A stretch of 64,000 nt of DNA, taken from positions 49,435-113,434 of the forward strand of contig JBFNNX010000026.1 of assembly GCA_040791665.1 (NCBI GenBank). Reading direction: 5' to 3'. The notes below the pieces were generated by a model. The model saw only the letters and a program-made list of their open reading frames with translations. It was not told the origin of the DNA and searched no databases. Shown piece after piece: positions 1-64,000 of the stretch. The DNA comes from Candidatus Thiodiazotropha sp. GTDB taxonomy: Bacteria > Pseudomonadota > Gammaproteobacteria > Chromatiales > Chromatiaceae. The translations under genes and the position numbers were made by a program. Within the stretch, counting starts at the first letter, position 1, and the number at the start of each line of letters is the position of its first letter.

Positions 1-2
1 CG

Positions 3-248
3 GAACAACTGATGAAATATGCGAAAAAGTTCAAGGCGGGAGATCAGTGGCAGTTCTATACTGGCACGTATAATGACGTCGTGACTGTAGAAAAGGCGTT
101 CGACATTTTTCGTGGCTCAAAGATGAACCATGAACCTATCACTCTTATACGCAAAAAAGACAGACAATCCTGGGTCAGGATAAACGGGCTTGCAAGTGCT
201 GAAGATATCGTAAAGGAGTACCGCAAAGCAATTGCAGAAGGGAAGTGA
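3..248 (+). CDS. SCO1/SenC-family copper chaperone, C-terminal part (5' end lies outside the window)
   Basis: Frame is open from base 3 (EQLMKYAKKF...WQFYTG...KAFDIFRGSKMNHEPITL...WVRINGLASAEDIVKEY). This matches the C-terminal half of SCO proteins, including the conserved His. The CxxxC motif would be upstream. Confidence 0.7.
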   Translation, partial: EQLMKYAKKFKAGDQWQFYTGTYNDVVTVEKAFDIFRGSKMNHEPITLIRKKDRQSWVRINGLASAEDIVKEYRKAIAEGK

Positions 249-1882
249 TGAAAATAAAGTTGAAACGGATTGCTTCCCTTTGTGTCTTTTTAACTGCTTG
301 CCTCTATTCTGCCGTGTCTTTGAATGACGCGGAGATCGACTCTCGTGCCTATATAGTTGGCAAGCAACTCTACACCGAAGGTCTGCTACCCAACGGCGAC
401 TTGGTGAAAGCCACAATCCAGGGTGACATTACGGTTGAAGGCGACCAGTTGATTTGTGAAACCTGTCACAGGAAAAGCGGCATGGGGTCGACTGAAGGTC
501 AACAGGTAGTCCCGGCTGTCGCCGGAAATCTGCTTTTCAAGCCGTTAAAGCTCCCGATCACTAAACCCCCTGAACCTCCAATATACCGTGAAGCTTACAA
601 CAGAGAAACGCTAATGGCGGCAATCAGGGATGGAATAGATGCCAATGGTGAGCCATTGGATCCCTTTATGCCTAGGTATGAGATTAGTGACGAGATGCTG
701 GATGGCTTGATGGTATATCTCGACACACTCTCCAAAACGGTGTCACCGGGTGTGACCGAAGATACAATACACTTCGCCACAATCGTATTATCCTCAAACA
801 GTGACGGGGATAATAAGGCGCTGCTCGATGTTATGGAGCAGTATGTCTTACAAAAGAATATCGAAACAAGATATGAGAGCAAAAGGGCGATGAATGCCCC
901 GTGGCACAAGGAATGGCTGTTCAAGCCATATCGAAAATGGCAAATTCATACTTGGGAGTTAAAGGGCGATAAAGAGAGCTGGCCGGATCAGTTGAGCGAA
1001 TACTATCGAAAACAACCGGTATTCGCCTTGATCAATGGACATGTTCCGCATGGATGGGAGTTTGTCCATGAATTTTGCGAGCGCGAGACTATGCCATGTT
1101 TGTTTCCCACCACTTCTTTGCCGGTAGTCGATGAAACTGATTTCTATACCATCTATCTAACCAAAGGCGCAGTACATGAGGCTGAGGCGGTTGCATCACA
1201 TATAACAAAAAGCCTGTCTGTCAGAAGCGTCACCCAGTTTATCGACAAATCATCTCAATTAAGTAGGGTCAGTGCAGCTTCACTGCGAATGGAACTGAAT
1301 AAGAGCGGTATTGCGATTGACGATGTTATGCTGGAAGAGACGACAGAACCTTCCAAATCACTATCCGAGGTCGATAGCGATTCCGCCATTGTGTTGTGGC
1401 TGGACAGGGAAAAAGCGAACAAGTTGCTGAGTGGAGCAGGCACGCTGAAGACTTCACAGCGAATAATACTGTCGACTTTGCACTACGGAGCGGATAGTAA
1501 CAGCATACCTCCTGAAATTGCCGACACTCTTGTCTTCGTCCACACTTCAGAGATGCCTAAAAGTACGAATAAACTGCTTATGCGCTCCACAGGCTGGTTC
1601 AGGACAAAGAGAATTTACAATCCAGAGAAAAAGGAGATCCAGGCGAACGCCTATTTCGCATTAAAGGTGGTCGGAGATGCCATAAAACACATTCGTGGCT
1701 ATTTTTATCGCGACTATTTTATTGAAAAAATCGAGCACATGATCGATGATCTGCCCTATACATCCATCTATCCAAGGATAAGTATGGCGCCAGATCAGCG
1801 TTTTGTGTCCAGGGGATACTACATCGCAAAAGTTGACGGCAAAGGAGGAATAAGGAATATTACCGAGTGGATAGCGCCGTAA
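248..1882 (+). CDS. Exported c-type cytochrome fused to a periplasmic-binding-protein-like domain
   Basis: Signal peptide, one CxxCH (CETCH) followed by a ...PFMPRY... cytochrome c domain, then a long alpha/beta domain. The ATG overlaps the SCO stop (TGATG); an alternative GTG is at 245. Confidence 0.7.
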   Translation: MKIKLKRIASLCVFLTACLYSAVSLNDAEIDSRAYIVGKQLYTEGLLPNGDLVKATIQGDITVEGDQLICETCHRKSGMGSTEGQQVVPAVAGNLLFKPLKLPITKPPEPPIYREAYNRETLMAAIRDGIDANGEPLDPFMPRYEISDEMLDGLMVYLDTLSKTVSPGVTEDTIHFATIVLSSNSDGDNKALLDVMEQYVLQKNIETRYESKRAMNAPWHKEWLFKPYRKWQIHTWELKGDKESWPDQLSEYYRKQPVFALINGHVPHGWEFVHEFCERETMPCLFPTTSLPVVDETDFYTIYLTKGAVHEAEAVASHITKSLSVRSVTQFIDKSSQLSRVSAASLRMELNKSGIAIDDVMLEETTEPSKSLSEVDSDSAIVLWLDREKANKLLSGAGTLKTSQRIILSTLHYGADSNSIPPEIADTLVFVHTSEMPKSTNKLLMRSTGWFRTKRIYNPEKKEIQANAYFALKVVGDAIKHIRGYFYRDYFIEKIEHMIDDLPYTSIYPRISMAPDQRFVSRGYYIAKVDGKGGIRNITEWIAP

Positions 1883-1918
1883 TGAATGATCAAGGATGAT
1901 ATATAATCTTGGTGGAGA

Positions 1919-3322
1919 ATGATTGTGTCGGTATTAGACAACAATAGTGAAGGAAACACCAATGCCTATAGCCCAGATTTTCAACTGGCAAAACGTTACG
2001 GTATTACGAGTTTTATCGCCATCGTCCTGATAGCTGTCATTATCCTTCTTCTCTTTCGCTACGAAACATCGCGTATCATTCAAGAGTCAGCGAAACAGAG
2101 CAACGAATCGCTGACCATTGCGACTGAGTATGCGCTTAATGATCACTTTGTGATGTATCTGAATCTTATCAAGCTGAATGAAAAGAAACCGGGTGAGATG
2201 CCATTCGACCCATTGCTTGCGCGTGCCATACATAAAATGATAAAGGATACCAATGTCGACAGGATAAAACTGTACGATGTAAAGGGGCAGGTAGCTTACT
2301 CATCCAAGTCTTCAGCCTATACCGAAGAAGATGAGGATAACGATGGTTTTAAAACAGCTATAGCGGGTTATCCGATAACTGTTTTAAACTATCGTGACAG
2401 CTTCACAATCTTCAATACTAATGACAGGGATGTAAACTTGGTGCAGACTTATGTACCAATAAGGGTTGATGACAATTCACCTGTATTGGGTGTTATGGAG
2501 ATTTATTACGACATCAGCGGCTATATCAGTCATGCGATGAGAACAATAATTATCCTGATGCTGACGACGCTGCTGCTAATGCTATTTCTTTATACCTTTT
2601 TGCTGATGCACATCAAGCGGTCCGAGCGCATAATCGAAGACCAAAATCGGATCACAAGAGAGAAGAAGGTCCTGCTTGAATTTCTCACAGCCAAGATGAT
2701 CAATGCCCAGGAAGATGAGAAAAAGCGCATAGCTTTTGATCTTCATGAAGACGTTGTGCAAACCCTGTCCGGCGTCAAGATGCAGCTGGAAAAATATGTC
2801 TTGAGTCTTAACCAGCAGGAAAAGGTGGGAGAGGTTAATCAGCTTTCCAAGGAAATCGTACCAATGCTGCAGAACGCGGCACACAAAATCAGGGCGGTTG
2901 CAATGGATCTTCGCCCGCCGAGTCTCGATGATTTCGGTCTCAAGGCCGCATTGAACTCGGTTGTTTCTGAGTGTCATACTGAGACAACGGGTCTTGAGAT
3001 CGAGATCGAATTTACACTCGAGGAAGATGATATCTCTTCAGAACGCAAGTCGATCCTCTACCGTCTTGTAAAAGATATATTGCATGCCATCTGTTTCGAT
3101 CAAAAACTGACTGCCAAGGTGTATTTCCGATTCGATCGGGTTTTAGGCGGAATTAGTATGGTTGCGGTGCTAACCTGTGAAGAGATTGATAATCTCTATG
3201 GCGAAGAATTACCAGATTATTTTACCCTCATGGAGGAGAGGACGATCCTGTCTGGCGGGGAATTTACAAGAAAACCGAGGGTCGACAATGCAATTGAGGT
3301 AAAGTCTATTTGGGTGTTTTGA
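1919..3322 (+). CDS. Membrane sensor histidine kinase, HisKA_3 (NarX/UhpB-like), with degenerate ATPase domain
   Basis: Two TM segments flank a periplasmic domain. H-box EDEKKRIAFDLHEDVVQTL and LRPPSLDDFGL are present. The N-box and DxGxG/G2 boxes are not recognisable. Confidence 0.75.
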   Translation: MIVSVLDNNSEGNTNAYSPDFQLAKRYGITSFIAIVLIAVIILLLFRYETSRIIQESAKQSNESLTIATEYALNDHFVMYLNLIKLNEKKPGEMPFDPLLARAIHKMIKDTNVDRIKLYDVKGQVAYSSKSSAYTEEDEDNDGFKTAIAGYPITVLNYRDSFTIFNTNDRDVNLVQTYVPIRVDDNSPVLGVMEIYYDISGYISHAMRTIIILMLTTLLLMLFLYTFLLMHIKRSERIIEDQNRITREKKVLLEFLTAKMINAQEDEKKRIAFDLHEDVVQTLSGVKMQLEKYVLSLNQQEKVGEVNQLSKEIVPMLQNAAHKIRAVAMDLRPPSLDDFGLKAALNSVVSECHTETTGLEIEIEFTLEEDDISSERKSILYRLVKDILHAICFDQKLTAKVYFRFDRVLGGISMVAVLTCEEIDNLYGEELPDYFTLMEERTILSGGEFTRKPRVDNAIEVKSIWVF

Positions 3323-3358
3323 TTGCCGGTGAAATAACGACACTGCCTTGAAGAAGAT

Positions 3359-6268
3359 TCATGGCTTTTCCGGGAGAGGAGCTGCGGTTGTTGATTGGGG
3401 TGTGGTTTCGATGTTTGCACCATCTGCTTCCGACATTGCAGGTATTGCTTGTTTTTCCTGTGAATCAGCAGGCGAAGCAGTTTCCGTTTCATCGTTTGTA
3501 CCGCAGGCAGCCGTATCGACAGCGGCAGAAGCGGTGCCACATTCAGATTTCTCGGTGTTTTCCGGATTCTCTCCCTCGATTTCGTCCATTGATTGATTCT
3601 TTGAATCTTCTTTAGGAGCTTGCAGGCCGAGTCTATTCAGCAAAGTGTCGCTGTCATAATTGCGTAGTGTCAAATCGAATATTTTGAGCGATGAGCCGGT
3701 ACCTTGTCCATCATCGGATCGACTATTCTTCGAGTCCCGTTTCAGAGATCCTTGTGTGCCCGATAAACCGGAAGACAGGCCGCTTTCGCCGCTGCTTGGC
3801 GCAGAGTGGATTGAGACGAAGGGCAGGGCGTCATCATCTATTATTCTGACAATGGCAGCAGAAGGAGCTGTAATGGCGGCATTGGCGCTTGCGTCGGAAA
3901 GCAGCAGAGTAAAACTGCTCTCTTCCTCGTACAGACCGTCATTAATGATTTCAATCGATAGCGTTCGACGTGTCACGCCGGCTGAAAAAGTCAGTGAGCC
4001 GCTGGTGTCACGGTAGTCCTCACCCTTTATGGCAGATCCGTCGATCGTTCTGTATTTGACAGATGCGCTAGCCTCGGAATCACCCGATCGAACCACTGTC
4101 AATGAGATTTTATTGACCGATTCATTGACGTCATAGCTGACCGCATCGAGAAAGATCGATACCGTCTCTTTATCCGGGTCATCATCGAGTATGGTGACAG
4201 TGGTGGAAGCAGGTTCTGTTATTGATGCTTCTTCGCTGACGGATGTGAGGAGTATCTGAAATGTCTCGTTGCCTTCATGCAGGTTGTCATCAATCAATTC
4301 TATGTGTATTTCCTTTTGCGTCTCTCCCGTATGGAAGTGAATCGTCTCGGTATCTGCAATATAATCAATATCGGCTTCGGCGCTTTTCGCCAGCAGCTGA
4401 TACTCCACGTCAATACTACCGGTACTCCCTTCCGTGCGTATCACATCGATGATCGCTTGCTGCTTCGATTCGTTGACGGCATAGGCGACGGCACTAAATG
4501 AAATTGCACCAGCGCCGTCATTGTCCAGAATAATGACCTCGGCCTCCGCCTCTTCTCCAAGGGTGGCATTGCCGTCCACGTTTGATAATGCAAGGTAGAA
4601 GGATTCATTCTCTTCATCCAATTCATCGTCATGGATGGATACTTCGAAACTGCGTAGAGTCTCCCCGTCGTTGAATTGCAGCGTACCCTTGCTGATCGAG
4701 TAGTCACGGCCCTGCTTCGCCTCATCTTCAATGGTGGTGTAATCGACGCTGACCACTCCTTTGATCCCGCCCGACCGCCTGACGGTGACTATCAGTTTCT
4801 GCGTATCCTCATCTACGGAATAGAGCGATTCATTGAACTCGATCAGGCTGTTTTCATCGGATGCGAAATTACTCTGAAGGAGCGCATGAGCCGCAGCCAC
4901 GTCCAGCAGGCCATAGCCGAAGTTGTCATCTGTACCTGCCTCGCCCAGATCGACAGCGGAGTCATAGAGTACTGTTTCGATCTGGGAAAGTGTCGCATCG
5001 GGAAAAGCACTTTTAAGCAGTGTCATGGCCCCGGTTACATGGGGTGCGGAGAAAGAGGTACCGGAAACGATGTTATATGCGTTGGGTAGCAGGTCTGTGG
5101 TAAAGATCAGACTGCCGGGCGCCACCAGCTTGGGAAAAACACCGCCGTCGCAGGCCCCTGGTCCGCGGCTGCTGAGCAGTTCTATCTCGTTAATCTGATC
5201 AACCGAACCGACGGAGAGCGCGCCTGGATCGTTGGCGGGACTGATGCTGGACTCAGCGGATGGACCGAAGTTGCCGGCGGAAAATATAACCCCGATACCC
5301 GCCTCCCGCAGGAGCTGGATATCTTCACTGAATTCCTGGAAACACTCATTGATGGTGGTGGAAAAGCCCCATGAGTTATTGACCAGATCGGGTGCGTCAT
5401 CGGTCAATGGGTCACCGTCCGGATCGAGTAACCACTGGAATGACTCGTGGATCGCACTCAGTGTTGATTCATTGGCGTTATCGAAGATCTTTGCCGCAAT
5501 CCACTTCGCCTCAGGGGCCATGCCGATTTGATAACCGCTTTCATCGCCGCCCAGTATGATGCCCAACGCCTGAGTGCCATGGCCCACCACGTCGGTGGGT
5601 AGCTCATTCTGCTGATAGGGATCGAACCAGCTGTTTGTCCCGCCACGCCATTTGTCGATCAGATCCGGGTGGTTGAGCTCGACGCCGGAATCCATGATGG
5701 CGACAGTGACGCCCTCGCCATTGATGCCCTGTTGCCAGAGCTGTTCGGTGTTTATGTTGATGAGATTCCACAGCGGATCTGTGGTCAAGCCATCGATCCT
5801 GTCTTCACTCATGGTCAATTGCATATCGACCGTGATGCGCTCCACCTCGGGCATGGCCGCTATCTCATCCACTAGATCCGCCGGCAGATCGAGAGCGACC
5901 GCGTTGACGGCCCAAAGTGACTTCAGACGTGTTTTCACGCCGTGGTCACGCAAGGTTTTGACAAGCTTTGCCTTAGGTTTGGCAAGTTGCTGTTTGAGAC
6001 CGGTCAACAGCCTTCGGCGAAATTGCTTTTTTTGCCTCGAGTGTGACTTGGACAATACCGGTTCGTATTGATGTTGTTTGCTAATTAAACCGCGAATATC
6101 ATTGATATTAAATTCTTTTTTGAACTTTATAATGATCGGTATTTTTGATGTGTGGTCAACCTGTGCGACCAGTTTATCCACATCAGCGGTTAATCCCGCC
6201 GCACCATTCAGCACGGGCAGATAGAACAGCCCCGCCCAGATTACGGCAGTGATAAATCGCTTTAGCAT
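3359..6268 (-). CDS. Secreted S8 subtilisin-like protease (bacillopeptidase F-like) with three Calx-beta domains and an acidic low-complexity tail
   Basis: Signal peptide and prodomain. Catalytic motifs IMDSG, GHGTQ, NNSWG, SAGN, GTSFSAPH. Three repeats of the type F...Y.V.E...TV.R.G...V.Y.T.DG.A..G.DY. Confidence 0.9.
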   Translation of the reverse strand: MLKRFITAVIWAGLFYLPVLNGAAGLTADVDKLVAQVDHTSKIPIIIKFKKEFNINDIRGLISKQHQYEPVLSKSHSRQKKQFRRRLLTGLKQQLAKPKAKLVKTLRDHGVKTRLKSLWAVNAVALDLPADLVDEIAAMPEVERITVDMQLTMSEDRIDGLTTDPLWNLININTEQLWQQGINGEGVTVAIMDSGVELNHPDLIDKWRGGTNSWFDPYQQNELPTDVVGHGTQALGIILGGDESGYQIGMAPEAKWIAAKIFDNANESTLSAIHESFQWLLDPDGDPLTDDAPDLVNNSWGFSTTINECFQEFSEDIQLLREAGIGVIFSAGNFGPSAESSISPANDPGALSVGSVDQINEIELLSSRGPGACDGGVFPKLVAPGSLIFTTDLLPNAYNIVSGTSFSAPHVTGAMTLLKSAFPDATLSQIETVLYDSAVDLGEAGTDDNFGYGLLDVAAAHALLQSNFASDENSLIEFNESLYSVDEDTQKLIVTVRRSGGIKGVVSVDYTTIEDEAKQGRDYSISKGTLQFNDGETLRSFEVSIHDDELDEENESFYLALSNVDGNATLGEEAEAEVIILDNDGAGAISFSAVAYAVNESKQQAIIDVIRTEGSTGSIDVEYQLLAKSAEADIDYIADTETIHFHTGETQKEIHIELIDDNLHEGNETFQILLTSVSEEASITEPASTTVTILDDDPDKETVSIFLDAVSYDVNESVNKISLTVVRSGDSEASASVKYRTIDGSAIKGEDYRDTSGSLTFSAGVTRRTLSIEIINDGLYEEESSFTLLLSDASANAAITAPSAAIVRIIDDDALPFVSIHSAPSSGESGLSSGLSGTQGSLKRDSKNSRSDDGQGTGSSLKIFDLTLRNYDSDTLLNRLGLQAPKEDSKNQSMDEIEGENPENTEKSECGTASAAVDTAACGTNDETETASPADSQEKQAIPAMSEADGANIETTPQSTTAAPLPEKP

Positions 6269-6775
6269 CGTTGTCTGGCGCCTGATGATGCGTTTAATTC
6301 CCCAGTATGGGAAATGATGGGTAAAAAGTGAATAAAATCATCTGATTATCAACTATATTCTTTAAAACCTCATACTTTAATGCGTGTTACTACTACCTGT
6401 TGATGAGGTATGTTACTACCATGATTGAACGGTTGAGGCAGTTAAGTCCTAATTGGCATTCTTGATAAAAACGAAGATCCGGCGCAATTCAGCATATTGA
6501 AAGAAGTCTGATGTAGCCGCTATAGGATTGATTATCCTATTTATTTATCAGGTAGTTCGCACCATTATGGTGTGATCCCCGGGGATGGTGATAGAGACAG
6601 TAGATCCCATGGTAGGGTTATTGTGCATAAAAGGTATGGAATCACCCCATCGATAAATACATCGTCCCATCAATCTCATTATTCGGGCAAATCTGCTGTG
6701 ATTGTATGAAACCATATTCAGCCTTACGTGCGTCGGATTGGGATATGGAAGTTTTGTGGAATTACTGGAAATCAC

Positions 6776-9004
6776 ATGAGCAAGAGTGAACACAATTTGC
6801 TGATTCGGCTATTGCCAATGGTATTCTCAATACTGTTGGTATCATGCGCACAGCAACCTGAAATCAATCAAACTTCCGATAGTGGCGGTGTCATAGCTCC
6901 CTATCCGCCGGAGAGACCGCCAGTCACTGTTTCTGGGGGTGACGATGAACAGGAGTTGGTGCTCTCACAGCAGACTGTAAAGGAACCCGAATTTTTTGTT
7001 CGCGAGGGAAGCGGCAAGTTCATTAACCCTGGACAGACAGGGAAAAAAACAACCCAACCTGCCCGTGGCGATATTACCCTCAACTTCGAGGGAGTGGATC
7101 TGCGTGAAGTGGTTAAGGTGATTTTCGAGGAGATACTGCGGGAAAACTACCTGATCGATGACAAGGTACAGGGCCAGGTAACCATTCATACGACCTACCC
7201 GGTCAGTACCGATGCGGTATTGCCGATTCTTGAGACCATTCTGCAGATGAACGGTGCCGTGATGGTGCGTAACGGTGCCCTCTATAAGATTCTGCCTGCG
7301 GCTGATCTGAAGAGCATGGCCCTGAAACCCTCGGTTGGTCAGGGTAAGGCGAAGATGAAAGCGGGTCAGGGTGTACAGATCGTACCACTGAGGTACATCA
7401 CAGCCGTTGAAATGAAGAAGGTTTTGGAAAGCTTTGCCTCCCAGGCAGAGCAGATTCGGGTGGACAAAGGCAGGAATCTGTTAATCCTTACGGGCTCCTA
7501 TCAACAGATCAACAATCTGTTGCAGACCATCGAAATGTTTGATGTGGATTGGCTCAGTGGTATGTCATTTGCGCTGATACCGCTGAAGGCCACTGACGCC
7601 AAAACCATTACCGAAGAACTCAAGCATCTGGTTGGGGATGGCGATGGATCGCCATTGGCGGGGATGATCAAGCTGATTCCCATCGATCGCCTGAATGCGG
7701 TCATGGTGATCAGCCAGCAGCCCAGATATATCAAGGATGTGCGCAGGTTGATCAGCCAGTTCGACCAGGGCAGCGATAAATCTCCCGACCGCCGGCTTTA
7801 CGTCTATCACTTGAAAAACGGAAAAGCGGAGAATATCGCCGCTATCCTGCAGAATATATTCGGTAATGAGGTATCTGCACCTTCCACTAGCGGCGGTTTG
7901 AGCAGCAGTGACCCTCTATTGCGCTCAAATGTCCGTTCCCCGACGGCAACCGGGATAGATTTGAAAAACAGCAATGCTGACAGCGAAGCCGTGCTCACCA
8001 AGGATCAGCCTGCAGCAGCCGCGGCAGTGGTCGCGAGCGCCGGTATGCCAAGGCAGGCGCCGGAAGGTCGATCTGATGCCACCGCGACCATCATCGCAGA
8101 TCCTGATAACAATGCCATCCTGGTGATGGCGAGCCCGAAGGATTATCAGAAAATCAAGGCGACTATCAGCCGCTTGGATGTTTCGCCCAAGCAGGTGCTT
8201 ATCGAAGCGACCATCGCCGAGGTGCAGTTGAGCGACAACCTGAGTTATGGCGTGCGTTGGTTCTTTAACGGTTCCACCGGAAGCGGTCGCCCTTATAAGG
8301 GTGCGTTGGGGAATCTTCCCGGGGATGTTTCGGGTGGTGACGGCTTTTCGCTGGGGCTGTTCAACAGCGCCAACGACCTGAAGGTTTTCTTCGATATTCT
8401 GGAAAACGAATCTTCTGTTAAATTTCTTTCCGCACCCCAGATCATGGTTATCGACAATCAGACGGCAAGCTTCCGAGTGGGCGACCAGATACCCATCGTG
8501 ACCCGTTCGTCGCAGAGTACCACCGATCCCGATGCACCGATCGTGTCAGAGGTGCAGTTCCGTGATACGGGTACACTGTTGCAGGTCACGCCACGCATCA
8601 ATGAAGGGGGCATGGTGACCCTGGAGATAAGCCAGGAGGTCAGTACCCCAGGTACCGCCCCGGCTATCGGCGGCGGTGGCAATGTCTCCATTTCACAGCG
8701 CACCATAGAGAGCACCGTCATCGTACACGATGGCCAGACAGTGGTACTGGGCGGTTTGATTCGCGAAAGCAGCTCAGGTGGCAAAACGGGGATACCCGGT
8801 TTGATGCATCTTCCCATCGTCGGCAACCTCTTCGGCAGCACCACCAAGGATGTGAGCCGTACCGAGTTGATCGTGACATTGACGCCAAAGGTGGTACGGA
8901 ACCCGCAAGAGGCCTACGATATATCTCAGGAACTGCGAGAAAAGATACGCGACGCCACACTGTTTCATGATGACTTTCAGCGGCGTCGGGCATCCAGCAA
9001 ATAA
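6776..9004 (+). CDS. gspD: Type II secretion secretin, lipoprotein type
   Basis: LLVSC lipobox after the ATG at 6776, N0 domain ITLNFEGVDLREVV, N domains, secretin domain QVLIEATIAEV ... PIVGNLFGST ... RTELIVTLTPKVV. Confidence 0.93.
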   Translation: MSKSEHNLLIRLLPMVFSILLVSCAQQPEINQTSDSGGVIAPYPPERPPVTVSGGDDEQELVLSQQTVKEPEFFVREGSGKFINPGQTGKKTTQPARGDITLNFEGVDLREVVKVIFEEILRENYLIDDKVQGQVTIHTTYPVSTDAVLPILETILQMNGAVMVRNGALYKILPAADLKSMALKPSVGQGKAKMKAGQGVQIVPLRYITAVEMKKVLESFASQAEQIRVDKGRNLLILTGSYQQINNLLQTIEMFDVDWLSGMSFALIPLKATDAKTITEELKHLVGDGDGSPLAGMIKLIPIDRLNAVMVISQQPRYIKDVRRLISQFDQGSDKSPDRRLYVYHLKNGKAENIAAILQNIFGNEVSAPSTSGGLSSSDPLLRSNVRSPTATGIDLKNSNADSEAVLTKDQPAAAAAVVASAGMPRQAPEGRSDATATIIADPDNNAILVMASPKDYQKIKATISRLDVSPKQVLIEATIAEVQLSDNLSYGVRWFFNGSTGSGRPYKGALGNLPGDVSGGDGFSLGLFNSANDLKVFFDILENESSVKFLSAPQIMVIDNQTASFRVGDQIPIVTRSSQSTTDPDAPIVSEVQFRDTGTLLQVTPRINEGGMVTLEISQEVSTPGTAPAIGGGGNVSISQRTIESTVIVHDGQTVVLGGLIRESSSGGKTGIPGLMHLPIVGNLFGSTTKDVSRTELIVTLTPKVVRNPQEAYDISQELREKIRDATLFHDDFQRRRASSK

Positions 9005-9009
9005 TCGAC

Positions 9010-9044
9010 TTAGGGCCGATTGGATTAGTGTTAACAGGCCCTAG
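9010..9044. repeat. 35-bp dispersed imperfect palindromic element, copy 1
   Basis: TTAGGGCCGATTGGATTAGTGTTAACAGGCCCTAG; 30/35 identical to 39342..39376 by manual alignment. Confidence 0.75.
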
Positions 9045-9130
9045 AACTGGTGACTCGTGCTTTGTCGAGTGATATTGCATTTCGGCATTATCCGTAGGCG
9101 CATAGAGTCCGCCCAGCTACCTGAGAGGTC

Positions 9131-10882
9131 ATGCGTGTGAGACAGGAGATTAGCCAGCTAGCCAAGGAGAGTCTCTCTTCTGAGGATGATACAGGTGCAC
9201 TCAGCTATATGGAGTACCCGCTGTGCGTCTCCCTGGTGGAGGGTGGGCGACTCAGCACAGCCGATGCCGAACGCGCGGTTCGCCTTAGAGAGAACCGGCA
9301 AAGTGACCGATCGATCGGCACCATTCTGTTACAGCTGGGTCTGATTTCGGACCGGGATCTTGCCATAACCCTCGCGACACTCTGCGGTGTGCCGGTTATC
9401 GAGAAAAAAGCCTATCCCGATCTTTCCCATATCAGCGAGAATATCTCTTCCAATTTCCTCAAGCAGCACCGCCTGGTTGTGTATGAGGAGCAGCCGGATC
9501 ATCTGGTGGCGATCATGGTCGATCCCACCGACCGTTATGTCATCGATGCGCTGGAACTGATCAGCGGCAAACAGATCAGGTTGGCAATTGGCATCGCCTC
9601 GGAGATCGATGAGGTGATCCAGACCCTGTTCAGTGAAATGCTCAAGGAGGAGAGTGGGGATAATGAGGCAGGCATGGCGCATCAGCTGCTGCTGGATGAT
9701 GTCGAGCAGCTCAAGGAACTGGCCAGCGAAGCGCCTGTCATCAAGATGGTCAACCAGATCATCCAACGGGCGGTCTCCACAAAGGCATCGGATATCCATA
9801 TCGAGCCGTTTGAAAACAGCCTGAAGATACGCTACCGCGTCGATGGACTGTTGCGGGAAACCGAAACGCCCACTGTCGATCTGGCGCCGGCATTGATTTC
9901 GCGCATTAAAATCATGGCCAATCTCAATATCGCGGAACGCCGTCTGCCGCAGGATGGGCGCTTCAAGGTCAGGATGCACGGTTCCACTCTCGATATGCGT
10001 GTCTCGACAGTACCGACGCTGCATGGCGAGAGCATGGTGCTCAGATTGCTGCAACGGGACCATGTCAATCTCGACTTTGCCAGTCTCGGTTTTGACAGCA
10101 CGATAGAGAAACGGCTCTTGGAGATACTGGATCGACCCCATGGCATTGTAGTGGTGACCGGGCCAACCGGTAGCGGTAAGACGACTTCACTCTACGCCGC
10201 GCTCAATTATCTCAATCGGCCGGAGCGAAAGATCCTGACCGTCGAGGATCCCGTGGAATACAACATCGAAGGTGTCAATCAGATTCAGGTCAAGCCGAAC
10301 ATAGGTCTGGATTTCAGTTCGGCGCTCCGCTCCATTGTGCGGCAGGACCCGGACATCATCATGATTGGCGAGATTCGTGATCAGGAGACCGCTCAGATCG
10401 CGGTTCAGTCGGCCCTCACCGGTCATCTGGTACTCTCCTCGCTACATACCAACGATGCTGCCGGCAGTATCACAAGGTTCCTCGACATGGGTATTGAGGC
10501 GTTCCTACTGACCTCAACGGTAAATGCCGTGGTAGCCCAACGTCTGGTTAGAAACCTCTGTCCCGATTGCAAGGCACCCTACGATCCACCGCCTGAGGTG
10601 GCGACACGTTTCGAACCTTTTCCCGGCAACGCCACGCTGTATCAGGCAGTAGGCTGTGAACACTGCAGCGGTAGCGGCTATCGTGGACGTAGCGCGATAA
10701 TTGAAATGATCGAGCTGACGGAGGGATTGCGCTCACTGATACTGCAGGGCGGGGATAAGAATGTACTGGCCGAATGCGCAAGACGCGAGGGTGCCCGTAC
10801 CATGTATGATGACGGCGTGCAAAAAGTGATGCGGGGTATCACCACCCTTGAAGAGGTGCTACGAGTCACTCAGGAGAGCTGA
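9131..10882 (+). CDS. gspE: Type II secretion ATPase
   Basis: Walker A GPTGSGKTT, TVEDPVEY, RQDPDIIMIGEIRD, GHLVLSSLHTND, and Zn-binding CPDC...CEHC. Confidence 0.95.
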   Translation: MRVRQEISQLAKESLSSEDDTGALSYMEYPLCVSLVEGGRLSTADAERAVRLRENRQSDRSIGTILLQLGLISDRDLAITLATLCGVPVIEKKAYPDLSHISENISSNFLKQHRLVVYEEQPDHLVAIMVDPTDRYVIDALELISGKQIRLAIGIASEIDEVIQTLFSEMLKEESGDNEAGMAHQLLLDDVEQLKELASEAPVIKMVNQIIQRAVSTKASDIHIEPFENSLKIRYRVDGLLRETETPTVDLAPALISRIKIMANLNIAERRLPQDGRFKVRMHGSTLDMRVSTVPTLHGESMVLRLLQRDHVNLDFASLGFDSTIEKRLLEILDRPHGIVVVTGPTGSGKTTSLYAALNYLNRPERKILTVEDPVEYNIEGVNQIQVKPNIGLDFSSALRSIVRQDPDIIMIGEIRDQETAQIAVQSALTGHLVLSSLHTNDAAGSITRFLDMGIEAFLLTSTVNAVVAQRLVRNLCPDCKAPYDPPPEVATRFEPFPGNATLYQAVGCEHCSGSGYRGRSAIIEMIELTEGLRSLILQGGDKNVLAECARREGARTMYDDGVQKVMRGITTLEEVLRVTQES

Positions 10883-10884
10883 GC

Positions 10885-12105
10885 ATGGCCTCGTTCCTAT
10901 ATAAGGCTGTCGATACGGACGGTAAGGTGGTGGAGGGAGAACTGCAGGCAGTCAGCCGCGATCACGCAGTCAACCAGATCCACCTCCAAGGACAGGTGCC
11001 GATCCGTGTCGAAGCGAATCAGCAGAAGGGCGGACGTTCGGCGCACAGAAGTTTTCAGCGCAAATCCGTCTCTGCTGAGCAGATTGCATCATTTACCCGG
11101 GAATTGGCGACATTGCTGAAGTCGGGACAACCCCTTGATGGCGCACTTTCGATCCTTGTTTCCATCGCAGGCGAGGATTCCCTCTTTAGCCAGCATCTGA
11201 CCAGTATCCGGGATAGCCTGAAGAGCGGCAACTCGTTTGCCGACGCTCTGGCAAAAGAGGAAGGGCTGTTCAATAATTTCTATGTGCAGATGGTAAGGGC
11301 TGGGGAGTCCGGCGGTGCATTGGAGAGTGTCCTCGCCAGGTTGGCGCTCCATCTGGAACGTGCCAAGGAGGTACGCAGTTCACTGATATCGGCGTTGATC
11401 TATCCGGCGATCCTGCTGTTTGTCGCGATTACCTCGATTCTGATCCTGCTGACCTATGTGATTCCCCAGTTCAGCGAACTGTTCAGTGACATGGGACAGG
11501 CACTACCCATGTCGACACGCATCACCATGGGCATTGCCGGATTTCTGCAGGATTACGGTTGGGTGCTGGCCCTGGCGGTGATATTGCTGATCTTCTATTT
11601 CAAGTGGCAGATGAGCCGCAAGGCGAGCGCCAAGCGATGGCATGCCAGACTGCTTGTGTTTCCCGTTATAGGACCCATCATCAGGCAAGTTGAAGCGGCG
11701 CGCTTCTGCCGGACCCTCGGAACCTTGCTTGAGAATGGCGTGCCATTGCTCAGATCCGTGGCCATTGTGAAAGATACCATCGGCAATCATGTTATTGCCG
11801 ATGGCATGGATCAGGTCGTAACCCATCTGAAATCTGGGCGAAGGTTGGCCGATCCGCTGACAGAGTATGCCCAGTTCCCGCCATTCGCCTTGCAGATGAT
11901 CCGGGTGGGTGAGGAGTCGGGACAGTTGGAACCGATGTTGATGCAGACAGCCGAGATCCTTGACCAGGAGACACAAACCCTGATCAAGCGTGCATTGAGT
12001 CTGGTGGAGCCGGTGATGATTCTGGTGCTAGGCCTGATCATCGCGGGTGTGGTGATGTCGATCCTGGTCGCAATCCTGGGTGTGAATTCGCTGGTTGCGC
12101 TATGA
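10885..12105 (+). CDS. gspF: Type II secretion inner-membrane platform protein
   Basis: FTRELATLLKSG, MVRAGESGG, YPAILL, GEESGQL motifs; follows gspE. Confidence 0.93.
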   Translation: MASFLYKAVDTDGKVVEGELQAVSRDHAVNQIHLQGQVPIRVEANQQKGGRSAHRSFQRKSVSAEQIASFTRELATLLKSGQPLDGALSILVSIAGEDSLFSQHLTSIRDSLKSGNSFADALAKEEGLFNNFYVQMVRAGESGGALESVLARLALHLERAKEVRSSLISALIYPAILLFVAITSILILLTYVIPQFSELFSDMGQALPMSTRITMGIAGFLQDYGWVLALAVILLIFYFKWQMSRKASAKRWHARLLVFPVIGPIIRQVEAARFCRTLGTLLENGVPLLRSVAIVKDTIGNHVIADGMDQVVTHLKSGRRLADPLTEYAQFPPFALQMIRVGEESGQLEPMLMQTAEILDQETQTLIKRALSLVEPVMILVLGLIIAGVVMSILVAILGVNSLVAL

Positions 12106-12112
12106 GGGACCG

Positions 12113-12616
12113 ATGAACGTAAAACTCAGTGACAAGCGGACATCTAAAGGTTTTACCCTGATCGAAGTGATGTTGACACTTGTGGTATTGGCTCTGCTGG
12201 TCAGCCTCACTCCACCGCTGTTCGAGAAGGCATTCCCCTCATTGAAACTCAAGGCGGCGACAAGGGATCTGGCCCAGGAGATCCGCTATATTCAACAGAC
12301 CGCAATTCTCACCGGCGTGCCTTCGAAGGTGCGGTTCGATATAGATAACAACGCCTACCAAAGCGATCACGTCAACAGTGGCGAAGTAAGGCACCTGCCT
12401 GAAGGATTGCAATTTACCCTATACAAATCCGCCACAACGACATTGGGTGAACCTGTTCTGGTATTTGAGTTCTTTCCGGATGGCAGCTCGACTGGAGGTA
12501 TTTTGATTCTCGATAACGGCGGACAGCGCTTTGCCATTGCTGTGGACTGGCTGACAAGCCGTGTCCGGGTCTTAGATCCCGAAGAGCTTAAAGCGAATGC
12601 CCCATACCAAGTCTGA
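12113..12616 (+). CDS. gspH: Minor pseudopilin GspH/FimT-like
   Basis: G-FTLIEVM prepilin motif. The body is XpsH-like (..ATRDLAQEIRY.., FFPDGSSTGG) and lacks GspG hallmarks. Confidence 0.8.
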   Translation: MNVKLSDKRTSKGFTLIEVMLTLVVLALLVSLTPPLFEKAFPSLKLKAATRDLAQEIRYIQQTAILTGVPSKVRFDIDNNAYQSDHVNSGEVRHLPEGLQFTLYKSATTTLGEPVLVFEFFPDGSSTGGILILDNGGQRFAIAVDWLTSRVRVLDPEELKANAPYQV

Positions 12617-12995
12617 AGGCATGTCGCTGATCGAGGTGCTGGTGGCGTTTGTCATTCTCAGCATGACCATGAGTGTGATTCTCAGGATCAATGCCACAAC
12701 CCTGCGTAACCACCAGGTTACGACCGACTATCTCAAGGCTGTCCGGATCGCCGAATCAAGGCTTGATCAAATGGCTGTCGATCGAATCAACAGCAACCTG
12801 AATGAACGGGGGAGTGAACAGGGAGGTTTCAGATGGCACTATCAGCGGCAGCCCTACAGCGGCTGGTCAGTTGAGAAAAAACTGGCGGTGCCTCTGCTGC
12901 CAGTTGAAGAGATGCTGACAATCCAATGGGAGGCGCCCGGTGGTGAAAGAAGGCTCACATTTTCACGTATAGGTCTTGTCCATGGCAAACCCTAA
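12597..12995 (+). CDS. gspI: Minor pseudopilin
   Basis: G-MSLIEVLVAF prepilin motif, 132 aa, operon position. Confidence 0.8.
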   Translation: MPHTKSEGMSLIEVLVAFVILSMTMSVILRINATTLRNHQVTTDYLKAVRIAESRLDQMAVDRINSNLNERGSEQGGFRWHYQRQPYSGWSVEKKLAVPLLPVEEMLTIQWEAPGGERRLTFSRIGLVHGKP

Positions 12996-13701
12996 ACGAA
13001 TTGTTGTTGCTCGACCGGTATGCATGTTCTCGACGACAATGGTTGGGATGGTGAAATTGCCGGGATGCCGAAGTGATGGTTTCACCCTGTTGGAGGTTAT
13101 GGTTGCAATGTTGTTGTTAGCGGTCATCATGACAACTTCGGTGACGATGCTGTTCGTCAACCTCAAAGGTTGGGAAGGTTTGACGGAGCACAGTGATGCC
13201 AGCCTGCAGGAACACCTGGTACAGAAAAGAGTGACTTCCATGATTCGGCATCTAGTACCCCTGGTCTGGCGAGATCAGGAGCAGCGTGTGTTGGCCTTGA
13301 GCGGGGACACACAACAACTACAATTCCTATCGAAGGCCCCGCGGCAGCATAGAGCCGGAGGCCTGTTCGAGTATCTATTGGTAGCGGAGAACACCCACGA
13401 TCAGGGGATCAGCCTGGTTCTCTATTTTACTCCCCTGGATCCGAACGTCTCGGAACTGACACTTCCTGATGGCGGGACTCGCCGGGTGCTGATTAGAGGA
13501 TTGGAAGCTGTAGATTTTTCATATTTCGGCAGCAAACAGGATCGGGAAACCGCCGGATGGCACAAGAGTTGGGAAGCGGAATCGGCACGCTATCCCGACC
13601 TGGTCCGCTTGAGCTTGCGTTATGCCGGTGATGAGGATGGCATTCAGGAGCGTTATTTCTGCATTCGCCAAAACTACCCCACGATTGTGCAGCGACAGTG
13701 A
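12982..13701 (+). CDS. gspJ: Minor pseudopilin (start uncertain)
   Basis: G-FTLLEVMVAM prepilin motif, operon position. Confidence 0.8.
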   Translation: MANPKRIVVARPVCMFSTTMVGMVKLPGCRSDGFTLLEVMVAMLLLAVIMTTSVTMLFVNLKGWEGLTEHSDASLQEHLVQKRVTSMIRHLVPLVWRDQEQRVLALSGDTQQLQFLSKAPRQHRAGGLFEYLLVAENTHDQGISLVLYFTPLDPNVSELTLPDGGTRRVLIRGLEAVDFSYFGSKQDRETAGWHKSWEAESARYPDLVRLSLRYAGDEDGIQERYFCIRQNYPTIVQRQ

Positions 13702-14576
13702 TGATGGCAAAGGTTCCACATCTCCGTCAGGATGGCTTCGCACTCGTACTGGTGCTTTGGCTTGTCGCCTTGTTGACCATCGTTGCCGCCAGCTTTACCA
13801 CCCATTCGAAAGTCGAGACCAGGCTCACAGGCAATGCGGTCGATGCGCTTCATTCGCGGTTGTTGGCGGAGAGTGGCGTCAACCGGGCAATTCTTGAGTT
13901 GGTGGTCAGCGATCCGGCGCAACGCTGGAACACTAACGGCCAGATCTACCAGCTTGGAACCGACCAGAACAGGGTCAATATATCCATCCGTAACTCATCC
14001 GGCCTGCTCGACTTGAACAAGGCGGCAAGGGATCAATTGGTCAATCTGTTTGCATTGATAACTAAAGATATTCAAGATCGTGAGGTACTTGCCGATCGAC
14101 TTACAGACTGGCGTGACAGCGACGATTTACGTCACCTCAACGGGGCAGAGGATGCGGATTATCGTAGTGCCGGCAATCCGTATACTACAGCGGGGCGTGA
14201 TCTGGTGAGTATCGACGAACTTGCTTATGTATTGGGATTTGATGCAGCCAAGGTTGAGCGATTGCGCCCCTACGTCACACTCTATTCCAATACACAAAAT
14301 GTGGATTACCGCTATGCCCCGGAAAGGTTGGTATCCCTGCTGAAAGGCGAGCAGGTGACCGGTGAAGTTCTCGCTGACGTGCTTGATTACGTTGACAGTG
14401 ACCTGGTGGATCTTGGGATGGAGGACACGGGTGGTCAAGCGGCCGCATCTGTCTATCGCCTATGGGTTGAAGCGACTTCGGCACAGGGCGCGAGAACACG
14501 ATTGTCGCTTGATGTCGACCTGAGAAGTCAGGACGACACACCATATTCCATTCGTTCCTGGCATGATTCGTTATGA
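13698..14576 (+). CDS. gspK: Minor pseudopilin
   Basis: G-FALVLVLW, LLDLNKA, DRLTDWRDSDD, SIDELAYVLG motifs. Confidence 0.88.
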   Translation: MMMAKVPHLRQDGFALVLVLWLVALLTIVAASFTTHSKVETRLTGNAVDALHSRLLAESGVNRAILELVVSDPAQRWNTNGQIYQLGTDQNRVNISIRNSSGLLDLNKAARDQLVNLFALITKDIQDREVLADRLTDWRDSDDLRHLNGAEDADYRSAGNPYTTAGRDLVSIDELAYVLGFDAAKVERLRPYVTLYSNTQNVDYRYAPERLVSLLKGEQVTGEVLADVLDYVDSDLVDLGMEDTGGQAAASVYRLWVEATSAQGARTRLSLDVDLRSQDDTPYSIRSWHDSL

Positions 14577-14602
14577 GCACCAAAACCCGTTAAAATCCTC
14601 TG

Positions 14603-15679
14603 ATGGCAACGCAATCCCTGAAATATCAACTAAGACATTTCTGGTTCTGGTGGAGTGGCGAAATCAGCATGCTGCTTCCGGAGAGGGTTCGTACGCTTCT
14701 TCGCGGCGGAAAACCTGCTCAACTGCTCTATAAGGATGAAACCCTGCGTATCGTCAACCAGGGTTTGAGCGGTGAAGAGGTTGTAGAGAACTATCTCCGG
14801 GTCATTGACTTCAACGACCCTGAACATAGAAGGGCACTCAATACCGCCAGTGAGATCAGGCTCTGTTTGGAGCCTAAAAAATATCTCTTCAAGAAGGTTA
14901 CTCTTCCTATCGAGACAGAAGAGAATCTGCGCGAAGTACTCGCATTCGAGATGGATCGACAGACACCGTTCAGTGTTGACCAAGTCTACTACGACTACGT
15001 TGTGAATAGTCGCGACAAGCAGAATCGTATGCTCGATATCACCTTGATTCTTGCACCGATCGATAAGATTTCACTGGCGTTGAAGCAGTTGGAGGAGAAC
15101 TATGTAAGAATCAACGCCATTTCTCCCTGTGAGGAGCTTGATCCGAATTTGAACGAAGTCAATCTCCTCCCCCCGGAGAAACGGGAGAAGCCCTACAAAC
15201 GCTATCGGTTGATCAACCTGACGCTGTTTTTGATCTTGCTGCTGTTGTTTATCGGGAACCTGCTACTCCCGTTATGGCAAAAATCCGCGTTGTTGAAACA
15301 ACTCGAAAGTGAACTGAATGAGTATAAGTCTAAAGCTACGCAGGTTGCTGCCCTGCGAGATCAGGTGACGTCGGCCAGAAATGAAAACCGCTTTTTGGAA
15401 GAGAAAAAACGAACGACCAAGTCGGTTCTCGACATACTTTTGGAATTAACCCTTTTGCTTCCTGATGATACCTGGGTGAGTAATTTCGAAATCAGGGATA
15501 ACATTGTTCACTTGCACGGTCAATCGACGGCGTCGGCTTCACTGATTCCGATTCTCGAAACCTCGAAGCTGTTCCAAAACGTAACTTTCAGATCACCGGT
15601 TACACGGAGCAAAAAGAACAACACGGAACGATTCCACATATCAGCGGAACTCGCTACTGACGGGGAGGGCAAGGGTTAA
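14603..15679 (+). CDS. gspL: Type II secretion protein L (PilN-like C-terminal domain)
   Basis: FWFWWSGE start, FEMDRQTPF, NLLP, TM segment, LLPDDTWV, FRSPV. Confidence 0.82.
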   Translation: MATQSLKYQLRHFWFWWSGEISMLLPERVRTLLRGGKPAQLLYKDETLRIVNQGLSGEEVVENYLRVIDFNDPEHRRALNTASEIRLCLEPKKYLFKKVTLPIETEENLREVLAFEMDRQTPFSVDQVYYDYVVNSRDKQNRMLDITLILAPIDKISLALKQLEENYVRINAISPCEELDPNLNEVNLLPPEKREKPYKRYRLINLTLFLILLLLFIGNLLLPLWQKSALLKQLESELNEYKSKATQVAALRDQVTSARNENRFLEEKKRTTKSVLDILLELTLLLPDDTWVSNFEIRDNIVHLHGQSTASASLIPILETSKLFQNVTFRSPVTRSKKNNTERFHISAELATDGEGKG

Positions 15680-16276
15680 ATGCACACCTCTCTGACTCAA
15701 AGGCAATCGCGCATTTTGGCACTCACCATTTTGATCTTGTTGCTGCTGGTGGTGCTGGCCTTGGCGATCTATCCTGCCTGGACAATGAACACGGCATACA
15801 ATGCACGCATCGAAGATACACAATTCCAGATACAACGCTATCAGCGAATTGCCAAACAGGATGATCGTTACCAACTGGAATTCAACAATCTCAAGCGGAA
15901 TCAGCAGTCTGACTTGCGCTATCTGCAAAGCAAGACCGACTCGTTGGCCAACGCAGAGCTTCAGCGAAGGATCAAACAGGTGGTTGCTGCAGGGCAGGGT
16001 GAAATCATAAGCACTCAAACTGCACAGATTTCCCATGAAGAGATGCTTAACAAAGTCGCCATTCGTGTCAGGATGAAGAGCAACCTGGAGAATCTCAAGA
16101 AGATAATGCATCAACTCGAGACGCAGAATCCCTATCTGTTTGTCGAAAACATCAGCCTTCGCAGCAGGCATCTTCCACGAAGAAGGCTGCCGAAAACAAA
16201 AGAGATCGCAAGAGAACTAAGAATGCTGGACATGGAATTCCTGGTGGCCGGTTATATCAAGAGCGGTGGTTTATGA
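15680..16276 (+). CDS. gspM: Type II secretion protein M
   Basis: One N-terminal TM, coiled coil, LETQNPYLFVENISL ferredoxin-like domain; follows gspL. Confidence 0.78.
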   Translation: MHTSLTQRQSRILALTILILLLLVVLALAIYPAWTMNTAYNARIEDTQFQIQRYQRIAKQDDRYQLEFNNLKRNQQSDLRYLQSKTDSLANAELQRRIKQVVAAGQGEIISTQTAQISHEEMLNKVAIRVRMKSNLENLKKIMHQLETQNPYLFVENISLRSRHLPRRRLPKTKEIARELRMLDMEFLVAGYIKSGGL

Positions 16277-16839
16277 GCAACTGGAAGCACAGTTTCAATG
16301 CCATGACTCTCTTGCTGTTGCTGACAATAGGTGTGATGGGCGGATATCTCTACTACCAATGGATATCCCCCTTAAATAATATGAACCCAATGGCCAGGCA
16401 AGCAGCCGACCAGGACAATTCTCAGGCAAGCGACGGTAAGGCAGCAGCAGTCGAATTCGTACCTATTTCGTTAAAGGCATATGAAGAGATAACAGAAAGA
16501 CCGCTGTTTGTCGAAGGCAGGTTGCCCCCGGCCGAGCCCGAGCAGAAAACCAGCGTGACCAGGGTGCCCCGCAAGCCGCTACGGCTTAAGCTGGAAGGTG
16601 TCGCAATGATGCCGGAAAACAAGGTGGCTATCATTCGCGACCTGGATACCAATGAACTGTTTCGCGTTTCCCAGGGCATGAACAAGAACGATTGGAAGGT
16701 CGAGGCTGTCAACAGTGAAAGCGCAACCATCACAAGAAAGGGTCAACGGCTGGTCTTGAGACTGGAAATCGATGACACTTCAACCAATAAGCGAAAATTA
16801 CCGATGAGAAAGCTGCCCTTCAGGCCGTCGAAACGCTGA
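16273..16839 (+). CDS. XpsN/GspC-like type II secretion protein (no PDZ)
   Basis: N-terminal TM, ITERPLFVEGRLP, LKLEGVAM, WKVEAV motifs typical of XpsN/XcpP-like proteins. Confidence 0.6.
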   Translation: MSNWKHSFNAMTLLLLLTIGVMGGYLYYQWISPLNNMNPMARQAADQDNSQASDGKAAAVEFVPISLKAYEEITERPLFVEGRLPPAEPEQKTSVTRVPRKPLRLKLEGVAMMPENKVAIIRDLDTNELFRVSQGMNKNDWKVEAVNSESATITRKGQRLVLRLEIDDTSTNKRKLPMRKLPFRPSKR

Positions 16840-16916
16840 TCCGTAAGAATGATATGACAGCATTTCCGATCTTGCACTGATGGATAACGCCTATCTCCTG
16901 AAATGAACAAAACTCT

Positions 16917-17408
16917 ATGAATGACAATAAAACGATTAATATTCTCTTCGTCTGCATGGGCAACATCTGCCGCTCACCCACTGCCCAGGGTGTGTTTCGG
17001 GACATGGTCGATAAGCAGGGGCTAAGTGAATACATCGCCACAGACTCAGCGGGTACCATCGATTATCACACAGGTTCCAAACCGGATCGCCGGGCGCGGG
17101 AAACGGCGCTCAGGCGGGGGCTCGATCTGAGCGACCTGCGTGCCAGGATAGTCACTTCGGATGATTTTGAACGCTTTGACTATGTCATAGCCATGGACCG
17201 ATCCAATTTCGCAGATCTTGAGGCACTCTGTCCGCCAGGAAGGGAAGATCGGCTACATCTGTTTCTGGATTTTGCACCACACCAACCCGTACGCGAAGTG
17301 CCTGATCCCTACTATGGCGGTGCTGCAGGTTTTGACCGGGTATTCGATCTGGTGGAAGAGGCATCCCGAGGTCTGTTGGAGAAGATCATGAGTCACCACT
17401 TCGTCTAA
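16917..17408 (+). CDS. Low-molecular-weight protein-tyrosine phosphatase
   Basis: CMGNICRS P-loop and DPYYG motif. Confidence 0.93.
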   Translation: MNDNKTINILFVCMGNICRSPTAQGVFRDMVDKQGLSEYIATDSAGTIDYHTGSKPDRRARETALRRGLDLSDLRARIVTSDDFERFDYVIAMDRSNFADLEALCPPGREDRLHLFLDFAPHQPVREVPDPYYGGAAGFDRVFDLVEEASRGLLEKIMSHHFV

Positions 17409-17478
17409 GGAGCTTTTTCGCCTGGAGTGATATATCGCTCACTGACATGCGGAGTGTCGACAAGTCCTGGACAGATAG

Positions 17479-17508
17479 CCTTGCTCCATCGTTATGGAGC
17501 AAGGTTTT
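17479..17508 (+). terminator. Intrinsic terminator hairpin between convergent ptp and rne
   Basis: CCTTGCTCCAT-CGTT-ATGGAGCAAGG, perfect 11-bp stem followed by TTTT. Confidence 0.7.
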
Positions 17509-17513
17509 GCAGA

Positions 17514-20279
17514 TCAATCTCCATTACCGGAGTCTATACTCTTCTCATTCGACTTTGGCTCCGGGGTGGCGGCATTGGCTGCTGCCTTGTCAGGCTGTCC
17601 CGTGACGGCAGCCTGACTGCTCTGTGGCACCCTCTCAGTCGTAGCCGGTTTGCCGGTTTCAGTGTCAGGTTTTGACGCCATCGGCTTTGTCGTCGGTTTT
17701 TCAATCCTATTAGCGGTCTCTATCTGCTGTAATTTCGGTGCTTCCGGTTTTTTTTCGGCTATTGTCTCTGGTGCCGGTTTTTTCTCTGCGGTTTTTCGTC
17801 GTTCCGGTTTTATTTCAGCAGTTGCCGGCGGGTTTTCGGAAGATACCTTCGGTTTCATATTCGCGGGCACTTTTTCACTCTGTTGTGGCTTGGTTTCAAT
17901 CTGAACCAATTTTGGGCCTGCCTCAGGTGTTTGTTTTTCCTGTTTGACTTTTTCCGGGGTGGCGGGTGTGGCGGCAGATCGCGGTGCCTGATCCTTTTCG
18001 GGTTTGGGTTTCGCTACCGGTTTCTGTTTTTCGGTGGTAGTCGGTTTGCTCGCATCAGAGCTGCTCTTGGTATCTTGCCTGGATTCACTCTTTCGTGGCG
18101 CTCGCTTCGGCTGACTCTTAGGTTCATCGATGTTTGCGTCTTTTGCCTTTGAATCCTTGTCATCGGATACGCCATCGGCAGTGGATTGTTCATTGGTTTT
18201 TTCCGCAGTCGTGCGGCGTCTGCGACCGCCTCGACGACCTCGACGCGATCCCTTGGGCTTTGGTGCCTCACCGTTCGCTTTATCAGCCTGAGTACTACTC
18301 TTGTCCTGAGGCTTTTTGTCCTTGGTCTGTTTTTCTGTTGTCTTGGCCGAAGATTTTTGGGGTTTGCGTTTACCGGTCGTGGATGCTTCCTGTGTGCGCC
18401 GTTCTGATCGTTCACCGCGCCTATTGTCACCGGTGCTACCTTTGCCGCGACTGGCTGCTTGTTTTTTGCGTCCTTTTCCTGCCGCTGTTGATTGGCCTCG
18501 GTCAGAACTCTGGCGCGGTTTGGCGCTCTTTTTGACTGGCTCCTCTCTGGTTGGCTCCACTTTGGCGGATTCATCCGACTTTGAGGTGAAAATACTGAAA
18601 ATTTTCTTCAAAAAGCCGCCTTCATTCGTCTCTGTCGCCTCGCGGGCAGGCTCACTTCTCTGTGGGGCGGGGCTTGCGGGTGCGATGGATTTTACTGCGG
18701 GTTTTTCAGCTTGCGGCTGTTTGGCCTTGCCGAAATCCAGTACCTCCTGCTCGCTTTCGTCTGTGACCATCTTATAACTCGATACCGCATCGTCATCCGT
18801 AGGCAGGTCATTCACCCGTACCCGCTCAATGGTGTAATTGGGGGTGTCAAGATGAATGTTGGGCACCAGTACGACATCGATGGATTGGCGTCTTTCGATG
18901 TCATGAATTGACTGTCGTTTCTCATTTAACAGAAAAGTGGCGATTTCGACAGGGAGCTGTGCAACGATACGGCCGGTATTCTCCTTCATCGCCTCTTCTT
19001 CGATGATGCGCAACACAGAGAGGGAGAGTGATTCCACTCCACGGATCGTGCCATGGCCCTTACAACGTGGGCATACCTGCTCGCTGGCTTCACCCAGTGA
19101 GGGGCGCAGACGCTGGCGCGACATCTCCAGTAGGCCGAAACGGGAGATCCTGCCGATCTGCACCCTTGCCCGATCCTGTTTAAGAGCCTCTTTAAGTCGA
19201 TTCTCGACCTCACGCTGGTTCCGCGAAGGGGTCATATCGATAAAGTCGATAACGAAAAGTCCACCCAGATCCCGTAAACGCAACTGCCGGGCAATCTCAT
19301 CTGCTGCTTCAAGGTTGGTATTCAGGGCGGTCTCCTCGATATCAGCACCCTTTGTGGCTCGCGCGGAGTTGATATCGATAGAGGTCAAGGCCTCGGTGTG
19401 ATCGATGACAATGGCACCGCCGGACGGAAGGCTGACTTCCCGCTGGAATGCCGATTCGATCTGACTTTCGATCTGATAGCGGCTGAAGAGCGGTACCTCG
19501 TCATCATAGTGGCGAAGCTTTTTGCTGTATTGAGGCATCACCTGATTGATGAAACGCTCGGCCTGACTGAAGACATCCTTGTCATCGATGACGATCTCGC
19601 CGATATCGGCACGCAGATAGTCTCGGATGGAGCGAATGATGACATTGCTCTCCTGGTAGATCAGGAATGGGGCTGGCTTCTCTGCGGAGTGTTCAATCGC
19701 TTGCCAAAGCTGGATCAGATAGTCCAGGTCCCACTGCAGTTCTTCGCTGTTCTTGCCGACACCTGCGGTGCGCACGATCAATCCCATGTCATCGGGGATC
19801 TGCAACTCGCTCATGGCTTCGCGCAGTTCGGTCCGGTCCTGACCTTCTATTCTGCGGGACACGCCTCCGGCACGGGGGTTGTTCGGCATCAGTACGAGAT
19901 AGCGTCCGGCCAGAGAGATGAATGTGGTCAGGGCAGCACCTTTGTTGCCGCGCTCCTCTTTCTCGACCTGGATAATAACCTCTTGGCCCTCTTTGATCGC
20001 CTCTTGAATATTGACCCTGCCTGAGGCGGACCTGGCTTTTTCGGTGAAGTAGGTCCTGGCAATCTCTTTGAGCGGGAGGAATCCGTGACGTTCAGAACCG
20101 TAATCGACGAATGCGGCTTCCAGACTGGGTTCGACGCGGGTAATGCGTCCCTTGTAGATATTGGCCTTTTTTTGCTCCCGGCCGGGGACTTCTATATCAA
20201 GATTGAATAGTTTCTGGCCATCAACGATGGCAACACGCAACTCTTCAGGTTGAGTTGCGTTGATCAACATACGCTTCAT
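17514..20279 (-). CDS. rne: Ribonuclease E
   Basis: [22 protein letters not shown]1 domain, [24 protein letters not shown], and a long disordered C-terminal region. Confidence 0.97.
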
Positions 20280-20719
20280 TGTTATGTATCCATACAGCCA
20301 CCGAGGGTTGTCGCCTGGCATTTAGCGGTGAAGTCGTCAACGACGGAACCAGGCAATAGCCTTTCCTGCTCGTCATCAGTGGAGCATCACCACGCAAACC
20401 CGCGGAATCGGGTTCGATTCCAGGCTAGAAAACTAGCTCAGATGGCTGAAAAACTGTTAAAGTTCGCCGCTTGGGATCGGCTGCTGATCGAACTGAAAAT
20501 ATGGCGCCCAATGCAAAGGGAGAGCAACATGGCCAAAATGCATCGGCCCGGCATCTATTCCCGGAGTATGGTCCTGCTACGGACTCAAACTCGAAAGCTG
20601 CAATGGCGCGGAGGGTTCAGATTAAGAGCCAGATATCCAATGGGCACCTGTGCGCTTGGCTGGATAACCGCTTGCGCCTAAAGCAATTTATTCGGCAGCA
20701 GGCGGTTACATACCGCGCG

Positions 20720-20755
20720 GGTACTGGCTTATATGGCTATCCAAGAGCCAGTACC
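20720..20755 (-). promoter_or_regulatory. Stem-loop in the long rne leader region
   Basis: GGTACTGGCT-N16-AGCCAGTACC perfect inverted repeat in the ~550-bp rne-rluC intergenic region. Structured rne 5' UTRs are established in gammaproteobacteria. Confidence 0.4.
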
Positions 20756-20827
20756 TGAAAAACTGATGCTGAATATAGCAACCTTCAACCCGAACATCAA
20801 TCGATACGCATAATTAAACGACGCTAA

Positions 20828-21793
20828 ATGTCAGAATCAAAAAAGAATTCTCCATCGGTTCGGATTGTCGAGGTGGCCCCGGAATATGCCGGACAGCGAA
20901 TCGATAATTTTCTGATGCGTCGACTCAAGGGTGTACCGAAGAGCTATATCTATCGCATTCTGCGAAAAGGCGAGGTGAGGGTTAACAAGGGAAGAGTCAA
21001 GGCGCCATATAAGATTCGGGCGGGAGATCTGGTCAGGATACCTCCGGTACGTACTGACAAAACGGAGGCACCGCATCGCCTATCGGAAAGGCTGCGCATC
21101 ACCCTTGAACATGCGGTGGTGTACGAAGACGAGCGTCTGCTGGTACTGAATAAACCCTCCGGTTTGGCGGTGCATGGTGGCAGCGGCGTGAGTAGCGGTA
21201 TCATAGAGGCGCTACGGTTAATGCGGCCGGATGAGCGCCAATTGGAGCTTGTGCACCGATTGGATCGAGAGACTTCAGGGTGTTTGCTGATCAGCAAGCG
21301 TCGCAGCAGCTTACGGATTCTGCATGAACTCATGCGTGAAAACCGGGTCGATAAGCGGTATCTGGCACTCCTTGCCGGTAGCTGGCGCAAGGGGGTGCAG
21401 GTTGTGGATATGCCCTTGAAAAAAAACACCTTACAAGGTGGAGAGAGGGTAGTCAGGGTAGACGCCGAGGGTAAACAGGCTGAAACCCGGTACAAACGCC
21501 TGCGGCGTTTTAAGGAATCGACATTGGTTGAAGTGGAGCTGGTCACCGGACGTACGCACCAGATCCGCGTACATAGCGCCTGGTTGGGTTCACCGGTTCT
21601 GGGTGATACAAAGTATGGCGAGGATGATGCCAACAAGCGTATGCGGGAGATAGGATTGAGACGACTCTTCCTGCATGCCCATCAAGTCAGTTTCCGCTGG
21701 CCCGGTGTGACAGAAGACTTGAATGTTCAGGCGCCCCTGCCGCACGATCTGACTGAACTCCTGGAAAGGCTTAAGATTAAAGATGAAGTTTGA
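20828..21793 (+). CDS. rluC: 23S rRNA pseudouridine synthase RluC
   Basis: S4 domain GQRIDNFL, LNKPSG, HRLDRETSG, TGRTHQIRVH; divergent from rne as is conserved. Confidence 0.94.
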   Translation: MSESKKNSPSVRIVEVAPEYAGQRIDNFLMRRLKGVPKSYIYRILRKGEVRVNKGRVKAPYKIRAGDLVRIPPVRTDKTEAPHRLSERLRITLEHAVVYEDERLLVLNKPSGLAVHGGSGVSSGIIEALRLMRPDERQLELVHRLDRETSGCLLISKRRSSLRILHELMRENRVDKRYLALLAGSWRKGVQVVDMPLKKNTLQGGERVVRVDAEGKQAETRYKRLRRFKESTLVEVELVTGRTHQIRVHSAWLGSPVLGDTKYGEDDANKRMREIGLRRLFLHAHQVSFRWPGVTEDLNVQAPLPHDLTELLERLKIKDEV

Positions 21794-22433
21794 GTTATTA
21801 GTTTTTGATTGGGATGGAACTTTAATGGATTCTGAGGCACACATAATCGAGTGTGTCGAAGCTGCGGTGAGTGACTTGAATCTGCCGCTGCCGAGCCAGG
21901 ATGCGATTCGGGACATCATCGGTCTTGGATTACTCGAGGCAGTCAATACCCTCTTTCCCGGCAGTAGAGAGGGCCTGCATCTCGAAATCGCCGCCCGCTA
22001 TCGGGTCCATTTTTTCAAAAACAGCGGATCTCCATCACAACTTTTTGAGGGTGTTCGGGAGGTTCTCAGTGAGCTGTTGCAACAGGGTTACCTTCTGGCA
22101 GTCGCCACCGGAAAGGGACGCAAAGGGCTGGACTATGCCCTTGAGTCGACCGGTCTGGACGATTTTTTTCATCTGACCCGATGTGCCGACGAAACCTTTT
22201 CCAAACCACATCCGGAGATGTTGAATCAGATTCTCGAGCAGACAGGGATCGAACCTCGGCAGGCGCTGATGATCGGGGATACGGAGTATGATCTTGAGAT
22301 GGCGCTCAATGCAGGCATGCCCTCTTTAGGCGTAACCTATGGCACCCACAGTCTGGAGCGATTGTTAAAACACAAACCGCTCGCCTGCGTGGATCGTGTT
22401 ACGGAGATTCCTGCCTGGTTGAGCAGTGGCTAA
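21783..22433 (+). CDS. HAD-superfamily hydrolase (phosphoglycolate phosphatase-like)
   Basis: FDWDGTL, ATGK, SKPHP, IGDTEYD. Confidence 0.9.
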   Translation: MKFELLVFDWDGTLMDSEAHIIECVEAAVSDLNLPLPSQDAIRDIIGLGLLEAVNTLFPGSREGLHLEIAARYRVHFFKNSGSPSQLFEGVREVLSELLQQGYLLAVATGKGRKGLDYALESTGLDDFFHLTRCADETFSKPHPEMLNQILEQTGIEPRQALMIGDTEYDLEMALNAGMPSLGVTYGTHSLERLLKHKPLACVDRVTEIPAWLSSG

Positions 22434-22527
22434 CCTCAGTTGTCAGGCGTTGTGTTAAGAAGATCGATTCTTAGAATGAAATTTAGATAAAAAATTATAT
22501 TTTACAATTCACTAAAGGGTATTTCTC

Positions 22528-23517
22528 ATGTCGGAAAGTAAAAATGGAGAGCAAAGGAATCAATCCGAACCCAGTCGCTGGGAGCGGGATTTGCTAAACC
22601 AGATGGTGATGGCGACTGTTAATGAAAATCGTCGCAGTCGCCGATGGGGAATCTTCTTCAAGTTGCTCACTTTCGGCTATCTTTTCCTGATATTAGGGGT
22701 CTTTCTCTGGGGCGATAAGCTACAGGTGGCGAAAACCGGTGCAGAGGAGCATACCGCGCTGGTCGAAGTGAAGGGATTGATCACATCGGAGACCAAGGCG
22801 AGTGCAGACAATATTGTCACCGGTCTGCGCAATGCATTTGAGGACAAGAAGACCAAAGGGGTCATTTTAAGGATGAATACCCCGGGTGGCAGTCCGGTAC
22901 AGTCCCGTTACATCAATCGGGAGATACGTCGTTTGAGAGAGAAATATCCAAAGATCCCAGTGTATGCCGTTGTTGCGGATATTTGTGCCTCCGGGGGCTA
23001 CTATATCGCTGTCGCCGCGGATAAAATCTATGCCGACGAGGGTAGTCTCATCGGTTCGATCGGGGTATTGATCAACGGCTTTGGCTTTGTCGACGGCATG
23101 CGGGAGCTGGGTATAGAACGAAGGCTGCTCACCGCCGGCGAGAATAAAGGTATTCTCGATCCTTTCTCTCCATTGGGCGAGACCGATAAAATTCATATCC
23201 AGCAGATGTTGGATCAACTCCATGGGCAATTTATCGCGACCGTAAAGGAGGGCAGGGGGGATCGTCTCAAGGTTGCGGAATATCCGGAACTCTTCAGTGG
23301 ACTTTTCTGGAACGGAGAGGATGCCAGGGAGATGGGGCTTATCGATGAGTTCGGCAGCAGCAGCTACGTGGCCCGAGAGGTCATCGGTGCGGAAGAGATA
23401 GTCGATTTCACACCGAAAGAGGATGTTTGGGAGCGTTTTGCGCGTAACATCGGCGCCGGCGCCGCGGAGGTGCTGGCTAGTATCGGTGGGTTGGGACCCG
23501 GGCCAAGCCTTCGTTGA
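22528..23517 (+). CDS. S49 family peptidase (SppA-like)
   Basis: TM segment, RMNTPGGSP, CASGGYY, GSIGV, AGENK. Confidence 0.9.
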   Translation: MSESKNGEQRNQSEPSRWERDLLNQMVMATVNENRRSRRWGIFFKLLTFGYLFLILGVFLWGDKLQVAKTGAEEHTALVEVKGLITSETKASADNIVTGLRNAFEDKKTKGVILRMNTPGGSPVQSRYINREIRRLREKYPKIPVYAVVADICASGGYYIAVAADKIYADEGSLIGSIGVLINGFGFVDGMRELGIERRLLTAGENKGILDPFSPLGETDKIHIQQMLDQLHGQFIATVKEGRGDRLKVAEYPELFSGLFWNGEDAREMGLIDEFGSSSYVAREVIGAEEIVDFTPKEDVWERFARNIGAGAAEVLASIGGLGPGPSLR

Positions 23518-23564
23518 TTTGAGACGACATCCAGGTACGCTATCCGCATGCCTTATCCAATAAA

Positions 23565-23589
23565 GGGTTCCCGCGATGAGTGGGAACCC
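23565..23589. terminator. Hairpin between convergent genes
   Basis: GGGTTCCC-N9-GGGAACCC. Confidence 0.5.
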
Positions 23590-23596
23590 GCTCTAT

Positions 23597-25431
23597 TTAA
23601 AACTCGATTCTCAATCCCGCATTGATCATATGCAGTGTGACATCGTCCTGGTCAAGCCGTGTCTCGTAGAAGAGATAACCGGATCTGCCCTGGGCGAAAA
23701 CGGCAGACAACCCGATTCCCAAATTGAAGTAGTCTCTATCCGCCTCATCGGTTTCGATGACAAATATGGACCGGGTCGGATCGTTCACGAATCTGGCACT
23801 GATGAAGCGTGAATCGTCCTTGAATTCATGCTCCCATTCAAAGCGGAGTTGCGGTATGAGCACCGCATCGGTGGTACTGAGTGTATAGGAGACGTTTCCA
23901 CCGACCACCAACACCAAAGAGTCAAGCTCCTGATCCTCAATATGCAGCATCGATCCCAGGCCGGCTACGGTGGGATTGGATGCCGTTTCCGTGTAGGCGT
24001 CGATCTCTGCGCGGGTATAGGACAACCGTCCATAAGGCGTGAAGGACAATGCTTCTCGGCTATAGTCATAGCCGGCGCTAAGATTTAACGCAAATTCCTA
24101 CCGTCTGTATCTCCTTGACCAAATTGATCGGAGCCGCCAGGGGCATTCACCCGGCGTCGCGTGTCATAGCTGTTCGAGCCGAATTGGATCAGTCCATCGA
24201 CGTAGACGTTGTTGTCATGAAAGTACGTGCCGTATGCTGAAAGGCTCCAGGCATCCATCTCGAGATTGCCGGCGGCATCGTTGTAGTCGGAATCGTATCG
24301 GGAAATACCCAGAGCACCTCCGGCGACCATATTCTTGTTGAAGCGGTAATCGAGGTCCAGGGTAATGCCACGGGAATCGAAGTCGAATCCTGTCTCCTGG
24401 GAGGTATCATCCTTATCCCCGAAATTGGCTGTGCCGTTGATGAAGGCGCCCCAACGGCCCTGCAACGCCTCATCGCCTGCGCCACTGCCTCGCGTAGACT
24501 TGTCCGTTGGGATCAGGCCGGTAAACAATCCTTTGTTGAATGAGATACCCGCATAGTTGACCGTCAGACCGCTTAAGTTGAAACCGGTATCGCCTGCGCG
24601 CAGCGCCACGAGTCGAGAATTTATATTGGTGAGCTGGGTGGTGGCGGCCTCGATGGAGGCGGTACCCTGCGCGGCAACCTCCTCGGGAGCCAGCTGCGTC
24701 AGGGTACTGGCGATGCCGCTATCGGTATCGGAGACAAGAATTTCGCAGGTCATCAACAGATCTTGTTCAGCCGGACTTAAACTACCGCTCGTTTGCTTTT
24801 CAACAAGGGATGGACACAGGTTGTCAATGGAGGAACCTACGGCTTGCTGATTCTCTGTCAAACCGGGTATCGCGGTGATGCTGTTGATCACGAATGAGAC
24901 CGTGGAAGTGGTCATTGAGGCAATGAGCTTGATCACGCCTGTTTGCTGAATGGTCAGGGTCGTGGACGCCTGGCCATCCTGGTCAGTGGAGGATTCGCTT
25001 TCACTCAAGGTGCCTGCGGTCGCCGGTAGAAGCTGCCAGTCAATGGCTCTGCCAACTATCGGGGTGCCGCTAGGATCGACCAGTTGCACGGTGAAGGGTC
25101 CAGCCGTCTCACCTGTGCTTCCGGATAGGTTGCTGCCGGAGACGATCTGCAGTTGACTCTCATCCCTTTGAATGGTGATCGTCACTTGATCTTCATGGCT
25201 CAGCCCAGCATCGTCCGTAACTCTCGGGGTAAGGCTATGCACCCCCAGACCAAGTACGACGGAAGGCATGGCGCCTGTGGCGATTTCACTGCTGCCGTCG
25301 TACCACTGATAGGTGACGATTGAGCCATCGGGATCCACAGAGTTTGTGCCATCGAGAGTGACCGAGGCCGAGCCATCGCCATCGAGATCAGTCAGTGGTT
25401 GCTCTGAACTGGCAGTTGTCTGTACTTTGAG
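23597..25431 (-). pseudogene. Autotransporter remnant (PKD + Ig-like + beta-barrel), 5'-truncated and frameshifted
   Basis: The frame starts directly after the hypE stop with no start codon or signal peptide. A 1-bp shift near 24098-24100 links ...GDTDG to EFALNLSAGYDYSREALSFTPYG..., and the ORF ends in barrel-type AGLRIEF. Confidence 0.85.
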
Positions 25432-26445
25432 TCAGCAGATTCGAGGTAGCGGATCATCCTCCAACTCTTCCAAGATGCGCGTCCCTCCCAGATCAGTCTG
25501 CAAGATGACATAGGGATCTTCCAGTCGTGTCTTGCCGATCAATGCCGCAAGGTCGCCGCCAGGCAGATTTTTCCAGCGCGCCAGGGCCTCGTCTGCCTGA
25601 TCGGCGTCGACCACGGCGACGACGCGCCCTTCACAGGCCAGGAAGAGCGGATCATAGCCGAGCATCTCGCAGACGGAATTGACCGGATCGCGAACCGGAA
25701 TGGCCGCCTGATCAAGCCTGACCTGCAATCCGCTGGCCCGGCAGATTTCGTGGGCCACGGTAGCGACACCTCCCCGCGTGGGATCGCGCATGAAGCGTAG
25801 ACCCGACAAATCGAGCAAGGCTTGAGTAAAGGGCAGAACTGAGCCGGCGTCGGATTTTACGTCGCCCCTCAGTCCGAACTGTTCGCGGGCGAGCATTACG
25901 GCAATACCGTGGTCACCGACGGGGCCGCTGACCAGCAGGTTGTCGCCCGGCCTGATCATACCCATACCGAGATTTATTCGACCATCGCGTAGGCCGATGC
26001 CGGTTGTCGCCAGATAGATACCACCGCCCTCACCGCGTCGGACCACTTTGGTATCTCCAGTTACCACATGAACATCGACAGCGCCCGCCGCGTCGGCGAT
26101 GCTTCTGATAATGCGTTCCAACTGCGCTACCTCGAATCCCTCCTCGATAAAGGCGTTGAGACTGAGATACTTTGGTACCGCACCGCTTACCGCCAGGTCG
26201 TTGGTTGTACCATGGACGGCCAGTGAACCGATGTCGCCTCCCGGGAACTCCAAGGGTTGGACGGTAAATCCATCGGTAGTGAAGAGCAGATCACCGCTAT
26301 TCAGTCCCGGCAGCACTGCGGCATCTGCCTGGATATCAAGATTGGCGTTCTTCAGATAGCGCGCAAACAGGGACTCGATCAACTCCCGCATGTAGCGCCC
26401 ACCATTGCCGTGGGCAAGTGAGATGTGTGTGTCCTGAAGAGTCAT
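25432..26445 (-). CDS. hypE: Hydrogenase maturation carbamoyl dehydratase HypE
   Basis: ISLAHGNGG, FTTDGFTV, GTTNDLAV, TGDTKVV, RDPTRGG, ACEG, and C-terminal PRIC. Confidence 0.95.
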   Translation of the reverse strand: MTLQDTHISLAHGNGGRYMRELIESLFARYLKNANLDIQADAAVLPGLNSGDLLFTTDGFTVQPLEFPGGDIGSLAVHGTTNDLAVSGAVPKYLSLNAFIEEGFEVAQLERIIRSIADAAGAVDVHVVTGDTKVVRRGEGGGIYLATTGIGLRDGRINLGMGMIRPGDNLLVSGPVGDHGIAVMLAREQFGLRGDVKSDAGSVLPFTQALLDLSGLRFMRDPTRGGVATVAHEICRASGLQVRLDQAAIPVRDPVNSVCEMLGYDPLFLACEGRVVAVVDADQADEALARWKNLPGGDLAALIGKTRLEDPYVILQTDLGGTRILEELEDDPLPRIC

Positions 26446-26471
26446 AAAAAGCCCCGCCACAGGGGCGGGGC
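26446..26471 (-). terminator. Intrinsic terminator of the sulfur globule gene
   Basis: Minus strand GCCCCGCC-CCTGT-GGCGGGGC-TTTTT, immediately followed by the hypE ATG. Confidence 0.75.
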
Positions 26472-26496
26472 AAGTTTTTTATCAGTTGGATTGTAA

Positions 26497-26826
26497 TTAT
26501 TGGCTTTCTGCCGGAGCCGCCGGCGCAGCCGGAGCTGCCGGTGTGGCATAGGGATAGCCATAACCATAGGCAGGATAGCCATACCCATAACCGGGATAGC
26601 CATAACCATAACCGGGATAGCCATAGCCATAACCGGGATAGCCATAACCATAACCGGGATAGCCATAGCCATAGCCAGGATAGCCCCAAGGTCCATATCC
26701 AGGTCCATACCAGTCGTCATCATCAAACCAATCGAAAGGACCCCAGAATGCCTGAGCGGGTAGAGTAGTCAACAGAGCGGATCCGGCGATTGCAGCTACA
26801 GCAACAGTTTTTAAGGTTTTTTTCAT
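26497..26826 (-). CDS. Sulfur globule envelope protein (SgpA/B-like)
   Basis: Sec signal ending AQA-FWGPF, G/Y/P-rich body (GPWG, tandem GYGYGYP), and AP-rich tail, as in Chromatiaceae Sgp proteins. Confidence 0.8.
   Translation of the reverse strand: MKKTLKTVAVAAIAGSALLTTLPAQAFWGPFDWFDDDDWYGPGYGPWGYPGYGYGYPGYGYGYPGYGYGYPGYGYGYPGYGYGYPAYGYGYPYATPAAPAAPAAPAESQ
26552..26685 (-). repeat. Coding tandem repeat, 21-bp unit (GYGYGYP), about 6 copies
   Basis: Units such as CCATAACCGGGATAGCCATAA recur with synonymous variation. Confidence 0.85.
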
Positions 26827-26984
26827 GGCACAATGTCTCCTTCGTATCACTTTCTGATATTTCGTCAGGTGGTGAGTTACCACCCAGCCTCAACACCCAA
26901 TTTCTTATTGTGTCGGTTCATGGCCTGTTGTGGTGCTGTTCCTTGAACCTCTTAAATACTATATGCCAGTGAGAGTTTTTTTGC

Positions 26985-26998
26985 TTGATTTGAATCAT
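26985..26998. promoter_or_regulatory. FNR/CRP-family-like box upstream of the sgp gene
   Basis: TTGAT-TTGA-ATCAT, one mismatch to TTGAT-N4-ATCAA. Confidence 0.35.
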
Positions 26999-27026
26999 TA
27001 AATAATCAATCTTTAATATTCTAGCT

Positions 27027-28142
27027 TTAAAGCAGTTCCGACAGGCGTTTGAATGCGTTTTCAATCTCCTCTTCATGGTTGTAAAAGTGGGGTGAGAAGC
27101 GAATCCCGCCGGCGCGGAATGCACACATGACCTGCTCTCCCATAAGGGCTTGACAAAGGGCATGGTTATCTCTGTCCGGTACGCGAAAGGTCACGATTCC
27201 CGCCCGCTTCTGAGGCTCTCTCGGGGTCAACAGTTCAAATCCTGACGTGTCCACTTGTTCGATGAGGAAGTCGGCATTTCTCATGATGTCTGTGGAGATT
27301 CTACTCAGCCCGATCTCGTGGATGAAATTGAGACTTGCGCGCAGCGCGTGGATACCCAGCATGTTCGAACTGCCGCACTCAAATCGTCTCGCGTTCCGTG
27401 CCGGTTGCCAATCGGTACGATCGAAATCTCCCATGGATTCCACCATGTGCCAGCCAAACTGATGCAGTTTGAGTTGCGGCCGTAGTGCTGCGTTGCAATA
27501 GAAGAGGGCGACACCCTCCGCACCCAGCATCCATTTGTGACCGTCAGCCACGACGATATCGGCATGACACTCCGAGAGATCGAGGGGGAATGCACCCAGA
27601 CTCTGAATGGCATCGACCACGAAGATCACATCATGGCTCCTGCAATACTCGCCCAGGTCTCGCAGTTGCAGTCGCTCTCCCGCTGCATATTGAACTGAGC
27701 TGACCGACAGCAGTCTTGTTTTATCGTCACACAGAGCGATCAAATCATTCTCAGGATCGCGACTGAGATTCAGATCCAGTAATCGTAGCTCGACACCATG
27801 GGGCTTGAGCGACTCCCAGACGATACGATTGGATGGGAACTCCTGGGCGATCGACACGATATTGTCACCCGGCTGCCAATCGAGACCGTATGCAATCACC
27901 GACAGGCCTTCGGAGGTACTCTTCAGCAGCGCTATGTCTTGATCCGAAGGTGCATTGATCAACTGCGCCATTAGGCTGCGCAGCTCACTTTCAACGCCCA
28001 GCCAGCGCGCATAGTGGGAGGAGCCATTGAAACCGTTTTCCTGAGCAAAACGAACCACTTCACTGACGGTACGTTCCGGCCAGGGTGCGACCGCAGCATG
28101 GTTCAGGTAGATCATGGCCGGATCGAGTGAAAATAGTGACAC
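27027..28142 (-). CDS. Class V PLP-dependent aminotransferase / desulfurase-like enzyme
   Basis: YLNHAAVAP, DAIQSLG, ADGHKW (PLP lysine), IRFSPHFYN. Confidence 0.85.
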   Translation of the reverse strand: MSLFSLDPAMIYLNHAAVAPWPERTVSEVVRFAQENGFNGSSHYARWLGVESELRSLMAQLINAPSDQDIALLKSTSEGLSVIAYGLDWQPGDNIVSIAQEFPSNRIVWESLKPHGVELRLLDLNLSRDPENDLIALCDDKTRLLSVSSVQYAAGERLQLRDLGEYCRSHDVIFVVDAIQSLGAFPLDLSECHADIVVADGHKWMLGAEGVALFYCNAALRPQLKLHQFGWHMVESMGDFDRTDWQPARNARRFECGSSNMLGIHALRASLNFIHEIGLSRISTDIMRNADFLIEQVDTSGFELLTPREPQKRAGIVTFRVPDRDNHALCQALMGEQVMCAFRAGGIRFSPHFYNHEEEIENAFKRLSELL

Positions 28143-28193
28143 AAATGACCTCTATGTTATGTTGCCGAAGATACGGCTTATCCAGGAGATACT

Positions 28194-28574
28194 ATGCAGG
28201 CAAAAATCTTACGGCATGATGCGTCAAAGGAGCACTTTTTCCAAGAGGGTTGTTATATCAATGAACTTTCGAACCATGACGGAGATAGCGGTCTTTCGAT
28301 CGCCCGGGCCAGGGTTGAACCCGGTGTAACCACACGGCTGCATCGTTTGAATCGTAGCGCTGAGCGTTACTGCATAATCAGTGGCAAGGGACTGGTTGAG
28401 GTAGAGGGATTGTCTCCGCAGATCGTCACCGCCGGAGATGTGGTGCTTATTCCTCCAGGTTGTGCCCAACGGGTTAGTAACACAAGTGATGAGGAATTGA
28501 TATTTCTGGCGCTTTGTACCCCGCGTTTCCATCCGCATGACTATCTTGAGCTTGATGAAACCGATGGTGTATAA
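28194..28574 (+). CDS. Cupin domain protein
   Basis: LHRL...ERYCIISGKG...GDVVLIPPG..QRVSN. Confidence 0.85.
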   Translation: MQAKILRHDASKEHFFQEGCYINELSNHDGDSGLSIARARVEPGVTTRLHRLNRSAERYCIISGKGLVEVEGLSPQIVTAGDVVLIPPGCAQRVSNTSDEELIFLALCTPRFHPHDYLELDETDGV

Positions 28575-29013
28575 AGCGCGACACAAGCAACTATGCCTCT
28601 ATTCAATACTTAAGAAAAACAGTATGTTATGGACTTCAAGCAGTCAAACGAGCGATAAGAAGGGAATTATCCGCTTTGGGTAAAGGCGATAATCCGGATA
28701 GTCTTGATGAAACGCTGCCAGGTATATGAACTCTACAGCCGATTTGATTGTAATTTATTGAAATAAAAAGATAAAAACAGACAGGCATGCAGTTTTTTTC
28801 GCGGTGATTTATGATTTTTGTCACAAAACCAACCAAGAAAGGGAAAAAAGGTATATAATTATATCAGGAAATAATAATATATGACGCTAACATAGATAGA
28901 GAGGTTGTGGTCCAGAACTGATAATCATCGATTATTGAGAATTATCAGTGATTAATCAGGGATCGTTTGTCATTATATTATTAATGACTAATACGCGAGT
29001 AGTGAGGTGTATC

Positions 29014-29244
29014 ATGTCATTTCTGAACTGTAAACGTCTGCGTAGTGTAGTCACACTGGCCGGTGTGCTTCTCATCGGCGGTATGCTGCTTGAAGTGATT
29101 GCTCATTGGACGGCTTCGAACATGGTGCTCCTGATTCTCCAGCCGATCGCATTGGGAATGGTGCTGATCAGCCCGTTGGTGATGCTGATCGCAATGGCAC
29201 TCAGTCTGATTCCCGGTAAGAGTTTCAAGGATTGTATCCATTAA
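29014..29244 (+). CDS. Small two-TM membrane protein, unknown function
   Basis: RBS GAGGTG before ATG 29014; two hydrophobic segments. Confidence 0.55.
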   Translation: MSFLNCKRLRSVVTLAGVLLIGGMLLEVIAHWTASNMVLLILQPIALGMVLISPLVMLIAMALSLIPGKSFKDCIH

Positions 29245-29275
29245 CAGCTGTATGATGGCTGAATAGGTTAAAAAC

Positions 29276-29914
29276 CTATTCAGCCAACAGCTGTTGTGCG
29301 CTTCCGGTTTCCAAGCCGAACTCCTCCTCGACCATCTTCAGCCAGCGCTCCCTCTTGAAGGTCTTTTCATCCGGTACTTTTCTGTGTACCAGGTTGATAT
29401 GACAGTCGATGCAGCTTTTTCCTTTAGTCTCTTCGCGGTGTATGGAATTGGTGTCGGCACGTCTGCCTTGAATCGCTTCCAACACATGACATCGCTTGCA
29501 GGTGGCTGAGTCCCTCGCCTTGAACCATTTCCTGGCTTCAAAGGCGGCGTCTGGAAGATGCAGTGTGTTGATCACGGGATCGTCGTAATCCGGTCCAAAG
29601 AGCTTTCCCGAGATTTGGGTCAGGAGATCCTTCCCCCCCAGGAAGTGATCCCAGGTGGCGGCGAAAACGCCTTCGGAGACGTGACAGTCCCCGCAGGATG
29701 CGCGCACACCGGATATGGGTTTATAGTGTGTCGAGAGCCGGTAGGTTTCCGCCGCGATCTCCATGGAGTGACAAGTGGTGCAAAACGCTTCTGAACTGGT
29801 GAGCTCGTCAAATTCAATCAGAAACAGTAGAAATCCGATTCCGGCTATACCACCGATGACAAGTGCAACGAGTACCTGCCGATTTACGAAGTAGGGCAGT
29901 TTCCATTTACTCAT
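29276..29914 (-). CDS. NapC/NirT/cM552-family membrane tetraheme cytochrome c
   Basis: N-terminal TM; CTTCH, CGDCH, CKRCH, CIDCH. Confidence 0.9.
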   Translation of the reverse strand: MSKWKLPYFVNRQVLVALVIGGIAGIGFLLFLIEFDELTSSEAFCTTCHSMEIAAETYRLSTHYKPISGVRASCGDCHVSEGVFAATWDHFLGGKDLLTQISGKLFGPDYDDPVINTLHLPDAAFEARKWFKARDSATCKRCHVLEAIQGRRADTNSIHREETKGKSCIDCHINLVHRKVPDEKTFKRERWLKMVEEEFGLETGSAQQLLAE

Positions 29915-31361
29915 CGGCTTGCCTTTTTATATCGTAACCGAGGATCGGATTGGATTTCTGCGGCTGCTTCAGCCACTGATGAAGGTCGTTTGACGTTACA
30001 TATGCCTGGATCAGTTCACTGGCCTTCTCTGCACCGGCAATCTCTTCCAATTGTGGGAGGAATCGGGTGTAGAAGTTTCTTCCGACCAGGTACATACCCT
30101 CCCACCAGGTATGGTTGGCGCTGGCCATCGAAGCGCCATGGCGGGCACGTGCCCCCTCATCGTGCCATAACTCCCAATAGGTGAATTCGATCGGTTCGTC
30201 AAACGGGGTAGGTGTCAAAATGCCTTCGGAGTAGAGGGTTTGCATAATCTGTTTTGCCGGTATACCGAATTTCTCATTGAACAGTTTCACCACGTCGTCA
30301 AACTGCTCCATGAAGCTCTCTGTCAATGCCTTGCTGTGGCATTCCAGGCAAACCAGTTTCATCGCCTGGCGTCTACGCTTCGGTGATGCGACAGCCTTGA
30401 CCTTGCCCATGCTCCCGTCGGCCTTGCTGAGTTCACTGCCACGTCTCGGGGAAGTGTGAGATTCGGGAAGCTCGATTTTCTCACCGTCATCGAAAACCAC
30501 CAGCTGTTGTCTTATTGAAACCGGTGTGTTCAAGCTCCATGCATTGCGCATACCGACGTCGTGGTTTGCCTTCAATTTTCCGGCGGCGCCCATGTGGCAG
30601 GTTACACATGTGGGCGCGGCCACGTAGTCCTTGCCTGCGATCCAGCTGTCACTGTCCAGCGCCATTTCATCCCGGTGCGCTTCAAACTGCATACCATGCT
30701 TAGACGCTTCATATATCGCCTTGTCGGGTGAGTCGGGACCGGAGTGGCATCGGATGCAGGCGCTTGGCTCTCTGGCCTGGGCCTTGGAAAAACGGTGCTT
30801 GCCATGACAGGATGAGCAGGACCCCTTGGAACCATCGGGATTGATCCGCCCGATACCGGAATTGGGCCAGCTTCGCGGATCTAACGAGCCGTCGCCACGC
30901 ACCTCTACCTTGGAGCCATGACACTGGTTGCAGCCGGCAGCCACGATGGCATCGCCACCCACATGTCCCGCCAAGGCGGGTAGCCTGTTTTCAATGATGC
31001 TCACCGCTTCGGAGTGGACCGATCCTTTCTGCTGCTCATACTCGACAGTGTGGCAGCGGGAACAATCCAGGGGGGAGACGATGGTGGCGATAACCTGTCC
31101 TTCATGGGTAATCGCATCATTGTCGTCGACTGAGGCCTTGTGACAGTCAAGGCAGTTGACGCCCGCCTCGGCATGAGCGCTCTTGCGCCACTGCTTTGTT
31201 AAGCCGGATGAGCTCTTCTCATGGCAGCTGATGCACTCCTTGCCCAGGGGATCGCCCCATTCGCTCGGGTCTACGCTGACCTTGGCGGCAAACAGCTCCG
31301 GATTGCAGCAGAGAAGAGCACAGATCAGAAAGCGCCTCAGTAGGGATGGGTTCATTAACAA
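29907..31361 (-). CDS. Hydroxylamine oxidoreductase-like octaheme cytochrome c
   Basis: Eight CxxCH (CISCH, CLDCH, CSRCH, CNQCH, CSSCH, CIRCH, CVTCH, CLECH) with HAO-family motifs GIGRINPDGSKGSC, YEASKHG, APTCVTCH and WHDEGARARHG. Confidence 0.88.
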   Translation of the reverse strand: MLMNPSLLRRFLICALLCCNPELFAAKVSVDPSEWGDPLGKECISCHEKSSSGLTKQWRKSAHAEAGVNCLDCHKASVDDNDAITHEGQVIATIVSPLDCSRCHTVEYEQQKGSVHSEAVSIIENRLPALAGHVGGDAIVAAGCNQCHGSKVEVRGDGSLDPRSWPNSGIGRINPDGSKGSCSSCHGKHRFSKAQAREPSACIRCHSGPDSPDKAIYEASKHGMQFEAHRDEMALDSDSWIAGKDYVAAPTCVTCHMGAAGKLKANHDVGMRNAWSLNTPVSIRQQLVVFDDGEKIELPESHTSPRRGSELSKADGSMGKVKAVASPKRRRQAMKLVCLECHSKALTESFMEQFDDVVKLFNEKFGIPAKQIMQTLYSEGILTPTPFDEPIEFTYWELWHDEGARARHGASMASANHTWWEGMYLVGRNFYTRFLPQLEEIAGAEKASELIQAYVTSNDLHQWLKQPQKSNPILGYDIKRQADE

Positions 31362-31767
31362 TCTCCTTGAGCTGGAGTGTCAATTCTTACATCCGAGCCA
31401 GATACTGCCTGAGGCTTTTTCGTGATTATGAATTATGGATGACAGTCCAGCTGTTTTGTTATTTTTGGCACATGCCAAAGCTTGGCTTGTTTCGTAATCC
31501 TATCACGATGACTCGTCTTGCCAATGATATTTGTCATTCATAAATGGAAAACCACCAATTTCAAAAATAAAAAACAGCGGAAGACAGGATAAAACTACCA
31601 ATAAAATACAGGGTATTTACTAATCAACAATTTTAATCATCTGCGCTTAGTCAAAAACATTTCGGTTTTTTGTTTGGTATGTCCAGCATTGTGTGTATTA
31701 TTCCTAGTCGAGAAGAATAAGAAGTAATAATTCTCTCACCCACTAACAACAAATAAGGAGGGAAACC

Positions 31768-33063
31768 ATGGAAGCAGTCTCCGCTTCAAGGGCGTTTCAT
31801 GCAATAAGCTTTCTGTTTTCAGCATTGGTTCTGCTCATACTTCCCACAACTGCATTGGCCGGTGCAGACGAACCTATTCACCATGTCTCCTCGGAAGTCT
31901 GTAAAAATTGTCATAAAGAGATCTATAACCAGTGGAAAGGCTCGATGCATGCCCAGAGTACGGCATTGAAGGATCCAATTCATGCCACCTTCTACAAGAA
32001 GGTTGTAGGCAGTCCCGTGGAAGAGGGGGTCAAGCATAAAGCATCTGGCAAATATCCGGTCTGCTTGCAGTGTCATGCACCGAATGCGGCCGTTGACAAG
32101 ACAACCAAGCTCGATGCCAAACCTGCCTATGCGGAAGGGGTCAACTGCGTTGCCTGTCATACCCTGGCAAAATTCAAGGGAACAAGCGGCAAGAATGGCA
32201 AACTGCTGTTGGGACTCAAAGCCTATGAGCGTAAGAATGAACTGCAGGGACCTCAAGGTTTCAACCAGGGACTGACGAAACTGGTCGCGGCTGACGATAT
32301 GTTCGGCGGTGCAGCCAGTGATGAAGACTCGAAACCCAATCCCCATACTCAGGGAGAAGTTGAGCTGGACGGTAAGAAGATCCAGGCCCTGCCGATGGCT
32401 GGGAATCCAGTTTTAATGAAGACAAATGCTGCCTGCATGGGTTGTCATGACAAACGCAACAATCCACATGGCGTTCCACTTTGCCAGACAGGCAATGAGT
32501 ATGCGGGAAGCAATGTTAACTGCCAATCCTGTCATATGCCCGTCGCCGGGGGTATGGTGGATCACGGCATGGGCGGCGGTCATAATCATGCCATGCTAAA
32601 ACGCAGTGTCGTGTTCACCGTGGATGCAGTAAAGACGGGGGATAGCCTGAATGCCACTGTCAAGCTGAAGAACATGCAGCCGCACAGTCTTCCCACGGGC
32701 GCGCCTTTCAGAAACATCTATTTGAAACTCGCGGCCTACGACGCATCGGGCAATGTAGTTTGGCAAAACGCTGAAGGCCATCCCGCCAAAAGCGATTCCA
32801 AAGCCTATTTTGCCTACCTTTTGGCCGATGACAAGGGAGATCCGGCGATGCCTCCGACTGCAACCCAGCTCGGCGTCGATTCGCGTCTCAAACCCTATGA
32901 AGAGCGTATTCTGTCGTACAAAATTCCCGCCAAGGATGCGGTATTGGTAAGAGGAGAGCTCTTCTACAATCTGCTTTGGCCCGTTCTGGTAGAAAAATTC
33001 AAGCACCTACCGGAAGATTTGGTGGCGCCGGAGTCAATCGCTATAGCAGAGGTTAATCTCTAG
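31768..33063 (+). CDS. Exported pentaheme cytochrome c (c554-type domain plus C-terminal beta domain)
   Basis: Signal peptide; CKNCH, CLQCH, CVACH, CMGCH, CQSCH; W..S.HA and HSLPTG motifs. Confidence 0.8.
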   Translation: MEAVSASRAFHAISFLFSALVLLILPTTALAGADEPIHHVSSEVCKNCHKEIYNQWKGSMHAQSTALKDPIHATFYKKVVGSPVEEGVKHKASGKYPVCLQCHAPNAAVDKTTKLDAKPAYAEGVNCVACHTLAKFKGTSGKNGKLLLGLKAYERKNELQGPQGFNQGLTKLVAADDMFGGAASDEDSKPNPHTQGEVELDGKKIQALPMAGNPVLMKTNAACMGCHDKRNNPHGVPLCQTGNEYAGSNVNCQSCHMPVAGGMVDHGMGGGHNHAMLKRSVVFTVDAVKTGDSLNATVKLKNMQPHSLPTGAPFRNIYLKLAAYDASGNVVWQNAEGHPAKSDSKAYFAYLLADDKGDPAMPPTATQLGVDSRLKPYEERILSYKIPAKDAVLVRGELFYNLLWPVLVEKFKHLPEDLVAPESIAIAEVNL

Positions 33064-33074
33064 TCAAGCAAAGT

Positions 33075-33102
33075 CCTCACACCGGTGAGACCCGGTGTGA
33101 GG
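33075..33102. other. Intercistronic 11-bp stem-loop without U-tract
   Basis: CCTCACACCGG-TGAGAC-CCGGTGTGAGG. Confidence 0.6.
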
Positions 33103-33129
33103 CATCTAAAATCTGGTTCGGGGGGCGTT

Positions 33130-34734
33130 ATGTGCTCATTTAAGAGTTGTACACTACGTCTGGCCTCACTGTTGCAGTTCATCTTGTTTCTGATGTTTGC
33201 CATCAACCTGACGGCATCAGATGAGATAATCAGTTCAACGGCCGATCACACTAAGTTCGAATCGCTTCAACAGGCCTTCAGCACAGGTCCGGAAGTGACA
33301 AAAGCCTGTCTCGAGTGCCATACTGAAGCCGCTAGACAGATCCATAAAACCAAACATTGGAATTGGCAATTCACCCACCCCGATACCGGCGAGGAGCTGG
33401 GAAAACAGACAATTGTCAACAATTTCTGCGGTGCCATTGAGACCAATTATGCCCGCTGTACGAGTTGTCATGTCGGTTATGGATGGAAAGACAACAGCTT
33501 CGATTTCAGTTCTGAAACGAATGTCGATTGCCTTGTCTGTCACGACACAACAGGTACCTACAAAAAGTTTCCGACCGGGGCAGGACATCCCCCCTATGTG
33601 GATAAACCCTTCCCGCCCAAGAGCAAAAAGATCTGGAAAGCGCCGGATCTTGCTCATGTGGCCCAGCATGTCGGCAAGACTAGTCGAAAAACCTGTGGCG
33701 CCTGCCATTTTTATGGTGGTGGCGGTGATGGTGTCAAGCATGGTGATCTCGATTCGAGTATGACCGATCCAAGCAAATCGCTCGATGTCCATATGGGCAC
33801 GGATGGGCTGGATTTCGTCTGCAGTACCTGCCACCAGAAAGATGGGCACGATGTATCGGGCAGTCGATATACCACTCAGGCCAAGGATACACAGGGTATC
33901 GATGTGCCGGGTCGTGGCGATAATATCCGCTCGACCTGCGAGTCCTGCCACGGCCTCAAGCCTCATCCCGTCACGGTAAACAACAAACTGAACGATCACA
34001 TCAACAAGGTTGCCTGCACAACATGCCATATTCCAACCTATGCCAGGGGCGGCAAGCCGACCAAGACCTGGTGGGACTGGTCAACGGCAGGGCGTATGAG
34101 CAATGACGGTAAACACATCAAGACAAAAGATGACCAGGGCTATGTAAACTACGTCACCAAAAAAGGCTCTTTCGAATGGGGTGAAAACCTGAAACCGGAA
34201 TATGCTTGGTTTTCGGGCAATATTCGTTATAAGCAACTCGATGAAAAGATCGATCCCAACAAGGTCGTTGCAATCAATACCTTCGAAGGGAGTTATGATG
34301 ACCCTGATGCCAGGATCTGGCCATTTAAGGTGATGCGGGGCAAACAGCCCTATGACAAAGGCAACAACACCCTGGTAACGACCCATCTCTTCGGCAAGGA
34401 CAGTAATGCATATTGGAAGTCCTTTGATTGGAACAGGGCAATTAAAGCAGCCATGGATGCAGGTAATGCCGCATACAGCGGCGAATACGGTTTCATCGAA
34501 ACCACCTACCACTGGCCGTTGGCACATATGGTTGCCCCTGTAGACCAGGCGCTCGGCTGTGAAGCCTGTCATGCAAAGGATGGTCGGCTAAGTAAGCTCA
34601 CTGGTTTTTACATGCCCGCTCGGGACAGTTACTACTGGGTCGATCTGATCGGCTGGCTGGCGGTCTTGGGTACCGTGGGGGGTATTTCCATCCATGGCTT
34701 GGGTCGGCTCTTCTCGAAAGCCAAGCGGAGATAA
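33130..34734 (+). CDS. otr: Octaheme tetrathionate reductase (Otr) family cytochrome c
   Basis: TADH..F, eight CxxCH, NNFC...RCTSCH, GGGGDGVKHGDL, WDWSTAG, C-terminal TM. Confidence 0.88.
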   Translation: MCSFKSCTLRLASLLQFILFLMFAINLTASDEIISSTADHTKFESLQQAFSTGPEVTKACLECHTEAARQIHKTKHWNWQFTHPDTGEELGKQTIVNNFCGAIETNYARCTSCHVGYGWKDNSFDFSSETNVDCLVCHDTTGTYKKFPTGAGHPPYVDKPFPPKSKKIWKAPDLAHVAQHVGKTSRKTCGACHFYGGGGDGVKHGDLDSSMTDPSKSLDVHMGTDGLDFVCSTCHQKDGHDVSGSRYTTQAKDTQGIDVPGRGDNIRSTCESCHGLKPHPVTVNNKLNDHINKVACTTCHIPTYARGGKPTKTWWDWSTAGRMSNDGKHIKTKDDQGYVNYVTKKGSFEWGENLKPEYAWFSGNIRYKQLDEKIDPNKVVAINTFEGSYDDPDARIWPFKVMRGKQPYDKGNNTLVTTHLFGKDSNAYWKSFDWNRAIKAAMDAGNAAYSGEYGFIETTYHWPLAHMVAPVDQALGCEACHAKDGRLSKLTGFYMPARDSYYWVDLIGWLAVLGTVGGISIHGLGRLFSKAKRR

Positions 34735-34738
34735 ATCA

Positions 34739-35341
34739 ATGAGCCAAATCTATTATTTCTCACTCTTTGAACGCCTGTGGCATTGGTCTCAAGCGATACT
34801 GATATTCGGTATGCTGATAACCGGATTTGAAATCCACGGAACCTATCATTTGTTCGGCTTTGAACAGGCTATCGACCTGCATACGATCATGGCATGGGTA
34901 CTGATCGGCTTGTGGCTGCTCGCACTGTTTTGGCATACAACCACTGGGGAGTGGCGCCAGTATGTGCCGAGCGATCCTGACAGCATGCTGGCAATGGTCA
35001 AGTATTATGCAGTCGGTATCTTTCTCGGTGCGCCACATCCCTTCCACCGGAAACGCGCGGAAAAGCACAATCCGCTGCAGAGAATGGCTTATTTGATGCT
35101 AACAATGGTCATTTCACCGATTATCTGGATCAGTGGATTACTCTATCTTTTTTATCAATACTGGCCATCCATCGGACTGCAGGACGTGCAGCTTGGGTTG
35201 ATTGCTGTCGTGCACACAATCGGCGCATTCGCAATACTTTGCTTTATACCCATTCATCTCTATTTGGCTTTGACAACGGGAGAAAAGCCTTTTGGAAACC
35301 TGGTGGAGATGATAGTCGGGCATGAGGCCAAGGATGGTTGA
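34739..35341 (+). CDS. Cytochrome b subunit (PhsC / Ni-hydrogenase cytochrome b type)
   Basis: FERLWHWSQA, LHTIMAW, KHNPLQRMAY, VHTIGAF...IHLY; four TM with heme His residues. Confidence 0.85.
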   Translation: MSQIYYFSLFERLWHWSQAILIFGMLITGFEIHGTYHLFGFEQAIDLHTIMAWVLIGLWLLALFWHTTTGEWRQYVPSDPDSMLAMVKYYAVGIFLGAPHPFHRKRAEKHNPLQRMAYLMLTMVISPIIWISGLLYLFYQYWPSIGLQDVQLGLIAVVHTIGAFAILCFIPIHLYLALTTGEKPFGNLVEMIVGHEAKDG

Positions 35342-35537
35342 TACTTGATCATTGCAGATATCGATGTTGAATCCGCGAATATCCCGGTAGAAATCCATAA
35401 GATATCAGCTGAATGGTATAAAGGCGGGAGAAGTATATATATAAAAAAGTGGAATCAACTCTGAAGCACATACCGGTTTAGCGGACGGTACAGCCTGTGG
35501 TTTTGTATAAAACTTCAGGTGTTTCAAAACCCAGTGT

Positions 35538-35551
35538 CTTAGGGCCTGTTA
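35538..35551. repeat. Half copy of the dispersed element; inverted relative to 39364..39377
   Basis: CTTAGGGCCTGTTA is the exact reverse complement of TAACAGGCCCTAAG at 39364..39377. Confidence 0.7.
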
Positions 35552-35552
35552 G

Positions 35553-36941
35553 CTACTTATCTATTCCGTAGCGTTTCATCTTCTGCCATAAGTTTTTACG
35601 GGAAATGCCCAAGGAATCTGCTGTCTGGTTGATTTTGCCGCTATTTTCCGCCAATGCCCTGACAATTGACTTTCTTTCAGCTTCTTCAATAGTCTCTTTA
35701 AGTGTGGTTGTGTCGTGATCGTGGGCGCTGTTGTCCGTGATAGACAGGTCGTTTTTGCTGATCCAAGGTCCATCGCACAGGGCGACAGCTCTTTCGATGA
35801 TATTTTTAAGTTCACGAACATTTCCAGGGAATGACATGGATTGAAGATAGAGTTCAGCCTCCTTCGACAAACCTTTGACGCCCCCTTTTTTACATTGTCC
35901 AAGCTGGCTGACGAACTGCCTTGCAAGATAGACGATATCCTCCCTGCGTTGACGCAGTGGTGGGATATCGATATGGATTACATTGAGACGCCAGTAGAGA
36001 TCCGATCTGAATTCGTTTTTTTCAATAGCTACATCGAGGTTGGCCTGGGTTGCGGCGATTACCCTTACATCAAGCGGGATTGAAACAGATCCGCCAACAC
36101 GTTCAAACTCCCTCTCCTGCAGCACTCTCAGCAGTTTTACCTGTATGTCAGACGATACTTCCGCAATTTCATCAAGAAAGATGGTGCCCCCTTGAGCCTG
36201 CTCAAAACGCCCTTTTCGTTGATGTGTCGCTCCTGTAAAGGAGCCCTTTTCATGACCGAAGAGCTCACTTTCGATCAGTGTGGAAGGTAGGGCGGCACAG
36301 TTTACACTTACCATGGGGCCTTGTGACCTGAGACTGTTGTTGTGGATCAGGTTTGCAACGACTTCCTTGCCAACCCCGGACTCTCCTGTAAGCAATACTG
36401 AACTGTCACTCTCTCTGAGACGTGCCACCAGTCTCTCGATCTTTCGCATAGCGTTGCTTTTTCCCAAACAACCGCTACCCGGTTTGAGATGATCAATTGC
36501 CGCGCTCGAGCCTTTGGTCGTCAATTGGTTGTCAGAGATACAAGAGAGCTGATGAATTACTTTCTTTATAAAATCATTGATGTCAAATGGTTTTGTAAGA
36601 TAATCAAAAGCGCCGGCTTTAACTGTGGCGACTGCGTCCGATATATCGCCATAGGCCGTCATGAGGATGACTGGTATGCCTGGAAAATTGCTTGAGATAT
36701 CTGTAAAGAGTTCGATCCCTGTGCCATCCGGTAGACGGATATCGGTTACCACTAGGTCAATATCACCTTTTTCCAGCTCTTTTCTTGCGCTCGCGGTATC
36801 GCTTACCGCACGCACGGGAATCGATTCCATGCGTAACCTGTCAACAAGAGAGATTTGCATGATTTCATCATCTTCAACCAGCAATAGACATAAGTCTTTG
36901 AATCTACCCCTATCCATTGTGTAATCGATACTATTCTGCAT
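35553..36941 (-). CDS. Sigma-54-dependent response regulator (NtrC family, AioR-like)
   Basis: Receiver (VEDD, DIRLPD, KPF), AAA+ (GESGVGKE, ELFGHEKGSFTGA, FLDEI), Fis-type HTH. Confidence 0.95.
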   Translation of the reverse strand: MQNSIDYTMDRGRFKDLCLLLVEDDEIMQISLVDRLRMESIPVRAVSDTASARKELEKGDIDLVVTDIRLPDGTGIELFTDISSNFPGIPVILMTAYGDISDAVATVKAGAFDYLTKPFDINDFIKKVIHQLSCISDNQLTTKGSSAAIDHLKPGSGCLGKSNAMRKIERLVARLRESDSSVLLTGESGVGKEVVANLIHNNSLRSQGPMVSVNCAALPSTLIESELFGHEKGSFTGATHQRKGRFEQAQGGTIFLDEIAEVSSDIQVKLLRVLQEREFERVGGSVSIPLDVRVIAATQANLDVAIEKNEFRSDLYWRLNVIHIDIPPLRQRREDIVYLARQFVSQLGQCKKGGVKGLSKEAELYLQSMSFPGNVRELKNIIERAVALCDGPWISKNDLSITDNSAHDHDTTTLKETIEEAERKSIVRALAENSGKINQTADSLGISRKNLWQKMKRYGIDK

Positions 36942-38425
36942 TAGGCCGCCTGTCTGTTGATTACAGGCAGTTCGATGAGGAAAGTCGTGCCTTTTCCTAC
37001 CTCGCTCTCAACCTCGATAATACCTTGCATATTCTGAACCAGACGATAGACGACCCAAAGCCCCAATCCCGTGCCATTGGGTTTGGTCGTAAAGAAAGGA
37101 TCGAACATTTGGTTTCTTATATTTGAGGCAACACCGGGGCCATTGTCACTGACTTTGATTACGAGAAGACTTCCTTCCTGATGCATGTTGAAAGCAATGG
37201 TTCCATTCTCGGGAATGATTTCAACGGCGTTCTTCAGCAAATTGCAGATAATCTGTTCGGTCTTTCCCGGAATACAGGTATCTCTATCGGTCTTATTGTT
37301 CCAGAATATTTTGATATCTCTTTCACCTATTTCAGCCAGGATCAAATCATGAAGCTTGTCGACCTGTTCAATATTTATCATTTCATCACTCTCCTCGTTC
37401 TTGAGCCCAACGAGCAGGTTGTGGACAATATCCTTGATCCGATGCAGACCCTGGTCAATCACCGGTAGATAACGATCGATCAACTCCTTGTCGTTTGGAT
37501 GCTGACGTAGCGTATCTATGCAGTTTAATAGCCCTGCCAGAGGATTGTTTACCTCATGTGCCACACCTGCGGTTATTCTTCCTAGGGCAACCAACTTCTC
37601 GCTCATTGCGATCTCCTCCTCGAGCATCTTTTTTTCCGCAAGTTCAGACATGATTTGATTGAAGGTCACACTGAGCCTCCCTATTTCATCCCCCTCTTTC
37701 ACCGGTATTGGAGAAAAATCTGTCATCTCTCCACGCCCAACCGCCTCAAGTCCATGAGTTATTGCAGTCAAAGGTCCGACCACCCGCCTGGATACTATGG
37801 TGCCCAGCAGGCTTCCGATGATGACAAAGAGCAATATTGAAAGGAGAACGATTACAGTTGTCGACTTTGCCTTTTCAAACAGACTGGCGACAGAGAGGCG
37901 AACCCGAACTACTCCAAGGTATTTTTGATCTGAAAACAGAGGTACGACACCTTCCTGGAATCCATCCCTGGAAAAGAAATCCCCACTACTCAATACAGTC
38001 GGGGTTCTTGCGGCCATCGCCTGATTGGCTATCGTTTTATCAGCTTCATTTTCTGGAGAGAATACGAGGCCTATCGGGTGCTTCGCAGGATGAAGGTGCG
38101 CCTGAACTACACCTTCTGCATCCAATATCATCGCATCTATAATTTCATGTTCGCTTCTGGCCCCAGGTCCCTTAGACGCCATATTCTTGAGACTGAGGTA
38201 AAGAGACCAGTAGTCCTTACGCAGCATTGCCTTTGGTGCAGTGATTGAAATGGATTCTGATAGCAGCAGCGCTTTCTCACCCAGGTCATTTTGAAATCGA
38301 TTCCAGTCCTGGAGAACCATGAGGCCTCCGATGAGGAATCCGACACTGGTGACAACGGCCGTTATGGTAAGGGATAACTTTATCGCCAATGGCCAGGATT
38401 TTGGATTAATCATGGGCATTTGCAT
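36941..38425 (-). CDS. HAMP sensor histidine kinase (AioS-like)
   Basis: Two TM, HAMP (GDEIGRL), AHEVNNPL, NLLKNA, DNGPG, FFTTKPNGTGLGL. Confidence 0.93.
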   Translation of the reverse strand: MQMPMINPKSWPLAIKLSLTITAVVTSVGFLIGGLMVLQDWNRFQNDLGEKALLLSESISITAPKAMLRKDYWSLYLSLKNMASKGPGARSEHEIIDAMILDAEGVVQAHLHPAKHPIGLVFSPENEADKTIANQAMAARTPTVLSSGDFFSRDGFQEGVVPLFSDQKYLGVVRVRLSVASLFEKAKSTTVIVLLSILLFVIIGSLLGTIVSRRVVGPLTAITHGLEAVGRGEMTDFSPIPVKEGDEIGRLSVTFNQIMSELAEKKMLEEEIAMSEKLVALGRITAGVAHEVNNPLAGLLNCIDTLRQHPNDKELIDRYLPVIDQGLHRIKDIVHNLLVGLKNEESDEMINIEQVDKLHDLILAEIGERDIKIFWNNKTDRDTCIPGKTEQIICNLLKNAVEIIPENGTIAFNMHQEGSLLVIKVSDNGPGVASNIRNQMFDPFFTTKPNGTGLGLWVVYRLVQNMQGIIEVESEVGKGTTFLIELPVINRQAA

Positions 38426-38434
38426 TCTAAAATA

Positions 38435-39304
38435 TTAATCGCTTTGTACTACGGAGTACCTGGGGTCAGCTCTTTGAACTGTATTTTCCAAAGTGCGGAT
38501 TTCGTTGAACAGCGAATCAGAATAGTGACCAAACCCATCCAGTTTGAGCCGGTCGAGCAGTTCCTTGCCGGTTAAATCCTTATCCATGTTCTCAAGTGTC
38601 TGCTTCATCTTTTTTACTATGTTGTCATCTATGCCTAAACGGTAAACAATAGGCGGAAAACCAAAGCTTGGAGACTTCTTTATTATCCGGGTTTTTTCAG
38701 TAATGTCTGGTTTGAAGACGGCAATGTACTCCCAGATATACGAGTCTACGGCTCCGCCATCTGCAACCTGCTCGGAAACGGCTTGCACCGTCTCAGCGTG
38801 ATTGAAGGTAAAAAAGGTTTCTCGGAAAAAGCTCTCGGGTTTCTCTCCTTTTTTTACCACCAAGGCAAGAGGATAGAGGAAGCCTGAATTCGAGTCAGGG
38901 TCAGAGAAGGCAAAACTTTTTCCTTTCAAGTCGCTAAAGCGTTTATAGGGACTGCTGTGATGGACAATAATATAAGAGTAATAATGCGGTGATCCCCGGT
39001 AGACAGGTACTGTCAGGAGCTGAAGTGATTCCGGTTCTCTTGCCTGGATGTAAGGATAACCGCATATCCATGCGAATTCGATACCACCTGATTCCAATAG
39101 GTCCATCACCTCTCGATAGGACTTTCTCTGCACAAACTCGACCTTCCGGCCTATTTTGTGTTCCAGGTATTGACTCCACTGGTCCAGAAATCTGAGGTTT
39201 TCAGTAAGTACCACAGCCGTCAAGCCAAAGCGGATAGGTGTATCCATATTGGCGGCATAAAGCGGGGTAATCCAGAAGAGCAATAATAAAAGGGTCAATC
39301 GCAC
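38435..39304 (-). CDS. PhnD-fold periplasmic oxyanion-binding protein, AioX/ArxX-like
   Basis: Signal peptide; FAWICGYPY, FAFSDPDSNSG, FTFNH, VDSYIW motifs as in AioX-type sensors; co-transcribed with the kinase and regulator, with no ABC permease or ATPase nearby. Confidence 0.8.
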   Translation of the reverse strand: MRLTLLLLLFWITPLYAANMDTPIRFGLTAVVLTENLRFLDQWSQYLEHKIGRKVEFVQRKSYREVMDLLESGGIEFAWICGYPYIQAREPESLQLLTVPVYRGSPHYYSYIIVHHSSPYKRFSDLKGKSFAFSDPDSNSGFLYPLALVVKKGEKPESFFRETFFTFNHAETVQAVSEQVADGGAVDSYIWEYIAVFKPDITEKTRIIKKSPSFGFPPIVYRLGIDDNIVKKMKQTLENMDKDLTGKELLDRLKLDGFGHYSDSLFNEIRTLENTVQRADPRYSVVQSD

Positions 39305-39341
39305 TTGGGTTCCTCGTTAATATAACTTCTCAGGGATACAG

Positions 39342-39377
39342 TTAAGGCCTATCGGATTATTGTTAACAGGCCCTAAG
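39342..39377. repeat. 35-bp dispersed imperfect palindromic element, copy 2
   Basis: TTAAGGCCTATCGGATTATTGTTAACAGGCCCTAA(G). Confidence 0.75.
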
Positions 39378-39793
39378 TTTATGCCACGGTACCAGTGCGA
39401 TAAATGTCATGTGCACCCTGTGGAGAACAAGGGCCGTCTCTGGCTTCGCCTTCCTGTAGTTTCATAATTGCTATCTTCCAATGATAGCAGAATCCATTGT
39501 TTAATCTGGAAGTCCTTGTTTTTTTTAATTGCGCAAGTTTATTGCCCTGATTACCTATTTGTACTCTCAATTTAAGAGACGAGTGAAGAGGCTATCATTT
39601 TAATGCTTCTCCCTTTTGCTGTTTGTTACCGTCCGGTAACAGACTGTACGGCACTATTTCACTAACGATATGTAATTAAAGAACAAACCAGAACGGTTAC
39701 GGTTTCAACTGAAACGTTACCAAGAGGTAACAAAATTTGGATTGCTAATTCTATCGTTATATGTTTTTTCCAATATTTCAGGCAGATATGAAT

Positions 39794-39810
39794 TTGGAAC
39801 GACTCTTGCT
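39794..39810 (+). promoter_or_regulatory. Sigma-54 (-24/-12) promoter of the cytochrome/Mo-enzyme operon
   Basis: TTGGAACGACTCTTGCT has GG-N10-GC with a close consensus match, 67 bp before the ATG at 39878. Confidence 0.8.
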
Positions 39811-39877
39811 GATATTCTGAGAACCTTTTCATTTCAAGAAAAAAAGCGAATCTGCCTGACTGGAGGATACAAGGGCA

Positions 39878-41398
39878 ATGAACAGTGGCGCTGGAGTTCA
39901 ATTTAGAGTTACCTGGCGACAGATGGCACTGATTTGCGCGGGAACGGTTCTTTTCCTGTTAACGGCCTGGGGCGGTGTCGAGTATTATACATCGCAGTCA
40001 TCGTTTTGCGGTGGCAGCTGCCACACCATGACAGAGCAGTATGAAGCCTGGAAGTCAAACTATCACTACAAGAGCAACAATCCGGATGGTATGCAAGCAG
40101 AGTGCGTCGATTGCCATTTTCTTCCCGGCAAGAAGCATTCTCTGAAGGCCAAGTACGAAGGATTACGCCACCTTGCAGCCTACCTTTATGATCCGGATGC
40201 GCCACTGCCCATACGTCCGGTCATCAAGGATGGCGCTTGCCTACAGTCTGGCTGTCATGAGCGTGAGAAACTGGCGGTAGTAGAGATACAGTATACTGAG
40301 AGAGTCCGCTTCAAACACGAGGTTCACTTTAGTGACAAGGCTCTTGATGGTCACCAAATCACCTGCGATACCTGCCACTTCAAGACAACGAAGAACAAGC
40401 ATTTCGAGGTGCCTGAGGATATCTGTTTCCTATGTCACCTTAAACTGGATAAACCCACTCTTGATAAAGCGGAGATGGCCAATGGAGAGATTAAGAAAAT
40501 CACCTTCGTCAACAAGCCAGCCATCGATTTCAACCAAGGGGTATCCCGCTGTGATATCTGCCACACGATCCCAACAAGATCACTTCAAAGCCAGTTGCAG
40601 GTAGGAGACCCTGCCAGCACCAAGAAACCGATCACCCATCAGACAATACAGGAATCAGGAGTTGCTTGTGAGAGTTGCCACTTCGAGGTGGTGAGCGGCG
40701 AGGGCGAGATTGATACCGGAAACGTCGTCTCGAATGGCTGTCTTACTTGCCATAACAGAAGTCAGACGTTACTGGCAACTGCAGATGACCGTGAACTCAT
40801 GCATGGCAAGCATGTGCCGAACAAGGCTGACTGTTTCGATTGTCACAGTGTGATCGAACACAAGAACAGAACTGATCATCTTGATTTTGTACGCAATGAC
40901 TGTCAGCTCTGTCATGTCGACCAGCACAAGTACCAAAGGCTATTACTTTCAGGCTCTCCTGTTGATGAGGACATCTCGGGTGACCCGCATCTTATGTACG
41001 AAGTCAACACAAACTGCATGGGCTGTCATCTCAAGAAGACGCTGAGTAATGGGCATGATGTTCGGACAGCATCAGGTGATACCTGTGCTGCCTGCCATAC
41101 GGAGCAGCACAGGAAAATGCTCAGTGACTGGAAGAGTTTACTGACCAATGAGGTAGCAGATGTGGAAGAGGTCGAGAAGGAAGCCACGCAACTCTTCGCC
41201 GAACTGAAGGGTAGGTTGGACAATGAGAAATTGACTCAAGCGGAGGAAATGCTCGCCAAGGGAGGCGAACTTCTCAATATTGTACGTGTTGGTAACGGAG
41301 TACATAACAAAAAGTACGCAGTAAACATTCTCGACGGTGCATTCGCAAATTTCGAAGACACCATTGAGCTATTGGAAAACGCAACTAACAGTGAATGA
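39878..41398 (+). CDS. Membrane-anchored dodecaheme cytochrome c with NapC-like N-terminus
   Basis: One N-terminal TM; ten CxxCH plus CGGSCH (CX3CH) and CLQSGCH (CX4CH); helical C-terminus with GVHN. Confidence 0.85.
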   Translation: MNSGAGVQFRVTWRQMALICAGTVLFLLTAWGGVEYYTSQSSFCGGSCHTMTEQYEAWKSNYHYKSNNPDGMQAECVDCHFLPGKKHSLKAKYEGLRHLAAYLYDPDAPLPIRPVIKDGACLQSGCHEREKLAVVEIQYTERVRFKHEVHFSDKALDGHQITCDTCHFKTTKNKHFEVPEDICFLCHLKLDKPTLDKAEMANGEIKKITFVNKPAIDFNQGVSRCDICHTIPTRSLQSQLQVGDPASTKKPITHQTIQESGVACESCHFEVVSGEGEIDTGNVVSNGCLTCHNRSQTLLATADDRELMHGKHVPNKADCFDCHSVIEHKNRTDHLDFVRNDCQLCHVDQHKYQRLLLSGSPVDEDISGDPHLMYEVNTNCMGCHLKKTLSNGHDVRTASGDTCAACHTEQHRKMLSDWKSLLTNEVADVEEVEKEATQLFAELKGRLDNEKLTQAEEMLAKGGELLNIVRVGNGVHNKKYAVNILDGAFANFEDTIELLENATNSE

Positions 41399-41460
41399 TC
41401 TTTCAACAAACACACAATCAACAGTAGCGGAGGATGAGAAGATGCGTAGGAGAATACGAT

Positions 41461-42312
41461 ATGAGTGACAACAAAACACCAGACATCAACCGTCGCAAAT
41501 TCCTGAGTGGTGTAGGCACAGCCGCGGTAGGCGCTGCGGCCTTGGCGACACCGAGGGTAAGTCTTGAAGCAGCCCAATCAAAAGCACCTCGATGGGCGAT
41601 GGTCATGGACCTGAGGCGCTGCATAGGCTGCAGGGCCTGTACAGTCGCCTGCAAATCGGAAAACAACGTTTCGTTGGGCCGCTTCCGGGCAGTCATCCAA
41701 GAGAAAACCATGGGCACCTTTCCAAAGACCAAAAAGGAATTCTTACCCCTGATGTGCAATCACTGCGAGGGCAATGAGAAAGATGGCGTTCCTCCTTGTG
41801 TGAAAATATGTCCGGAGTATCCAGGCAAACGGGCCAAGTTCAAAACATCTGATGGCAAAACAATACGCTATCGCACAGGTGCGACCTATAAGCGTCCCGA
41901 TGGCATGATCCTGATAGACAAAGAAAAATGTATCGGCTGCGGTAAGTGTATCGATGCCTGCCCGTACGGGGTGCGTTCATTTGATCCCTTTGTAAAAGCG
42001 GGTGGTGACCAGACAAAGCAGGCAGCGGACAAATGCGATCTGTGTGCGCATCGTGTCGATAACGGGATCGAACCCTCCTGCGTCAACACTTGCCAGGGTC
42101 GCGCACGTATTTTCGGAGACCTGAACGATCCGAGCAGCGAAGTCTCCAAGCTTGTAAAAGAGCACAACCTGGCCAAGGCAGACAATGTACTGCTTCCGGA
42201 AGAGGGAACCAATCCACATGTGTTCTACATCGATCCCGACAACATGTTGAAAACCCTCTATACACAGCGAAAGAAGGGCAAGCTGGACCACTTTGTGGAC
42301 CAGATTCCATAG
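41461..42312 (+). CDS. Tat-exported 4x[4Fe-4S] electron-transfer subunit (TtrB/PsrB/DmsB family)
   Basis: NRRKFL Tat motif; DLRRCIGCRACTVAC, CNHC...CVKIC, CIGCGKCIDAC, CDLC...CVNTC. Confidence 0.92.
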   Translation: MSDNKTPDINRRKFLSGVGTAAVGAAALATPRVSLEAAQSKAPRWAMVMDLRRCIGCRACTVACKSENNVSLGRFRAVIQEKTMGTFPKTKKEFLPLMCNHCEGNEKDGVPPCVKICPEYPGKRAKFKTSDGKTIRYRTGATYKRPDGMILIDKEKCIGCGKCIDACPYGVRSFDPFVKAGGDQTKQAADKCDLCAHRVDNGIEPSCVNTCQGRARIFGDLNDPSSEVSKLVKEHNLAKADNVLLPEEGTNPHVFYIDPDNMLKTLYTQRKKGKLDHFVDQIP

Positions 42313-42345
42313 ACCCTGAGAGCCTGTATTAAGAGAGGAAATGAT

Positions 42346-44871
42346 ATGAAAAAGTTAAATCGTCGTGATTTCATGAAATTGACTGCCGGCAGCGGCTGTG
42401 CATTGGCGACTGGATTGGGCTGCAGTCAGAGCGCATTTGCCGGATCGCTTAAACTGCAGGCAGGCGGCAAGGATTTTTCACCTACAACAGGTAAGGAGAG
42501 AAAGGCAATCCCCACAGCCTGCTGGCAGTGTGTAACCCGAGACTCCATGATCGGTTATGTGGAGGATGGGCGCCTGGTAAAGCTCGAGGGACATCCCGAT
42601 TCCATACGCACACTCGGCAAACTCTGTGCCAAGGGACAGGCGGGTATCAACCAGGTCTATTTCCCGGACCGGATCCTGCACCCAATGAAACGCGTAGGCA
42701 AACGTGGCGAGCACAAGTGGAAACGAATTTCCTGGGACGAGGCCCTTGATCTGGTTGTATCCAAGCTGAAACCTCTGCGTGATGCGGGTACCCCAGAACT
42801 GTTTATGTATCAGTACGGAAGACACAAGGCGTCTCAGGCCGCGACCATGTACGACTTCATGCAGGCCTATGGCACTGGCACCATCGGTAATCACACCTCT
42901 GTCTGCGAGGCGGCAAAATGGGTGGGACAAGAGAGTCTTTGGGGCGGCATGTATGACAACTGGGATTATGACAAAACCGATTACGTGGTGATTTTCGGCA
43001 GCAATCAGTTCGAGACCCATACCAATCACATTCCGACCGCCCAGCGTCTGATTCGGGCCAAGGTTGATCGTGGTGTACCCCTATACGTATTCGATGTGCG
43101 CCTGACAAATACCGCAGCCAAGGCCGATCAGTGGGTGCCGATCAATGTGGGACATGACGGACTGGTGATGCTGGCCATGTGCAATGTCATCATGAACGAG
43201 AAACTCTACAGGAAGGACCACTTCAAATTCATGCGTGTCACCGAAGACTACAAGGCGACTGTCGATGAGAAGATTGCAGCCGTGAAGAAAAATGTCGCCA
43301 AGTACACCCCTGAGTTTGCAGAGAAACACAGTGGCGTGCCTGCCGATACCATACGCAAGATCGCTCGCGGATTCGCAAAAGCCAAATCGGCCTGCCTGGT
43401 TACCTACCGTGGAACGGTAATGCACTATCACGGCGCAGATCAGGAACGGGCGGCAATGCTGTTGTCGGCCATTACCAACAATCTCGATCGTCCGGGTGGT
43501 CGTGTCATGGGTGTTGGAGCAGGCTGGAAACATCCTTCCTCCCCCAAGGCAAAGGTTCACAAAACCCTCCACGTCAAGGACGGATTTCCGGGTGAAGCGG
43601 CCTACCCGACTCACCATGTAAGTCACCAGGTACTTCCGATGATCAAAGATGGCAACGCGGGTCGACCGAAGGTCTACTGGTGGAGTTGCTACAACCCAGG
43701 GTTCATCAATGGCGACAACAAGGAACTCCAGTCGATCCTGAAAGATGAGAGCATCATCCCATTCCTCATTACAACAACCATCGTCTACGACGAGTCCTCT
43801 CAGTATGCAGACCTGATCCTGCCCGACGTCACCTACCTGGAACGCTGGGACTGGGAGGACATGGTGTCGGCAAATCAGATCGCAGAATTCTATATCCGGC
43901 AGCCATTGGTGAAACCGTTGGGAGAATCACGTTGCCAGGGCGATGTCTGGCCCGAGCTGGCCAAGCGCATGGGCTTTGAACTGGCATACTCCAGCAAGGA
44001 GGACTTCGTACGCCAGTCCTGCGAGATGACGCCCGGCGTGCGTGAGGCCGGGGGCTTCGAGTATATGAAGAAGCACGGTGTTTGGCACGATCCGAACGCC
44101 AAGCCCAACTACGGCTTCTATGAGAACAAGGTGGACGTATCCGGCGATGGCGTGATTCTCGACGAGAAGACCGGAGTCTACTGGAACTGGAAAAAGGCGG
44201 GTGTCAACAGCGAAGCCGAGGCCAAGCGTCAGGGGTATCTGGGTACAAAAGGCGCGAAAAAGGCGTATGTCGCGCAAAACATCGATGGCGCGGCATACAA
44301 GGCCTACCCGCCCAATACCAAGTTCGTCAAGGCGGGATATCTGGACTTCTATTCAGATAATTTCGTCAAAAAGGGCTTTCCGGCATTCCCATCCTATACA
44401 CCGATTCCTGAACACCAGAAGATGGCGGATGATGAGCTGAATCTCACCACCTACAAGGTGGCGGTACATACCCATTCAAGGACCGCACACTGCAAGTGGC
44501 TCACCGAGATCAAGCACGATAATCCCGGCTGGATCAATACCAAGACGGCTGAAGCGCGCGGTATTAAGAACGGTGACAAGATCAGGGTCTATAACAGCCT
44601 GGGTGAGATCACCACCACAGCCTATGTCACCGAGGGTATTATTCCGGGCGTGATCGCCATATCCCATCACCTGGGTCGCAAGCACTCGGGGGTCTATGGA
44701 TCGGGCAAGCGTTCTCCCACGCCAGGTGGTGCCACAGCTGATCCGGATGTGAAGAATATATGGTGGAAAAAACATGGCACTCATCCCAATACCATCATCC
44801 CCAACTCTTCAGATCCTATCAGCGGCACACAGAGGTGGATGGATACCGTCGTCAGGGTAGCCAAGGCATAA
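42346..44871 (+). CDS. Tat-exported Mo/W-bisMGD oxidoreductase catalytic subunit (Psr/Phs/Ttr/Arr branch of the DMSO reductase family), substrate unknown
   Basis: NRRDFM Tat motif; FS0 region CWQCVTRD...KLCAKG; putative Mo-ligand Cys in GNHTSVCEAAK; LILPDVTYLERW; C-terminal MGD-binding domain. Confidence 0.9.
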   Translation: MKKLNRRDFMKLTAGSGCALATGLGCSQSAFAGSLKLQAGGKDFSPTTGKERKAIPTACWQCVTRDSMIGYVEDGRLVKLEGHPDSIRTLGKLCAKGQAGINQVYFPDRILHPMKRVGKRGEHKWKRISWDEALDLVVSKLKPLRDAGTPELFMYQYGRHKASQAATMYDFMQAYGTGTIGNHTSVCEAAKWVGQESLWGGMYDNWDYDKTDYVVIFGSNQFETHTNHIPTAQRLIRAKVDRGVPLYVFDVRLTNTAAKADQWVPINVGHDGLVMLAMCNVIMNEKLYRKDHFKFMRVTEDYKATVDEKIAAVKKNVAKYTPEFAEKHSGVPADTIRKIARGFAKAKSACLVTYRGTVMHYHGADQERAAMLLSAITNNLDRPGGRVMGVGAGWKHPSSPKAKVHKTLHVKDGFPGEAAYPTHHVSHQVLPMIKDGNAGRPKVYWWSCYNPGFINGDNKELQSILKDESIIPFLITTTIVYDESSQYADLILPDVTYLERWDWEDMVSANQIAEFYIRQPLVKPLGESRCQGDVWPELAKRMGFELAYSSKEDFVRQSCEMTPGVREAGGFEYMKKHGVWHDPNAKPNYGFYENKVDVSGDGVILDEKTGVYWNWKKAGVNSEAEAKRQGYLGTKGAKKAYVAQNIDGAAYKAYPPNTKFVKAGYLDFYSDNFVKKGFPAFPSYTPIPEHQKMADDELNLTTYKVAVHTHSRTAHCKWLTEIKHDNPGWINTKTAEARGIKNGDKIRVYNSLGEITTTAYVTEGIIPGVIAISHHLGRKHSGVYGSGKRSPTPGGATADPDVKNIWWKKHGTHPNTIIPNSSDPISGTQRWMDTVVRVAKA

Positions 44872-44900
44872 ATTAAGTCTACTGAAAGAGGAGAGCTGAA

Positions 44901-45554
44901 ATGGGAACCGACTGGAATAAAATGGCCGATAACGCCAAAACAAGAAGTGACACGTATGGGTTATTGACCCTGGTCTTTCGGCAGGAGCCCAGCGAAGCCT
45001 TCATCAACGAACTGAGGGGGCCCCGCTTGGCGGGGGCCTTCTCGGACATGGAGCTGGACATGGGTGGCTCTTTTTACAGCGAACCCGTATCAACCATAGC
45101 CGATCAACTTGCGCTTGAATTTTCGCGCCTGTTCATAGGTCCTGGTCGGCATATTTCTGCCCATGAATCGATTTTCACTGAAGTGGATGGTGACTCAGGC
45201 GGTTTGTGGGGCGCCAGAACAGTTGAAGTGAAGAAGTTCATCGAGACAACCGGACTTGATTACGCTTCCCAGTTCACGGGCCTGCCTGATCATATCAGCG
45301 TTGAACTTGAGTTCATGCAGAAACTGACCCAGTGGGAATCCGCCAAGTGGATGGAGATGGATCGCAAAAGCGCGGAGTACTGCCTGTCAATTCAGCGTAT
45401 GTTCTTGCAACAGCACATACTGGGTTGGATACCCAAGTTCTGTGATGCGGTGATATTTCAGGCCGACATGCCTTTTTACCGTGAACTGGCTGGATTGATG
45501 AAAAACTTCCTTGAGTTCGAACAGCAGAGCCTGGCAATCGAATCAGCCGCTTAG
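44901..45554 (+). CDS. TorD/DmsD-family redox enzyme maturation chaperone
   Basis: EFSRLFIGPG, AHESIF, LPDHISVELEFM, FLQQHILGWIP. Confidence 0.92.
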   Translation: MGTDWNKMADNAKTRSDTYGLLTLVFRQEPSEAFINELRGPRLAGAFSDMELDMGGSFYSEPVSTIADQLALEFSRLFIGPGRHISAHESIFTEVDGDSGGLWGARTVEVKKFIETTGLDYASQFTGLPDHISVELEFMQKLTQWESAKWMEMDRKSAEYCLSIQRMFLQQHILGWIPKFCDAVIFQADMPFYRELAGLMKNFLEFEQQSLAIESAA

Positions 45555-45632
45555 ATCACAATACAGTCCACCCCATGGTGGCAGTATTTTCAAGCCCTTT
45601 ATGACCCGAAACGCCTGTTCCTCAATGGCGTT

Positions 45633-46304
45633 TCAGGGTCTTCTTTTTGAGCCGTACCGATTATGAAGAGTGATCTCTTGATCGGGCATCATACCTAGTT
45701 CCCTGCCTTCCTTGATGGCGAAGCCGATAGGTGCCCCAAGATTCATCCGGTAGGCCGCCCACATGGTCCCAAGCAGTTCCGCTCTCGGAGCATAGACCAA
45801 CAGCATTCCATGGCTGGCATCTACAACGTGTTGAGTGAAATTCTCCACCTGCTCCAGACTCGGTAGGTTGCCGTCAACCGGGATGCTTATATAGCGCATA
45901 CCCAGCGCTTCGGTCTCCAGTTGATGCAGGCGAGCAGTTTTTTTCGGTGTGCCAAGATCGATTACCGTTTTAAATCCAAACGCCTCCAGCTCAGCAATAC
46001 GATTGAGCGGCCGCCCCATGGTGGCCTGCAGATAAGGTATGGCGCGGCCTGGGTCAGGTATTGCAATGCCGTAACCCATCCGTCCCGGAAGCTTTGACGA
46101 GTGATGGTTAAGCATTTGGGGTAACACCCTTCCGTCCGGGGTAGTTGCTACTTCGCTATCATCCCTATTTACTTCACCATCACCCCACCAACCACATGCA
46201 CCGACCTGTCCCGGAGACATTAAAATGATGCATAACAGAAATAGGGTGGACGAAGCTATAGTGTTACATGGTTTTACTGCACTGAACATGGGATTGAGTC
46301 TCAA
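45633..46304 (-). CDS. Exported protein with a DUF442/PTP-like domain lacking the catalytic Cys
   Basis: Hydrophobic leader, CGWWGDGE, GFKTVIDL, GMRYISIPV; LLVYAPRAE stands where HCxxGxR is expected. Confidence 0.55.
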   Translation of the reverse strand: MRLNPMFSAVKPCNTIASSTLFLLCIILMSPGQVGACGWWGDGEVNRDDSEVATTPDGRVLPQMLNHHSSKLPGRMGYGIAIPDPGRAIPYLQATMGRPLNRIAELEAFGFKTVIDLGTPKKTARLHQLETEALGMRYISIPVDGNLPSLEQVENFTQHVVDASHGMLLVYAPRAELLGTMWAAYRMNLGAPIGFAIKEGRELGMMPDQEITLHNRYGSKRRP

Positions 46305-46616
46305 TATAATTACTTCCGTTTATGGGGCCAATAAATCAGAGCACCTGCCTGCAGCCTATTGTAATTTAAAATTAACGGTCTGCTTTGGCGTGTCTGGAAA
46401 TTTACGCACCATGCGTTTCGGATCTCAATCTTTGGTCACGTAGAGATCTTTTAATCCATTACGATCAATCTCCACTTTTTAAGATCCGTGTGAGGATCTC
46501 CTTGATCTCATCAGTCATGTGAAATATAAACATAATATTTGTGTATCAGAATGTTTCCATAAATCTACAATTAATTGTTTGTTAGACCTCAGCGGTGTCT
46601 GCAACTGCCTGGAGTA

Positions 46617-49532
46617 TCACTCTCTGGACGTGGGTACAACACGAAGTGTTACAGATTTCCCACTTCTTACGACAGTCATCTCTGTCTCTTCACCAGCCCT
46701 CAATCCAGCCAGTGCGTTCATGAAGTCATGGATCGTCTCGATCTGAACACCGGCAAGCCCTACCAGGATATCGCCGTTTTGAATGCCTGCCGTCTCGGCT
46801 GGCGCACCTTTTACGGCGCCCTGCAGCTTGACGCCTTTGATCGCTTCGTCCTGACCATATGCGGGAATCGTACCCAGATAGGCGCGAAGGTGCTTTCGAG
46901 AAAGGCTGCTCTTCCTACGCACAACTTCCAGATAGTCGGGTTCTGTTTCGGATCGCGCCAGGGAGTGGGTGATACCGGACATCAATTGCGTGATCTTTTG
47001 TATTCCCTGGTAGTTGAGCTGATCGGCAGTGTCCCTCGGAGAGGAGTAGTCCTCATGCGCACCTGTGAATGCGTTCAGGACCGGTACGCCCTTCATATAG
47101 AATGGGGTCGAATCCGTTGGTAGATAGGGATCGGCCTTGGTGGCAATGGCTAGACCCACGGGCACATTCCGACGCTCTATCTCGCGGGACCATGTGTTGC
47201 TCGACCCCGTCCCTTGCAGATACAGCTTCTCCCGCAGATGTCCGATCATATCCATGTTGAGGTAGGCGCTAACCTTGCCGTTCAATATGCCGCCATCAGA
47301 AAACCGGTCGACGAAATGGGCTGAACCGAGGGTGCCAAGCTCTTCTCCCGACCATGCAGTGAAGAGAATGTCGCGTTTGCTTCCCAGTTTGCCTGACTTC
47401 TTCAAACCTGCGAGGTATTGGGCGCTCTCCAGCAAGGCAGCGACCCCGGATGCGTTGTCATCCGCACCATAATGGATTTTACCGCGCTCATCCTCCCTCG
47501 CGAGGGAACCTGAAACCTCACCACGCCCAAGGTGGTCGAGATGGGCACCGAGTATGACAGGCGCCTTCCGCGAAGGTGTGTCGGCAGTCAGTCTGGCAAC
47601 AACATTACGGCCCTGACGTTTTTCTCGGGTGATCGCCAGATTGGCTGAAAGCGCTATACCGGGTATGGGGAATCCTTCAAACGGCTCCCCTTTGTCGAGA
47701 TTATGTTGAAGTTGTGTCAGACTCCGATCGACGGCAGCCAGGATACGTGATGCCAGCTGATCGCTGATAGAGATGGCTGCAAGGGAACTGCTTGCGCTTT
47801 TTGCATCCATCTCGAAGTCCACCAATTGTTGCTTTGCTTCGGCTCCGGGACCGGTAACGACAATCAGTCCTGACGCGCCTCGGCGTTTGGCAACAGAGGC
47901 CTTGTAGGCCAGATCGGAATAGTGAAGCAGATGGCGCCTCCAGTCCGGTGGCACCGATTCCGGTTGAAATCGAAATACCATGACCCATTTACCTTCCACA
48001 TCCAGGTCACCATAGGAGTCGTAATCGGGTACTTTATCCAGCCCTGGCGCGTCAATGCCATAACCCGCAAAGACGATTTCCGAATGTGCGATGTGTCCAC
48101 TGCGGCTGATCGCCAAGGGGAGCCAGTCTTGATGGAGCCGGATCGATTGCGCATTGTTCAATCCGGAGAATTCGAGCCTGTTTCCGTCGCCCAATGTAGC
48201 GCCGGCGGTAAATGAGAAGGTTTGAAAAAAATCTTCATCTCCAGCCGGTTCAAGTCCCAATTGGCGAAAAACAGAGGCGATATAGTTTGTTGCCAGCAAT
48301 TCGCCTTCGCTTCCAGCGAGCCTGCCTTCCATTTCGTCGTTGCTGAGAAGCATGACATGTTGGCGCAGGTCATGACTGCTAATGGCGGCGGAAGTGTTCG
48401 TCAGATTGGCGGAGGGTAGGACACGCTTATTGCCTGTTTCATCCAGACCCAGCAGGCGGCGGGCTTCAGCATCGTTCCAATCGGCAAGAAAAATCTGACT
48501 GGTTTTGTCGGCACCGCGTTTCGATGTCCAAGAGAGTCGATCGCCATCCGGTGAGAACACGGGGAGTCCGTCAAAACCCATGCTATGAGTGACACGAACA
48601 GGTTCTCGTCGTCCTTGTGCATCCACCAAATCGAGTTCGAAATTGGCAAAACCCTCCTGGTTGGAGGCAAAGATCAAATAGTCGCCGCTGGGATGAAAGA
48701 AGGGTGCCCAGGACATTACGCCCGTATGGGTGAGTTGTCGCTCTTCACCGCTGGCAAGATCCATGATGAATATTTCGGCTTGGCTGCCATCCTCGGAGAA
48801 ACGGCGCCAGGTGATTTTACGGCCGTCGAAGCTGAAAAACGGACCGCCGTCATAACCCGGCGAATCGGTCAGTTGACGCACGTTAGAACCGTCGGCGTCC
48901 ATTAGATAGAGATCCATCATGAACGATTTATCGTGTTCGAAGATCTTTCGTTCCGCCTCGCTCATCTCTTCCGAGTAAGCGCGTCTGTTGGAGGCAAAGA
49001 CTATCTGCCGGCCATCGGGTGAATAGGCTGCTTCCGCATCATAGCCGATCGTGCGAGTCAGATTCTTACGCGTGCCTGTTGAGACTTCCTGTTCGTAGAT
49101 GTCGAAATTCTGATCATAGTCCCAACTGTAGCGACGTTGTTTGCCGGATGCCCTGAAATCCAACTCCTGTTGCATCTTGCTGTGAGCATCGGGATCATCA
49201 TGGGTGGAGGCATATAGAACCTTATCGTTGGAGGGGTGTATCCAGGCACAGGTGGTTTTTCCGTAACCGGGGGATATCCGTTTCACATCGCCGTTTTCCA
49301 TGTCCATCAGGTAGATCTGGTAAAACGGATTGGCGCCGTCACGCTCCGATTGAAAAATCATATGACTGCCATCGGCACTGAAATAGCCTTCACCGGCCCG
49401 CCGACCCTCAAAGGTCAGCTGACGTATATTGGATAGCAGCCGCATTTCGGATTCCACTGGCGTTGCGGCATAGAGGGGAAACACGGTATAGACTGATAAC
49501 AGATAGACTGCTGTGATCAGACCCTTCGACAT
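46617..49532 (-). CDS. M28 aminopeptidase with N-terminal TolB/PD40 propeller, PA domain and C-terminal PDZ
   Basis: PD40 repeats (FSPDG), GAHLDHLG, GADDNASG, GEELG, NMDMIG, DSTPF, PDZ YLGTIP...PAETAG. Confidence 0.9.
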   Translation of the reverse strand: MSKGLITAVYLLSVYTVFPLYAATPVESEMRLLSNIRQLTFEGRRAGEGYFSADGSHMIFQSERDGANPFYQIYLMDMENGDVKRISPGYGKTTCAWIHPSNDKVLYASTHDDPDAHSKMQQELDFRASGKQRRYSWDYDQNFDIYEQEVSTGTRKNLTRTIGYDAEAAYSPDGRQIVFASNRRAYSEEMSEAERKIFEHDKSFMMDLYLMDADGSNVRQLTDSPGYDGGPFFSFDGRKITWRRFSEDGSQAEIFIMDLASGEERQLTHTGVMSWAPFFHPSGDYLIFASNQEGFANFELDLVDAQGRREPVRVTHSMGFDGLPVFSPDGDRLSWTSKRGADKTSQIFLADWNDAEARRLLGLDETGNKRVLPSANLTNTSAAISSHDLRQHVMLLSNDEMEGRLAGSEGELLATNYIASVFRQLGLEPAGDEDFFQTFSFTAGATLGDGNRLEFSGLNNAQSIRLHQDWLPLAISRSGHIAHSEIVFAGYGIDAPGLDKVPDYDSYGDLDVEGKWVMVFRFQPESVPPDWRRHLLHYSDLAYKASVAKRRGASGLIVVTGPGAEAKQQLVDFEMDAKSASSSLAAISISDQLASRILAAVDRSLTQLQHNLDKGEPFEGFPIPGIALSANLAITREKRQGRNVVARLTADTPSRKAPVILGAHLDHLGRGEVSGSLAREDERGKIHYGADDNASGVAALLESAQYLAGLKKSGKLGSKRDILFTAWSGEELGTLGSAHFVDRFSDGGILNGKVSAYLNMDMIGHLREKLYLQGTGSSNTWSREIERRNVPVGLAIATKADPYLPTDSTPFYMKGVPVLNAFTGAHEDYSSPRDTADQLNYQGIQKITQLMSGITHSLARSETEPDYLEVVRRKSSLSRKHLRAYLGTIPAYGQDEAIKGVKLQGAVKGAPAETAGIQNGDILVGLAGVQIETIHDFMNALAGLRAGEETEMTVVRSGKSVTLRVVPTSRE

Positions 49533-49713
49533 CACTGGACTCCTTACTCTTTTCCAAAATGCTGAACAAAACCAATTTAACAGAAGCCGGCACATCAAGG
49601 AGCATACTCGGAGTGAGGTATTTTTTCACATACTAAGTATGCAACGCTTATCTATCGCTGTTCTGCAACGACACCCAAAATTACTCCATATAACACTATC
49701 AGGAGGCGAAGAA

Positions 49714-50394
49714 ATGGGTGATTACGCTCTGGGTGCAAAAGGATCGCGATTCAATCTGGGTAATTATCAATTGCGACTCGATCCCGAAATCGAGGCGCAG
49801 ATGAGGGCAGGTAGCCTTCCGCCACGCATCCAGCGCCTGATTCTTCAACCCAATTGGCGCAGCTTCGACCGGAATCTGCTTAACTTCATGCTATTGCAGG
49901 CACCTGCGACAACACCGTCTCCGAGTCAACCGGCACTGGGACCGGTGGCTCCCAGGCCAGGGCAGGTGGGTGATGTCATGCGTGCCGTGTGGCTACTCCC
50001 CGCAGTGCAGCAGGCGGCCAATCGACTCTTGCAAGATAGCCGGAGAAGATTGAGAAGAGAGTGGAATCAAGGCGGTGTCGGCGACCAAGTCATGATGGTG
50101 ACCGCTGCCGTCACCGTTGCAGGTACATCCCTTACCGCGCTCCTTGTCAATCCGCAAACGAGGGATCTTGTGCTCGATTTTGTCAACGGTAGGGATCTAC
50201 CTGTGCCTGGTATCCGGGGTTTGACAATACAGATGAGGGGGCGCGGTCGAGGTGCAGGACTAAGGATGCGCAATATTGGAGGAACCGGACTGAGTATCCG
50301 TGGAGGCGCATCACATTCTGCGGCAACAGGGAACGTGGACTGGGACGTTGGAATGACTCTCGATCTCACTCAGTTGGTCCCGGCCTTGCGTTGA
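49714..50394 (+). CDS. Hypothetical protein
   Basis: RBS AGGAGG before ATG 49714; 226-aa ORF ends at a hairpin; no family recognised. Confidence 0.6.
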   Translation: MGDYALGAKGSRFNLGNYQLRLDPEIEAQMRAGSLPPRIQRLILQPNWRSFDRNLLNFMLLQAPATTPSPSQPALGPVAPRPGQVGDVMRAVWLLPAVQQAANRLLQDSRRRLRREWNQGGVGDQVMMVTAAVTVAGTSLTALLVNPQTRDLVLDFVNGRDLPVPGIRGLTIQMRGRGRGAGLRMRNIGGTGLSIRGGASHSAATGNVDWDVGMTLDLTQLVPALR

Positions 50395-50414
50395 TGCCCC
50401 CCGATGGGGGGCAT
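50394..50414. terminator. Hairpin between convergent genes
   Basis: ATGCCCCCC-GAT-GGGGGGCAT. Confidence 0.6.
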
Positions 50415-50422
50415 TCCATGTT

Positions 50423-51028
50423 TCATATGAAAAGATTGACGTCGGCTTTCATCGCTCGTGGCAGAAAGCTGGCGGCTCCTACCCACTCTTCGATCTCGGG
50501 GATGAAATCCTCTTTACCGTAATCGAAGAGATCCACGGTCATTTGACAGGCGACCAATTTAACATCGGCCTCGACACACAATTCACGCAACTGTTCAATG
50601 CTGGCGATGCCTTTATTGTCCATGGTCTTTTTCATAAGACCGGTCGCCATCGATTCGAAACCCGGTATAAGCGTCATAACCGAGGTCGGCATGGGCAGTG
50701 GTTTGCCCTTGATCCAGTTGGGTCCCTCGGGCAGTTTCATGGGCATGGCCGGGTTGCCAAGGGGTGTTACCTTGAGATCGAGATTCTGCTTCAGCAGATT
50801 CAAACCGTAAAAGGTAAAAAAGATCGAGACATCCCAACCCAGCGCAGCCGCTGTCGAGGCGAGGATGAAGGGTGGATAGGCCATATCGAGGGTTCCCTTG
50901 GTGGCGATGATCGTCATCGAGGGGATATGCGCCGCCTCCCGTTCCGCCATCTTCTCGGCAAAGCGCCGATCAAACCAGCTGTCCAGATCTTTGGTCGGGA
51001 TATCGATCAGTGATGCAGTATTGCTCAT
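50423..51028 (-). CDS. dsrE2: DsrE2-like sulfur carrier (DsrE/DsrF/DrsH-like family)
   Basis: IIATKGTLDMAYPPFILAS, FFTFYGL, ACQMTVDL, VGAASFL; follows tusA. Confidence 0.85.
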   Translation of the reverse strand: MSNTASLIDIPTKDLDSWFDRRFAEKMAEREAAHIPSMTIIATKGTLDMAYPPFILASTAAALGWDVSIFFTFYGLNLLKQNLDLKVTPLGNPAMPMKLPEGPNWIKGKPLPMPTSVMTLIPGFESMATGLMKKTMDNKGIASIEQLRELCVEADVKLVACQMTVDLFDYGKEDFIPEIEEWVGAASFLPRAMKADVNLFI

Positions 51029-51048
51029 GATAGCCTCCTGTAGAGATG

Positions 51049-51279
51049 TCAAGCCTTGCGGATTCTGAAAAAGAAAGCATCCTCGAGCTGTTCGCTGGAG
51101 ACCATCACATGACCGGTCTGACTGCAAAATGAATCCAGATCCTTTACTGAACCCGGGTCGGTAGCAGTGACTTCAAGGATATCTCCCGATGAGAGTGTGG
51201 CGATCGCTTTTTTGGTCTTTAGGATCGGCAGAGGACAGTTGAGGCCTCTTGCATCGAGGGTGTGTGTGTTTTCACTCAT
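51049..51279 (-). CDS. tusA: Sulfur carrier TusA
   Basis: LDARGLNCPLP, TDPGS, 76 aa. Confidence 0.92.
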   Translation of the reverse strand: MSENTHTLDARGLNCPLPILKTKKAIATLSSGDILEVTATDPGSVKDLDSFCSQTGHVMVSSEQLEDAFFFRIRKA

Positions 51280-51321
51280 GGCATTGCTCCTTTACAACAA
51301 GTGGTCGACTAAAAAACAAGA

Positions 51322-51335
51322 TGACCGGTCGGTCA
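51322..51335. promoter_or_regulatory. TetR-type operator upstream of tusA
   Basis: Perfect palindrome TGACCG-GT-CGGTCA. Confidence 0.75.
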
Positions 51336-51354
51336 AATTCAACGTAAAAAAATA

Positions 51355-51963
51355 TCAGTTGGTTTGCTTGTGCTCTATCCGTATGCTTTTGATGGCCGGG
51401 CCCAGCGATCTCACCACTTCCGGATCGTTACGTGTCTTGGCGAGAAGAATGACACCCTCCAGGTAAGCCAACATGGCGGTTGCGGTGGCTTCCGTGTCGA
51501 GAGGGGGGGTCTCGCCGTTCTCAACCGCCTCTTCCAGGGCCTCGTGAAAACGGGCGCTGGCCTTGGCGAAGATCGCATTCAACCTGGCCCGGATCACCTC
51601 GTCGCGGGTGCTGACCTCAAGTGCCAGATTGCCAAACAGGCAGCCGGGCATGCGACCTTCAATGTTCTTTGCCGCCTTCTGCCAGAAATAGACCGCATCC
51701 ACCATATAATCGAGTCGTTCGAGGGGTGGAAGGGCCTCGTCAAAAGCCTCGGCGACGAAGCCGTGCGCCCACTCGTTCGCCATGCTGTCGATGACCGCCA
51801 TGGCCAGGTCACGCTTGGAGGGGAAGAAGTGGTAGAAGCTCCCTTTCTGTACCTTGGCCAGAGTGCAGATCTCTTTGATACCCACATCCGCATAGCTGCG
51901 GCCATGAAACAGGTCACGGGCGGTGGCCAGGATACGTTCTTTGGTGTCAGGGGCGATGCTCAT
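51355..51963 (-). CDS. TetR/AcrR family regulator (NemR/LmrA-like)
   Basis: HTH ILATARDLF...GSFYHFFPSK; GCLFGNLALE. Confidence 0.92.
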   Translation of the reverse strand: MSIAPDTKERILATARDLFHGRSYADVGIKEICTLAKVQKGSFYHFFPSKRDLAMAVIDSMANEWAHGFVAEAFDEALPPLERLDYMVDAVYFWQKAAKNIEGRMPGCLFGNLALEVSTRDEVIRARLNAIFAKASARFHEALEEAVENGETPPLDTEATATAMLAYLEGVILLAKTRNDPEVVRSLGPAIKSIRIEHKQTN

Positions 51964-51979
51964 GTCCGCTAAGTATATT

Positions 51980-51993
51980 AGACCGGTCGGTCA
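51980..51993. promoter_or_regulatory. TetR-type operator upstream of tetR
   Basis: AGACCG-GT-CGGTCA; shares the 14-mer GACCGGTCGGTCAA with the tusA site. Confidence 0.75.
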
Positions 51994-52197
51994 AGTCAAG
52001 CCTTTTGTTGATCTATACGCCATCGAACATCTGATTCGCCCCCATCGCATTTGCATCACAAGCCGCGAAAAGCCTGGCTCAATTTATGGTTATCCATAAC
52101 TATTCTGCTTTAGGATCCGATTAATCGGAACTTTTCAGTCATCATCATTTCGAATTGGTAAATTCATCAGACAATAGAGATCAGCGGCCTGCTTGGT

Positions 52198-52578
52198 ATG
52201 CACGCATTCACTCAAAAAATTGTGTTGGCACTACTGGTTCTGTCGCTGAACCTGGTTCCATTCCGGGGTGCTTTCGCTGGATTTGTCCAACCAAGCGATA
52301 AAGGGCAGTCTCATGAAGGAGTGGCTCATCACGCACACGCTTCGGGAGCTATTGCCGGAAACATGACTGGTGACAGTTGCCACAGTGGGCAATTGAGCGA
52401 TGATGGGTGTTGTAGCAGTGATGCCTGTTCCGATAGCCACTGCGTATCTGCAACCTATCTTGTCCCGCCACATTTGATCGATCTCTCCGTTACCGTAAGT
52501 GTCGTTCAAGCTATCCTCGTTGACCAGTCGCTGCTACAGCAGACTGTTTCACCTCCCTTCAGACCGCCGCGTCTTTGA
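52198..52578 (+). CDS. CopL/DUF2946-like His/Cys-rich metal-binding protein
   Basis: Signal-like leader, HHAH, CCSSDACSDSHC, C-terminal PPFRPPR; precedes copA as copL does. Confidence 0.6.
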   Translation: MHAFTQKIVLALLVLSLNLVPFRGAFAGFVQPSDKGQSHEGVAHHAHASGAIAGNMTGDSCHSGQLSDDGCCSSDACSDSHCVSATYLVPPHLIDLSVTVSVVQAILVDQSLLQQTVSPPFRPPRL

Positions 52579-52687
52579 TTCCACTGCATTCTGACGCTGC
52601 ATTTAGCAGTGTCTTGTCGATAAAAATCGAAAACGGTTAATGCAAAACAACGTTTGATTGTCGTTGAACGCAGAGGAACGAATTCCG

Positions 52688-53292
52688 ATGAGAAAGTATT
52701 ACGATTCGTTGTTGAATGAGGGTGTCGATTTAGCCCGCTGTAGGTTTGTCACCGGCCTGTCGTTGGGTGGTGCGGCATTGGGTTTGCAGCCGTTCGGGCT
52801 ACTGGGAGGCCCAGGGGGCGAACGGGCGGTCACGACACTGCAGGGTAGGGTATTTAACCTGACCGTTTCTCAAACTGCGGTAAATTTTACCGGCAGTGCA
52901 CGCGTCGCCACGACAGTGAACGGTACATTGCCGGCACCGACCTTACGCTGGCGTGGCGGTAGCTATTGGTATCACAGCCACTCCGGTTTTCAGGAACAAA
53001 CCGGCCTCTACGGCACGATCGTTATCGATCCCAAAGAGTCCGAGTCTTCCAGCTATGACCGGGACTATGTGATGGTTCTTTCGGATTGGACAGATGAAGA
53101 TCCCAACGGTGTTTATGCGAAGTTGAAAAAGCTGAGCCACGACAACAACAATGAACGCACCCATGGGGGTCTGATGCGTGACTCGGAGCAGAAGGGATTG
53201 AGCGCCACCTGGAACGAGCGAAAGATGTGGAGCCGGATGCGCATGAGCCAGCGTGATCTCTCCGATGTCACAGGATCTACTATACCTAATCT
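52688..53292 (+). pseudogene. copA: CopA multicopper oxidase remnant (internal in-frame deletion plus 3' loss)
   Basis: NGTLPAPTLRW is joined directly to SYWYHSHSGFQEQ, so the first HWH copper motif is missing. LSDWTDEDP and MRMSQRDLSDVTG are present, then homology ends. Confidence 0.88.
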
Positions 53293-53421
53293 AGAGAATT
53301 CGCGCCCTACACAGACGTCAACTGGTCGAAGCGCTTCGGTGATACTGCTGATTTCGCCAGGGAGGAGGGTGAGGATATCAGCGATCTGCAGTGGCTGGCC
53401 GGTGTGCGCATCTGGTTCTGA
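53293..53421 (+). pseudogene. copB: CopB C-terminal remnant
   Basis: Frame reads [42 protein letters not shown], the characteristic CopB barrel terminus. Confidence 0.85.
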
Positions 53422-53427
53422 GAGGTA

Positions 53428-53937
53428 TTGAGAGTGAAAAGAGAACAGTTATTATCATTGCTTATACCCATTGGCCTTGTTATTTCTGCCTGTGACAAAC
53501 CGCAGAGCGTCCCACCCAACCGGACCGTTGCTGATTCTCAAATCAGATCGATGCCCGTCGGCCGCTGGTATGACAGACAACAGGTGGCAAGGGGAAGCGA
53601 GCTCTATCAACAGTTTTGCGCGGAATGCCATAAACCCGATGCATCCGGTACACTCAACTGGCAGCAGCTTGATGCCAATGGCAACTACCCGCCACCTCCG
53701 CTGAACGGTACGGCGCATACCTGGCACCATCCACTTTCAGTATTGAGAAGAACAGTGAAGTTCGGTGGTATACCGCTGGGCGGTACCATGCCGGGATTTG
53801 GTGAAAAGCTGAAACCGCAGCAGATCGATGACATATTGGCCTGGGTACAGTCAAACTGGTCCGATGAGATCTATGCAATCTGGTATGAGCGGGATCAGCA
53901 GGCCGGGACAATGTTACCGCCACGGAAAAAAGGGTGA
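53428..53937 (+). CDS. Monoheme cytochrome c (lipoprotein-like)
   Basis: ISAC lipobox, CAECH, PPPLNGTAHTWHH, GTMPGF. Confidence 0.85.
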   Translation: MRVKREQLLSLLIPIGLVISACDKPQSVPPNRTVADSQIRSMPVGRWYDRQQVARGSELYQQFCAECHKPDASGTLNWQQLDANGNYPPPPLNGTAHTWHHPLSVLRRTVKFGGIPLGGTMPGFGEKLKPQQIDDILAWVQSNWSDEIYAIWYERDQQAGTMLPPRKKG

Positions 53938-53968
53938 CACCACTGAGAATTGTTTAACGAGGACAATC

Positions 53969-54457
53969 ATGATCAGACTAGAGACCAGTAAATCGTATAG
54001 GAATGGATATCGTGCAAGTATAATTTGCCATCCCTTCAAATCACTCCTTTTTCTGTTGGCAGCTCTGACGCTATCACCTCACTCCTTCGCAGCCGATGTC
54101 ATCGTCTACAAAAGCCCGACCTGCGGCTGTTGCAATGATTGGGTGACACATCTGCAACAGAATGGTTTTTCCGTGCAAGTGCATGACAGAAGAAATATGC
54201 AGTTGGTGAAGCGTACACTGAATGTCCCGCAAGGACTTCAATCCTGTCACACAGCTGTTGTGGGCGACTATGTTGTCGAGGGTCATGTGCCGGCCAAGGA
54301 GATCGTGCGTCTATTGAGAGAGAAGCCAGCGGTCGAGGGGATCAGTGTCCCCGGTATGCCGATGGGCTCACCCGGCATGGAAGGCCCGAGGAAGGATAAT
54401 TATGATGTGCTTATCTATGACGGAAAGGGTAAGACTGAAGTCTATTCCCGCTACTGA
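53969..54457 (+). CDS. DUF411 / CopG-like metal-binding protein
   Basis: YKSPTCGCC, SCHTA, VEGHVP, PGMPMGSPGME. Confidence 0.88.
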   Translation: MIRLETSKSYRNGYRASIICHPFKSLLFLLAALTLSPHSFAADVIVYKSPTCGCCNDWVTHLQQNGFSVQVHDRRNMQLVKRTLNVPQGLQSCHTAVVGDYVVEGHVPAKEIVRLLREKPAVEGISVPGMPMGSPGMEGPRKDNYDVLIYDGKGKTEVYSRY

Positions 54458-54468
54458 GTAGAGGGTTA

Positions 54469-54912
54469 ATGGAGCAGACTATGCACACAACGCCTGTAAG
54501 GATAATCTTCATACTTTGTTTAAGTGCCTTTGCTGTTTCAATCACTGCCCATACGCCACCCGAAGACGCGCGGGTGTTTTTTATCGGTTTAACCGATGGG
54601 GCTGTGGTGAGCACTCCCTTGAAGGTGAAGTTCGGTATTGAAGGGTTCGGTATCGTTCCCGCCGGTACAAAGGATAAACGCCGTCATACGGCAGGTCATC
54701 ACCATCTGTTGCTTGATCTGAAACAACTGCCTGATCTGGACCAGCCGATCCCAAGGGATGACCATCATATCCACTTTGACCGGGGAGAGACGGAGGCCGT
54801 ATTGGGCTTGTCACCCGGCCGGCACACCTTGCAACTCCTGTTGGGTGATGAAACACATGAACCCCATGACCCCCCCCTGATATCGGAGAAAATAACGATT
54901 ACCGTCGAGTGA
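54469..54912 (+). CDS. DUF4399 domain protein
   Basis: VFFIGLTDGA, GHHHLL, HIHF..G.TE, PGRHTLQLLLGD. Confidence 0.8.
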   Translation: MEQTMHTTPVRIIFILCLSAFAVSITAHTPPEDARVFFIGLTDGAVVSTPLKVKFGIEGFGIVPAGTKDKRRHTAGHHHLLLDLKQLPDLDQPIPRDDHHIHFDRGETEAVLGLSPGRHTLQLLLGDETHEPHDPPLISEKITITVE

Positions 54913-54943
54913 TCCGGTTCAATATACAGCCGGTCAGCGGCAG

Positions 54944-54973
54944 GGTTGAAAAAAGAATCGGCCATCCCTATCT
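54944..54973 (+). promoter_or_regulatory. Sigma-32-like heat-shock promoter
   Basis: GGTTGAAA-N14-CCCTATCT resembles CTTGAA-N13-17-CCCCATNT, directly upstream of the hsp20 pair. Confidence 0.5.
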
Positions 54974-55014
54974 AATAGGCAACGTAACGATTTATTGCAT
55001 ATCAGTGCAAGGAG

Positions 55015-55467
55015 ATGAGTCTAATGTTGCCAAGAATACACGGCTTCGATTCAGGCCTGTTCAATGAATTCAGGCGTCTGGAACAGGAGATGGATCAGCT
55101 TTTCGGTGCGGGGTTCTGGCCGAATACGATGCAATCTGTTGTCAACGATAACTATCCGCCAATCAACGTCGGCGTCACGCCTGAACAGGTTGATATCTAT
55201 CTGTTTGCGGCTGGCGTGAACTCTGAGAATCTGGACATCTCTATCAATGATAATCGCCTGTCTATCAAAGGCGAGCGACACGTTGAGCGGGATGACGAAC
55301 GGAACTGTTTCCGAAAAGAGCGTTATGACGGCGCCTTTCATAAGGTAGTTGCACTGCCCGATGATGTGGACGCTGACAAGGTTGAAGCACGCTACGACAA
55401 CGGTGTTCTGCATATTGTCATCCAACGTCGAGAGTCTTCCAAACCACGACAGATCACTGTTCAGTAA
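55015..55467 (+). CDS. Hsp20 small heat-shock protein
   Basis: YPPINV, LSIKGER, ERYDGAF...LPDDVD...YDNGVL. Confidence 0.92.
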   Translation: MSLMLPRIHGFDSGLFNEFRRLEQEMDQLFGAGFWPNTMQSVVNDNYPPINVGVTPEQVDIYLFAAGVNSENLDISINDNRLSIKGERHVERDDERNCFRKERYDGAFHKVVALPDDVDADKVEARYDNGVLHIVIQRRESSKPRQITVQ

Positions 55468-55486
55468 TTGGCAGGAGGTAGAGGTA

Positions 55487-55882
55487 ATGAGTACCAGTAA
55501 AGAGATAACCAAACACGATCTCCAACCAAAACAGCGTCGTGATTTACCACAACGCAGTATTCGGCCCAATGTGGATATCCTTGAAGACGAGACAGGCATC
55601 ACCCTCATGGCGGATCTGCCCGGCGTGACAAAAGAGGGTCTGGATATTCAGGTAGACACCGAGACCCTCTCCATAGACGGGAAGGCGGATATTGAGATGC
55701 CTGAAGGGATGCAGGCCCTGTATGCCGACGTGCGAGCAACTCGTTACCAGCGCAGCTTCTCCTTGAGTAGTGAGTTGGACGGTGACAAGGCTGAAGCAAG
55801 TCTCAAGGATGGTGTATTGTCGCTGAGGATACCGAAACGAGAACAGTATCTGCCCCGTAAAATCGAGATTCGCAACGGATAA
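55487..55882 (+). CDS. Hsp20 small heat-shock protein
   Basis: PNVDILE, ADLPGV, RSFSLS...LKDGVLSLRIPK; RBS GGAGG/GAGG before ATG 55487. Confidence 0.92.
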   Translation: MSTSKEITKHDLQPKQRRDLPQRSIRPNVDILEDETGITLMADLPGVTKEGLDIQVDTETLSIDGKADIEMPEGMQALYADVRATRYQRSFSLSSELDGDKAEASLKDGVLSLRIPKREQYLPRKIEIRNG

Positions 55883-55913
55883 GTAACCCCTCTACTTTTC
55901 ATTGCGGAAGCCT

Positions 55914-55943
55914 GCCCCGGACTGGTTCAGCCCGGGGCTTTTT
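55914..55943 (+). terminator. Intrinsic terminator after the hsp20 pair
   Basis: GCCCCGG-N11-CCGGGGC-TTTTT. Confidence 0.7.
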
Positions 55944-56162
55944 AATTGGCTTCTCAAATGTCGCTTACAGCTGTGAACTTATCAAGACTCACAGGGTCAA
56001 TTGGATCGTTTTGATACTACAGCCCGGTGATCGGAAAAGGGTGTGTGATGTTACTAAGACTGACATAGGCTGGAAAGGCTGTTTCTCTAGTTATTATAAT
56101 ATTTGCGAGTCAGTCTAGTTGCATTGAATAAAGGGTAAACACTGAACAGGTAGGAGATCGTC

Positions 56163-57614
56163 ATGAAGCGGGATCTATCCACAATAATTCTTATTCTCTT
56201 CTGTTTGCTATCGATGAACCTGAGTGCACAGCAGGGAGGCATAGAAAGCCTGCGCCAAACCGGTAAGGCCTTTGCCTCCGTGGCGCAAAAAGTCTCTCCA
56301 TCCGTCGTTTTCATTCAGGTCGAGACGGTCAGGGAGGGTGCGCCAAGCAAAGAATATTCCCCTTTCGGTTCGCCGTTTGGCGATGATCTGTTCCGGCGTT
56401 TCTTCGGCCCGCAATTTCCCAGTGTGCCGGGGCAACAACAGAAACCGCGCAGGCATCGTTCGGTAGGGCAGGGATCGGGGTTTGTCTTTTCCCACGACAA
56501 AGGGCTGTTTTCGAACAAGACCTATGTCATGACCAACAATCATGTTGTTGAAGGAGCGGACAGGATAACCGTCAAATTCAAGGACGGTCATGAGTTTTCC
56601 GCAGAGATTAAGGGCAGTGATCCGAAATCTGATATCGCAGTCTTGGAGATAGAAGCCGAAAACATATCAGCACTCACCTTAGGCGATTCCAACGGGCTTG
56701 AGGTTGGAGAGTGGGTGTTGGCATTCGGCAATCCATTCGGTCTCAGCCATACCATGACTGCCGGGATTGTCAGTGCAAAAGGGCGTACAAGTCTCGGCAT
56801 CAGTGATTACGAAGATTTCATTCAGACCGATGCCGCCATCAATCCCGGAAACTCGGGCGGGCCACTTGTGAACCTGGATGGCGAGGTTGTCGGTATCAAC
56901 ACGGCGATATTCAGTCGCAGCGGTGGCTACATGGGCGTGGGTTTTGCCATACCCATCAACATGGCAAAAGGCATTGCCAATCAACTTCTCGATAAAGGGG
57001 AGGTAACCCGAGGTTTTCTCGGTATCATGATCCAACCCCTGACACCTGAATTGGCTGAATCCTTTGGTACAAAGTATCAAAAAGGCATTCTTGTGGCAGA
57101 GGTTTCAGAGGATTCACCTGCGGACTGGGCTGGACTCAAGCAGGGTGATTTGATCTACAAACTTGACGGAAAGGATGTTGGCAGCGTCGGCGATTTTAGA
57201 AACCGCATATCATTGACCTCACCCGGCAGCAAGGTGGATTTGGAGATCATACGAAATGGCAAGCCCAAAGCCATTGAGGTGGCAGTTGGTGAACTGAGCG
57301 ATCAATCAGTAGCCGGATCGAACACAAAGACCACAGAGGAACTGGGGCTCACTGTACAGACCCTGAACAAAGAATTGGCAGAATCCTTTGGCGCCAATGC
57401 CACACAGGGCGTTGTTGTTACCAATGTCTCGCCGGGTTCAATTGCGGCAATGGCCGGGATTGATGCAGGAACGGTAATTACGCAGGTCAATCGTAATCCC
57501 GTAAGAAGTGCCGGGGAGTTCGAGAAACGGGTCAACGAAGGGCGCAGTCAGCGTCAGGTCTTACTCCTGGTAACCAAAGGAGGCATGTCACGATTTGTTG
57601 TGCTTCGCTGGTGA
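56163..57614 (+). CDS. degQ: DegP/DegQ (HtrA) serine endoprotease with two PDZ domains
   Basis: GQGSGF, TNNHVV, SDIAVL, QTDAAINPGNSGGPL. Confidence 0.93.
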   Translation: MKRDLSTIILILFCLLSMNLSAQQGGIESLRQTGKAFASVAQKVSPSVVFIQVETVREGAPSKEYSPFGSPFGDDLFRRFFGPQFPSVPGQQQKPRRHRSVGQGSGFVFSHDKGLFSNKTYVMTNNHVVEGADRITVKFKDGHEFSAEIKGSDPKSDIAVLEIEAENISALTLGDSNGLEVGEWVLAFGNPFGLSHTMTAGIVSAKGRTSLGISDYEDFIQTDAAINPGNSGGPLVNLDGEVVGINTAIFSRSGGYMGVGFAIPINMAKGIANQLLDKGEVTRGFLGIMIQPLTPELAESFGTKYQKGILVAEVSEDSPADWAGLKQGDLIYKLDGKDVGSVGDFRNRISLTSPGSKVDLEIIRNGKPKAIEVAVGELSDQSVAGSNTKTTEELGLTVQTLNKELAESFGANATQGVVVTNVSPGSIAAMAGIDAGTVITQVNRNPVRSAGEFEKRVNEGRSQRQVLLLVTKGGMSRFVVLRW

Positions 57615-57790
57615 TCCAGCTCGATATCAGCCGGGCCTTTTTTAGGGCCTGGTTTTGATATCGTCACCGGGAATACTTTTCCTGCACTATTATCAATCGG
57701 GCATCTTGTTTCGGAATGAAATTCCGAAAGTGTCGAGATGGTTTACAAGTTATTTAATCAACGATAGCTAACCTTCTGATTTTTATGGCA

Positions 57791-57807
57791 TGGCATAATT
57801 TCTGCTT
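57791..57807 (+). promoter_or_regulatory. Sigma-54 (-24/-12) promoter
   Basis: TGGCATAATTTCTGCTT has GG-N10-GC, about 145 bp before ATG 57952. Confidence 0.6.
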
Positions 57808-57951
57808 AAATACTGGCAAGCGCGGTTCGATACTTATGAAGATACGCACAGCTGGGGATTGCTAGCTAATTGGGAATATACGTTTAATTCTTATTGTGGC
57901 TGGGTAAATGCAATCACTCCACAGACAATATAGAAAATCAGGCAGTGAATC

Positions 57952-58269
57952 ATGAACGGTTTAGAATCTTTTTCTCTTTCCAGAAAGAAAGATTGCGAAT
58001 ACTACATACAGAAGATTGCGGAACATACTCCGCCTGAATCTGAGAGTGATGAGCGTATGATTCGAATCTATCAACGTATACTCATCAGGGATCGTTCTCT
58101 GCTGTACAACCTGGATCTGCTCAAGATGATCGAAGCTATGCGTAAGGATTCCACGGTGGAACTGGATGTGGCCGGCACATCATCCAATCTGTCCGAATCT
58201 CCAACCTCGCTGAATCTAGACGAGTTCAGAGCATTACTTGATGAAACTCAGAACAGCTTGAACAGTTAA
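57952..58269 (+). CDS. Hypothetical small helical protein
   Basis: 105-aa ORF downstream of a sigma-54 motif; no family recognised. Confidence 0.55.
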   Translation: MNGLESFSLSRKKDCEYYIQKIAEHTPPESESDERMIRIYQRILIRDRSLLYNLDLLKMIEAMRKDSTVELDVAGTSSNLSESPTSLNLDEFRALLDETQNSLNS

Positions 58270-58311
58270 GGCATGTAGACAGCCTTGTCAAACGCAAAGG
58301 TTACCGGGATT

Positions 58312-59481
58312 TCATCGTGCGTCGTGCGATGCAATATCGCCGCACTCTCTTTCCAGACCTTCCTCCAGATATGTAATGAGTAGCTTCATCAGTGCCACGG
58401 TCTTTTGGTCTATCCTTGGATCCTCTGCAAAAAAGTGATCGCTTCCCAATGCCACGATCGTCAGGCTGTTCGGTGCAATTGCATCAGTTATTAGCGTTAA
58501 ACCATCATTTGGCCCTTCAGATCTCAGTATTGGATAATTATCGACAGAGTATCGACTGATTTGTCCGGAGAGGGGGATGCCTATGTAGTTAATGACTAAT
58601 ATATCAGGATCTACTTGCAGGCGGGCATACCGTTTTCTGCTTTGCCTGGTACCCATGCTCAATATTGCCTGTTTGTCCCAGCCTTTGTGCCAAGTGGCAA
58701 AAGTCAATAACCAGTGCCGGTACCACACTTGATAATGATCAACAATTGGGCTTCCCTGAAGAATGCCACCCAGATTGAGCCAGGCCGCGATACGGCCTTG
58801 CTGCTGATTTGCAAACAGATTACTGAGTGCCAGATGAATCGCCGGTCCGGCAGAACTTGCACCTACCAGAATTAATTTTTTGTTGGAGGGGATATGCCTC
58901 GAGATATCCGCCGCTAAAACCGCCGCATTCTCCTCCACACCGCCGGTGGGTGGTAATTTGACAAAGTAGTTCTCAAGACCGAACTCGTTGGCTAGTTCGC
59001 GAGGTCTTGCAAAATCCGCTCCGGTAAAGTGCCCGGTCTCCGCGTAGTCCCATCCGGGTACGAACAACACTCGATATGCAGAGATGTCCGTATTTATTGC
59101 GGTCTCGTTATTGAGGTGTTTAGCGAAGGCTTGATTGATCTCTCTATTGCATTTGTCATTCAAAAGACGATCCGCAAGGAACAGTGCCGCGAAGTCGACG
59201 GAATAGTGTTGTGATATTGTTTTCAGTTCATCGCGCGATGGAACGGATTGACTGGTCCGGCTGTAAAGAGATGATATCTTGTTATCCATCTCCCTGTTTT
59301 TATTATCAGCAAAGTGATAATTTTCCAGGTAGTGACGTGCTATCTCAGAATCCACAGTGGTATCAACAGGTTCCCCGAAAAACTCACCAGCTACGGGAAT
59401 CGCCGGAATGGAACCGCAGGCTCCAAGGTATAGGCACGCTATCAGGGCAAGTGATTTGATCATGGCTTCAGCGATATACAA
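58312..59481 (-). CDS. Probable lipoprotein with alpha/beta-hydrolase fold
   Basis: LGAC lipobox, LFVPG, nucleophile elbow LVGASSAG, NDG, SDH. Confidence 0.65.
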   Translation of the reverse strand: MYIAEAMIKSLALIACLYLGACGSIPAIPVAGEFFGEPVDTTVDSEIARHYLENYHFADNKNREMDNKISSLYSRTSQSVPSRDELKTISQHYSVDFAALFLADRLLNDKCNREINQAFAKHLNNETAINTDISAYRVLFVPGWDYAETGHFTGADFARPRELANEFGLENYFVKLPPTGGVEENAAVLAADISRHIPSNKKLILVGASSAGPAIHLALSNLFANQQQGRIAAWLNLGGILQGSPIVDHYQVWYRHWLLTFATWHKGWDKQAILSMGTRQSRKRYARLQVDPDILVINYIGIPLSGQISRYSVDNYPILRSEGPNDGLTLITDAIAPNSLTIVALGSDHFFAEDPRIDQKTVALMKLLITYLEEGLERECGDIASHDAR

Positions 59482-59727
59482 ATAAAGATCACCTGGAGGT
59501 GTAGAAGGAGTAACAATCTCTCTATCTCATAGATTATAAGGCAGAAAAAGTGATATAAAGAGGTTTTAAATTAATATGGCGACACAAGAGGTCTCGCCGT
59601 TATATCTGCTGTCTCATTGCTTAAAAGATTTGGATGGGAACACAGTCAGTTAATACCCTGGCTGACTATACCTGTATTGGTTCAACTGCTGGACGCGGTG
59701 ATCCGATAAAATTATCGGAGGCGGGGC

Positions 59728-60852
59728 ATGAACAACATGCTTTCATCGGGATTGCCTGAAAAGGCAACTCCATTTAATTCTAGGCTAGGCCCCGATCTGC
59801 ATGAAGAGTTGATAAATAAAATTTATGTGATTGGCGGTGTCTTGGCGTCGATCCTGCTCGTCTTTCCTCTCATGCGTGCATTCGAGACCGGTTGGCTCGA
59901 TATCTATGCCGTGCATATCGCCAGCTACGTATTGATCGTTGGAGTCGTTATGGGGCGTCGGCGTCTACCCACCGGCTTCAAGATCAATACGATTGTTCTG
60001 CTCAGCCTGGTGAATGCCATGGCTGGGTATCAAGCGTTTGGGTTGATGGCGGGTAGCGTGTTTTCCCTCCCGATCGCAGGCATACTTCTCGGGTTGTTCA
60101 GCGATCGCAGACTGTTTGTATTGTTCGGCGTGATATGTCTCACTGACCTGATGCTACTGGCCTGGGCTTTTACCACCGGAGTTTTCGAGCCTGCGGTCAA
60201 TCCTAAGTATCTCATGAACTCAGCATCCCACTGGTTGACTTATGGGGTGGGAATGACATTTTTTCTGTTGATTAGCATGGTGACACTACAAAGCTATCGA
60301 CAAACGATGCAGGATTTGGTCAGGCAGATTGAAATTCAACGTGATGAAATCACCCAGTTAGCGAACTATGACACACTGACCGGCCTGCCCACACTCCGAT
60401 TGGCGCAAGATCGGCTTGAAATGACCTTGCATCGTGCAAGACGTACACGCTCTCATGCCGCTGTTCTGTTCATTGACCTCGACAATTTCAAACAAGTCAA
60501 CGACAACTATGGTCATGATGCCGGTGACTACTGTCTTAAACAGACAGGTCAGCGCATGATTGGGGTGATTAGGTCCGAAGATACTGTGGCACGGATTGGT
60601 GGTGATGAATTCCTGGTGATTGTCGATGCCTTATCTGCCCCCCAACAGGCCGAATTGCTGGCAGAAAAACTGCTGAGTTCTATCGCTGAACCGATCGAAT
60701 GGAAAGATGCGAAATTCAGTATATCGGGTAGTGTGGGCATATCTCTGTTTCCGGAGCATGGCGATACACCAGCTGAGTTACGCTGCAAAGCCGATCAGGC
60801 CATGTACAAGGCCAAGAACAAGCGAAAAGGCTGTTTTGCCTGGGCTGTATAG
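59728..60852 (+). CDS. Membrane diguanylate cyclase
   Basis: About five TM segments, DTLTGLP, FIDLDNFKQVND, RIGGDEF. Confidence 0.92.
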   Translation: MNNMLSSGLPEKATPFNSRLGPDLHEELINKIYVIGGVLASILLVFPLMRAFETGWLDIYAVHIASYVLIVGVVMGRRRLPTGFKINTIVLLSLVNAMAGYQAFGLMAGSVFSLPIAGILLGLFSDRRLFVLFGVICLTDLMLLAWAFTTGVFEPAVNPKYLMNSASHWLTYGVGMTFFLLISMVTLQSYRQTMQDLVRQIEIQRDEITQLANYDTLTGLPTLRLAQDRLEMTLHRARRTRSHAAVLFIDLDNFKQVNDNYGHDAGDYCLKQTGQRMIGVIRSEDTVARIGGDEFLVIVDALSAPQQAELLAEKLLSSIAEPIEWKDAKFSISGSVGISLFPEHGDTPAELRCKADQAMYKAKNKRKGCFAWAV

Positions 60853-60911
60853 CAGACTATTCCTGCTTATCATATTTTATCAGAGCCTGTTGATTTCTAT
60901 TGGATAAGGCG

Positions 60912-61401
60912 TCACCACATTGTGAGCGCCAGTTTGCTTTGCGCATATGCTTCCATGTCTGACGTCGGGATATCTCCAGCCAGCGCTTTGAGGTCGACCG
61001 GAGATTGTGCGGCTGAGGAGAGATTGATTACACGTCCGGACGATCCAAGCAGCGGTAACAGTCTTTGCGCCAGCAGGAAGGGGGCAATCGTATTCACAGC
61101 GAAGCGTACATCCAACCCGTCCCGGGTGATTGTCTCAGACGTACGTAAGATACCGGCATTGTTGATCAGCACATCGAGTTGTGCATGGTGTTCAGCGACT
61201 GCCTTCGCAAGCGCCTCTACCTCGTCCATGCGCAACAGGTCAGCGACAATGCCCTGAATGTGCCCAACGTCCGAAAGGGCGGTGAGTTTGTTTACCGTTT
61301 CATCAAGCTTTGCAGGATTGTGTCCGTGCAACAATACATGGTGTCCCAGCGAGACCAGCATTCTGGCAGCTTCCAATCCTATGCCATCGGTCGAACCGGT
61401 A
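60912..61401 (-). pseudogene. SDR oxidoreductase remnant truncated at both ends
   Basis: VTGSTDGIG, INNAG, RFAVN, NLSS and YAQSK are present. The frame stops right after ALTMW and has no native start. Confidence 0.8.
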
Positions 61402-61455
61402 ACCGGACTCCAGCTCCCGGTGAGCTGTCTTCAGGTTGTCGGCATTGATCCTGCC
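61402..61455 (-). pseudogene. Short remnant of a zinc-binding alcohol dehydrogenase / quinone reductase-like C-terminus
   Basis: Minus strand reads GRINADNLKTAHRELESG, resembling the INAxNLxxAHxxLESG terminus of that family. Confidence 0.5.
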
Positions 61456-61687
61456 TCGACATGTCCGCTGATTTGCTCTCGGGAAATGTTACATTTAAAG
61501 AGAAGTGTACAGGTATTCTGAATCGTCTGGCTCAAGAAGGCATTATAGCTGACAGTGATCTCCCCTAGATTTTGGATCTCTTTTGGCTTTAGCTGGTACA
61601 GAACAAATTGATTTGTACTTGTGTCGCATATGAATGTAAAAATAGCGTGATTGGTACTTTATCAGCCATGAGCAGCCACAATTAATA

Positions 61688-63937
61688 ATGTCGATTGATA
61701 ACAATCAGTTACAGCATAAAATAACTGCTGAACATGAACTATTTCTCCGTGAAGAGCGTCTTTCACTAGCGTTGAAAGGGGCAAATGACGGGTTGTGGGA
61801 CTGGAATCTGGAGACAGACGAAGTCTACTACTCACCCCGGTGGAAAAGCATGCTCGGCTATGAAGAGGATGAGCTTGCACATCATCTGGATACTTGGGCA
61901 AGTCTGGTTCACCCGGACGATAAGGATAGGGTCTTAAAAACGGTTGAAGATCATCTGTCCGGTAACGCAGATTCATTTGAAGTTGAAATGCGTATGCGAC
62001 ACAAGGATGGCCATGAAGTCGTGGTGTTGTCCCGTGCGTTTCTCGTAAATCGTGCATCTGACGGTAAAGCGATGCGATTGGTGGGGACCCATGTCGATAT
62101 CACGGATCGTAAAAAGACCGAATCTTACTTAGCAAAGAATGCTGAAGTCCTGGAGATGATCGCAACAGGAAAACCAGCACCGGTGATTTATGACCAGATA
62201 GCGTTGATGTACGAGGGGCGTCATCCCGGCATGCGCTGTTCCATGCTTGAACTGGAGGATGGAAAACTCCTGCATGGCGGAGCACCGAGCCTGCCTAAGG
62301 AGTATTGCGATGCAGTGCATGGCCTGGCGTACGGACCCAGCGTTGGTTCATGCGGTACTTCCACCTATACCGGTCATCGGGTACTTGTGGAGAACATTGA
62401 AACGGATCCCAAGTGGGCGGAAATCAAACATTTTGCCCTGCCACACGGCATGCGCTGTTGCTGGTCCGAACCCATCAAAAACTCCTCGGGAAAAGTGCTG
62501 GGCGCTTTTGGTATGTATTACAACCATCCTGCACTGCCCAATGATGAGGAATTAGAGGATCTGAAATCCGCGGCCCGGCTCGCTGGCATCGTCATGGAGC
62601 GTGACCAAGCCCAAAAACGCATCCGTGAGTTAGCCTATAAGGATGAACTGACCGGGCTTGCCAGTCGTGTGAGCTTTTATCAGCAGCTTGAAGAATCGAT
62701 AAAAGCATCTGACCGCAGTGGGCGACGATTCGCACTTCTGTATGTCGACCTGGATGATTTCAAAGGCGTGAATGACAGTCTTGGGCATGACGCGGGTGAT
62801 CTGCTGCTTAAAGATATCGCCAAGTGTCTGAAGAGTGTCAGCCGGGAGATTGATTTTGTGGCACGTCTCAGCGGTGATGAATTCTGCATCATTGTGAAAG
62901 ACGTGGATGATGACTATGCAGCTGCACATGTGGCTCAACGTTGCCTGGATATGATTTCGGAGCCGATTGAACTGTCCGCCAGAAAATTTACCCCAAGCTG
63001 CAGTATCGGTATCGCCCATTACCCCGATGATGGAGAAGATCTCTCTTCCATGCTGAAGGCTGCCGATACCTCTCTTTACTCTGCCAAGGAGCATGGTAAA
63101 AACCAATATGCTTTCTATAGGCCTGAGCTCACCCATAGAGCCGAGCATCGGTTTCGGGTAGAGCAAGCCCTGAGGGAGGCGGTGGAAAAGCAGCAGTTGT
63201 CTCTTGTCTATCAGCCCCAGATACTGATGCATACCGGTGAAATTATCGGTGTCGAGGCATTGTCACGCTGGAATCACCCGCAGCTGGGGCAGGTTCCCCC
63301 AACGGAGTTCATCGCCACAGCCGAAAGAATCGGCATGATCAAACCGCTCACTGAGTGGGTGTTGCGGACAGCATGCAATCATGCTGTTGCGTGTAGAAAG
63401 GCTGGCATACCTGCAGTCCGGATGGCTGTGAATATATCACCAAGCCATTTTCTCGATAAGGATTTTGTCTTACTGATCAAGCGCGTCATCGAAGAAACAG
63501 GCATGAATCCAATCGAACTGGAATTGGAGGTTACCGAAAATATCGTGCAGACAGATCCAGAAAATCTCACAGTATTTCACGAACTGAAAGATCTTGGTGT
63601 ATTGATAGCGATCGATGATTTCGGCATAGGGTATTCATCTTTTGCATCGCTAAAACATCTCACGGCTGATTACCTGAAGATCGACAGGCACTTTGTTAAT
63701 GACATGCTTTTTGACAAGGAAACACGGCTTCTGATTTCATCCATGATTGATTTGGGCCACAAGTTGGAGCATGGAATCATTGCAGAGGGAGTCGAGACAC
63801 CCGAGCAGTTTGATGTACTCAATAGTCTGGGATGCGACACCGCGCAGGGTTACCTATTCAGCCAGCCAGTCGGCGCTGATGAGATCGTGCGAATTTTGAA
63901 TAGCAATGTTGAGAATGGAAGAAGCATGTGGTCGTAA
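61688..63937 (+). CDS. PAS/PAC-GAF-GGDEF-EAL c-di-GMP enzyme
   Basis: GANDGLWDW (PAS), GSCGT (GAF), RLSGDEF, VEALSRW, IDDFGIGYSS, AEGVET. Confidence 0.93.
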   Translation: MSIDNNQLQHKITAEHELFLREERLSLALKGANDGLWDWNLETDEVYYSPRWKSMLGYEEDELAHHLDTWASLVHPDDKDRVLKTVEDHLSGNADSFEVEMRMRHKDGHEVVVLSRAFLVNRASDGKAMRLVGTHVDITDRKKTESYLAKNAEVLEMIATGKPAPVIYDQIALMYEGRHPGMRCSMLELEDGKLLHGGAPSLPKEYCDAVHGLAYGPSVGSCGTSTYTGHRVLVENIETDPKWAEIKHFALPHGMRCCWSEPIKNSSGKVLGAFGMYYNHPALPNDEELEDLKSAARLAGIVMERDQAQKRIRELAYKDELTGLASRVSFYQQLEESIKASDRSGRRFALLYVDLDDFKGVNDSLGHDAGDLLLKDIAKCLKSVSREIDFVARLSGDEFCIIVKDVDDDYAAAHVAQRCLDMISEPIELSARKFTPSCSIGIAHYPDDGEDLSSMLKAADTSLYSAKEHGKNQYAFYRPELTHRAEHRFRVEQALREAVEKQQLSLVYQPQILMHTGEIIGVEALSRWNHPQLGQVPPTEFIATAERIGMIKPLTEWVLRTACNHAVACRKAGIPAVRMAVNISPSHFLDKDFVLLIKRVIEETGMNPIELELEVTENIVQTDPENLTVFHELKDLGVLIAIDDFGIGYSSFASLKHLTADYLKIDRHFVNDMLFDKETRLLISSMIDLGHKLEHGIIAEGVETPEQFDVLNSLGCDTAQGYLFSQPVGADEIVRILNSNVENGRSMWS

Positions 63938-64000
63938 CTCAACCGGACAAAACGCGTATTCAAAAATAGAAATATATGGATCCCTAACACTTAACATTTG

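Follow-up and report, generated by a model that had tools for sequence, protein, structure and literature searches.

What does an octaheme cytochrome of the HAO family do in a sulfur-oxidizing clam symbiont, next to a NapC-like tetraheme and a pentaheme cytochrome? This question is raised by a locus of Candidatus Thiodiazotropha sp. (assembly GCA_040791665.1, contig JBFNNX010000026.1), of which a stretch of 64,000 nt (forward-strand positions 49,435-113,434, hereafter the window) was analyzed; its best protein matches were those of Ca. Thiodiazotropha, at 92-93% identity. A preceding interpretation of the same DNA, hereafter the sequence-only reading, had seen in the three genes a counterpart of the hydroxylamine-ubiquinone redox module (HURM) of ammonia oxidizers, possibly running in reverse.

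Locus anatomy and the conserved three-gene unit

The window carried, on the minus strand, a gene for a NapC/NirT-type tetraheme (NrfH/cM552 family; 29276-29914, 212 aa, four CXXCH motifs) and a gene for an octaheme cytochrome c of the HAO family that lacks the cross-link Tyr (29907-31361, 484 aa, eight CXXCH motifs), the true start of which is likely the ATG at 31355. The two open reading frames overlap by exactly 8 bp (29907-29914), and a gene for a soluble pentaheme with a C-terminal Ig-like domain (31768-33063, plus strand, 431 aa, five CXXCH motifs) diverges from hao across a spacer of 406 bp; the overlap described in the sequence-only reading is exact, and the divergent orientation is confirmed. 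The plus strand continues with genes for an Otr-family octaheme (33085-34734, probable start ATG 33130) and a cytochrome b561/PhsC-like membrane subunit, the putative Otr partner (34694-35341, likely start 34739). A stable 11-bp hairpin (33075-33102, plus strand; -23.9 kcal/mol, z = -2.5, no clear U-run) lies after the stop codon of the pentaheme gene and ahead of the probable start of otr, and could be a partial terminator or an mRNA-stability element.

A candidate hao promoter (31497-31536, minus strand) was recognized from a spacer alignment and a sigma-70-like pattern, with -35 and -10 elements at 31524-31497 and a TGA-N6-TCA box at 31525-31536, centered approximately 41 bp upstream of the predicted hao transcription start. 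Of 12 aligned Thiodiazotropha spacers, 11 retained the box, and a TGnTAGGAT-like -10 element was conserved too. An FNR-consensus scan of 65 divergent spacers gave no general enrichment of FNR boxes, because the mean best score (7.38) barely exceeded that of shuffled sequences (6.88). The box is thus conserved in Thiodiazotropha only, as a pattern resembling a putative CRP/FNR-type site.

As a unit the three genes are conserved, in an arrangement that is not due to chance. Among 251 sampled genomes of the order (112 with an HAO orthologue, 139 without), the pentaheme gene lay within 5 kb of hao for 107 of the 112 HAO orthologues; 94 of these 107 pairs were divergent and 13 were on the same strand, in the order penta-hao-napC. 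Among the best 80 genome loci, napC directly followed hao in 79. The three proteins are also inherited together, with distance matrices that correlate at r = 0.73-0.80. These results bear out the sequence-only reading in treating the three genes as one set. The outcome that it had named as refuting, a pentaheme travelling with otr instead, did not occur: the gene was found with hao-napC in 96% of cases, also where otr was not nearby.

Apart from otr and the cytochrome b gene, no further gene family was common to more than 14 of the 80 loci, in which the only conserved neighbors or regulators were housekeeping genes (LigA, carbonic anhydrase, SMC, ZipA, and PpiC). The otr gene is an optional add-on to the module: 33 of 55 window-type otr orthologues directly followed the pentaheme gene, 6 were within 8 kb, and 16 were elsewhere. 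Wherever one of the 80 loci had otr, it was accompanied by the cytochrome b gene. Carriers of the module span Thiodiazotropha, Sedimenticola, and purple sulfur bacteria, with Thiocapsa roseopersicina, Thiocystis, and Sedimenticola as culturable representatives.

Family membership of the cytochromes

The octaheme belongs to the HAO family, as had been proposed, based on PF13447 and hydrazine-dehydrogenase/HAO-type matches and on a PDB search that recovered every solved HAO-family enzyme. The best PDB match was 4QO5 (Ignicoccus IhOCC, E 9e-50), followed by Nitrosomonas HAO and anammox HAO-like proteins (E about 1e-21 to 1e-23) and hydrazine dehydrogenase (E 1e-16), and hhalign placed it with nitrifier HAO at a probability of 99.8%. 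Local HMM and hhalign alignments ended before the cross-link Tyr, and only a global profile-profile alignment covered the C-terminal region. In that alignment NHTWW---EGMY faced NPGGWTY467TEGWG of nitrifier HAO with a three-residue gap at T-Y467-T, a register of low confidence because the local alignments stop short of the region. The pocket residues D267/H268/Y334 of NeHAO correspond to D210/S211/N278, so that the Asp alone is kept, and these three residues were invariant or nearly so across 82 members of the HAO-like family. Such features fit an octaheme of the reductive type, and an HAO-like protein without the Tyr cross-link is therefore proposed to act as a reductase. In the accounts given by PMC2628731 and by Haase 2017 (via PMC10949509), Tyr-less HAOs were likewise proposed or reported to be nitrite reductases.

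A second HAO-like paralogue (48-50% identity) occurred in relatives and was absent from the Thiodiazotropha genome studied; coordinate comparison placed it no farther than 20 kb from napA in just 4 of the 38 listed cases. As a separate observation, the primer-derived C-terminus YGEQTDR of the orange Beggiatoa octaheme BOGUAY_0691 resembles the HAO-like family ending ILGYG..., and no protein matching BOGUAY_0691 was present among the matches listed.

The tetraheme matched PF03264 (NapC/NirT) at 117.3 bits against a cut-off of 24.1 and has a single N-terminal hydrophobic membrane helix and a first heme motif CTTCHSM. It was far below every cut-off of the NapC, NrfH, and TorC equivalogs of NCBIfam. 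Judged by its alignment to Nitrosomonas cM552 (34% identity over 168 aa, E 4e-26, hhalign probability 99.9%), it is a true cM552 homologue at the family level, in agreement with the earlier assignment, and presumably a HaoB-like quinol dehydrogenase.

The pentaheme had been called c554-type, and this designation has to be replaced. Its family profile matched PDB 5ZE8, the low-potential cytochrome c552 (LPC) of Thermochromatium tepidum, over the full length (profile positions 13-427, E 1.8e-218), and the protein was 61% identical, also over the full length, to the LPC gene product. By sequence it is an LPC/5ZE8 orthologue with five hemes and an Ig-like domain. In T. tepidum itself, the gene of the crystallized LPC stands divergently beside a hao-like gene. 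Orthology to c554 was rejected on the same 5ZE8 match together with the NCBIfam c554 equivalog NF043010 (19.7 bits against a cut-off of 400) and PDB c554 (1BVB, E = 5.9 with the pentaheme profile). Resemblance to c554 is confined to the N-terminal part with its three hemes: hhalign gave a probability of 95.5% at 24% identity, with the first three hemes co-linear. The sole match to the broad Pfam domain PF13435 was at residues 44-132, and PF13435 also matched the HAO-like and Otr proteins of the window; the sequence-only reading had itself cautioned that the c554-type domain family is broad.

An extra, non-CXXCH cysteine of the pentaheme, Cys239, was invariant in 73 of 73 family members and retained by 61 of 84 distant representatives. 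It is a candidate heme ligand of the His/Cys kind known from MccSep, a relative that reduces polysulfide. The AF2 model of the pentaheme had a mean pLDDT of 60, with values below 50 in the heme domain and confidence only in the beta-sandwich at 280-431; owing to this low pLDDT it was left out of the fold search, which the 5ZE8 sequence match made needless. According to PMC11976967 (citing Chen 2019), LPC is a major soluble cytochrome in phototrophically grown T. tepidum, and a sulfur role was suggested by the authors; in other accounts, the crystallized protein (5ZE8) is without an assigned function. Our literature search found no paper tying LPC to HAO-like genes, and with the present loci T. 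tepidum LPC gains a genomic context for the first time.

The Otr-family protein matched TIGR04315 at 635 bits (cut-off 375) and contained eight CXXCH motifs and a C-terminal hydrophobic segment. The cytochrome b matched PF01292 at 87.7 bits, and its best NCBIfam match, at 102 bits and below the cut-off, was the thiosulfate reductase cytochrome b subunit.

Possible function of the module

The host genome contained NapA and NirS. Profile searches of this genome for NrfA, NirB, and Hcp gave nothing above cut-off (NrfA: PF02335 below cut-off); Hcp (TIGR01703) had no match here and matches in five control genomes. The sequence-only reading had called the host a non-nitrifier, which agrees with the lack of a match to AMO (PF02461) in the genome, a result to be read with the equally silent control genomes. 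NapA was present in 83 of the 112 module genomes and in 74 of the 139 without the module (odds ratio 2.5), and 29 of the 112, T. tepidum included, carried the module without NapA. For many phototrophic module hosts we know of no nitrate respiration.

We propose, giving it an even chance, that the three genes encode a quinol-fed periplasmic N-oxide reductase module in which electrons would pass from the NapC-like protein to LPC and on to the HAO-like octaheme. The NapC-like membrane tetraheme would draw electrons from the quinol pool, and the LPC-type pentaheme would take the place of c554, to which it is not orthologous, as a soluble electron partner of low potential in the periplasm. The HAO-like octaheme, translationally coupled to the NapC-like protein, would work as a reductase and most likely form ammonium from nitrite, hydroxylamine, or NO at its heme 4, an N-oxide substrate that we infer from family membership. 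The module might be switched on at low oxygen. Since its gene also heads the otr-cytochrome b pair, the pentaheme is probably shared by two octaheme enzymes. Direct binding to the enzyme is usual for NrfH-type partners, and a soluble mediator may therefore be unneeded, which speaks against the three-part chain.

More tentatively, and with a probability that we place clearly below even, LPC may be the dedicated third part of a quinol-linked, Tyr-less HAO module in well over 100 species of sulfur-oxidizing Gammaproteobacteria, and may act with Otr-type octahemes as well. Its relation to c554 would then be one of analogy, with at most a distant kinship, and it may have a His/Cys heme tying N-oxide reduction to a low-potential or sulfur redox pool.

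A serious rival, to which we assign a low probability, is a module whose substrates are sulfur compounds (sulfite, polysulfide, thiosulfate, or tetrathionate) and not N-oxides. In that case the pentaheme, as a His/Cys-heme protein, would have either chemistry of its own or a redox role specific to sulfur, and the HAO-like octaheme would reduce or oxidize sulfur compounds. All carriers of the module are sulfur oxidizers, some of them without NapA as counted above, and the closest solved HAO relative comes from a sulfur-reducing archaeon, Ignicoccus. To our knowledge, however, all characterized HAO-family enzymes act on nitrogen compounds, and no sox, dsr, or other sulfur gene was a conserved neighbor in the 80 loci. 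His/Cys hemes are typical of sulfur-handling cytochromes, and the conservation of Cys239 agrees with such a role, as do the polysulfide-reducing relative MccSep with its His/Cys heme and the sulfur role suggested for LPC; against this, Cys239 is a putative counterpart of the MccSep ligand, and the selenocysteine site of MccSep is an Ala in the LPC family. The adjoining Otr belongs to a family that reduces tetrathionate (PMC6449678), which also favors sulfur chemistry.

Operation in the direction of the nitrifiers, with the octaheme oxidizing hydroxylamine (or hydrazine) and electrons passing through the pentaheme and the NapC-like protein to the quinone pool, is very improbable. The gene logic of an HAO-family enzyme, a multiheme carrier, and a cM552 homologue does parallel hao-cycA-cycB, and the orange Beggiatoa octaheme oxidizes hydroxylamine and hydrazine in vitro (PMC6449678). 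However, the octaheme has no cross-link Tyr (in the low-confidence alignment) and has lost the counterparts of pocket His268 and Tyr334, AMO had no match in the genome (with the controls silent too) and orf2 none in the window, and the low potential of LPC suits reduction. We know of no hydroxylamine source in the module organisms.

A functional tie of the pentaheme to the otr-cytochrome b pair only, with an incidental place beside hao, is scarcely credible and already contradicted by synteny: although the pentaheme gene is co-directional with otr and 22-66 bp upstream of it in the window, is the direct predecessor of most window-type otr orthologues, and outside the order has two LPC homologues that precede otr in stretches whose available flank (0.8-1.5 kb) contains no hao, roughly 55 of the 80 hao loci carry it without an otr gene within 10 kb, it still adjoins hao in the 16 cases with otr elsewhere, and in 13 genomes it comes first in a penta-hao-napC run.

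The N-oxide reading would have consequences beyond this genome. NrfA is lacking in symbionts of lucinid clams, Solemya, and tubeworms and in many purple sulfur bacteria, and the Riftia trophosome turns nitrite into ammonium (PMC6449678). The HAO-like/NapC/LPC module is a candidate for this nitrite-to-ammonium step or for the detoxification of hydroxylamine or NO, and either role, if true, would affect nitrogen retention versus loss in sulfidic sediments and symbioses.

Comparison with known systems

The nitrifier HURM (HAO, c554 CycA, and cM552 CycB; locus L082) shares with the module an HAO-family octaheme and a cM552 homologue. It differs in gene order and strands and in carrying the cross-link Tyr467 (N. 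europaea), absent from the HAO-like protein. Nitrifier c554 has 4 hemes in 211 aa, whereas the window pentaheme has 5 hemes in 431 aa and an Ig-like domain, and Nitrosomonas orf2, which lies between hao and cycA, had no matching protein in the window.

NrfHA follows the same logic, in that a multiheme nitrite reductase of the periplasm receives its electrons from a membrane quinol dehydrogenase of the NapC/NrfH type; its catalytic subunit is the pentaheme NrfA, whereas that of the module would be an HAO-type octaheme. IhOCC (4QO5) aligned in local segments alone (profile 33-60, 62-254, and 309-424), which include C-terminal helices; it is archaeal, from Ignicoccus hospitalis, with partner proteins that are different or not known. 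The enzyme reportedly has no cross-link and reduces nitrite and hydroxylamine, as Parey et al. are said to have found in 2016.

MccSep/ExtKL (PDB 9WT9; bioRxiv 10.1101/2025.11.18.688581) belongs to the pentaheme superfamily, with a five-heme cap and an Ig-like stem (E about 1e-11), and has a conserved Cys between hemes 4 and 5, as does the pentaheme. Its catalytic Sec325 corresponds to Ala312 in the LPC family, and MccSep is a polysulfide and selenite reductase with no link to HAO. T. tepidum LPC is like the window pentaheme in its five CXXCH motifs, Ig-like C-terminus, extra Cys, and divergence from a hao-like gene; the window additionally has otr and the cytochrome b gene downstream.

A close parallel by description is the reverse HURM or epsilon-Hao of Campylobacterota, a Tyr-less HAO octaheme with a NapC/NrfH/cM552-type tetraheme in organisms described in the sources cited as having neither ammonia oxidation nor NrfA, with quinol-dependent nitrite reduction as the proposed function. 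This arrangement, a Tyr-less Hao with a cM552-like protein, was proposed in 2009 for Nautilia profundicola (PMC2628731) in a scheme that needs a cytoplasmic Hcp to complete the reaction, whereas the Thiodiazotropha genome is without Hcp. Of the reverse-HURM idea in the sequence-only reading, the Tyr-less HAO beside a NapC-type tetraheme stands and its c554 does not; the idea itself is not new. The Thiodiazotropha module differs from epsilon-Hao by the gene overlap and by the conserved LPC pentaheme, and this conserved third component is new.

Gene organization of the locus

The module comprises genes for a NapC-like tetraheme (29276-29914, minus strand; 212 aa, four CXXCH motifs, one N-terminal hydrophobic helix), a HAO-like octaheme (29907-31361, minus strand; 484 aa, signal peptide, eight CXXCH), and a pentaheme (31768-33063, plus strand; 431 aa, signal peptide, five CXXCH and one further cysteine). 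The sequence-only reading had the first two genes overlapping by 8 bp and the third divergent, and both points are exact: the stop of the HAO-like gene overlaps the start of the NapC-like gene downstream by 8 bp, and a 406-bp spacer separates the octaheme and pentaheme genes. The identities it gave to the first two genes agreed with the family scans, in which the octaheme matched PF13447 and hydrazine-dehydrogenase/HAO-type models and the tetraheme matched PF03264 (NapC/NirT) at 117 bits. The closest protein matches, at 92-93% identity, belonged to Candidatus Thiodiazotropha, symbionts of lucinid clams.

Directly downstream of the pentaheme gene are genes for an eight-heme protein of the Otr family (33085-34734, plus strand; TIGR04315 at 635 bits, cut-off 375) and a cytochrome b561 (34694-35341, plus strand). 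Between the stop codon of the pentaheme gene and the probable start of otr, ATG 33130, which is preceded by GGGGGG, a perfect 11-bp, GC-rich hairpin (CCTCACACCGG...CCGGTGTGAGG; -23.9 kcal/mol, z -2.5) occupies 33075-33102. It could allow otr and the cytochrome b to be expressed separately from the pentaheme. The cytochrome b ORF as listed overlaps otr by 41 bp, and a start at ATG 34739 would place it 5 bp past the otr stop. In this copy of Otr, the C-terminus has a hydrophobic segment at residues about 518-540 and then KAKRR, suggestive of a membrane anchor. Of 251 genomes from the order, 183 carry Otr-family genes, frequently more than one; the genome containing the window has three, including one at G000:C23:93887-95365.

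The spacer between hao and the pentaheme gene contains a TGAYnnnnRTCAT box (TGA-N6-TCA; 31525-31536), which 11 of the 12 aligned spacers from Thiodiazotropha share, next to -35/-10 elements at 31524-31497, of which the -10 is conserved. The box lies about 41 bp upstream of the hao transcription start predicted from that -10, a geometry resembling that of class II CRP/FNR-type activators; as a lead, it is a candidate FNR/DNR-type site. A spacer scan across purple sulfur bacteria gave no enrichment of an FNR-type motif.

Additionally, a small hydrophobic ORF of 98 aa without a family match (28948-29244, plus strand) is convergent with napC and kept beside the module in Thiodiazotropha loci L001-L014 (53-91% identity) and missing from the other loci. 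The ORF at 26497-26883 (minus strand) encodes a signal peptide followed by a GYGYGYP repeat run, giving a Gly/Tyr/Pro protein of low complexity; because of this repeat, the reverse frames across the stretch are open as well.

The pentaheme and its family

The pentaheme had been read as c554-type, with the caveat that this domain family is broad. The caveat was justified: the Pfam Cytochrome_C554 model covers no more than residues 44-132 of the pentaheme, and it also hits the HAO-like and Otr proteins. The assignment itself was ruled out, with the c554 equivalog scoring 19.7 bits (cut-off 400) and the family profile matching the c554 structure (PDB 1BVB) at E = 5.9, against a match over its entire length to PDB 5ZE8, "cytochrome c552" (E 1.8e-218). 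What remains of the kinship is a weak co-linear likeness of the first three hemes (24% identity, hhalign probability 95.5%), which is a shared heme-packing motif and not orthology. The protein in 5ZE8 comes from Thermochromatium tepidum and is known as its low-potential pentaheme cytochrome (LPC; Chen et al. 2019); it combines a five-heme domain with an Ig-like domain. Two later sources (bioRxiv 10.1101/2023.11.21.568154; PMC11976967) leave its function unassigned or suggest a role in sulfur metabolism.

A role of the whole module in sulfur-compound metabolism is the main alternative to nitrogen-oxide reduction. All carriers are sulfur oxidizers, LPC is reportedly an abundant protein of T. tepidum under phototrophic growth, and a more distant relative of the pentaheme is MccSep/ExtKL (9WT9), a polysulfide-reducing selenoprotein. 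Outside the CXXCH motifs the pentaheme has a single cysteine, Cys239, in the motif G-V-x-L-C-x-T-G-x-E; 73 of 73 close family members share it, and 61 of 84 more distant representatives of the superfamily retain it. It lies between hemes 4 and 5, as does the MccSep cysteine that ligates the catalytic heme, and may ligate a His/Cys heme of the MccSep kind, the two cysteines being matched by position and not by direct alignment. The MccSep selenocysteine position is Ala312 in the pentaheme. We consider a sulfur role unlikely, though a serious competitor to the main reading.

The HAO-like and NapC-like proteins

The HAO-like family profile found its best solved-structure match in IhOCC, the octaheme cytochrome of Ignicoccus hospitalis (4QO5, E 9e-50), followed by Nitrosomonas HAO and anammox HAO-like structures (about 1e-21 to 1e-23) and hydrazine dehydrogenase (1e-16). 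With the canonical Nitrosomonas hao-orf2-cycA-cycB cluster on a metagenome contig (L082) as the comparison standard, the octaheme shared 22% identity with HAO over 436 residues, and the profile-profile probability to nitrifier HAO was 99.8%. Tyr467 of nitrifier HAO cross-links to heme P460. This residue falls about 60 residues beyond the end of the local alignment; in the global profile alignment, a low-confidence region here, NHTWW---EGMY lies opposite NPGGWTY467TEGWG, with a three-residue gap at T-Y-T and no aligned tyrosine. The distal-pocket residues Asp267/His268/Tyr334 correspond to D210/S211/N278, so that Asp alone is retained, and these are invariant or nearly so among 82 family members. 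As predicted from these alignments, the octaheme is a tyrosine-less relative of HAO. Loss of the cross-link is given as a mark of reducing, not oxidizing, HAO-family enzymes in PMC2628731 and in Haase et al. 2017 (via PMC10949509). A forward, nitrifier-like hydroxylamine-ubiquinone redox module (HURM) is very improbable: the tyrosine is missing, pocket residues have been lost, and neither orf2 nor AMO was found, although the AMO model matched none of the control genomes either.

The window's own genome has a single HAO-like copy. Most relatives carry a second HAO-like paralogue at 48-50% identity (G002:C7:119175-120473 and G006:C1:955898-957196 are two of many examples), which in close relatives is some 70 kb away from the module. 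By coordinate comparison, napA is no more than 20 kb away from it in 4 of the 38 cases listed; the octaheme of orange Beggiatoa is reportedly located near napA.

The NapC-like protein showed 34% identity to Nitrosomonas cM552 (E 4e-26; hhalign probability 99.9%), and from its sequence is identified as a true cM552/NapC relative. None of the NCBIfam equivalogs NapC, NrfH, and TorC came near its cut-off; therefore, it is a family member without a named orthologue.

Conserved linkage and proposed function

The co-occurrence of the three genes was borne out on two scales. Among the 80 best genome loci with an HAO orthologue, including Thiodiazotropha, Sedimenticola, a Solemya symbiont, Thiocapsa, Thiocystis, and Halochromatium, napC follows hao in 79 and the pentaheme gene adjoins hao in about 76, with otr and cytochrome b within 10 kb in only about 24; no further gene family was common to more than 14 of these loci. 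In an evenly drawn order-wide sample of 251 genomes, the pentaheme gene was within 5 kb of 107 of 112 HAO orthologues (divergent in 94, co-directional in a penta-hao-napC run in 13), and for at least three of the other five a contig end is about 300 bp away or less. Reciprocally, 107 of 113 pentaheme orthologues were beside hao. The T. tepidum genome encodes 5ZE8 at 100% identity, and its LPC gene is divergent from a hao orthologue, with about 350 bp between the two. Distance matrices computed for the three proteins correlated (r = 0.73-0.80), a pattern that fits co-inheritance but that shared species history would yield by itself as well.

That the pentaheme travels with otr instead, named beforehand as part of a finding that would overturn the HURM-like reading, was not what the genomes showed: of 55 window-type otr orthologues, 33 directly follow the pentaheme gene and 16 lie elsewhere, and in those 16 genomes the pentaheme gene is still beside hao, so that a pentaheme serving otr only is contradicted by synteny and scarcely credible. 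LPC homologues outside the order (44-59% identity) had no hao in the 0.8-1.5 kb of available flank, and two had otr next. Therefore, the LPC family appears to partner octaheme enzymes of either type, the fixed partner within the order being hao-napC.

In the 99%-complete genome from which the window comes, NapA and a NirS cluster are present, whereas the NrfA and NirB models gave no hit above their cut-offs and Hcp was not matched at all. Therefore, the HAO-like and Otr proteins are the only candidates found for nitrite reduction to ammonium, ferredoxin-type NirA being outside the search. Across the order, 83 of 112 genomes with the module have NapA, as do 74 of the 139 that lack the module, an odds ratio of 2.5 (p = 0.001, uncorrected for phylogeny); the 29 carriers without NapA include T. 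tepidum.

We infer, at roughly even confidence, that the module reduces nitrogen oxides to ammonium. The membrane NapC-like tetraheme would oxidize quinol. Its electrons would go straight to the periplasmic HAO-like octaheme, as happens in NrfHA, or pass through the soluble low-potential pentaheme as a putative shuttle, and nitrite, hydroxylamine, or NO would be reduced to ammonium at heme 4. This reading builds on the observed gene content, missing tyrosine, and linkage of the three genes; the course of the electrons, the shuttle, and the substrate are its inferred parts. The Nautilia two-step scheme, with free hydroxylamine and then Hcp, is not encoded in this genome.

A tyrosine-less HAO paired with a NapC-type protein corresponds to the known "reverse HURM"/epsilon-Hao idea (PMC2628731), and the LPC structure is likewise already known. 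A link of LPC to HAO-like genes was not found in the literature searched; here the two belong to a three-gene unit kept in 96% of carriers in more than 100 sampled species, among them T. tepidum, the source of the LPC crystals. With this linkage, a testable function can be proposed for LPC and also for HAO-like proteins from purple sulfur bacteria and chemosynthetic symbionts.

Follow-up and report, generated by a model that had tools for sequence, protein, structure and literature searches.

The DNA stretch analysed here (64,000 nucleotides, the window), from Candidatus Thiodiazotropha sp., a sulfur bacterium that is a clam symbiont, contains a seven-gene module that is conserved across genomes and has no existing name. 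An operon for a regulator, a kinase and a sensor protein (R-S-X) occupies the minus strand; divergent from it on the plus strand, behind a -24/-12 promoter, lie the genes for a 12-haem cytochrome, a Tat-exported FeS subunit (B), a Tat-exported Mo subunit (A) and a TorD-type chaperone (D). An earlier reading of the letters alone (the sequence-only reading) had described this layout, and it held gene for gene. The synteny survey which that reading had proposed was performed on 79 loci fetched from other genomes, each containing a relative of the Mo subunit. Most shared the gene set, and the comparison shows that the arrangement of the module far exceeds chance. We read the module as an arsenic-responsive respiratory system, the enzyme of which would probably oxidise arsenite and pass the electrons to the quinone pool; the case for this reading and the case against it are close to balanced. 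The gene content, module conservation, promoter architecture, phylogenetic position and conserved residues described below are shown; the ligand of X, the enzyme substrate and the catalytic direction are inferred, with neither experiments nor transcript data behind them. The host oxidises sulfur, and octahaem genes of the tetrathionate-reductase family are neighbours of the module.

R (35553..36941, minus strand) is an NtrC-type sigma-54 enhancer-binding response regulator with receiver, AAA+ and Fis-type HTH domains (Pfam Sigma54_activat 1.6e-69, Response_reg 2.8e-26 and HTH_8). It reached no NCBIfam equivalog cut-off and was kept beside the operon in other genomes. Its reading frame overlaps by 1 nt with that of S (36941..38425, minus strand), a membrane sensor histidine kinase with HAMP, HisKA and HATPase_c domains that was conserved together with X and R. 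X (38435..39304, minus strand; Phosphonate-bd 6e-58) is a periplasmic PhnD-fold sensor protein of the AioX/ArxX/ArrX subfamily, present in single copy, with no paralogue found elsewhere in the genome. Its top match in the PDB was AioX of Rhizobium NT-26 (6esk, E=5e-61), with ArrX at 3e-41. Aligned to 6esk, and again in the multiple alignment, X kept 7/7 of the AioX pocket residues listed in PMC5908839 (Tyr88, Cys106, Tyr131, Ser161, Ser163, His192 and Asp210). The signalling loop, AioX residues 53-61, has a shorter and more polar counterpart in ArrX (PMC5908839). In X the loop (GLTAVVLTENLRF) is hydrophobic, has the AioX length and aligned without gaps to that of AioX (GLTPVFLSNDLEV); the alignment of ArrX to X began only past it.

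Fold, pocket, alignment and tree show that the XSR triplet is a member of the AioX/ArxX/ArrX sensor subfamily. The claim of an AioXSR-like sensor thus held at the level of the subfamily; the tree shows X to be a third lineage, not a strict AioX orthologue. X is 40% identical to AioX and 43-46% to ArxX, and the window X and most X proteins of the family fell outside both the AioX/ArxX/Azoarcus clade (96/90) and the ArrX clade (100/99). Next to the pocket His, the lineage of the window X systematically has H-A-E versus H-R-N/K in AioX and ArxX. For each of AioX, ArxX and ArrX the ligand is the substrate of the cognate enzyme, and pocket identity is insufficient to fix ligand choice (PMC5908839). 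In loci L033, L041, L058, L071 and L078 an equivalent operon lies behind an AioX-clade X (53-59% identical to NT-26 AioX), and in L063 behind an ArxX-clade X; no aioBA or arx genes were seen in the ORF lists of these loci. Desulfobacterota members and an outgroup clade (P0289, P0460) have ArrX-clade sensors. All sensors found beside the enzyme family belonged to the Cys-containing arsenic-sensor subfamily.

The sigma-54 promoter TGGAAC-N5-TTGCT (39795..39810, plus strand) lies 67 nt ahead of the start codon of the cytochrome gene. It is preceded by two palindromes of the form GTTACC-N4-GGTAAC, UAS1 (GTTACCGTCCGGTAAC, 39625..39640) and UAS2 (GTTACCAAGAGGTAAC, 39716..39731), which are 91 bp apart, with 64 bp between UAS2 and the -24 element. 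Both fit the AioR consensus GTT-N10-AAC (PMC5335332) and are candidate binding sites for R. The palindrome pair with the sigma-54 promoter is unique in the 5.03-Mb genome, in which rpoN was also found. The pair recurs, with a spacing of 91-93 bp, in about 50 related loci from two proteobacterial classes, even in loci where XSR is downstream of the operon, and relatives carry TGGCAC/TGGCAT-N5-TGC elements at an equal distance from the palindromes. The criterion for an AioR-type regulon, an RpoN promoter with preceding GTT-N10-AAC palindromes, was met. The conserved pair, a phylogenetic footprint, is the basis for linking XSR to the operon and, together with the sigma-54 element, supports the claim that the sensor controls a sigma-54 operon; this control is inferred.

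The Mo/W-bisPGD catalytic subunit (42346..44871, plus strand; Tat motif RRDFMK) belongs to an uncharacterised lineage without a name and missed every curated family cut-off. The best curated family was PhsA (NF012032; 334 bits, cut-off 694), and scores for ArrA (NF041714; 167 bits, cut-off 1600) and TtrA (115 bits, cut-off 1750) were lower. Its FS0 motif is CWQCVTRD (CxxCxxxD...C) and not CxxCxxxC, with a conserved Asp for the third Cys. That the enzyme fits no curated family supports the earlier description of it as unclassified. The best fold match was ArrA (6cz7, E=3e-45, TM 0.71-0.75), and the best PDB sequence match was PsrA (2vpw). The Mo ligand is Cys187, and R159, H183, T184 and Y203 are Arr/Arx-like pocket residues. 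The pocket list R165, Y166 (ArrA)/G (ArxA), H189, S190, C193, K198 and Y210 is reportedly that of Glasser et al. 2018. With residues numbered by alignment to 6cz7, the family columns for ArrA R165, H189, S190, C193 and Y210 hold R, H, T, C and Y. Position 166, Tyr in ArrA and Gly in ArxA, is His in the family and Met in a Desulfobacterota subclade; the Lys198 column holds Trp and is preceded by a Lys (197). In these columns the Arr-type Arg and Tyr are missing from PhsA and, by pairwise alignment, the Arr-type Arg and His from PsrA.

The phylogeny that the sequence-only reading had also proposed was run with ArrA, ArxA and PhsA. In the IQ-TREE analysis the family was monophyletic (100/99) within a superclade without a name (100/100), and this superclade was sister to the clade holding ArrA and ArxA (100/97), with PhsA outside; the enzyme belongs to neither the ArrA/ArxA clade nor that of PhsA. 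AnrA, SrrA, PsrA, TtrA and SrdA were left out of the tree, so that kinship with any of these is not excluded. Identity with ArrA was rejected on the score (167 vs 1600 bits) and the position outside the Arr/Arx clade, identity with ArxA on the gene order (cytochrome-B-A-D vs arxB2-A-B1-C-D) and the lack of an NrfD-type ArxC, and identity with PhsA on the score (334 vs 694 bits) and the separate PhsA clade, PsrA and SrrA being outside the tree sample.

The cytochrome (39878..41398, plus strand) is a dodecahaem cytochrome c with an N-terminal transmembrane helix and an N-terminal NapC/NirT-type module (8.5e-16; PF03264, 58.6 bits against a cut-off of 24.1, residues 18-101). Domain and helix show it to be a member of the NapC/NirT/NrfH quinol dehydrogenase family, with 12 haems rather than 4-5. 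Ten of its haem motifs are CxxCH, one is CX3CH and one CX4CH; the first motif was kept in 45 of the 70 relatives compared, the other eleven in 69-70. The NrfH, TorC and NapC equivalog models all scored below cut-off, and no match was found among solved structures. A domain search of the operon ORFs found no NrfD-type gene, and no further membrane subunit is encoded in the operon. The claim that an NrfD/ArrC/TtrC anchor is absent thus held for the NrfD type; from the gene content we infer that the NapC/NirT-headed cytochrome likely stands in for it. It is presumed, again from the sequence, to be the interface with quinone or quinol and the electron wire. The head and the conserved haem motifs agree with the earlier inference of wiring to quinones through a multihaem wire.

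The four-cluster FeS subunit (41434..42312, plus strand) is TtrB/DsrO/ArrB-like and has a twin-arginine signal and four Cys clusters. The chaperone (44901..45554, plus strand; Pfam Nitrate_red_del 4.3e-22; PF02613, 79.1 bits against a cut-off of 22.2) is of the TorD/DmsD family of Tat proofreading proteins, and since its gene adjoins that of a Tat substrate the TorD/DmsD criterion was met. Beyond it lies a conserved accessory gene (45633..46304, minus strand) for a DUF442/PTP-like product with only weak Pfam and PDB matches. The protein has a conserved ACGWWGDGE N-terminus, lacks a catalytic Cys-X5-Arg loop and is likely exported, judging from its hydrophobic N-terminus. The gene directly adjoins the operon in 30 of the 79 loci; in Magnetovibrio sp. 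PR-2 it follows TorD in the same orientation.

Among known systems, Arx (arxXSR with arxB2AB1CD; comparison loci from Sulfuricella denitrificans pSCD and Cereibacter azotoformans ORIO pORIO3) shares the divergent or upstream XSR, the Cys-containing PhnD-fold sensor, the NtrC-type regulator, a Tat-exported Cys-ligated Mo-bisPGD subunit with FeS partner and TorD chaperone, the Arg, His, Ser/Thr, Cys and Tyr pocket columns, and the sister position in the tree. However, identity to Arx is only 26-29%, the order is B-A instead of A-B, a 12-haem NapC-type cytochrome takes the place of the NrfD-type ArxC and the ArxB2 polyferredoxin, Asp replaces the third Cys of FS0, YGRH is found instead of xGRGWG, and X is a separate lineage. 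ArrAB of Shewanella sp. ANA-3 (6cz7) is the nearest solved fold, aligns over the full length, and has four substrate-pocket residues and the Mo-ligand Cys conserved or conservatively replaced here. In contrast to ArrAB, the enzyme scores far below the ArrA cut-off, lies outside the Arr/Arx clade, has His for Tyr166 and Trp in the Lys198 column, and has a cytochrome gene, for 12 haems, within its operon. AioXSR (Rhizobium sp. NT-26, Agrobacterium tumefaciens), which regulates the aerobic aioBA, is alike in the fold, pocket and loop length of X, the architectures of S and R, and the sigma-54 promoter with GTT-N10-AAC palindromes, but X branches apart from AioX/ArxX and the regulated enzyme is not AioBA. 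PsrABC/PhsABC (2vpw; PhsA from an E. coli plasmid) likewise have a Cys-ligated periplasmic Mo-bisPGD enzyme and a four-cluster FeS subunit, and provided the best curated HMM and PDB sequence match; they differ in the separate clade, the score below half the PhsA cut-off, the NrfD/PhsC anchor missing from the operon here, and the Arr-type Arg and Tyr kept here and missing from PhsA. The anrXSRBAD cluster of Geobacter sp. SVR reportedly shares XSR followed by B-A-D, with no cytochrome gene reported.

The enzyme family spans 294 species genomes. Most are marine, and they come from oxygen-deficient seawater, marine sediments, symbionts of sponges and lucinid clams, and sulfate-reducing bacteria. 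Marine sulfur oxidisers, symbionts of clams and Alphaproteobacteria from oxygen-deficient waters had YGRH enzymes, and Desulfobacterota had YGRM enzymes. Within 10 kb of the operon, ars genes were present at only 4 of the 79 loci (L072, L081, L092 and L095). Magnetovibrio sp. PR-2, a strain with an isolate name, carries the operon with arsR and arsP immediately upstream, and a relative in Azoarcus KH32C (39% identical), with its own XSR, adjoins arsA and acr3. On another contig of the host genome (C10), beside acr3, a separate gene encodes an enzyme in which all residues of the ArrA signature (R, Y, H, S, C, K, Y) are present; no AioA was found in this genome.

In the proposed mechanism, X would bind arsenite, or a closely similar trivalent oxyanion, in the periplasm and would signal through S to R, which, bound at the two palindromes, would switch on the sigma-54 promoter. 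The product would be a periplasmic A/B molybdoenzyme, folded and exported with the aid of the TorD-type chaperone and Tat, that docks to the membrane-anchored cytochrome, the NapC/NirT-type head of which would exchange electrons with the quinone pool. The enzyme most likely would interconvert arsenite and arsenate; oxidation is favoured here and in other Gamma- and Alphaproteobacteria with arsenite-type sensors, with electrons predicted to pass from Mo through FS0, the FeS subunit and the haems to quinone. The sequence-only reading had allowed a metalloid (As, Sb, Se) or sulfur oxyanion as substrate. This is supported, and the choice narrows towards arsenic, away from sulfur or selenium, given the Arr/Arx-like active-site residues, the ArrA fold as nearest, and the arsenite-clade sensors that flank the operon elsewhere. 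Against arsenic stand the frequency of the family in genomes from ordinary marine water column and sediment, where arsenic is scarce, the separate lineage of X, the few loci with ars genes, and the His and Trp in the two pocket columns.

A respiratory arsenate (or antimonate) reductase remains possible, in which electrons would run from quinol through the NapC-type head, haems and FeS subunit to Mo, and XSR would sense substrate or product. NapC/NirT/NrfH modules usually oxidise quinol, Shewanella ArrAB, a soluble periplasmic A/B dimer, needs the NapC-family protein CymA for coupling to quinol, and the cytochrome-B-A set resembles CymA with ArrB and ArrA; the quinol-oxidising habit and the CymA dependence therefore favour the reductase direction, against our main reading. 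ArrA shares the pocket residues, and ArrX-clade sensors occur in the Desulfobacterota members and the outgroup clade. The potentials of As(V)/As(III) and ubiquinone are close, so both directions are feasible. However, the host already has the ArrA-type enzyme with complete signature beside acr3, the window X has the long hydrophobic loop of arsenite binders, unlike ArrX (PMC5908839), and where X is replaced in other genomes the replacement stems from the AioX or ArxX (arsenite) clade. An unlikely alternative is that the enzyme, like Psr, Phs or Srr, reduces a sulfur or selenium oxyanion (polysulfide, thiosulfate, selenite, tetrathionate), X having been retuned accordingly. The PhsA and PsrA matches, the sulfur-oxidising host, the adjoining octahaem genes, the unknown ligand of the distinct X lineage and the absence of SrrA and PsrA from the tree sample speak for it; against it are the low PhsA score, the grouping with Arr/Arx and not PhsA, the Arr-type pocket residues kept here, of which PhsA and PsrA each lack two, and the arsenic-sensor subfamily of all the sensors.

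Least credible is another pyramidal or arsenic-related substrate (antimonite, thioarsenate, methylated arsenic) or a strict Anr-type antimonate reductase. Its support is the similar layout reported for anrXSRBAD (Kambara et al. 2024) and the sulfidic habitats, which favour thioarsenic species, but no sequence or context that we examined specifically indicates such substrates. A bolder form of the arsenic reading is that the family and its B-(C)-A-D relatives are a third bioenergetic arsenic lineage beside Aio and Arr/Arx, with direction tracking subclade and sensor type. Arsenite would be oxidised by YGRH enzymes paired with AioX/ArxX-like sensors, and arsenate reduced by YGRM enzymes paired with ArrX-clade sensors. 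We lean against this form.

Returning to the main reading, the evidence leaves it evenly poised whether the module encodes, as we infer, an unrecognised arsenic-respiring or arsenic-oxidising enzyme common in marine bacteria. Bioenergetic arsenic cycling is currently ascribed to Aio, Arx and Arr, and surveys count only their marker genes. If the inference is true, one more lineage, equipped with an arsenite-type sensor of its own and reaching the quinone pool by a new route, in about 300 species-level genomes, would revise estimates of arsenic redox potential; if the bolder reading is true, arrA, arxA and aioA surveys would have missed a large part of the capacity for arsenic respiration in the sea. 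The conserved FS0 Asp, the 12-haem anchor replacing NrfD and the Cys-less PTP-like partner are of enzymological interest. If Magnetovibrio sp. PR-2 is cultured, the arsenic hypothesis would be directly testable, and if it is true, chemosynthetic symbionts would gain an unrecognised electron donor or acceptor.

The module consisted of seven genes, and the gene content and gene positions claimed by the sequence-only reading held exactly. On the minus strand were the activator R (35553-36941; receiver, sigma-54 AAA+ and Fis-type HTH domains), the histidine kinase S (36941-38425; HAMP, HisKA and HATPase domains) and X (38435-39304), a PhnD-fold binding protein. After an intergenic region of 573 bp, four genes separated by gaps of 29-36 nt followed on the plus strand, encoding a cytochrome of 506 aa (39878-41398; N-terminal transmembrane helix, NapC/NirT module and 12 haem motifs), a Tat-exported FeS protein (B, 41434-42312), a Tat-exported molybdopterin subunit of 841 aa (A, 42346-44871) and a TorD-family chaperone (D, 44901-45554). 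No NrfD-type gene was found among the seven, in line with the claimed lack of an NrfD/ArrC/TtrC anchor. The nearest public proteins (96-97% identity) were from Candidatus Thiodiazotropha; these bacteria are sulfur-oxidising symbionts of lucinid clams. The synteny survey that had been proposed was carried out over 79 loci, most of which have kept XSR and the cytochrome-B-A-D operon together. Gene content, export signals and conservation are shown.

X matched AioX of Rhizobium sp. NT-26 with E=5e-61 and ArrX with 3e-41, and the ArrX alignment started only past the signalling loop. This loop, which is ordered by arsenite in AioX, is of full length and hydrophobic in X, and the AioX pocket residues (PMC5908839) are kept, 7/7 (Tyr88, Cys106, Tyr131, Ser161, Ser163, His192 and Asp210). 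Identity is only 40% to AioX and 43-46% to ArxX. Beside the pocket His, X differs systematically, reading HAE instead of HRN or HRK, and in the tree X groups with its counterparts from most family loci in a lineage of their own, which falls in neither the AioX/ArxX nor the ArrX clade. Neither a paralogue of X nor AioA was found in the genome. The comparative point we consider most telling is replacement of the sensor. In five loci from Rhodobacterales and relatives (L033, L041, L058, L071 and L078; A subunit 66-80% identical) an AioX-clade X, 53-59% identical to the NT-26 protein, directly precedes the same operon, and in locus L063 an X of the ArxX clade lies beside it; no aioBA or arx genes were seen in the ORF lists of any of these loci. 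The two proteins for which arsenite binding has been demonstrated in experiments are AioX and ArxX; for each X, the ligand is the substrate of the enzyme it is paired with (PMC5908839). Every sensor found beside the enzyme lineage belonged to the Cys-containing arsenic-sensor subfamily. The ligand of X is inferred; it would be As(III).

S and R would then switch on the sigma-54 promoter of the operon. The -24/-12 element (TGGAAC-N5-TTGCT, 39795-39810) is preceded by two exact GTTAC-N6-GTAAC palindromes (39625-39640 and 39716-39731), the only ones in the window (0.01 expected) and the sole neighbouring pair among the 8 such sites of the 5.03-Mb genome. They fit the documented AioR consensus GTT-N10-AAC (PMC5335332). 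A GTTACC-N4-GGTAAC pair, spaced 91-93 bp, recurs in about 50 related loci; in roughly 35 of these, counted by a strict -24/-12 pattern, TGGCAC/TGGCAT-N5-TGC follows 78-92 bp past the second palindrome, before the cytochrome gene. The arrangement, which is shown, spans Gamma- and Alphaproteobacteria and includes loci where XSR now lies downstream of the operon, and rpoN was found in the genome by a six-frame motif search. The claim that XSR controls this promoter is thus supported by a strong phylogenetic footprint and by no induction data or other experiment; activation by an AioR-like enhancer-binding protein remains inferred from sequence alone. One IHF-site match with 1 mismatch lies between the second palindrome and the promoter (39731-39743). 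Matches of this kind show no enrichment across the window (66 against 52 expected), and no claim is based on it. Terminator and sigma-70 scans gave no signal beyond background.

The Mo subunit scored below every curated cut-off (PhsA 334 vs 694, ArrA 167 vs 1600, TtrA 115 vs 1750). Its family is large and tight (>120 clusters at 59-96% identity), with relatives in 294 species-level genomes, and its members are named no further than 'molybdopterin-dependent oxidoreductase'. The DMSO-reductase phylogeny which the sequence-only reading had called for was run in IQ-TREE on 51 sequences. The set combined representatives, taken from 1.84 billion searched proteins, with labelled references, namely the ArxA of two classical arx clusters, PhsA and YnfF encoded on annotated plasmids, and the ArrA-type enzyme of the same genome. 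The family was monophyletic (100/99) within a superclade of unnamed proteins (100/100), none of whose scanned members reached an equivalog cut-off; the superclade was sister to the clade holding ArrA and ArxA (100/97), with PhsA outside. This position, outside the ArrA/ArxA and PhsA clades, is shown. The refuting case, an enzyme falling inside a characterised clade, was not seen among these references, in a tree from which AnrA, SrrA, PsrA, TtrA and SrdA were absent. Kinship with Anr or Srr had also been suggested; no named AnrA or SrrA turned up among the homologues of the searched proteins P0001 and P0289 and of the Azoarcus relative, or in cluster look-ups. A Thermomicrobium plasmid match has no XSR.

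When the active-site columns were aligned to Shewanella ArrA, Arg (R165), His (H189), Cys (C193) and Tyr (Y210) were common to the family, ArxA and the ArrA-type enzyme of the same genome; PhsA is without the Arg and Tyr. At Y166 the family has H (M in the 59-64% subclade), ArxA G and the ArrA-type enzyme Y; at S190 the family has T and the other two S; at K198 the family has W (with K one position earlier), ArxA E or V and the ArrA-type enzyme K. An AlphaFold model of the Mo subunit (pLDDT 83) matched ArrA best (6cz7, E=3e-45), with PsrA just behind. In the FS0 motif, CWQCVTRD (residues 59-66, 42520-42543), Asp replaces the third Cys. A derived cluster, Asp-ligated or [3Fe-4S], is suggested by sequence alone, in that CxxCxxxD...C runs through the family while the Cys is retained by two basal members (L092 and L094) and by several outgroups (e.g. 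P0126, P0127, P0129, P0132 and P0136). The Azoarcus-type clade has the Asp too.

The sequence-only reading had wired the enzyme to quinones through a multihaem cytochrome. The features of the cytochrome were confirmed: a NapC/NirT module, which scored 58.6 bits (PF03264), and haem motifs of three spacings (ten CxxCH, one CX3CH and one CX4CH), 11 of the 12 being kept in 69-70/70 relatives. No relative was found by sequence among solved structures. Electron flow is inferred only: after maturation by the TorD-like chaperone and export through Tat, the A/B enzyme would dock on the dodecahaem cytochrome, whose NapC-type head would exchange electrons with quinone.

The neighbourhood of the operon is unusually rich in haem proteins. 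A NapC/TorC-like tetrahaem gene overlaps a gene for a 484-aa HAO/hydrazine-dehydrogenase-like multihaem protein (29276-31361, minus strand), divergent from an ExtKL-like multihaem cytochrome gene (31768-33063, plus strand). Two plus-strand genes (33085-35341) converge with R. One encodes an octahaem cytochrome assigned to the tetrathionate-reductase family at 635 bits, above cut-off, and the other a cytochrome b561/PhsC-like protein.

Outside the window, a second arsenic-type cluster is present on contig C10 (97878-104271; L017:6878-14271). Its enzyme has the complete ArrA active-site signature (ArrA model 1137 bits, under the 1600-bit cut-off) and is accompanied by ArrB, a DmsD/TorD chaperone and a polyferredoxin, with acr3 adjacent and no XSR. 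Control of this cluster by the same R was unsupported, as contig C10 has zero GTTAC-N6-GTAAC sites. Ahead of the cluster lie genes for an Otr-family octahaem cytochrome and a PhsC-like cytochrome b; the octahaem protein in the window is 48% identical to the octahaem copy there, and a similar pair adjoins the operon in L058. A recurring quinol:octahaem module accompanying arsenic-type enzymes is a possibility.

Among the relatives, arsenic-resistance genes were found within 10 kb of the operon in four loci. In L092, arsR-acr3-arsD-arsA-arsC lies immediately downstream; in Magnetovibrio, arsR-arsP lies upstream. A 39%-identical relative on Azoarcus sp. KH32C plasmid pAZKH (55928-65091) comes with an XSR of its own, and its B-NrfD-A-D operon adjoins arsA and acr3. 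A gene at 45633-46304 in the window has a homologue right beside the operon in 30 loci, and follows the TorD gene in the same orientation in Magnetovibrio sp. PR-2; the product, DUF442/PTP-like without the catalytic Cys and with a conserved ACGWWGDGE N-terminus, is predicted to be exported, which we consider likely.

The nearest outgroup clade (P0289 and P0460) combines ArrX-clade sensors with regulators of NarL or NtrC type and with B-(C)-A-D operons. ArrX-clade sensors also occur in the Desulfobacterota family members (the 'YGRM' variant). There (L080:3288-7363, L083:2730-7302 and L088:3245-7245) next after the sensor come a membrane protein of ~735 aa that contains a sigma-54 AAA+ domain (a fused activator lacking a kinase) and a small receiver that stands alone, and a sigma-54 promoter lies about 470-630 bp ahead of the cytochrome gene. 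In L071 (uncultured Thalassospiraceae) two divergent cytochrome/FeS/Mo sets flank one AioX-clade XSR, by appearance a likely duplication of the module, and an additional NrfD-type molybdoenzyme operon is present. In L103 and L104 (context of P0147, Sedimenticola-related clade) an ArsR-rhodanese fusion and a Cys-less PhnD-like binding protein precede a superclade member, with an ABC ATPase after it; around this related B-A enzyme, regulation or transport would be solved in another way.

The substrate, claimed as a metalloid or sulfur oxyanion, was narrowed toward arsenic; substrate and direction are inferred only. For this organism we lean narrowly toward arsenite oxidation, on the grounds that the sensors are arsenite-type, that C10 already provides a separate reductase of ArrA type and that the hosts are lithotrophs respiring nitrate or oxygen; no expression data bear on this. 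The opposite direction, arsenate reduction, is possible and a serious rival. Quinol oxidation is the normal role of NapC-type proteins, and little separates the potentials of the As(V)/As(III) and ubiquinone couples; in vitro, Arr enzymes have also been reported to work in either direction. Against it stand the ArrA-type reductase the genome already has and the arsenite-type sensors.

In the literature searched, we found no description of the module, no paper tying Thiodiazotropha to arsenite or aioX to a multihaem DMSOR enzyme, and no mention of the family's clade in two published DMSOR-family phylogenies. The Thioalkalivibrio 'alternative arsenite oxidation' candidate is SoeABC and unrelated. 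Overall, the original observation was real, and its interpretation was supported and sharpened. The Azoarcus-type sub-clade is abundant in Rhodocyclales, with homologues 80-91% identical to the Azoarcus protein in Thauera aromatica, Sulfuricystis multivorans, Gallionella and many Rhodocyclales, which offers cultured organisms for testing the sister clade. With the substrate of the enzyme inferred, the module would belong among the arsenic molybdoenzymes under XSR control, as a variant that is widespread and uncharacterised and whose electron-transfer partner is new.

Follow-up and report, generated by a model that had tools for sequence, protein, structure and literature searches.

The closest described relatives of the locus analysed here are AioXSR of Rhizobium/Pseudorhizobium sp. 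NT-26 (AioX structures 6ESK, 6ESV and 6EU7) and the ArxXSR systems that accompany arxB2ABCD in Alkalilimnicola ehrlichii, Ectothiorhodospira and Azoarcus sp. CIB. The pocket of AioX is formed by Tyr88, Cys106, Tyr131, Ser161, Ser163, His192 and Asp210 (Badilla et al. 2018, PMC5908839). Arsenite is joined to the sulfur of Cys106, and a hydrophobic loop (Val56-Phe57-Leu58) closes over it; position 57 of this lid is Ile in ArxX, and the lid is absent from ArrX and PhnD (PMC5908839). ITC gave arsenite-binding values of 177 nM for AioX and 311 nM for ArxX, and none of nine other oxyanions was bound by either; antimonite, thiosulfate, tetrathionate, selenate, phosphate and phosphonate are not bound, and the anions tried on AioX did not include sulfite or selenite (PMC5908839). 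ArrX binds arsenate and phosphate, yet carries the same seven pocket residues, the Cys among them, and according to Badilla et al. a conserved pocket alone does not set selectivity (PMC5908839). For the regulator AioR, a binding site of the form GTTNC-N6-GNAAC has been proposed in Burkholderiales (PMC3673622). Among the molybdoenzymes, Duval et al. (2008) left two “Unk” branches, from Azoarcus EbN1 and Dechloromonas, unassigned (PMC2500031).

The window, a stretch of 64,000 nucleotides from a Candidatus Thiodiazotropha sp. genome, holds a sensor gene (X) at the head of an X-S-R operon and, divergent from it, a molybdoenzyme operon. X resembles AioX in fold, in its nine-residue pocket and in lid length, and the operon shares with AioXSR the first place of X, a sigma-54 regulator, and an enhancer of the GTTNC-N6-GNAAC type together with an RpoN element at the target. 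X differs from AioX in that identity is about 48% over the aligned stretch and three residues of the lid region are replaced (F57 by Val, P55 by Ala, D60 by Glu); unlike the AioXSR target, the one in the window is not a Rieske/AioA arsenite oxidase, and the genome is without aioA. The likeness to the Arx systems lies in the divergent operons, in the same sensor pocket, and in a Cys-ligated, Tat-exported Mo-bisPGD enzyme with an FeS partner and TorD, a layout that suits anaerobic quinone-linked chemistry. The catalytic subunit, by contrast, is only 24–26% identical to ArxA and has no GRGWG motif, the gene order is cytochrome-B-A-D rather than B2-A-B-C-D, and a 12-haem NapC-type cytochrome replaces both the NrfD-type anchor ArxC and the polyferredoxin ArxB2. 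The regulatory design is thus a known one; what is new is the pairing of X-S-R with a 12-haem cytochrome and an uncharacterised Mo enzyme. No paper was found in the literature describing such an enzyme or module in Thiodiazotropha or Sedimenticola.

The sensor and its ligand pocket

X occupies positions 38,435 to 39,304 on the reverse strand and encodes an exported periplasmic binding protein of 289 aa, assigned to the AioX/ArxX type from its reading frame, domain content and structure comparison. The frame opens with a GTG start preceded, 7 nt upstream, by GAGGA, and its hydrophobic N-terminus is typical of a Sec signal. Profile searches match X to PF12974 (E 6e-58) and also to TIGR01098; against the PhnD equivalog model TIGR03431, it scores 133 bits where the cut-off is 261. 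In a phmmer search of solved structures, AioX of Rhizobium NT-26 (6esk) is by far the best match (E 4.7e-61), followed by ArrX (3e-41) and then PhnD (4e-17), and the bit scores against AioX and ArrX are 210 and 145. An AlphaFold model of X (pLDDT 88.5) finds AioX as its top PDB matches in Foldseek (6esv, 6esk and 6eu7; TM 0.93–0.96, rmsd 1.3 Å), covering the apo, phosphate-bound and arsenite-bound (6eu7) states of that protein.

PhnD and PtxB share with X the domain PF12974, the type II binding-protein fold and the Ser/His/Tyr side of the pocket. They differ in that identity is about 20–25%, Gly stands at the position of the Cys, and their genes lie with permease and ATPase genes and serve transport rather than signalling. 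Among the open reading frames of the window, no permease or ATPase gene lies beside X; its neighbours are a kinase and a regulator. X is also the only AioX-like protein in the whole genome. X is by sequence a new member of the AioX/ArxX sensor family rather than a PhnD-type transporter protein, as the original prediction had held on the ground that such proteins lack the Cys.

In the alignment, all nine AioX pocket positions are identical in X (Y63 corresponds to Y88, C81 to C106, Y108 to Y131, S138 to S161, N139 to N162, S140 to S163, H169 to H192, D187 to D210 and Y189 to Y212), and the arsenite-binding Cys of AioX is C81. The lid V31-V32-L33, within loop residues 28–36, aligns without gaps to V56-F57-L58, so that the residue matching AioX position 57 is Val, where AioX has Phe and ArxX Ile. 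The nine positions are constant in 26 of 26 close relatives of X, save for one D187H, and they are likewise constant across sensors paired with Aio, Arx and three further types of enzyme (B, D and W, described below). The motifs from which the sensor had first been recognised hold up for the most part: WICGYP in this reading frame aligns with AWICGYP of AioX, and SDPDSNSG and VD.Y agree column for column with AFSDPDSNSG and VDGY. The T.NH motif is retained in its Thr and His, but the rest does not match (TFNH here, TYGH in AioX). On the modelled structure and the alignment, C81 is placed in the ligand pocket of X because the model superposes on AioX at 1.3 Å and the columns coincide; the position of this Cys was one of the points on which the original prediction had said it could fail, and homology supports it.

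A further part of that prediction, that the Cys marks an As(III) sensor, did not stand. Among the 133 full-length representatives of 50%-identity clusters that an exhaustive family search yielded, 114 have Cys in the C81 column, but only 28 show the full AioX signature YCYSNSHDY. Because arsenate-binding ArrX also has the residue, the Cys characterises, on sequence grounds, the subfamily in its entirety and does not single out As(III) sensors. A second large group, which includes ArrX, has I-S-P where the lid would be, and its residues at N139 and Y189 are L, or F and L; by signature and lid, X groups with the AioX/ArxX-type set. ArrX (Chrysiogenes arsenatis, PDB 6X6B and others) is like X in subfamily, fold and the pocket residues Y, C, Y, S, S, H and D, and unlike it in having F/L at N139/Y189 (AioX N162/Y212), a polar loop that is shorter than the lid it replaces, and a regulator of the CitB type. 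The nine-residue signature with N139 and Y189, together with the hydrophobic lid, points to a ligand of the AioX/ArxX type over one of the ArrX type.

The divergent operons and their regulatory region

Downstream of X, on the same strand, S (36,941 to 38,425) starts 9 nt past the X stop and encodes a membrane histidine kinase with two TM segments, a periplasmic loop, HAMP, HisKA and HATPase domains. R (35,553 to 36,941, reverse strand), whose start overlaps the S stop, encodes a sigma-54-dependent response regulator (REC, AAA+ sigma-54 activator, HTH_8). The domain content of S and R is that of AioS and AioR. Sequence and comparative evidence together place X, S and R in one transcript with X first, and the X-S-R arrangement is kept in all 80 related loci identified by the scan described below.

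A gap of 573 bp separates X-S-R from the divergent operon of four genes on the forward strand. The first (39,878 to 41,398) encodes a membrane-anchored multihaem cytochrome with a NapC/NrfH-type head, ten CxxCH motifs, one CxxxCH and one CxxxxCH; this 12-haem cytochrome is likely the link to the quinone pool. It is followed by a Tat-exported four-cluster FeS subunit (41,434 to 42,312), TtrB/DsrO/ArrB-like by profile matches, and by a Tat-exported Mo-bisPGD catalytic subunit of 841 aa (42,346 to 44,871) that belongs to an uncharacterised family and carries the motifs YGRHK, HTSVC (with the Cys ligand) and CWQCVTRD. The last gene (44,901 to 45,554) encodes a maturation chaperone of the TorD/DmsD type, again by profile matches. 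The original prediction had called the sensor stand-alone; this is right in so far as X is a separate polypeptide, but X heads an X-S-R operon, and the molybdoenzyme operon lies close by. On the other side, an Otr octahaem cytochrome and a cytochrome b lie beside R (33,085 to 35,341); they were considered as part of the module and rejected, being absent from the related loci.

The intergenic region contains two palindromes of the form GTTACC-N4-GGTAAC as putative R-binding enhancers, a distal one, GTTACCGTCCGGTAAC, at 39,625 to 39,640 and a proximal one, GTTACCAAGAGGTAAC, at 39,716 to 39,731, 91 bp from the first. A candidate sigma-54 -24/-12 element, TGGAACGACTCTTGCT, lies on the forward strand at 39,795 to 39,810. 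It follows the proximal site by 79 bp, counted from start to start, and precedes the start codon of the cytochrome gene by 82 nt. It is one base off the canonical form (TGGAAC) and was found by eye and with a GG-N10-GC pattern; the canonical pattern TGGCAC-N5-TTGC gave only an intragenic match. The palindromes fit the AioR motif GTTNC-N6-GNAAC (PMC3673622) and also resemble the footprinted Agrobacterium site (PMC5335332). In the 5.0-Mb genome, GTTAC-N6-GTAAC occurs eight times, and two of these sites are in the region between X and the cytochrome gene. The arrangement recurs in loci with the same enzyme (W type): in 24 of 25 divergent loci a TGG-N9-TGC element is preceded by one or more GTTAC(C)-N-(G)GTAAC sites, the usual layout being two palindromes 90–93 bp apart. 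Where both sites are present, TGG-N9-TGC starts 77–92 bp downstream of the proximal palindrome, and throughout, the half-sites stay the same but the bases of the spacers change.

The seven genes (X-S-R with cytochrome, FeS, Mo and TorD) keep their synteny in about 30 species of Sedimenticolaceae and marine Rhodospirillales. Within the genus, X (at least 71% identity) was found in 22 of 45 genomes and the Mo subunit (at least 78%) in exactly those 22, usually 4–6 kb apart on the same contig. The sensor and enzyme form an accessory module that is gained, lost and moved as a unit. Because of this conserved synteny, the enhancer and sigma-54 promoter, and the 22/22 co-occurrence, the X-S-R system can be said with high probability to control the adjacent cytochrome/FeS/Mo/TorD operon. 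On the same three grounds, the earlier proposal of a target enzyme different from Aio and Arx is borne out, and the divergent operon is named as that target.

The molybdoenzyme and related loci

X adjoins neither aioBA nor arxB2ABCD, and aioA is absent from the whole genome. On the AioA model, with its cut-off of 359, the Mo subunit reaches 30 bits, and on the ArrA model, with a cut-off of 1600, it reaches 167 bits. Its top model match is PhsA, with 334 bits, under the cut-off of 694, and its closest PDB relatives are PsrA (175 bits) and ArrA (151 bits). Identity is 24–26% to genuine ArxA and 28–30% to ArrA. In place of RGRY of ArrA and YGRGWG of ArxA, the subunit has YGRHK, and neither the (R/K)GRY signature of ArrA nor the XGRGWG signature of ArxA is present in it. 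By sequence, the Mo subunit is neither Aio nor Arx/Arr, which agrees with the original observation that no aioAB or arxAB genes lie adjacent.

A scan of species-representative genomes with an AioX-type alignment gave 80 named loci, which were typed by the neighbouring molybdoenzyme. The W type, with the order cytochrome-FeS-Mo-TorD as in the window, comprises about 30 loci in Ca. Thiodiazotropha, Sedimenticola, Ca. Endoriftia, other Gammaproteobacteria and marine Rhodospirillales; its catalytic subunits are 75–96% identical across these two proteobacterial classes. Long W-type loci have, beyond the seven common genes, a gene for a PTPase-like lipoprotein in 11 of 20 cases. The B type (FeS-NrfD-Mo-TorD, about 24 loci) is found in betaproteobacteria, and its Mo subunit is 38–39% identical to that of the window. 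The D type (10 loci in alpha- and gammaproteobacteria) has a Mo subunit 56% identical to B. Arx loci (arxB2AB…) number eight and Aio loci (aioBA) five, both in various hosts.

From host taxa and the gene order B-C-A, the B-type enzymes are probably the “UnkBCA” of Aromatoleum (Azoarcus) EbN1 and Dechloromonas aromatica. They are the nearest enzyme relatives found outside the W-type family itself and resemble it in having the FeS gene before the Mo gene, an Asp in the first FeS motif, a [YW]GR[HN][KR] motif and a pairing with an AioX-type X-S-R. They differ from the W type in having an NrfD-type membrane subunit (B-C-A-D), in being mainly betaproteobacterial and in lying, in some cases, beside acr3/arsC. 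Five of 21 B-type loci adjoin acr3/arsC, whereas no acr3, arsC or arsR was found within 10 kb of any of 24 W-type loci, but equally of none of eight Arx loci.

In the maximum-likelihood tree, the sensors of the Aio, Arx, B and D loci are interleaved by host taxonomy, in agreement with the conclusion of Badilla et al. that X-S-R evolved separately from the regulated enzymes (PMC5908839). W-type sensors occur in at least three places; their main clade is a separate branch (support 99), and the ArrX-like representatives form an outgroup clade (support 100). The main W-type clade is distinguished in or near the lid by P30A, F32V, D35E, V190I and T193Y. Clade-specific pocket changes were considered as a sign of a new ligand and set aside, there being only seven differences, all conservative and none in the first shell. 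At one W-type locus, L100, the gene next to the kinase encodes a second sensor, which is canonically ArxX-like. In the paralogue X1 of the same locus, the cysteines are relocated, not lost.

Inducer, mechanism and significance

Arsenite, As(OH)3, is the likeliest inducer of X, with moderate probability, on sequence and by analogy with the characterised sensors, because the lid loop and the complete signature are both of the AioX/ArxX kind. The original prediction had pointed more broadly to a trivalent metalloid or a thiophilic inducer. Several observations suggest the same ligand: a first shell equal to that of two arsenite-specific proteins, a pocket that stays constant, the interleaving of sensors in the tree, the canonical sensor at L100, and the acr3/arsC genes beside B-type loci. 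The presence of an arsenic island in this genome also suggests a link with arsenic.

X is exported to the periplasm by the Sec route. In the proposed mechanism, the ligand would bind there between the lobes of X, at the thiolate of C81 and together with Y63, Y108, S138, S140, H169 and D187, and the hydrophobic lid V31-V32-L33 would close over it. Liganded X may then dock on the periplasmic loop of S, S would phosphorylate R, and R, on the two palindromes, would drive sigma-54 transcription of the molybdoenzyme operon. From the inferred arsenite inducer it would follow that the controlled enzyme acts on arsenic, in the simplest form as a quinone-linked periplasmic arsenite oxidase. The account as a whole, an arsenite sensor of the AioXSR/ArxXSR type driving an “UnkBCA”-related enzyme that acts on arsenic, seems to have the better part of the likelihood on its side. 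A more specific proposal, that the operon encodes, after Aio and Arx, a third kind of bacterial respiratory enzyme that metabolises arsenite, wired to quinone through the 12-haem cytochrome and spread as an accessory module, is tentative and should be read as possible rather than probable.

What counts against arsenite is the distinct W-type sensor clade with its support of 99, the small lid changes, the lack of ars genes beside W-type loci, the missing ArrA and ArxA signatures of the Mo subunit, the caution of Badilla et al. that an identical pocket does not by itself settle selectivity (PMC5908839), the best-scoring characterised relatives of the enzyme, which reduce sulfur compounds, and the sulfur-oxidising hosts, to which oxyanions of sulfur or selenium would be equally suited. 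Some of these observations lend some weight to another thiophilic or pyramidal ligand, such as Sb(III), selenite, tellurite, sulfite or a thioarsenic compound, with the enzyme as a S, Se or Sb oxidoreductase: PhsA and PsrA give the Mo subunit its best scores, the module is found in symbionts that oxidise sulfur and in marine bacteria of low-oxygen settings, and the W-type sensors form their own clade with substitutions in the lid loop. Ars genes flank none of the 24 W-type loci, though the eight Arx loci are likewise without them; sulfite and selenite lie outside the anion set tried on AioX (PMC5908839); and the relocated cysteines of X1 at L100 would fit any thiophilic ligand. Such a ligand is nevertheless rather unlikely, given that the first shell is identical to that of two arsenite-specific proteins, that antimonite, thiosulfate, tetrathionate and selenate are left unbound by AioX and ArxX (PMC5908839), and that sensors switch among Aio, Arx and window-like enzymes over short evolutionary distances.

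An improbable reading makes X an ArrX-like As(V) sensor and the enzyme an alternative respiratory arsenate reductase. In its favour, the fold is common to X and ArrX, as are seven residues of the pocket with the Cys among them, and the enzyme falls within the Psr/Arr/Ttr super-clade; NapC-type cytochromes, moreover, reportedly feed ArrAB in Shewanella. Against this, X, at 210 bits against 145, is nearer to AioX than to ArrX, ArrX has F/L at the N139/Y189 positions and lacks the V-x-L lid, its relatives form the outgroup at support 100, and the genome already has an RGRY-bearing ArrA under ArsR control.

This ArrA is encoded on another contig, in an arsenic island where arsR diverges from Otr-cytb-arrA-arrB-arrD-ferredoxin with arsC and acr3 alongside; it scores 1137 bits on the ArrA model, and the RGRY motif is present. 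X being the only AioX-like protein in the genome, and the island having no X-S-R of its own, X-S-R might regulate this remote ArrAB instead of, or besides, the neighbouring operon. The island was rejected as a target because the enhancer is absent (no GTTACC-N4-GGTAAC in the 20-kb arr locus), because it has its own arsR diverging from the arr operon, and because of its mismatched distribution in the genus: of the 45 genomes only 5 have ArrA, one of these lacks X, and 18 X-bearing genomes are without ArrA. Regulation of the island by X-S-R is accordingly rated very improbable.

That X is the substrate-binding protein of a phosphonate or phosphite ABC transporter, as its database name (phosphonate transporter component; phnD, K02044), its PF12974 and TIGR01098 matches and the counting of phnD in all MAGs of a lucinid pangenome study, with phnCE often missing (PMC12278820), would have it, is hardly credible for a protein that falls below the PhnD cut-off, shares its operon with a kinase and a regulator and not with a permease or ATPase, has Cys where PhnD has Gly, and belongs with AioX and ArxX, which bind neither phosphate nor phosphonate (PMC5908839).

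The routine labelling of X as phnD/K02044 misleads the metabolic reconstruction of lucinid symbionts. The sensor provides a concrete way of testing a large, highly conserved family of molybdoenzymes whose substrate is uncharacterised. If X binds arsenite, surveys based on aioA, arxA and arrA would miss this enzyme in seagrass sediments, at vents and in oxygen-deficient waters. If the operon does encode a third arsenite enzyme, the symbionts of clams and tubeworms and the marine Rhodospirillales of low-oxygen waters would sense arsenite and use or detoxify it. Should the arsenite reading be true, chemosynthetic symbionts would gain a metabolism that has gone unrecognised in them.

Pocket variation and a second sensor/enzyme pair

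A sister clade of the window's AioX/ArxX-type sensor, 53% identical to it (locus L100, P0242 and P0391-P0403), has a rearranged pocket. Relative to the window's sensor, Y63 is replaced by C, C81 (the arsenite-binding Cys of AioX by homology) by G, P84 by C (giving WIGGYCF) and Y108 by H, and these changes are uniform in about 15 sequences. With two cysteines, the site would be suited to a trivalent metalloid. In L100, a locus whose sensor system stands beside a cytochrome-FeS-Mo-TorD operon as in the window, the variant sensor (X'; L100:6200-7048, + strand) is accompanied by a second, canonical ArxX-like binding protein (X; L100:8539-9405, + strand); with the sigma-54 regulator (R) and histidine kinase (S), the gene order is X'-R-X-S.

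Some genomes of the window's genus (G135, G136, G140, G141, G158 and G161) carry a different, second pair, in which the sensor is 44-47% and the Mo subunit 40-43% identical to the window's. This pair is probably of the D type, whose Mo subunit is 56% identical to that of the mainly betaproteobacterial B type (FeS-NrfD-Mo-TorD operon). Both sensor types occur together in two genomes of the genus; both enzyme types also occur in G135.

The Mo subunit and the neighbouring lipoprotein

The first FeS motif of the window's Mo subunit (42346-44871, + strand) reads CWQCVTRD..C, with Asp at the relatives' third-Cys position. The B-type enzyme has the same Asp (CHVCNIQD), whereas ArxA, ArrA and PsrA have Cys there. 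The operon's last gene, torD-like, is followed by an oppositely oriented gene for a predicted 223-aa lipoprotein with a DSP/PTPase-like domain (45633-46304, - strand; PF22741, E 1e-6), kept in 11 of the 20 long loci of the window's type. The HCx5R catalytic loop usual in such domains is not evident in its sequence (LLVYAPRAELLG), so the protein may bind an oxyanion rather than act in catalysis.

Arsenic island and phnD counts

The same genome carries an arsenic island on another contig, outside the window (C10:90000-109999, L019). Divergent from arsR are an ORF of 131 aa, genes for an Otr-type octahaem cytochrome and for cytochrome b, arrA and arrB, a TorD-like gene and one for a polyferredoxin. 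The encoded ArrA has the RGRY motif and scores 1137 bits against the ArrA model; arsC-like and acr3 genes are convergent. The Otr and cytochrome b genes at window 33085-35341 are paralogues of the island's pair, which may form the quinol-oxidising module for an anchorless ArrAB.

In the lucinid symbiont pangenome study, phnD (K02044) is reported for all Ca. Thiodiazotropha MAGs, with phnCEFK often absent (PMC12278820). Part of that phnD count may come from proteins with the PhnD fold, AioX-type sensors among them, that were scored as transporter components.

Follow-up and report, generated by a model that had tools for sequence, protein, structure and literature searches.

A 12-heme cytochrome with a NapC-type head precedes a periplasmic molybdoenzyme in hundreds of marine bacteria

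Introduction

Periplasmic molybdoenzymes of the Psr, Arr and Ttr type are textbook ABC complexes, whose membrane anchor is an NrfD protein that contains no heme. In PsrABC, PhsABC, ArrABC and ArxABC, a Tat-exported Mo-bisPGD subunit A and a four-cluster FeS subunit B face the periplasm, and the arx clusters additionally contain a divergent AioXSR/ArxXSR-type regulator triad. Partners of the NapC/NirT type are also known for Mo enzymes, namely TorC, DorC and NapC, and CymA links ArrAB of Shewanella to quinones (PMC2500031). The operon of the TorC-TorA-TorD system (TMAO reductase of E. coli), like that of DorC-DorA, opens with a NapC/NirT-headed, tethered multiheme cytochrome with an extra C-terminal heme domain, which feeds a periplasmic Mo-bisPGD enzyme, and a TorD-type chaperone is encoded by the last gene. 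In Shewanella sp. ANA-3, the NapC/NirT cytochrome CymA, and not an NrfD-type ArrC, ties the soluble periplasmic AB molybdoenzyme to quinones and acts as a generic, unlinked tetraheme hub for many reductases (PMC2500031). NrfH of the NrfHA complex (PDB 2j7a) combines a single-helix anchor with a tetraheme head, in which heme 1 is bound by C-x-x-C-H-x-M.

The locus described here, found in a 64,000-nucleotide stretch of Candidatus Thiodiazotropha sp. DNA (the window), shares features with each of these systems and differs from all of them. Its gene order and chaperone resemble those of Tor and Dor, but the cytochrome has 12 heme motifs compared with the 5 hemes of TorC, an FeS subunit absent from the Tor system is encoded, and the Mo subunit, unlike TorA, is Psr/Arr-like. 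As in CymA-ArrAB, a NapC/NirT-type cytochrome accompanies soluble AB subunits; here, however, it is dedicated, located in the operon, equipped with 12 hemes and grouped by enzyme type. The NrfH-like anchor and head differ from NrfHA in the CX3CH and CX4CH motifs at hemes 1 and 3, the lack of a CxxCK catalytic heme, the molybdoenzyme partner and an NrfH score below the cut-off. The A and B subunits and the regulators correspond to those of Psr, Phs, Arr and Arx complexes, whereas a C subunit of the NrfD type is missing, the order is cytochrome-B-A-D, subunit A falls under every equivalog cut-off, and Asp stands at the third FS0 cysteine. The sequence-only reading of the window had called this architecture not typical of Psr/Ttr/Arr complexes. 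Given the known NapC-type partners of Mo enzymes (TorC, DorC, NapC and CymA), it is unusual for the Psr/Arr type, yet has precedent. No description of the four-gene cassette was found in the literature searched, and a survey of arx clusters (PMC6549141) mentions no cytochrome anchor. The results presented below make it likely that a periplasmic molybdoenzyme encoded by four genes has this cytochrome as its dedicated membrane subunit, which provides quinone-pool coupling and a heme wire in place of an NrfD-type anchor.

Results and Discussion

Table 1. Features of the cytochrome locus, with positions in the window.
Feature	Position	Strand	Basis and remarks
Sigma-54-dependent response regulator (NtrC type)	35553..36941	-	Pfam, NCBIfam
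Membrane histidine kinase (HAMP, HisKA, HATPase)	36941..38425	-	Pfam, hydropathy
AioX-type periplasmic oxyanion-binding sensor protein, divergent	38435..39304	-	PDB AioX 6esk E 5e-61, ArrX 6x6b 3e-41
Putative sigma-54-type -24/-12 element, TGGAAC-N5-TTGCT	39795..39810	+	Sequence reading; 68 nt 5' of cytochrome start codon
12-heme-motif cytochrome gene, 506 aa	39878..41398	+	ORF scan, Pfam; heads putative operon
Single N-terminal transmembrane helix, residues 16-35	39923..39982	+	Hydropathy scan, KD19 1.96
NapC/NirT/NrfH-like tetraheme head, residues 18-169	39929..40384	+	PF03264, TIGR03153 matches
Eight further CxxCH, residues 183-407	40424..41098	+	c3/c7/MtrC-like Pfam matches
C-terminal three-helix bundle, residues 409-505	41102..41392	+	AlphaFold pLDDT 94-98
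Four-cluster FeS subunit, 292 aa, own Tat signal (RRKFL)	41434..42312	+	NCBIfam best: TtrB, DsrO, ArrB, all below cut-off
Mo-bisPGD catalytic subunit, 841 aa, Tat signal (RRDFM)	42346..44871	+	No named equivalog cut-off reached
TorD/NarJ-type Tat-proofreading chaperone	44901..45554	+	PF02613, 79 bits
Secreted/lipoprotein-like protein, DSP-phosphatase fold	45633..46304	-	PF22741

Ten CxxCH motifs together with one CX3CH and one CX4CH had been proposed for the cytochrome, and exactly these motifs were found in a single open reading frame (Table 1). The CxxCH motifs begin at C76, C163, C183, C225, C264, C288, C319, C342, C380 and C403, the CX3CH motif at C44 (CGGSCH) and the CX4CH motif at C121 (CLQSGCH). 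Heme motifs account for 24 of the 25 cysteines, and the remaining one, C20, lies inside the membrane helix. With the composition of the protein, chance alone would produce about 0.07 CxxCH (own arithmetic), compared with the ten observed. All 12 motifs are invariant in the family alignment (A4, n = 120 sequences), and exactly 12 are present in 150 of 152 family members; the closest relative, from Ca. Thiodiazotropha endolucinida, shows 91% identity. Chance clustering of motifs is ruled out by this distribution of cysteines and by motif invariance. Selenocysteine or internal stops in homologues were also rejected, since both flagged cases turned out to be natural stop codons. Outside the motifs, H63, H147, H150, H175, H254, H309, H312, H350 and H476 are invariant (n = 120), and H328 is at least 90% conserved in the same sequences.

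The proposed single membrane helix and NapC-like start were both borne out. One hydrophobic segment (residues 16-35) was detected, and the AlphaFold model places a helix at residues 13-38. R10 and R14 ahead of it suggest an N-in, C-out topology. A cleaved signal peptide seems an improbable reading of this helix, because no AxA site is present and the precedent of the NapC family points to an uncleaved anchor. The Pfam profile PF03264 (NapC/NirT) matched the membrane helix and the region of hemes 1 and 2 with 58.6 bits, above its cut-off of 24.1, residues 18-101 corresponding to positions 11-93 of 174 in the profile. This was the only cut-off passed by the head. The NrfH equivalog TIGR03153 gave 51.1 bits against a cut-off of 134.2 (residues 18-169), the TorC equivalogs NF011606 and TIGR02162 gave N-terminal matches only, with 36 against 455 and 34 against 478 bits, and the NCBIfam NapC cut-off was likewise not reached. 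Sequence and profile searches of the PDB with the whole cytochrome, the head and two family profiles returned nothing significant, and the searches with the head did not recover NrfH. The four heme motifs of the head are situated within residues 44-167 and comprise CX3CH-x-M (heme 1, residues 44-51, nt 40007-40030), CxxCH (heme 2, 76-80), CX4CH (heme 3, 121-127, nt 40238-40258) and CxxCH (heme 4, 163-167); the two motifs that depart from CxxCH are both conserved in the clade. Heme 1 reads C44-GGS-C48-H49-T-M51, with one extra inter-cysteine residue in the window's clade relative to C-x-x-C-H-x-M, which we take, following the NrfHA structure, to be the signature of NrfH heme 1 with its Met ligand. 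M51 is at least 90% conserved and D118 is invariant (n = 120).

The cytochrome might also be a membrane-tethered carrier and nothing else, similar to cytochrome cy, shuttling electrons between the Mo enzyme and bc1, the cbb3 oxidase or soluble cytochromes with no quinone chemistry of its own. The non-canonical heme 1 motif (CX3CH), the scores of the head under the NCBIfam NrfH, NapC and TorC cut-offs, and the further multiheme cytochrome gene that follows the cassette at loci L178 and L179 are in line with such a role, as is the behavior of Aio-type arsenite oxidases, which pass electrons to c-type cytochromes and not to quinones. However, the PF03264 match above its cut-off, the conservation of the NrfH-type CHxM signature and D118, and the absence of any other quinone-reactive subunit from the conserved cassette argue against it, and we regard a pure carrier as unlikely.

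The AlphaFold model in use was built from 120 sequences (pLDDT 87) and replaced an earlier 46-sequence model with a pLDDT of 60. An NrfA-like C-terminus with a GVHN motif had been proposed; of this, the helical bundle was predicted with confidence and carries the motif G-V-H-N-K-K-Y (GVHN at nt 41297-41308), in which G474, H476 and N477 are invariant (n = 120), whereas the likeness to NrfA found weak support at the level of fold. The top 23 Foldseek matches in the PDB were all NrfA, ONR, MccA or OcwA, with E values of about 5e-3 or weaker (all at or above 2e-3) and a TM of about 0.24 over 150-170 columns, and the sequence profile of the cytochrome found nothing significant in the NrfA/octaheme (MCC) superfamily. 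With a C-terminal module that may be NrfA-like, the whole cytochrome would look like NrfH and an NrfA-like scaffold in one chain.

Such a fusion might itself be a catalytic multiheme enzyme, with a small-molecule site at a heme that has no distal His, and the Mo enzyme would then be a neighbor or a second activity. The resemblance of the C-terminal module to the enzymes NrfA, ONR and MccA, the count of about 10 conserved distal His for 12 hemes, and the orphan clades with no adjacent Mo enzyme, some of them beside sensor-kinase-regulator genes, speak for this possibility. However, neither CxxCK nor any other known catalytic-heme signature was found by the motif scan of the 506-aa protein, the Foldseek matches are weak and cover only a part of the chain, and the FeS-Mo-chaperone synteny is strict in the window's clade. 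Moreover, the His-less heme 1 is already accounted for by the NrfH precedent. Catalysis by the cytochrome is, in our estimation, very unlikely.

The cytochrome gene heads a tightly packed set in the order cytochrome, FeS, Mo and chaperone, with intergenic gaps of 30-36 nt, which agrees with its description as the first gene of the operon. It also encodes the only membrane-bound member, as had been claimed, because the hydropathy scan revealed no segment of 1.6 or more in the FeS, Mo and chaperone proteins; the FeS and Mo subunits have Tat motifs and no hydrophobic anchor. The scores of the Mo subunit remained under the equivalog cut-offs of PhsA (334 of 694 bits), ArrA (167 of 1600), TtrA (115 of 1750) and AioA (30 of 359), and its PDB matches include PsrA (1e-50) and ArrA (2e-43). 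It differs from AioA, ArxA and ArrA enzymes in falling under the ArrA and AioA cut-offs, whereas sister cytochromes pair with an ArrA-family enzyme. The features of AioXSR/ArxXSR-type regulation are all present, namely a predicted oxyanion-binding protein of the AioX family, a kinase, a sigma-54 regulator and a -24/-12 pattern. Among 153 related loci, 22 have a sigma-54-type element, as a regular-expression pattern match only, at 32-195 nt 5' of the cytochrome gene.

The association between cytochrome and enzyme extends far beyond the host. The sequence-only reading would have been contradicted by homologues occurring mostly without the Mo enzyme; instead, FeS, Mo and chaperone genes follow the cytochrome in 80 of 80 genome loci, with partner genes scored wherever downstream DNA was available. 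These loci span Gamma- and Alphaproteobacteria, Verrucomicrobiota and Nitrospiraceae, and the carriers include symbionts of lucinid clams and Riftia and bacteria of oxygen-minimum zones. An arsenite-type sensor is encoded beside the cassette almost always. In the reverse look-up, the cytochrome was found upstream of three Mo-subunit homologues (59-83% identity). Magnetovibrio sp. PR-2, with a Mo subunit of 79% identity, and Sedimenticola strains are candidate cultivable carriers. In a sister clade with 30-46% identity, partner genes are present at 38 of 42 informative metagenome loci, and at some sister-clade loci an Arr/Arx-family enzyme is the partner instead. Genes for Arr/Arx-type Mo proteins were found at six loci (67-87% identity), and two full-length proteins match ArrA end to end with about 1020 bits, against a cut-off of 1600. 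Cytochrome clades follow enzyme type, seven of the eight cytochromes classed as having a non-MoX partner falling into one clade (SH-like support 99). For some sister-clade cytochromes, no Mo enzyme is encoded in the surrounding 4-10 kb, and some of these cytochromes are still located beside sensor-kinase-regulator genes; therefore, the family can use other partners or act alone.

A distal NrfD-type gene as the real anchor would likewise have contradicted the sequence-only reading, but no such gene seems available for this role. No NrfD-type gene was found by Pfam in the operon or the conserved cassette, and the genome's NrfD genes, four in number, are all located on other contigs, each directly adjoining its own FeS gene. 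The presence of these genes and of at least two ordinary NapC-type genes, including the window ORF 29276-29914, could mean that an unlinked NrfD-type or generic NapC/CymA-like tetraheme protein is the real quinol dehydrogenase and the 12-heme protein only a relay, in the same manner as Shewanella ArrAB relies on unlinked CymA (PMC2500031). Against this stand the pairing of every NrfD gene with its own FeS gene and the movement of the cassette as a unit across classes and phyla, together with its restriction, within the host's own family, to 4 of 80 genera. A cassette that is transferred as a unit and so sparsely present must be self-sufficient, and dependence on an unlinked dehydrogenase appears highly improbable.

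If the cytochrome is the membrane subunit that couples the enzyme to the quinone pool, its N-terminal helix would tether it to the inner membrane, with every heme in the periplasm. Hemes 1-4 would form a divergent head of the NapC/NirT/NrfH type, in which heme 1, with its NrfH-like C-x(2,3)-C-H-x-M motif, may be the site of electron exchange with the quinone pool, at the surface of the membrane. The eight hemes that follow, predicted to be mostly bis-His, would constitute a wire ending in the NrfA-like helical module, which may serve as the dock for the Tat-exported FeS subunit and, through it, the Mo-bisPGD subunit. The cytochrome would thus take over the role of the heme-free NrfD-type PsrC, ArrC or TtrC of classical Psr/Arr/Ttr enzymes. 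It would presumably pump no protons, as is the case with NrfH, CymA and TorC, and the energetics would differ from those of NrfD-type enzymes, because an NrfH-type site alone conserves no energy. A simple wire would need fewer than twelve hemes, and this counts against the quinone-coupling and wire reading, as do the NCBIfam scores of the head, the PDB searches in which the head did not recover NrfH, the orphan sister cytochromes and the other NapC-type genes of the genome.

The direction of electron flow may be either quinol oxidation, as in the sequence-only reading of the cytochrome as probable quinol dehydrogenase and heme wire to the soluble AB dimer, or the reverse, quinone reduction. 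UbiA was detected in the genome by profile search, no MenB match exceeded the cut-off, and MqnA/D are absent from the genome, which appears to be ubiquinone-only. This, together with the arsenite-type sensor and the Arr/Arx-linked sister cytochromes, makes oxidation of the substrate as plausible as its reduction. The substrate oxidised could be arsenite, or a reduced metalloid oxyanion resembling it, and ubiquinone would then receive the electrons; this is at least as likely as a quinol-driven reduction. A more speculative proposal, which we put forward tentatively and consider doubtful, is that a widespread but so far unrecognised class of enzymes respiring arsenic, or a related metalloid, may have the 12-heme family as its characteristic membrane module. 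Among sulfur oxidisers that make only ubiquinone, for example the symbionts of clams and tubeworms, the complex might represent a third type of arsenite oxidase, feeding the quinone pool via hemes, and the NrfH-plus-NrfA-like chain might be a fusion that replaced NrfD anchors both here and in true Arr/Arx enzymes.

A 12-heme, NapC-headed cytochrome that moves with its enzyme across phyla would be a conserved alternative to the NrfD anchor. Its partners would come from two or more clades of enzymes, one of them Arr/Arx-like and another uncharacterised, with Asp in the third FS0 cysteine position. Pipelines that search for arrC, arxC or psrC would miss or misread such systems, and the cytochrome family offers a handle on a respiratory activity of marine sulfur bacteria that is probably linked to metalloids.

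An orphan cytochrome was recorded at locus L090. At more than 30 related loci, in Gamma- and Alphaproteobacteria and in one Verrucomicrobiota MAG, the gene of the DSP-phosphatase-fold protein adjoins that of the chaperone.

Organization of the cytochrome and its operon

The cytochrome contains ten CxxCH motifs, one CX3CH (C44-GGS-C48-H49) and one CX4CH (C121-LQSG-C126-H127), and the motif count over the whole 506-residue protein revealed no CxxCK. Of the 25 cysteines, 24 belong to the heme motifs, and C20, the exception, lies within the membrane helix. In the hydropathy scan, residues 16-35 formed the only transmembrane-grade segment of the cytochrome, and no such segment was detected in the FeS, Mo and chaperone proteins. 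The Pfam NapC/NirT domain matches residues 18-101 (58.6 bits vs a cut-off of 24.1); the matches to the remainder are generic c3, c7 and MtrC-type heme domains. The NCBIfam NrfH model spans residues 18-169, which comprise the first four heme motifs, at a score far under its cut-off, and the same applies to the TorC and NapC models. The sequence-only reading was therefore accurate as regards the heme count, the single transmembrane segment, the NapC-like start and the view of the cytochrome as the only membrane-bound subunit.

Downstream of the cytochrome gene lie those for the FeS protein, the Mo subunit and the chaperone, with intergenic gaps of 30-36 nt. The Mo subunit did not reach any named equivalog (PhsA, 334 vs 694; ArrA, 167 vs 1600; TtrA, 115 vs 1750), and the solved structures nearest to it are PsrA and ArrA. 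Psr/Arr-type enzymes carry a third cysteine in the FS0 motif, whereas this subunit has an aspartate (D66) at that position. In over 30 related loci from different classes, a gene for a DSP-phosphatase-fold protein adjoins that of the chaperone; its product, in which no obvious HCx5R active site was seen, may belong to the module as an eighth component and possibly bind an oxyanion.

Features of the cytochrome operon and its neighbours in the window
Feature	Position	Strand	Remarks
Cytochrome gene	39878-41398	+	ORF, 506 residues
FeS protein	after cytochrome gene		four clusters; twin-arginine signal RRKFL
Mo-bisPGD subunit	after FeS gene		841 aa; twin-arginine signal RRDFM
FS0 motif of Mo subunit	42520-42543		C59-W-Q-C62-V-T-R-D66, residues 59-66
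TorD/NarJ-type chaperone	after Mo gene		
DSP-phosphatase-fold protein (PF22741)	45633-46304	-	223 aa; lipoprotein-like N-terminus (…VGAC)
Sigma-54-type element	83 nt (start) to 68 nt (end) upstream of cytochrome start codon		TGGAAC-N5-TTGCT
Periplasmic binding protein		divergent	matches AioX (PDB 6esk, E 5e-61) and ArrX (6x6b, 3e-41)
Membrane histidine kinase		divergent to cytochrome operon	domain search
NtrC-type sigma-54 activator		divergent to cytochrome operon	domain search

Association of the cytochrome with the Mo enzyme

Scanning one genome per species yielded 379 relatives of the cytochrome. Among the best 80 of these 379 (47-91% identical), the FeS, Mo and chaperone genes follow the cytochrome wherever downstream DNA exists, and the sensor triad (AioX-like binding protein, kinase and sigma-54 regulator) is close by in almost all loci. 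The only rearrangement is that of L076, in which the FeS gene still comes after the cytochrome but the genes for the Mo subunit and the chaperone are found upstream, on the other strand. The carriers are Sedimenticolaceae (among them a Candidatus Endoriftia persephone assembly), Motiliproteus, numerous Rhodospirillales, Hyphomicrobiales and Rhodobacterales, and single MAGs of Verrucomicrobiota and Nitrospiraceae; the cytochromes of the window and of T. endolucinida share 91% identity. In the reverse look-up, Mo-subunit homologues at 83%, 59% and 59% identity were also preceded by the cytochrome. The cytochrome has diverged faster (47-91% identity) than its partners, e.g., the Mo subunit (66-97%). 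It occurs in 4 of the 80 genera of the window's own taxonomic family, and the cassette is therefore an accessory, horizontally mobile unit. Beyond the chaperone gene, L179 encodes a c552/c554-like cytochrome, and a separate module comes after the cassette of a Deltaproteobacteria-labelled locus (L178, 10364-16529); it encodes a multiheme cytochrome, an FeS protein, a split NrfD and a c552/NrfA-like cytochrome.

Metagenome contigs supplied 57 loci of a sister clade, whose 12-heme proteins share 30-46% identity with that of the window. The window's Mo clade was found in 19 of them and another one, as classed, in 8. In three, the contig broke off after the matching FeS gene; 8 had a gene for an FeS protein or a chaperone but no more, 15 were too short to judge, and in 4 no such gene was seen on one flank spanning 3 kb or more. 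Six of the eight loci with another Mo clade share one Arr/Arx-type enzyme (67-87% identity), whose ArrA-family gene directly follows the cytochrome (L153, 7764-13616; L144, L118, L137, L095 and L116). The full-length Mo subunits of L153 and L144 align with the entire ArrA model (~1020 bits, under the cut-off of 1600), and the L153 enzyme, unlike that of the window, has a canonical CxxCxxxC at FS0. In the four longer loci (L153, L144, L118 and L137), the Mo gene precedes genes for an ArrB-like FeS protein and a chaperone (chaperone-like in L153); upstream, L153 and L144 have sensor-triad genes, and L137 has part of them. Such cassettes would encode an enzyme of the Arr or Arx type that lacks ArrC/ArxC.

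In a FastTree phylogeny of 153 cytochromes with SH-like support, the window's clade comprised 99 sequences (support 100), with the same Mo clade adjoining in 94 and four loci too short; of the eight cytochromes paired with the other Mo type, seven fell into a single clade (support 99). Exactly 12 heme motifs were present in 150 of 152 family members. The presence of the cassette in the best 80 of 379 relatives and of partner genes in the sister clade speaks against the possibility that the homologues occur mostly without the Mo enzyme.

The alternative that a distal gene for an NrfD-type subunit, the heme-free anchor of classical complexes, encodes the real anchor is disfavoured by the genome (99% complete). 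It contains four NrfD-family genes, all on other contigs, and tblastn placed each directly beside an FeS gene of its own, two also with their own Mo subunit; no NrfD gene was found in the 64-kb window or in the conserved cassette. The same genome carries a second Mo-FeS-chaperone set (C10:97878-101914), with 30% identity in the Mo subunit.

Conserved residues and predicted fold

Among 120 aligned cytochromes from both clades, all 12 heme motifs, D118, N477 and nine non-motif histidines (H63, H147, H150, H175, H254, H309, H312, H350 and H476) are invariant, and conservation is at least 90% for M51 and H328. Such a set of residues is consistent with about ten bis-His hemes and an NrfH-type heme 1 bearing C-H-x-M, the signature of NrfH heme 1 in the NrfHA structure; the sixth ligand of the one remaining heme would be something other than a conserved histidine. 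Two alphaproteobacterial orthologues (L078 and L083) have the CX4CH of heme 3 shortened to CX3CH (10 CxxCH and two CX3CH), and thus the spacing there is not absolutely fixed.

AlphaFold on a deep alignment (pLDDT 87, pTM 0.79) predicted an N-terminal helix (residues 13-38) and a C-terminal three-helix bundle (residues 409-505, pLDDT 94-98). The proposed NrfA-like C-terminus gained limited support from Foldseek against the PDB: the top 23 matches were all NrfA, octaheme nitrite reductases, OcwA or MccA, at weak scores (E 5e-3 or worse, 150-170 columns at ~6 Å, TM ~0.24). A weaker first model gave the same outcome.

Proposed function and relation to known systems

At the periplasmic face of the membrane, the head of the cytochrome would exchange electrons with the quinone pool, the remaining hemes would act as a wire, and the helical end module would dock the FeS subunit. 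UbiA is present in the genome (340 bits vs a cut-off of 275), no MenB reached the cut-off, and MqnA/D of the futalosine pathway were not found; therefore, the cell probably has ubiquinone only. By our own estimate from standard potentials, ubiquinol-driven arsenate reduction is thermodynamically poor and arsenite oxidation to ubiquinone feasible. The sensor binding protein resembles AioX, which binds arsenite, more closely than ArrX, which binds arsenate, and in a Nitrospinae-labelled locus (L096, 11465-12652), a phosphate-selective porin O/P gene between the cytochrome and FeS genes hints at a phosphate-like anionic substrate. Together with the sister cytochromes serving Arr/Arx-type enzymes, these two features tentatively point to an arsenic-type or similar oxyanion, and with them quinone reduction is no less plausible than the quinol dehydrogenase role proposed in the sequence-only reading.

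NapC/NirT-type cytochromes link TorA, DorA, NapAB and, via CymA, Shewanella ArrAB to quinones, and a heme-free NrfD-type subunit is the norm in Psr, Phs, Ttr and Arr (PMC2500031). The design principle of such a cytochrome coupling a Mo enzyme to quinones is thus known. The literature search found no description of a dedicated, operon-encoded 12-heme NapC-headed cytochrome that combines CX3CH and CX4CH sites, both conserved, with an NrfA-like tail, serves Psr/Arr-type AB enzymes and is controlled by an AioXSR-type regulator. Therefore, the system is a variant of a known design.

Wider family and orphan cytochromes

The exhaustive HMMER search returned 906 cluster representatives, 183 with E < 1e-30. 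Among the 150 matches listed, heme counts ranged from 12 to ~30, CX4CH occurred in nearly all full-length proteins, and the C-terminal G-x-H-N-x-x-[YF] in most. A 728-aa relative in L092 (JGI contig Ga0118657_10000012, 3169-8187) has 25 motif matches, which correspond to ~21 hemes as motif counts overlap. It directly follows Rieske and cytochrome b genes amid multiheme and cytochrome b fusion proteins, and the cluster looks like an extracellular-electron-transfer type that employs the same NapC-headed scaffold.

A few cytochrome lineages are orphans with no Mo partner at the locus: in L090 the cytochrome is accompanied solely by the sensor triad, in L093 and L094 no partner lies within 10 kb of it, and L104 has two tandem 12-heme cytochromes (810-4149). 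The orphan sister-clade cytochromes of L093 and L104 are preceded by a conserved, small hydrophobic protein of ~110 aa (9643-9981 and 2324-2659, respectively; 49% identity between loci), which has no Pfam match and probably three transmembrane segments. Downstream of the orphan 12-heme cytochrome of L108 lies a gene for a putative methyltransferase of the Methyltransf_31/UbiE type (2207-3034, minus strand); ArsM arsenite methyltransferases share this domain type.
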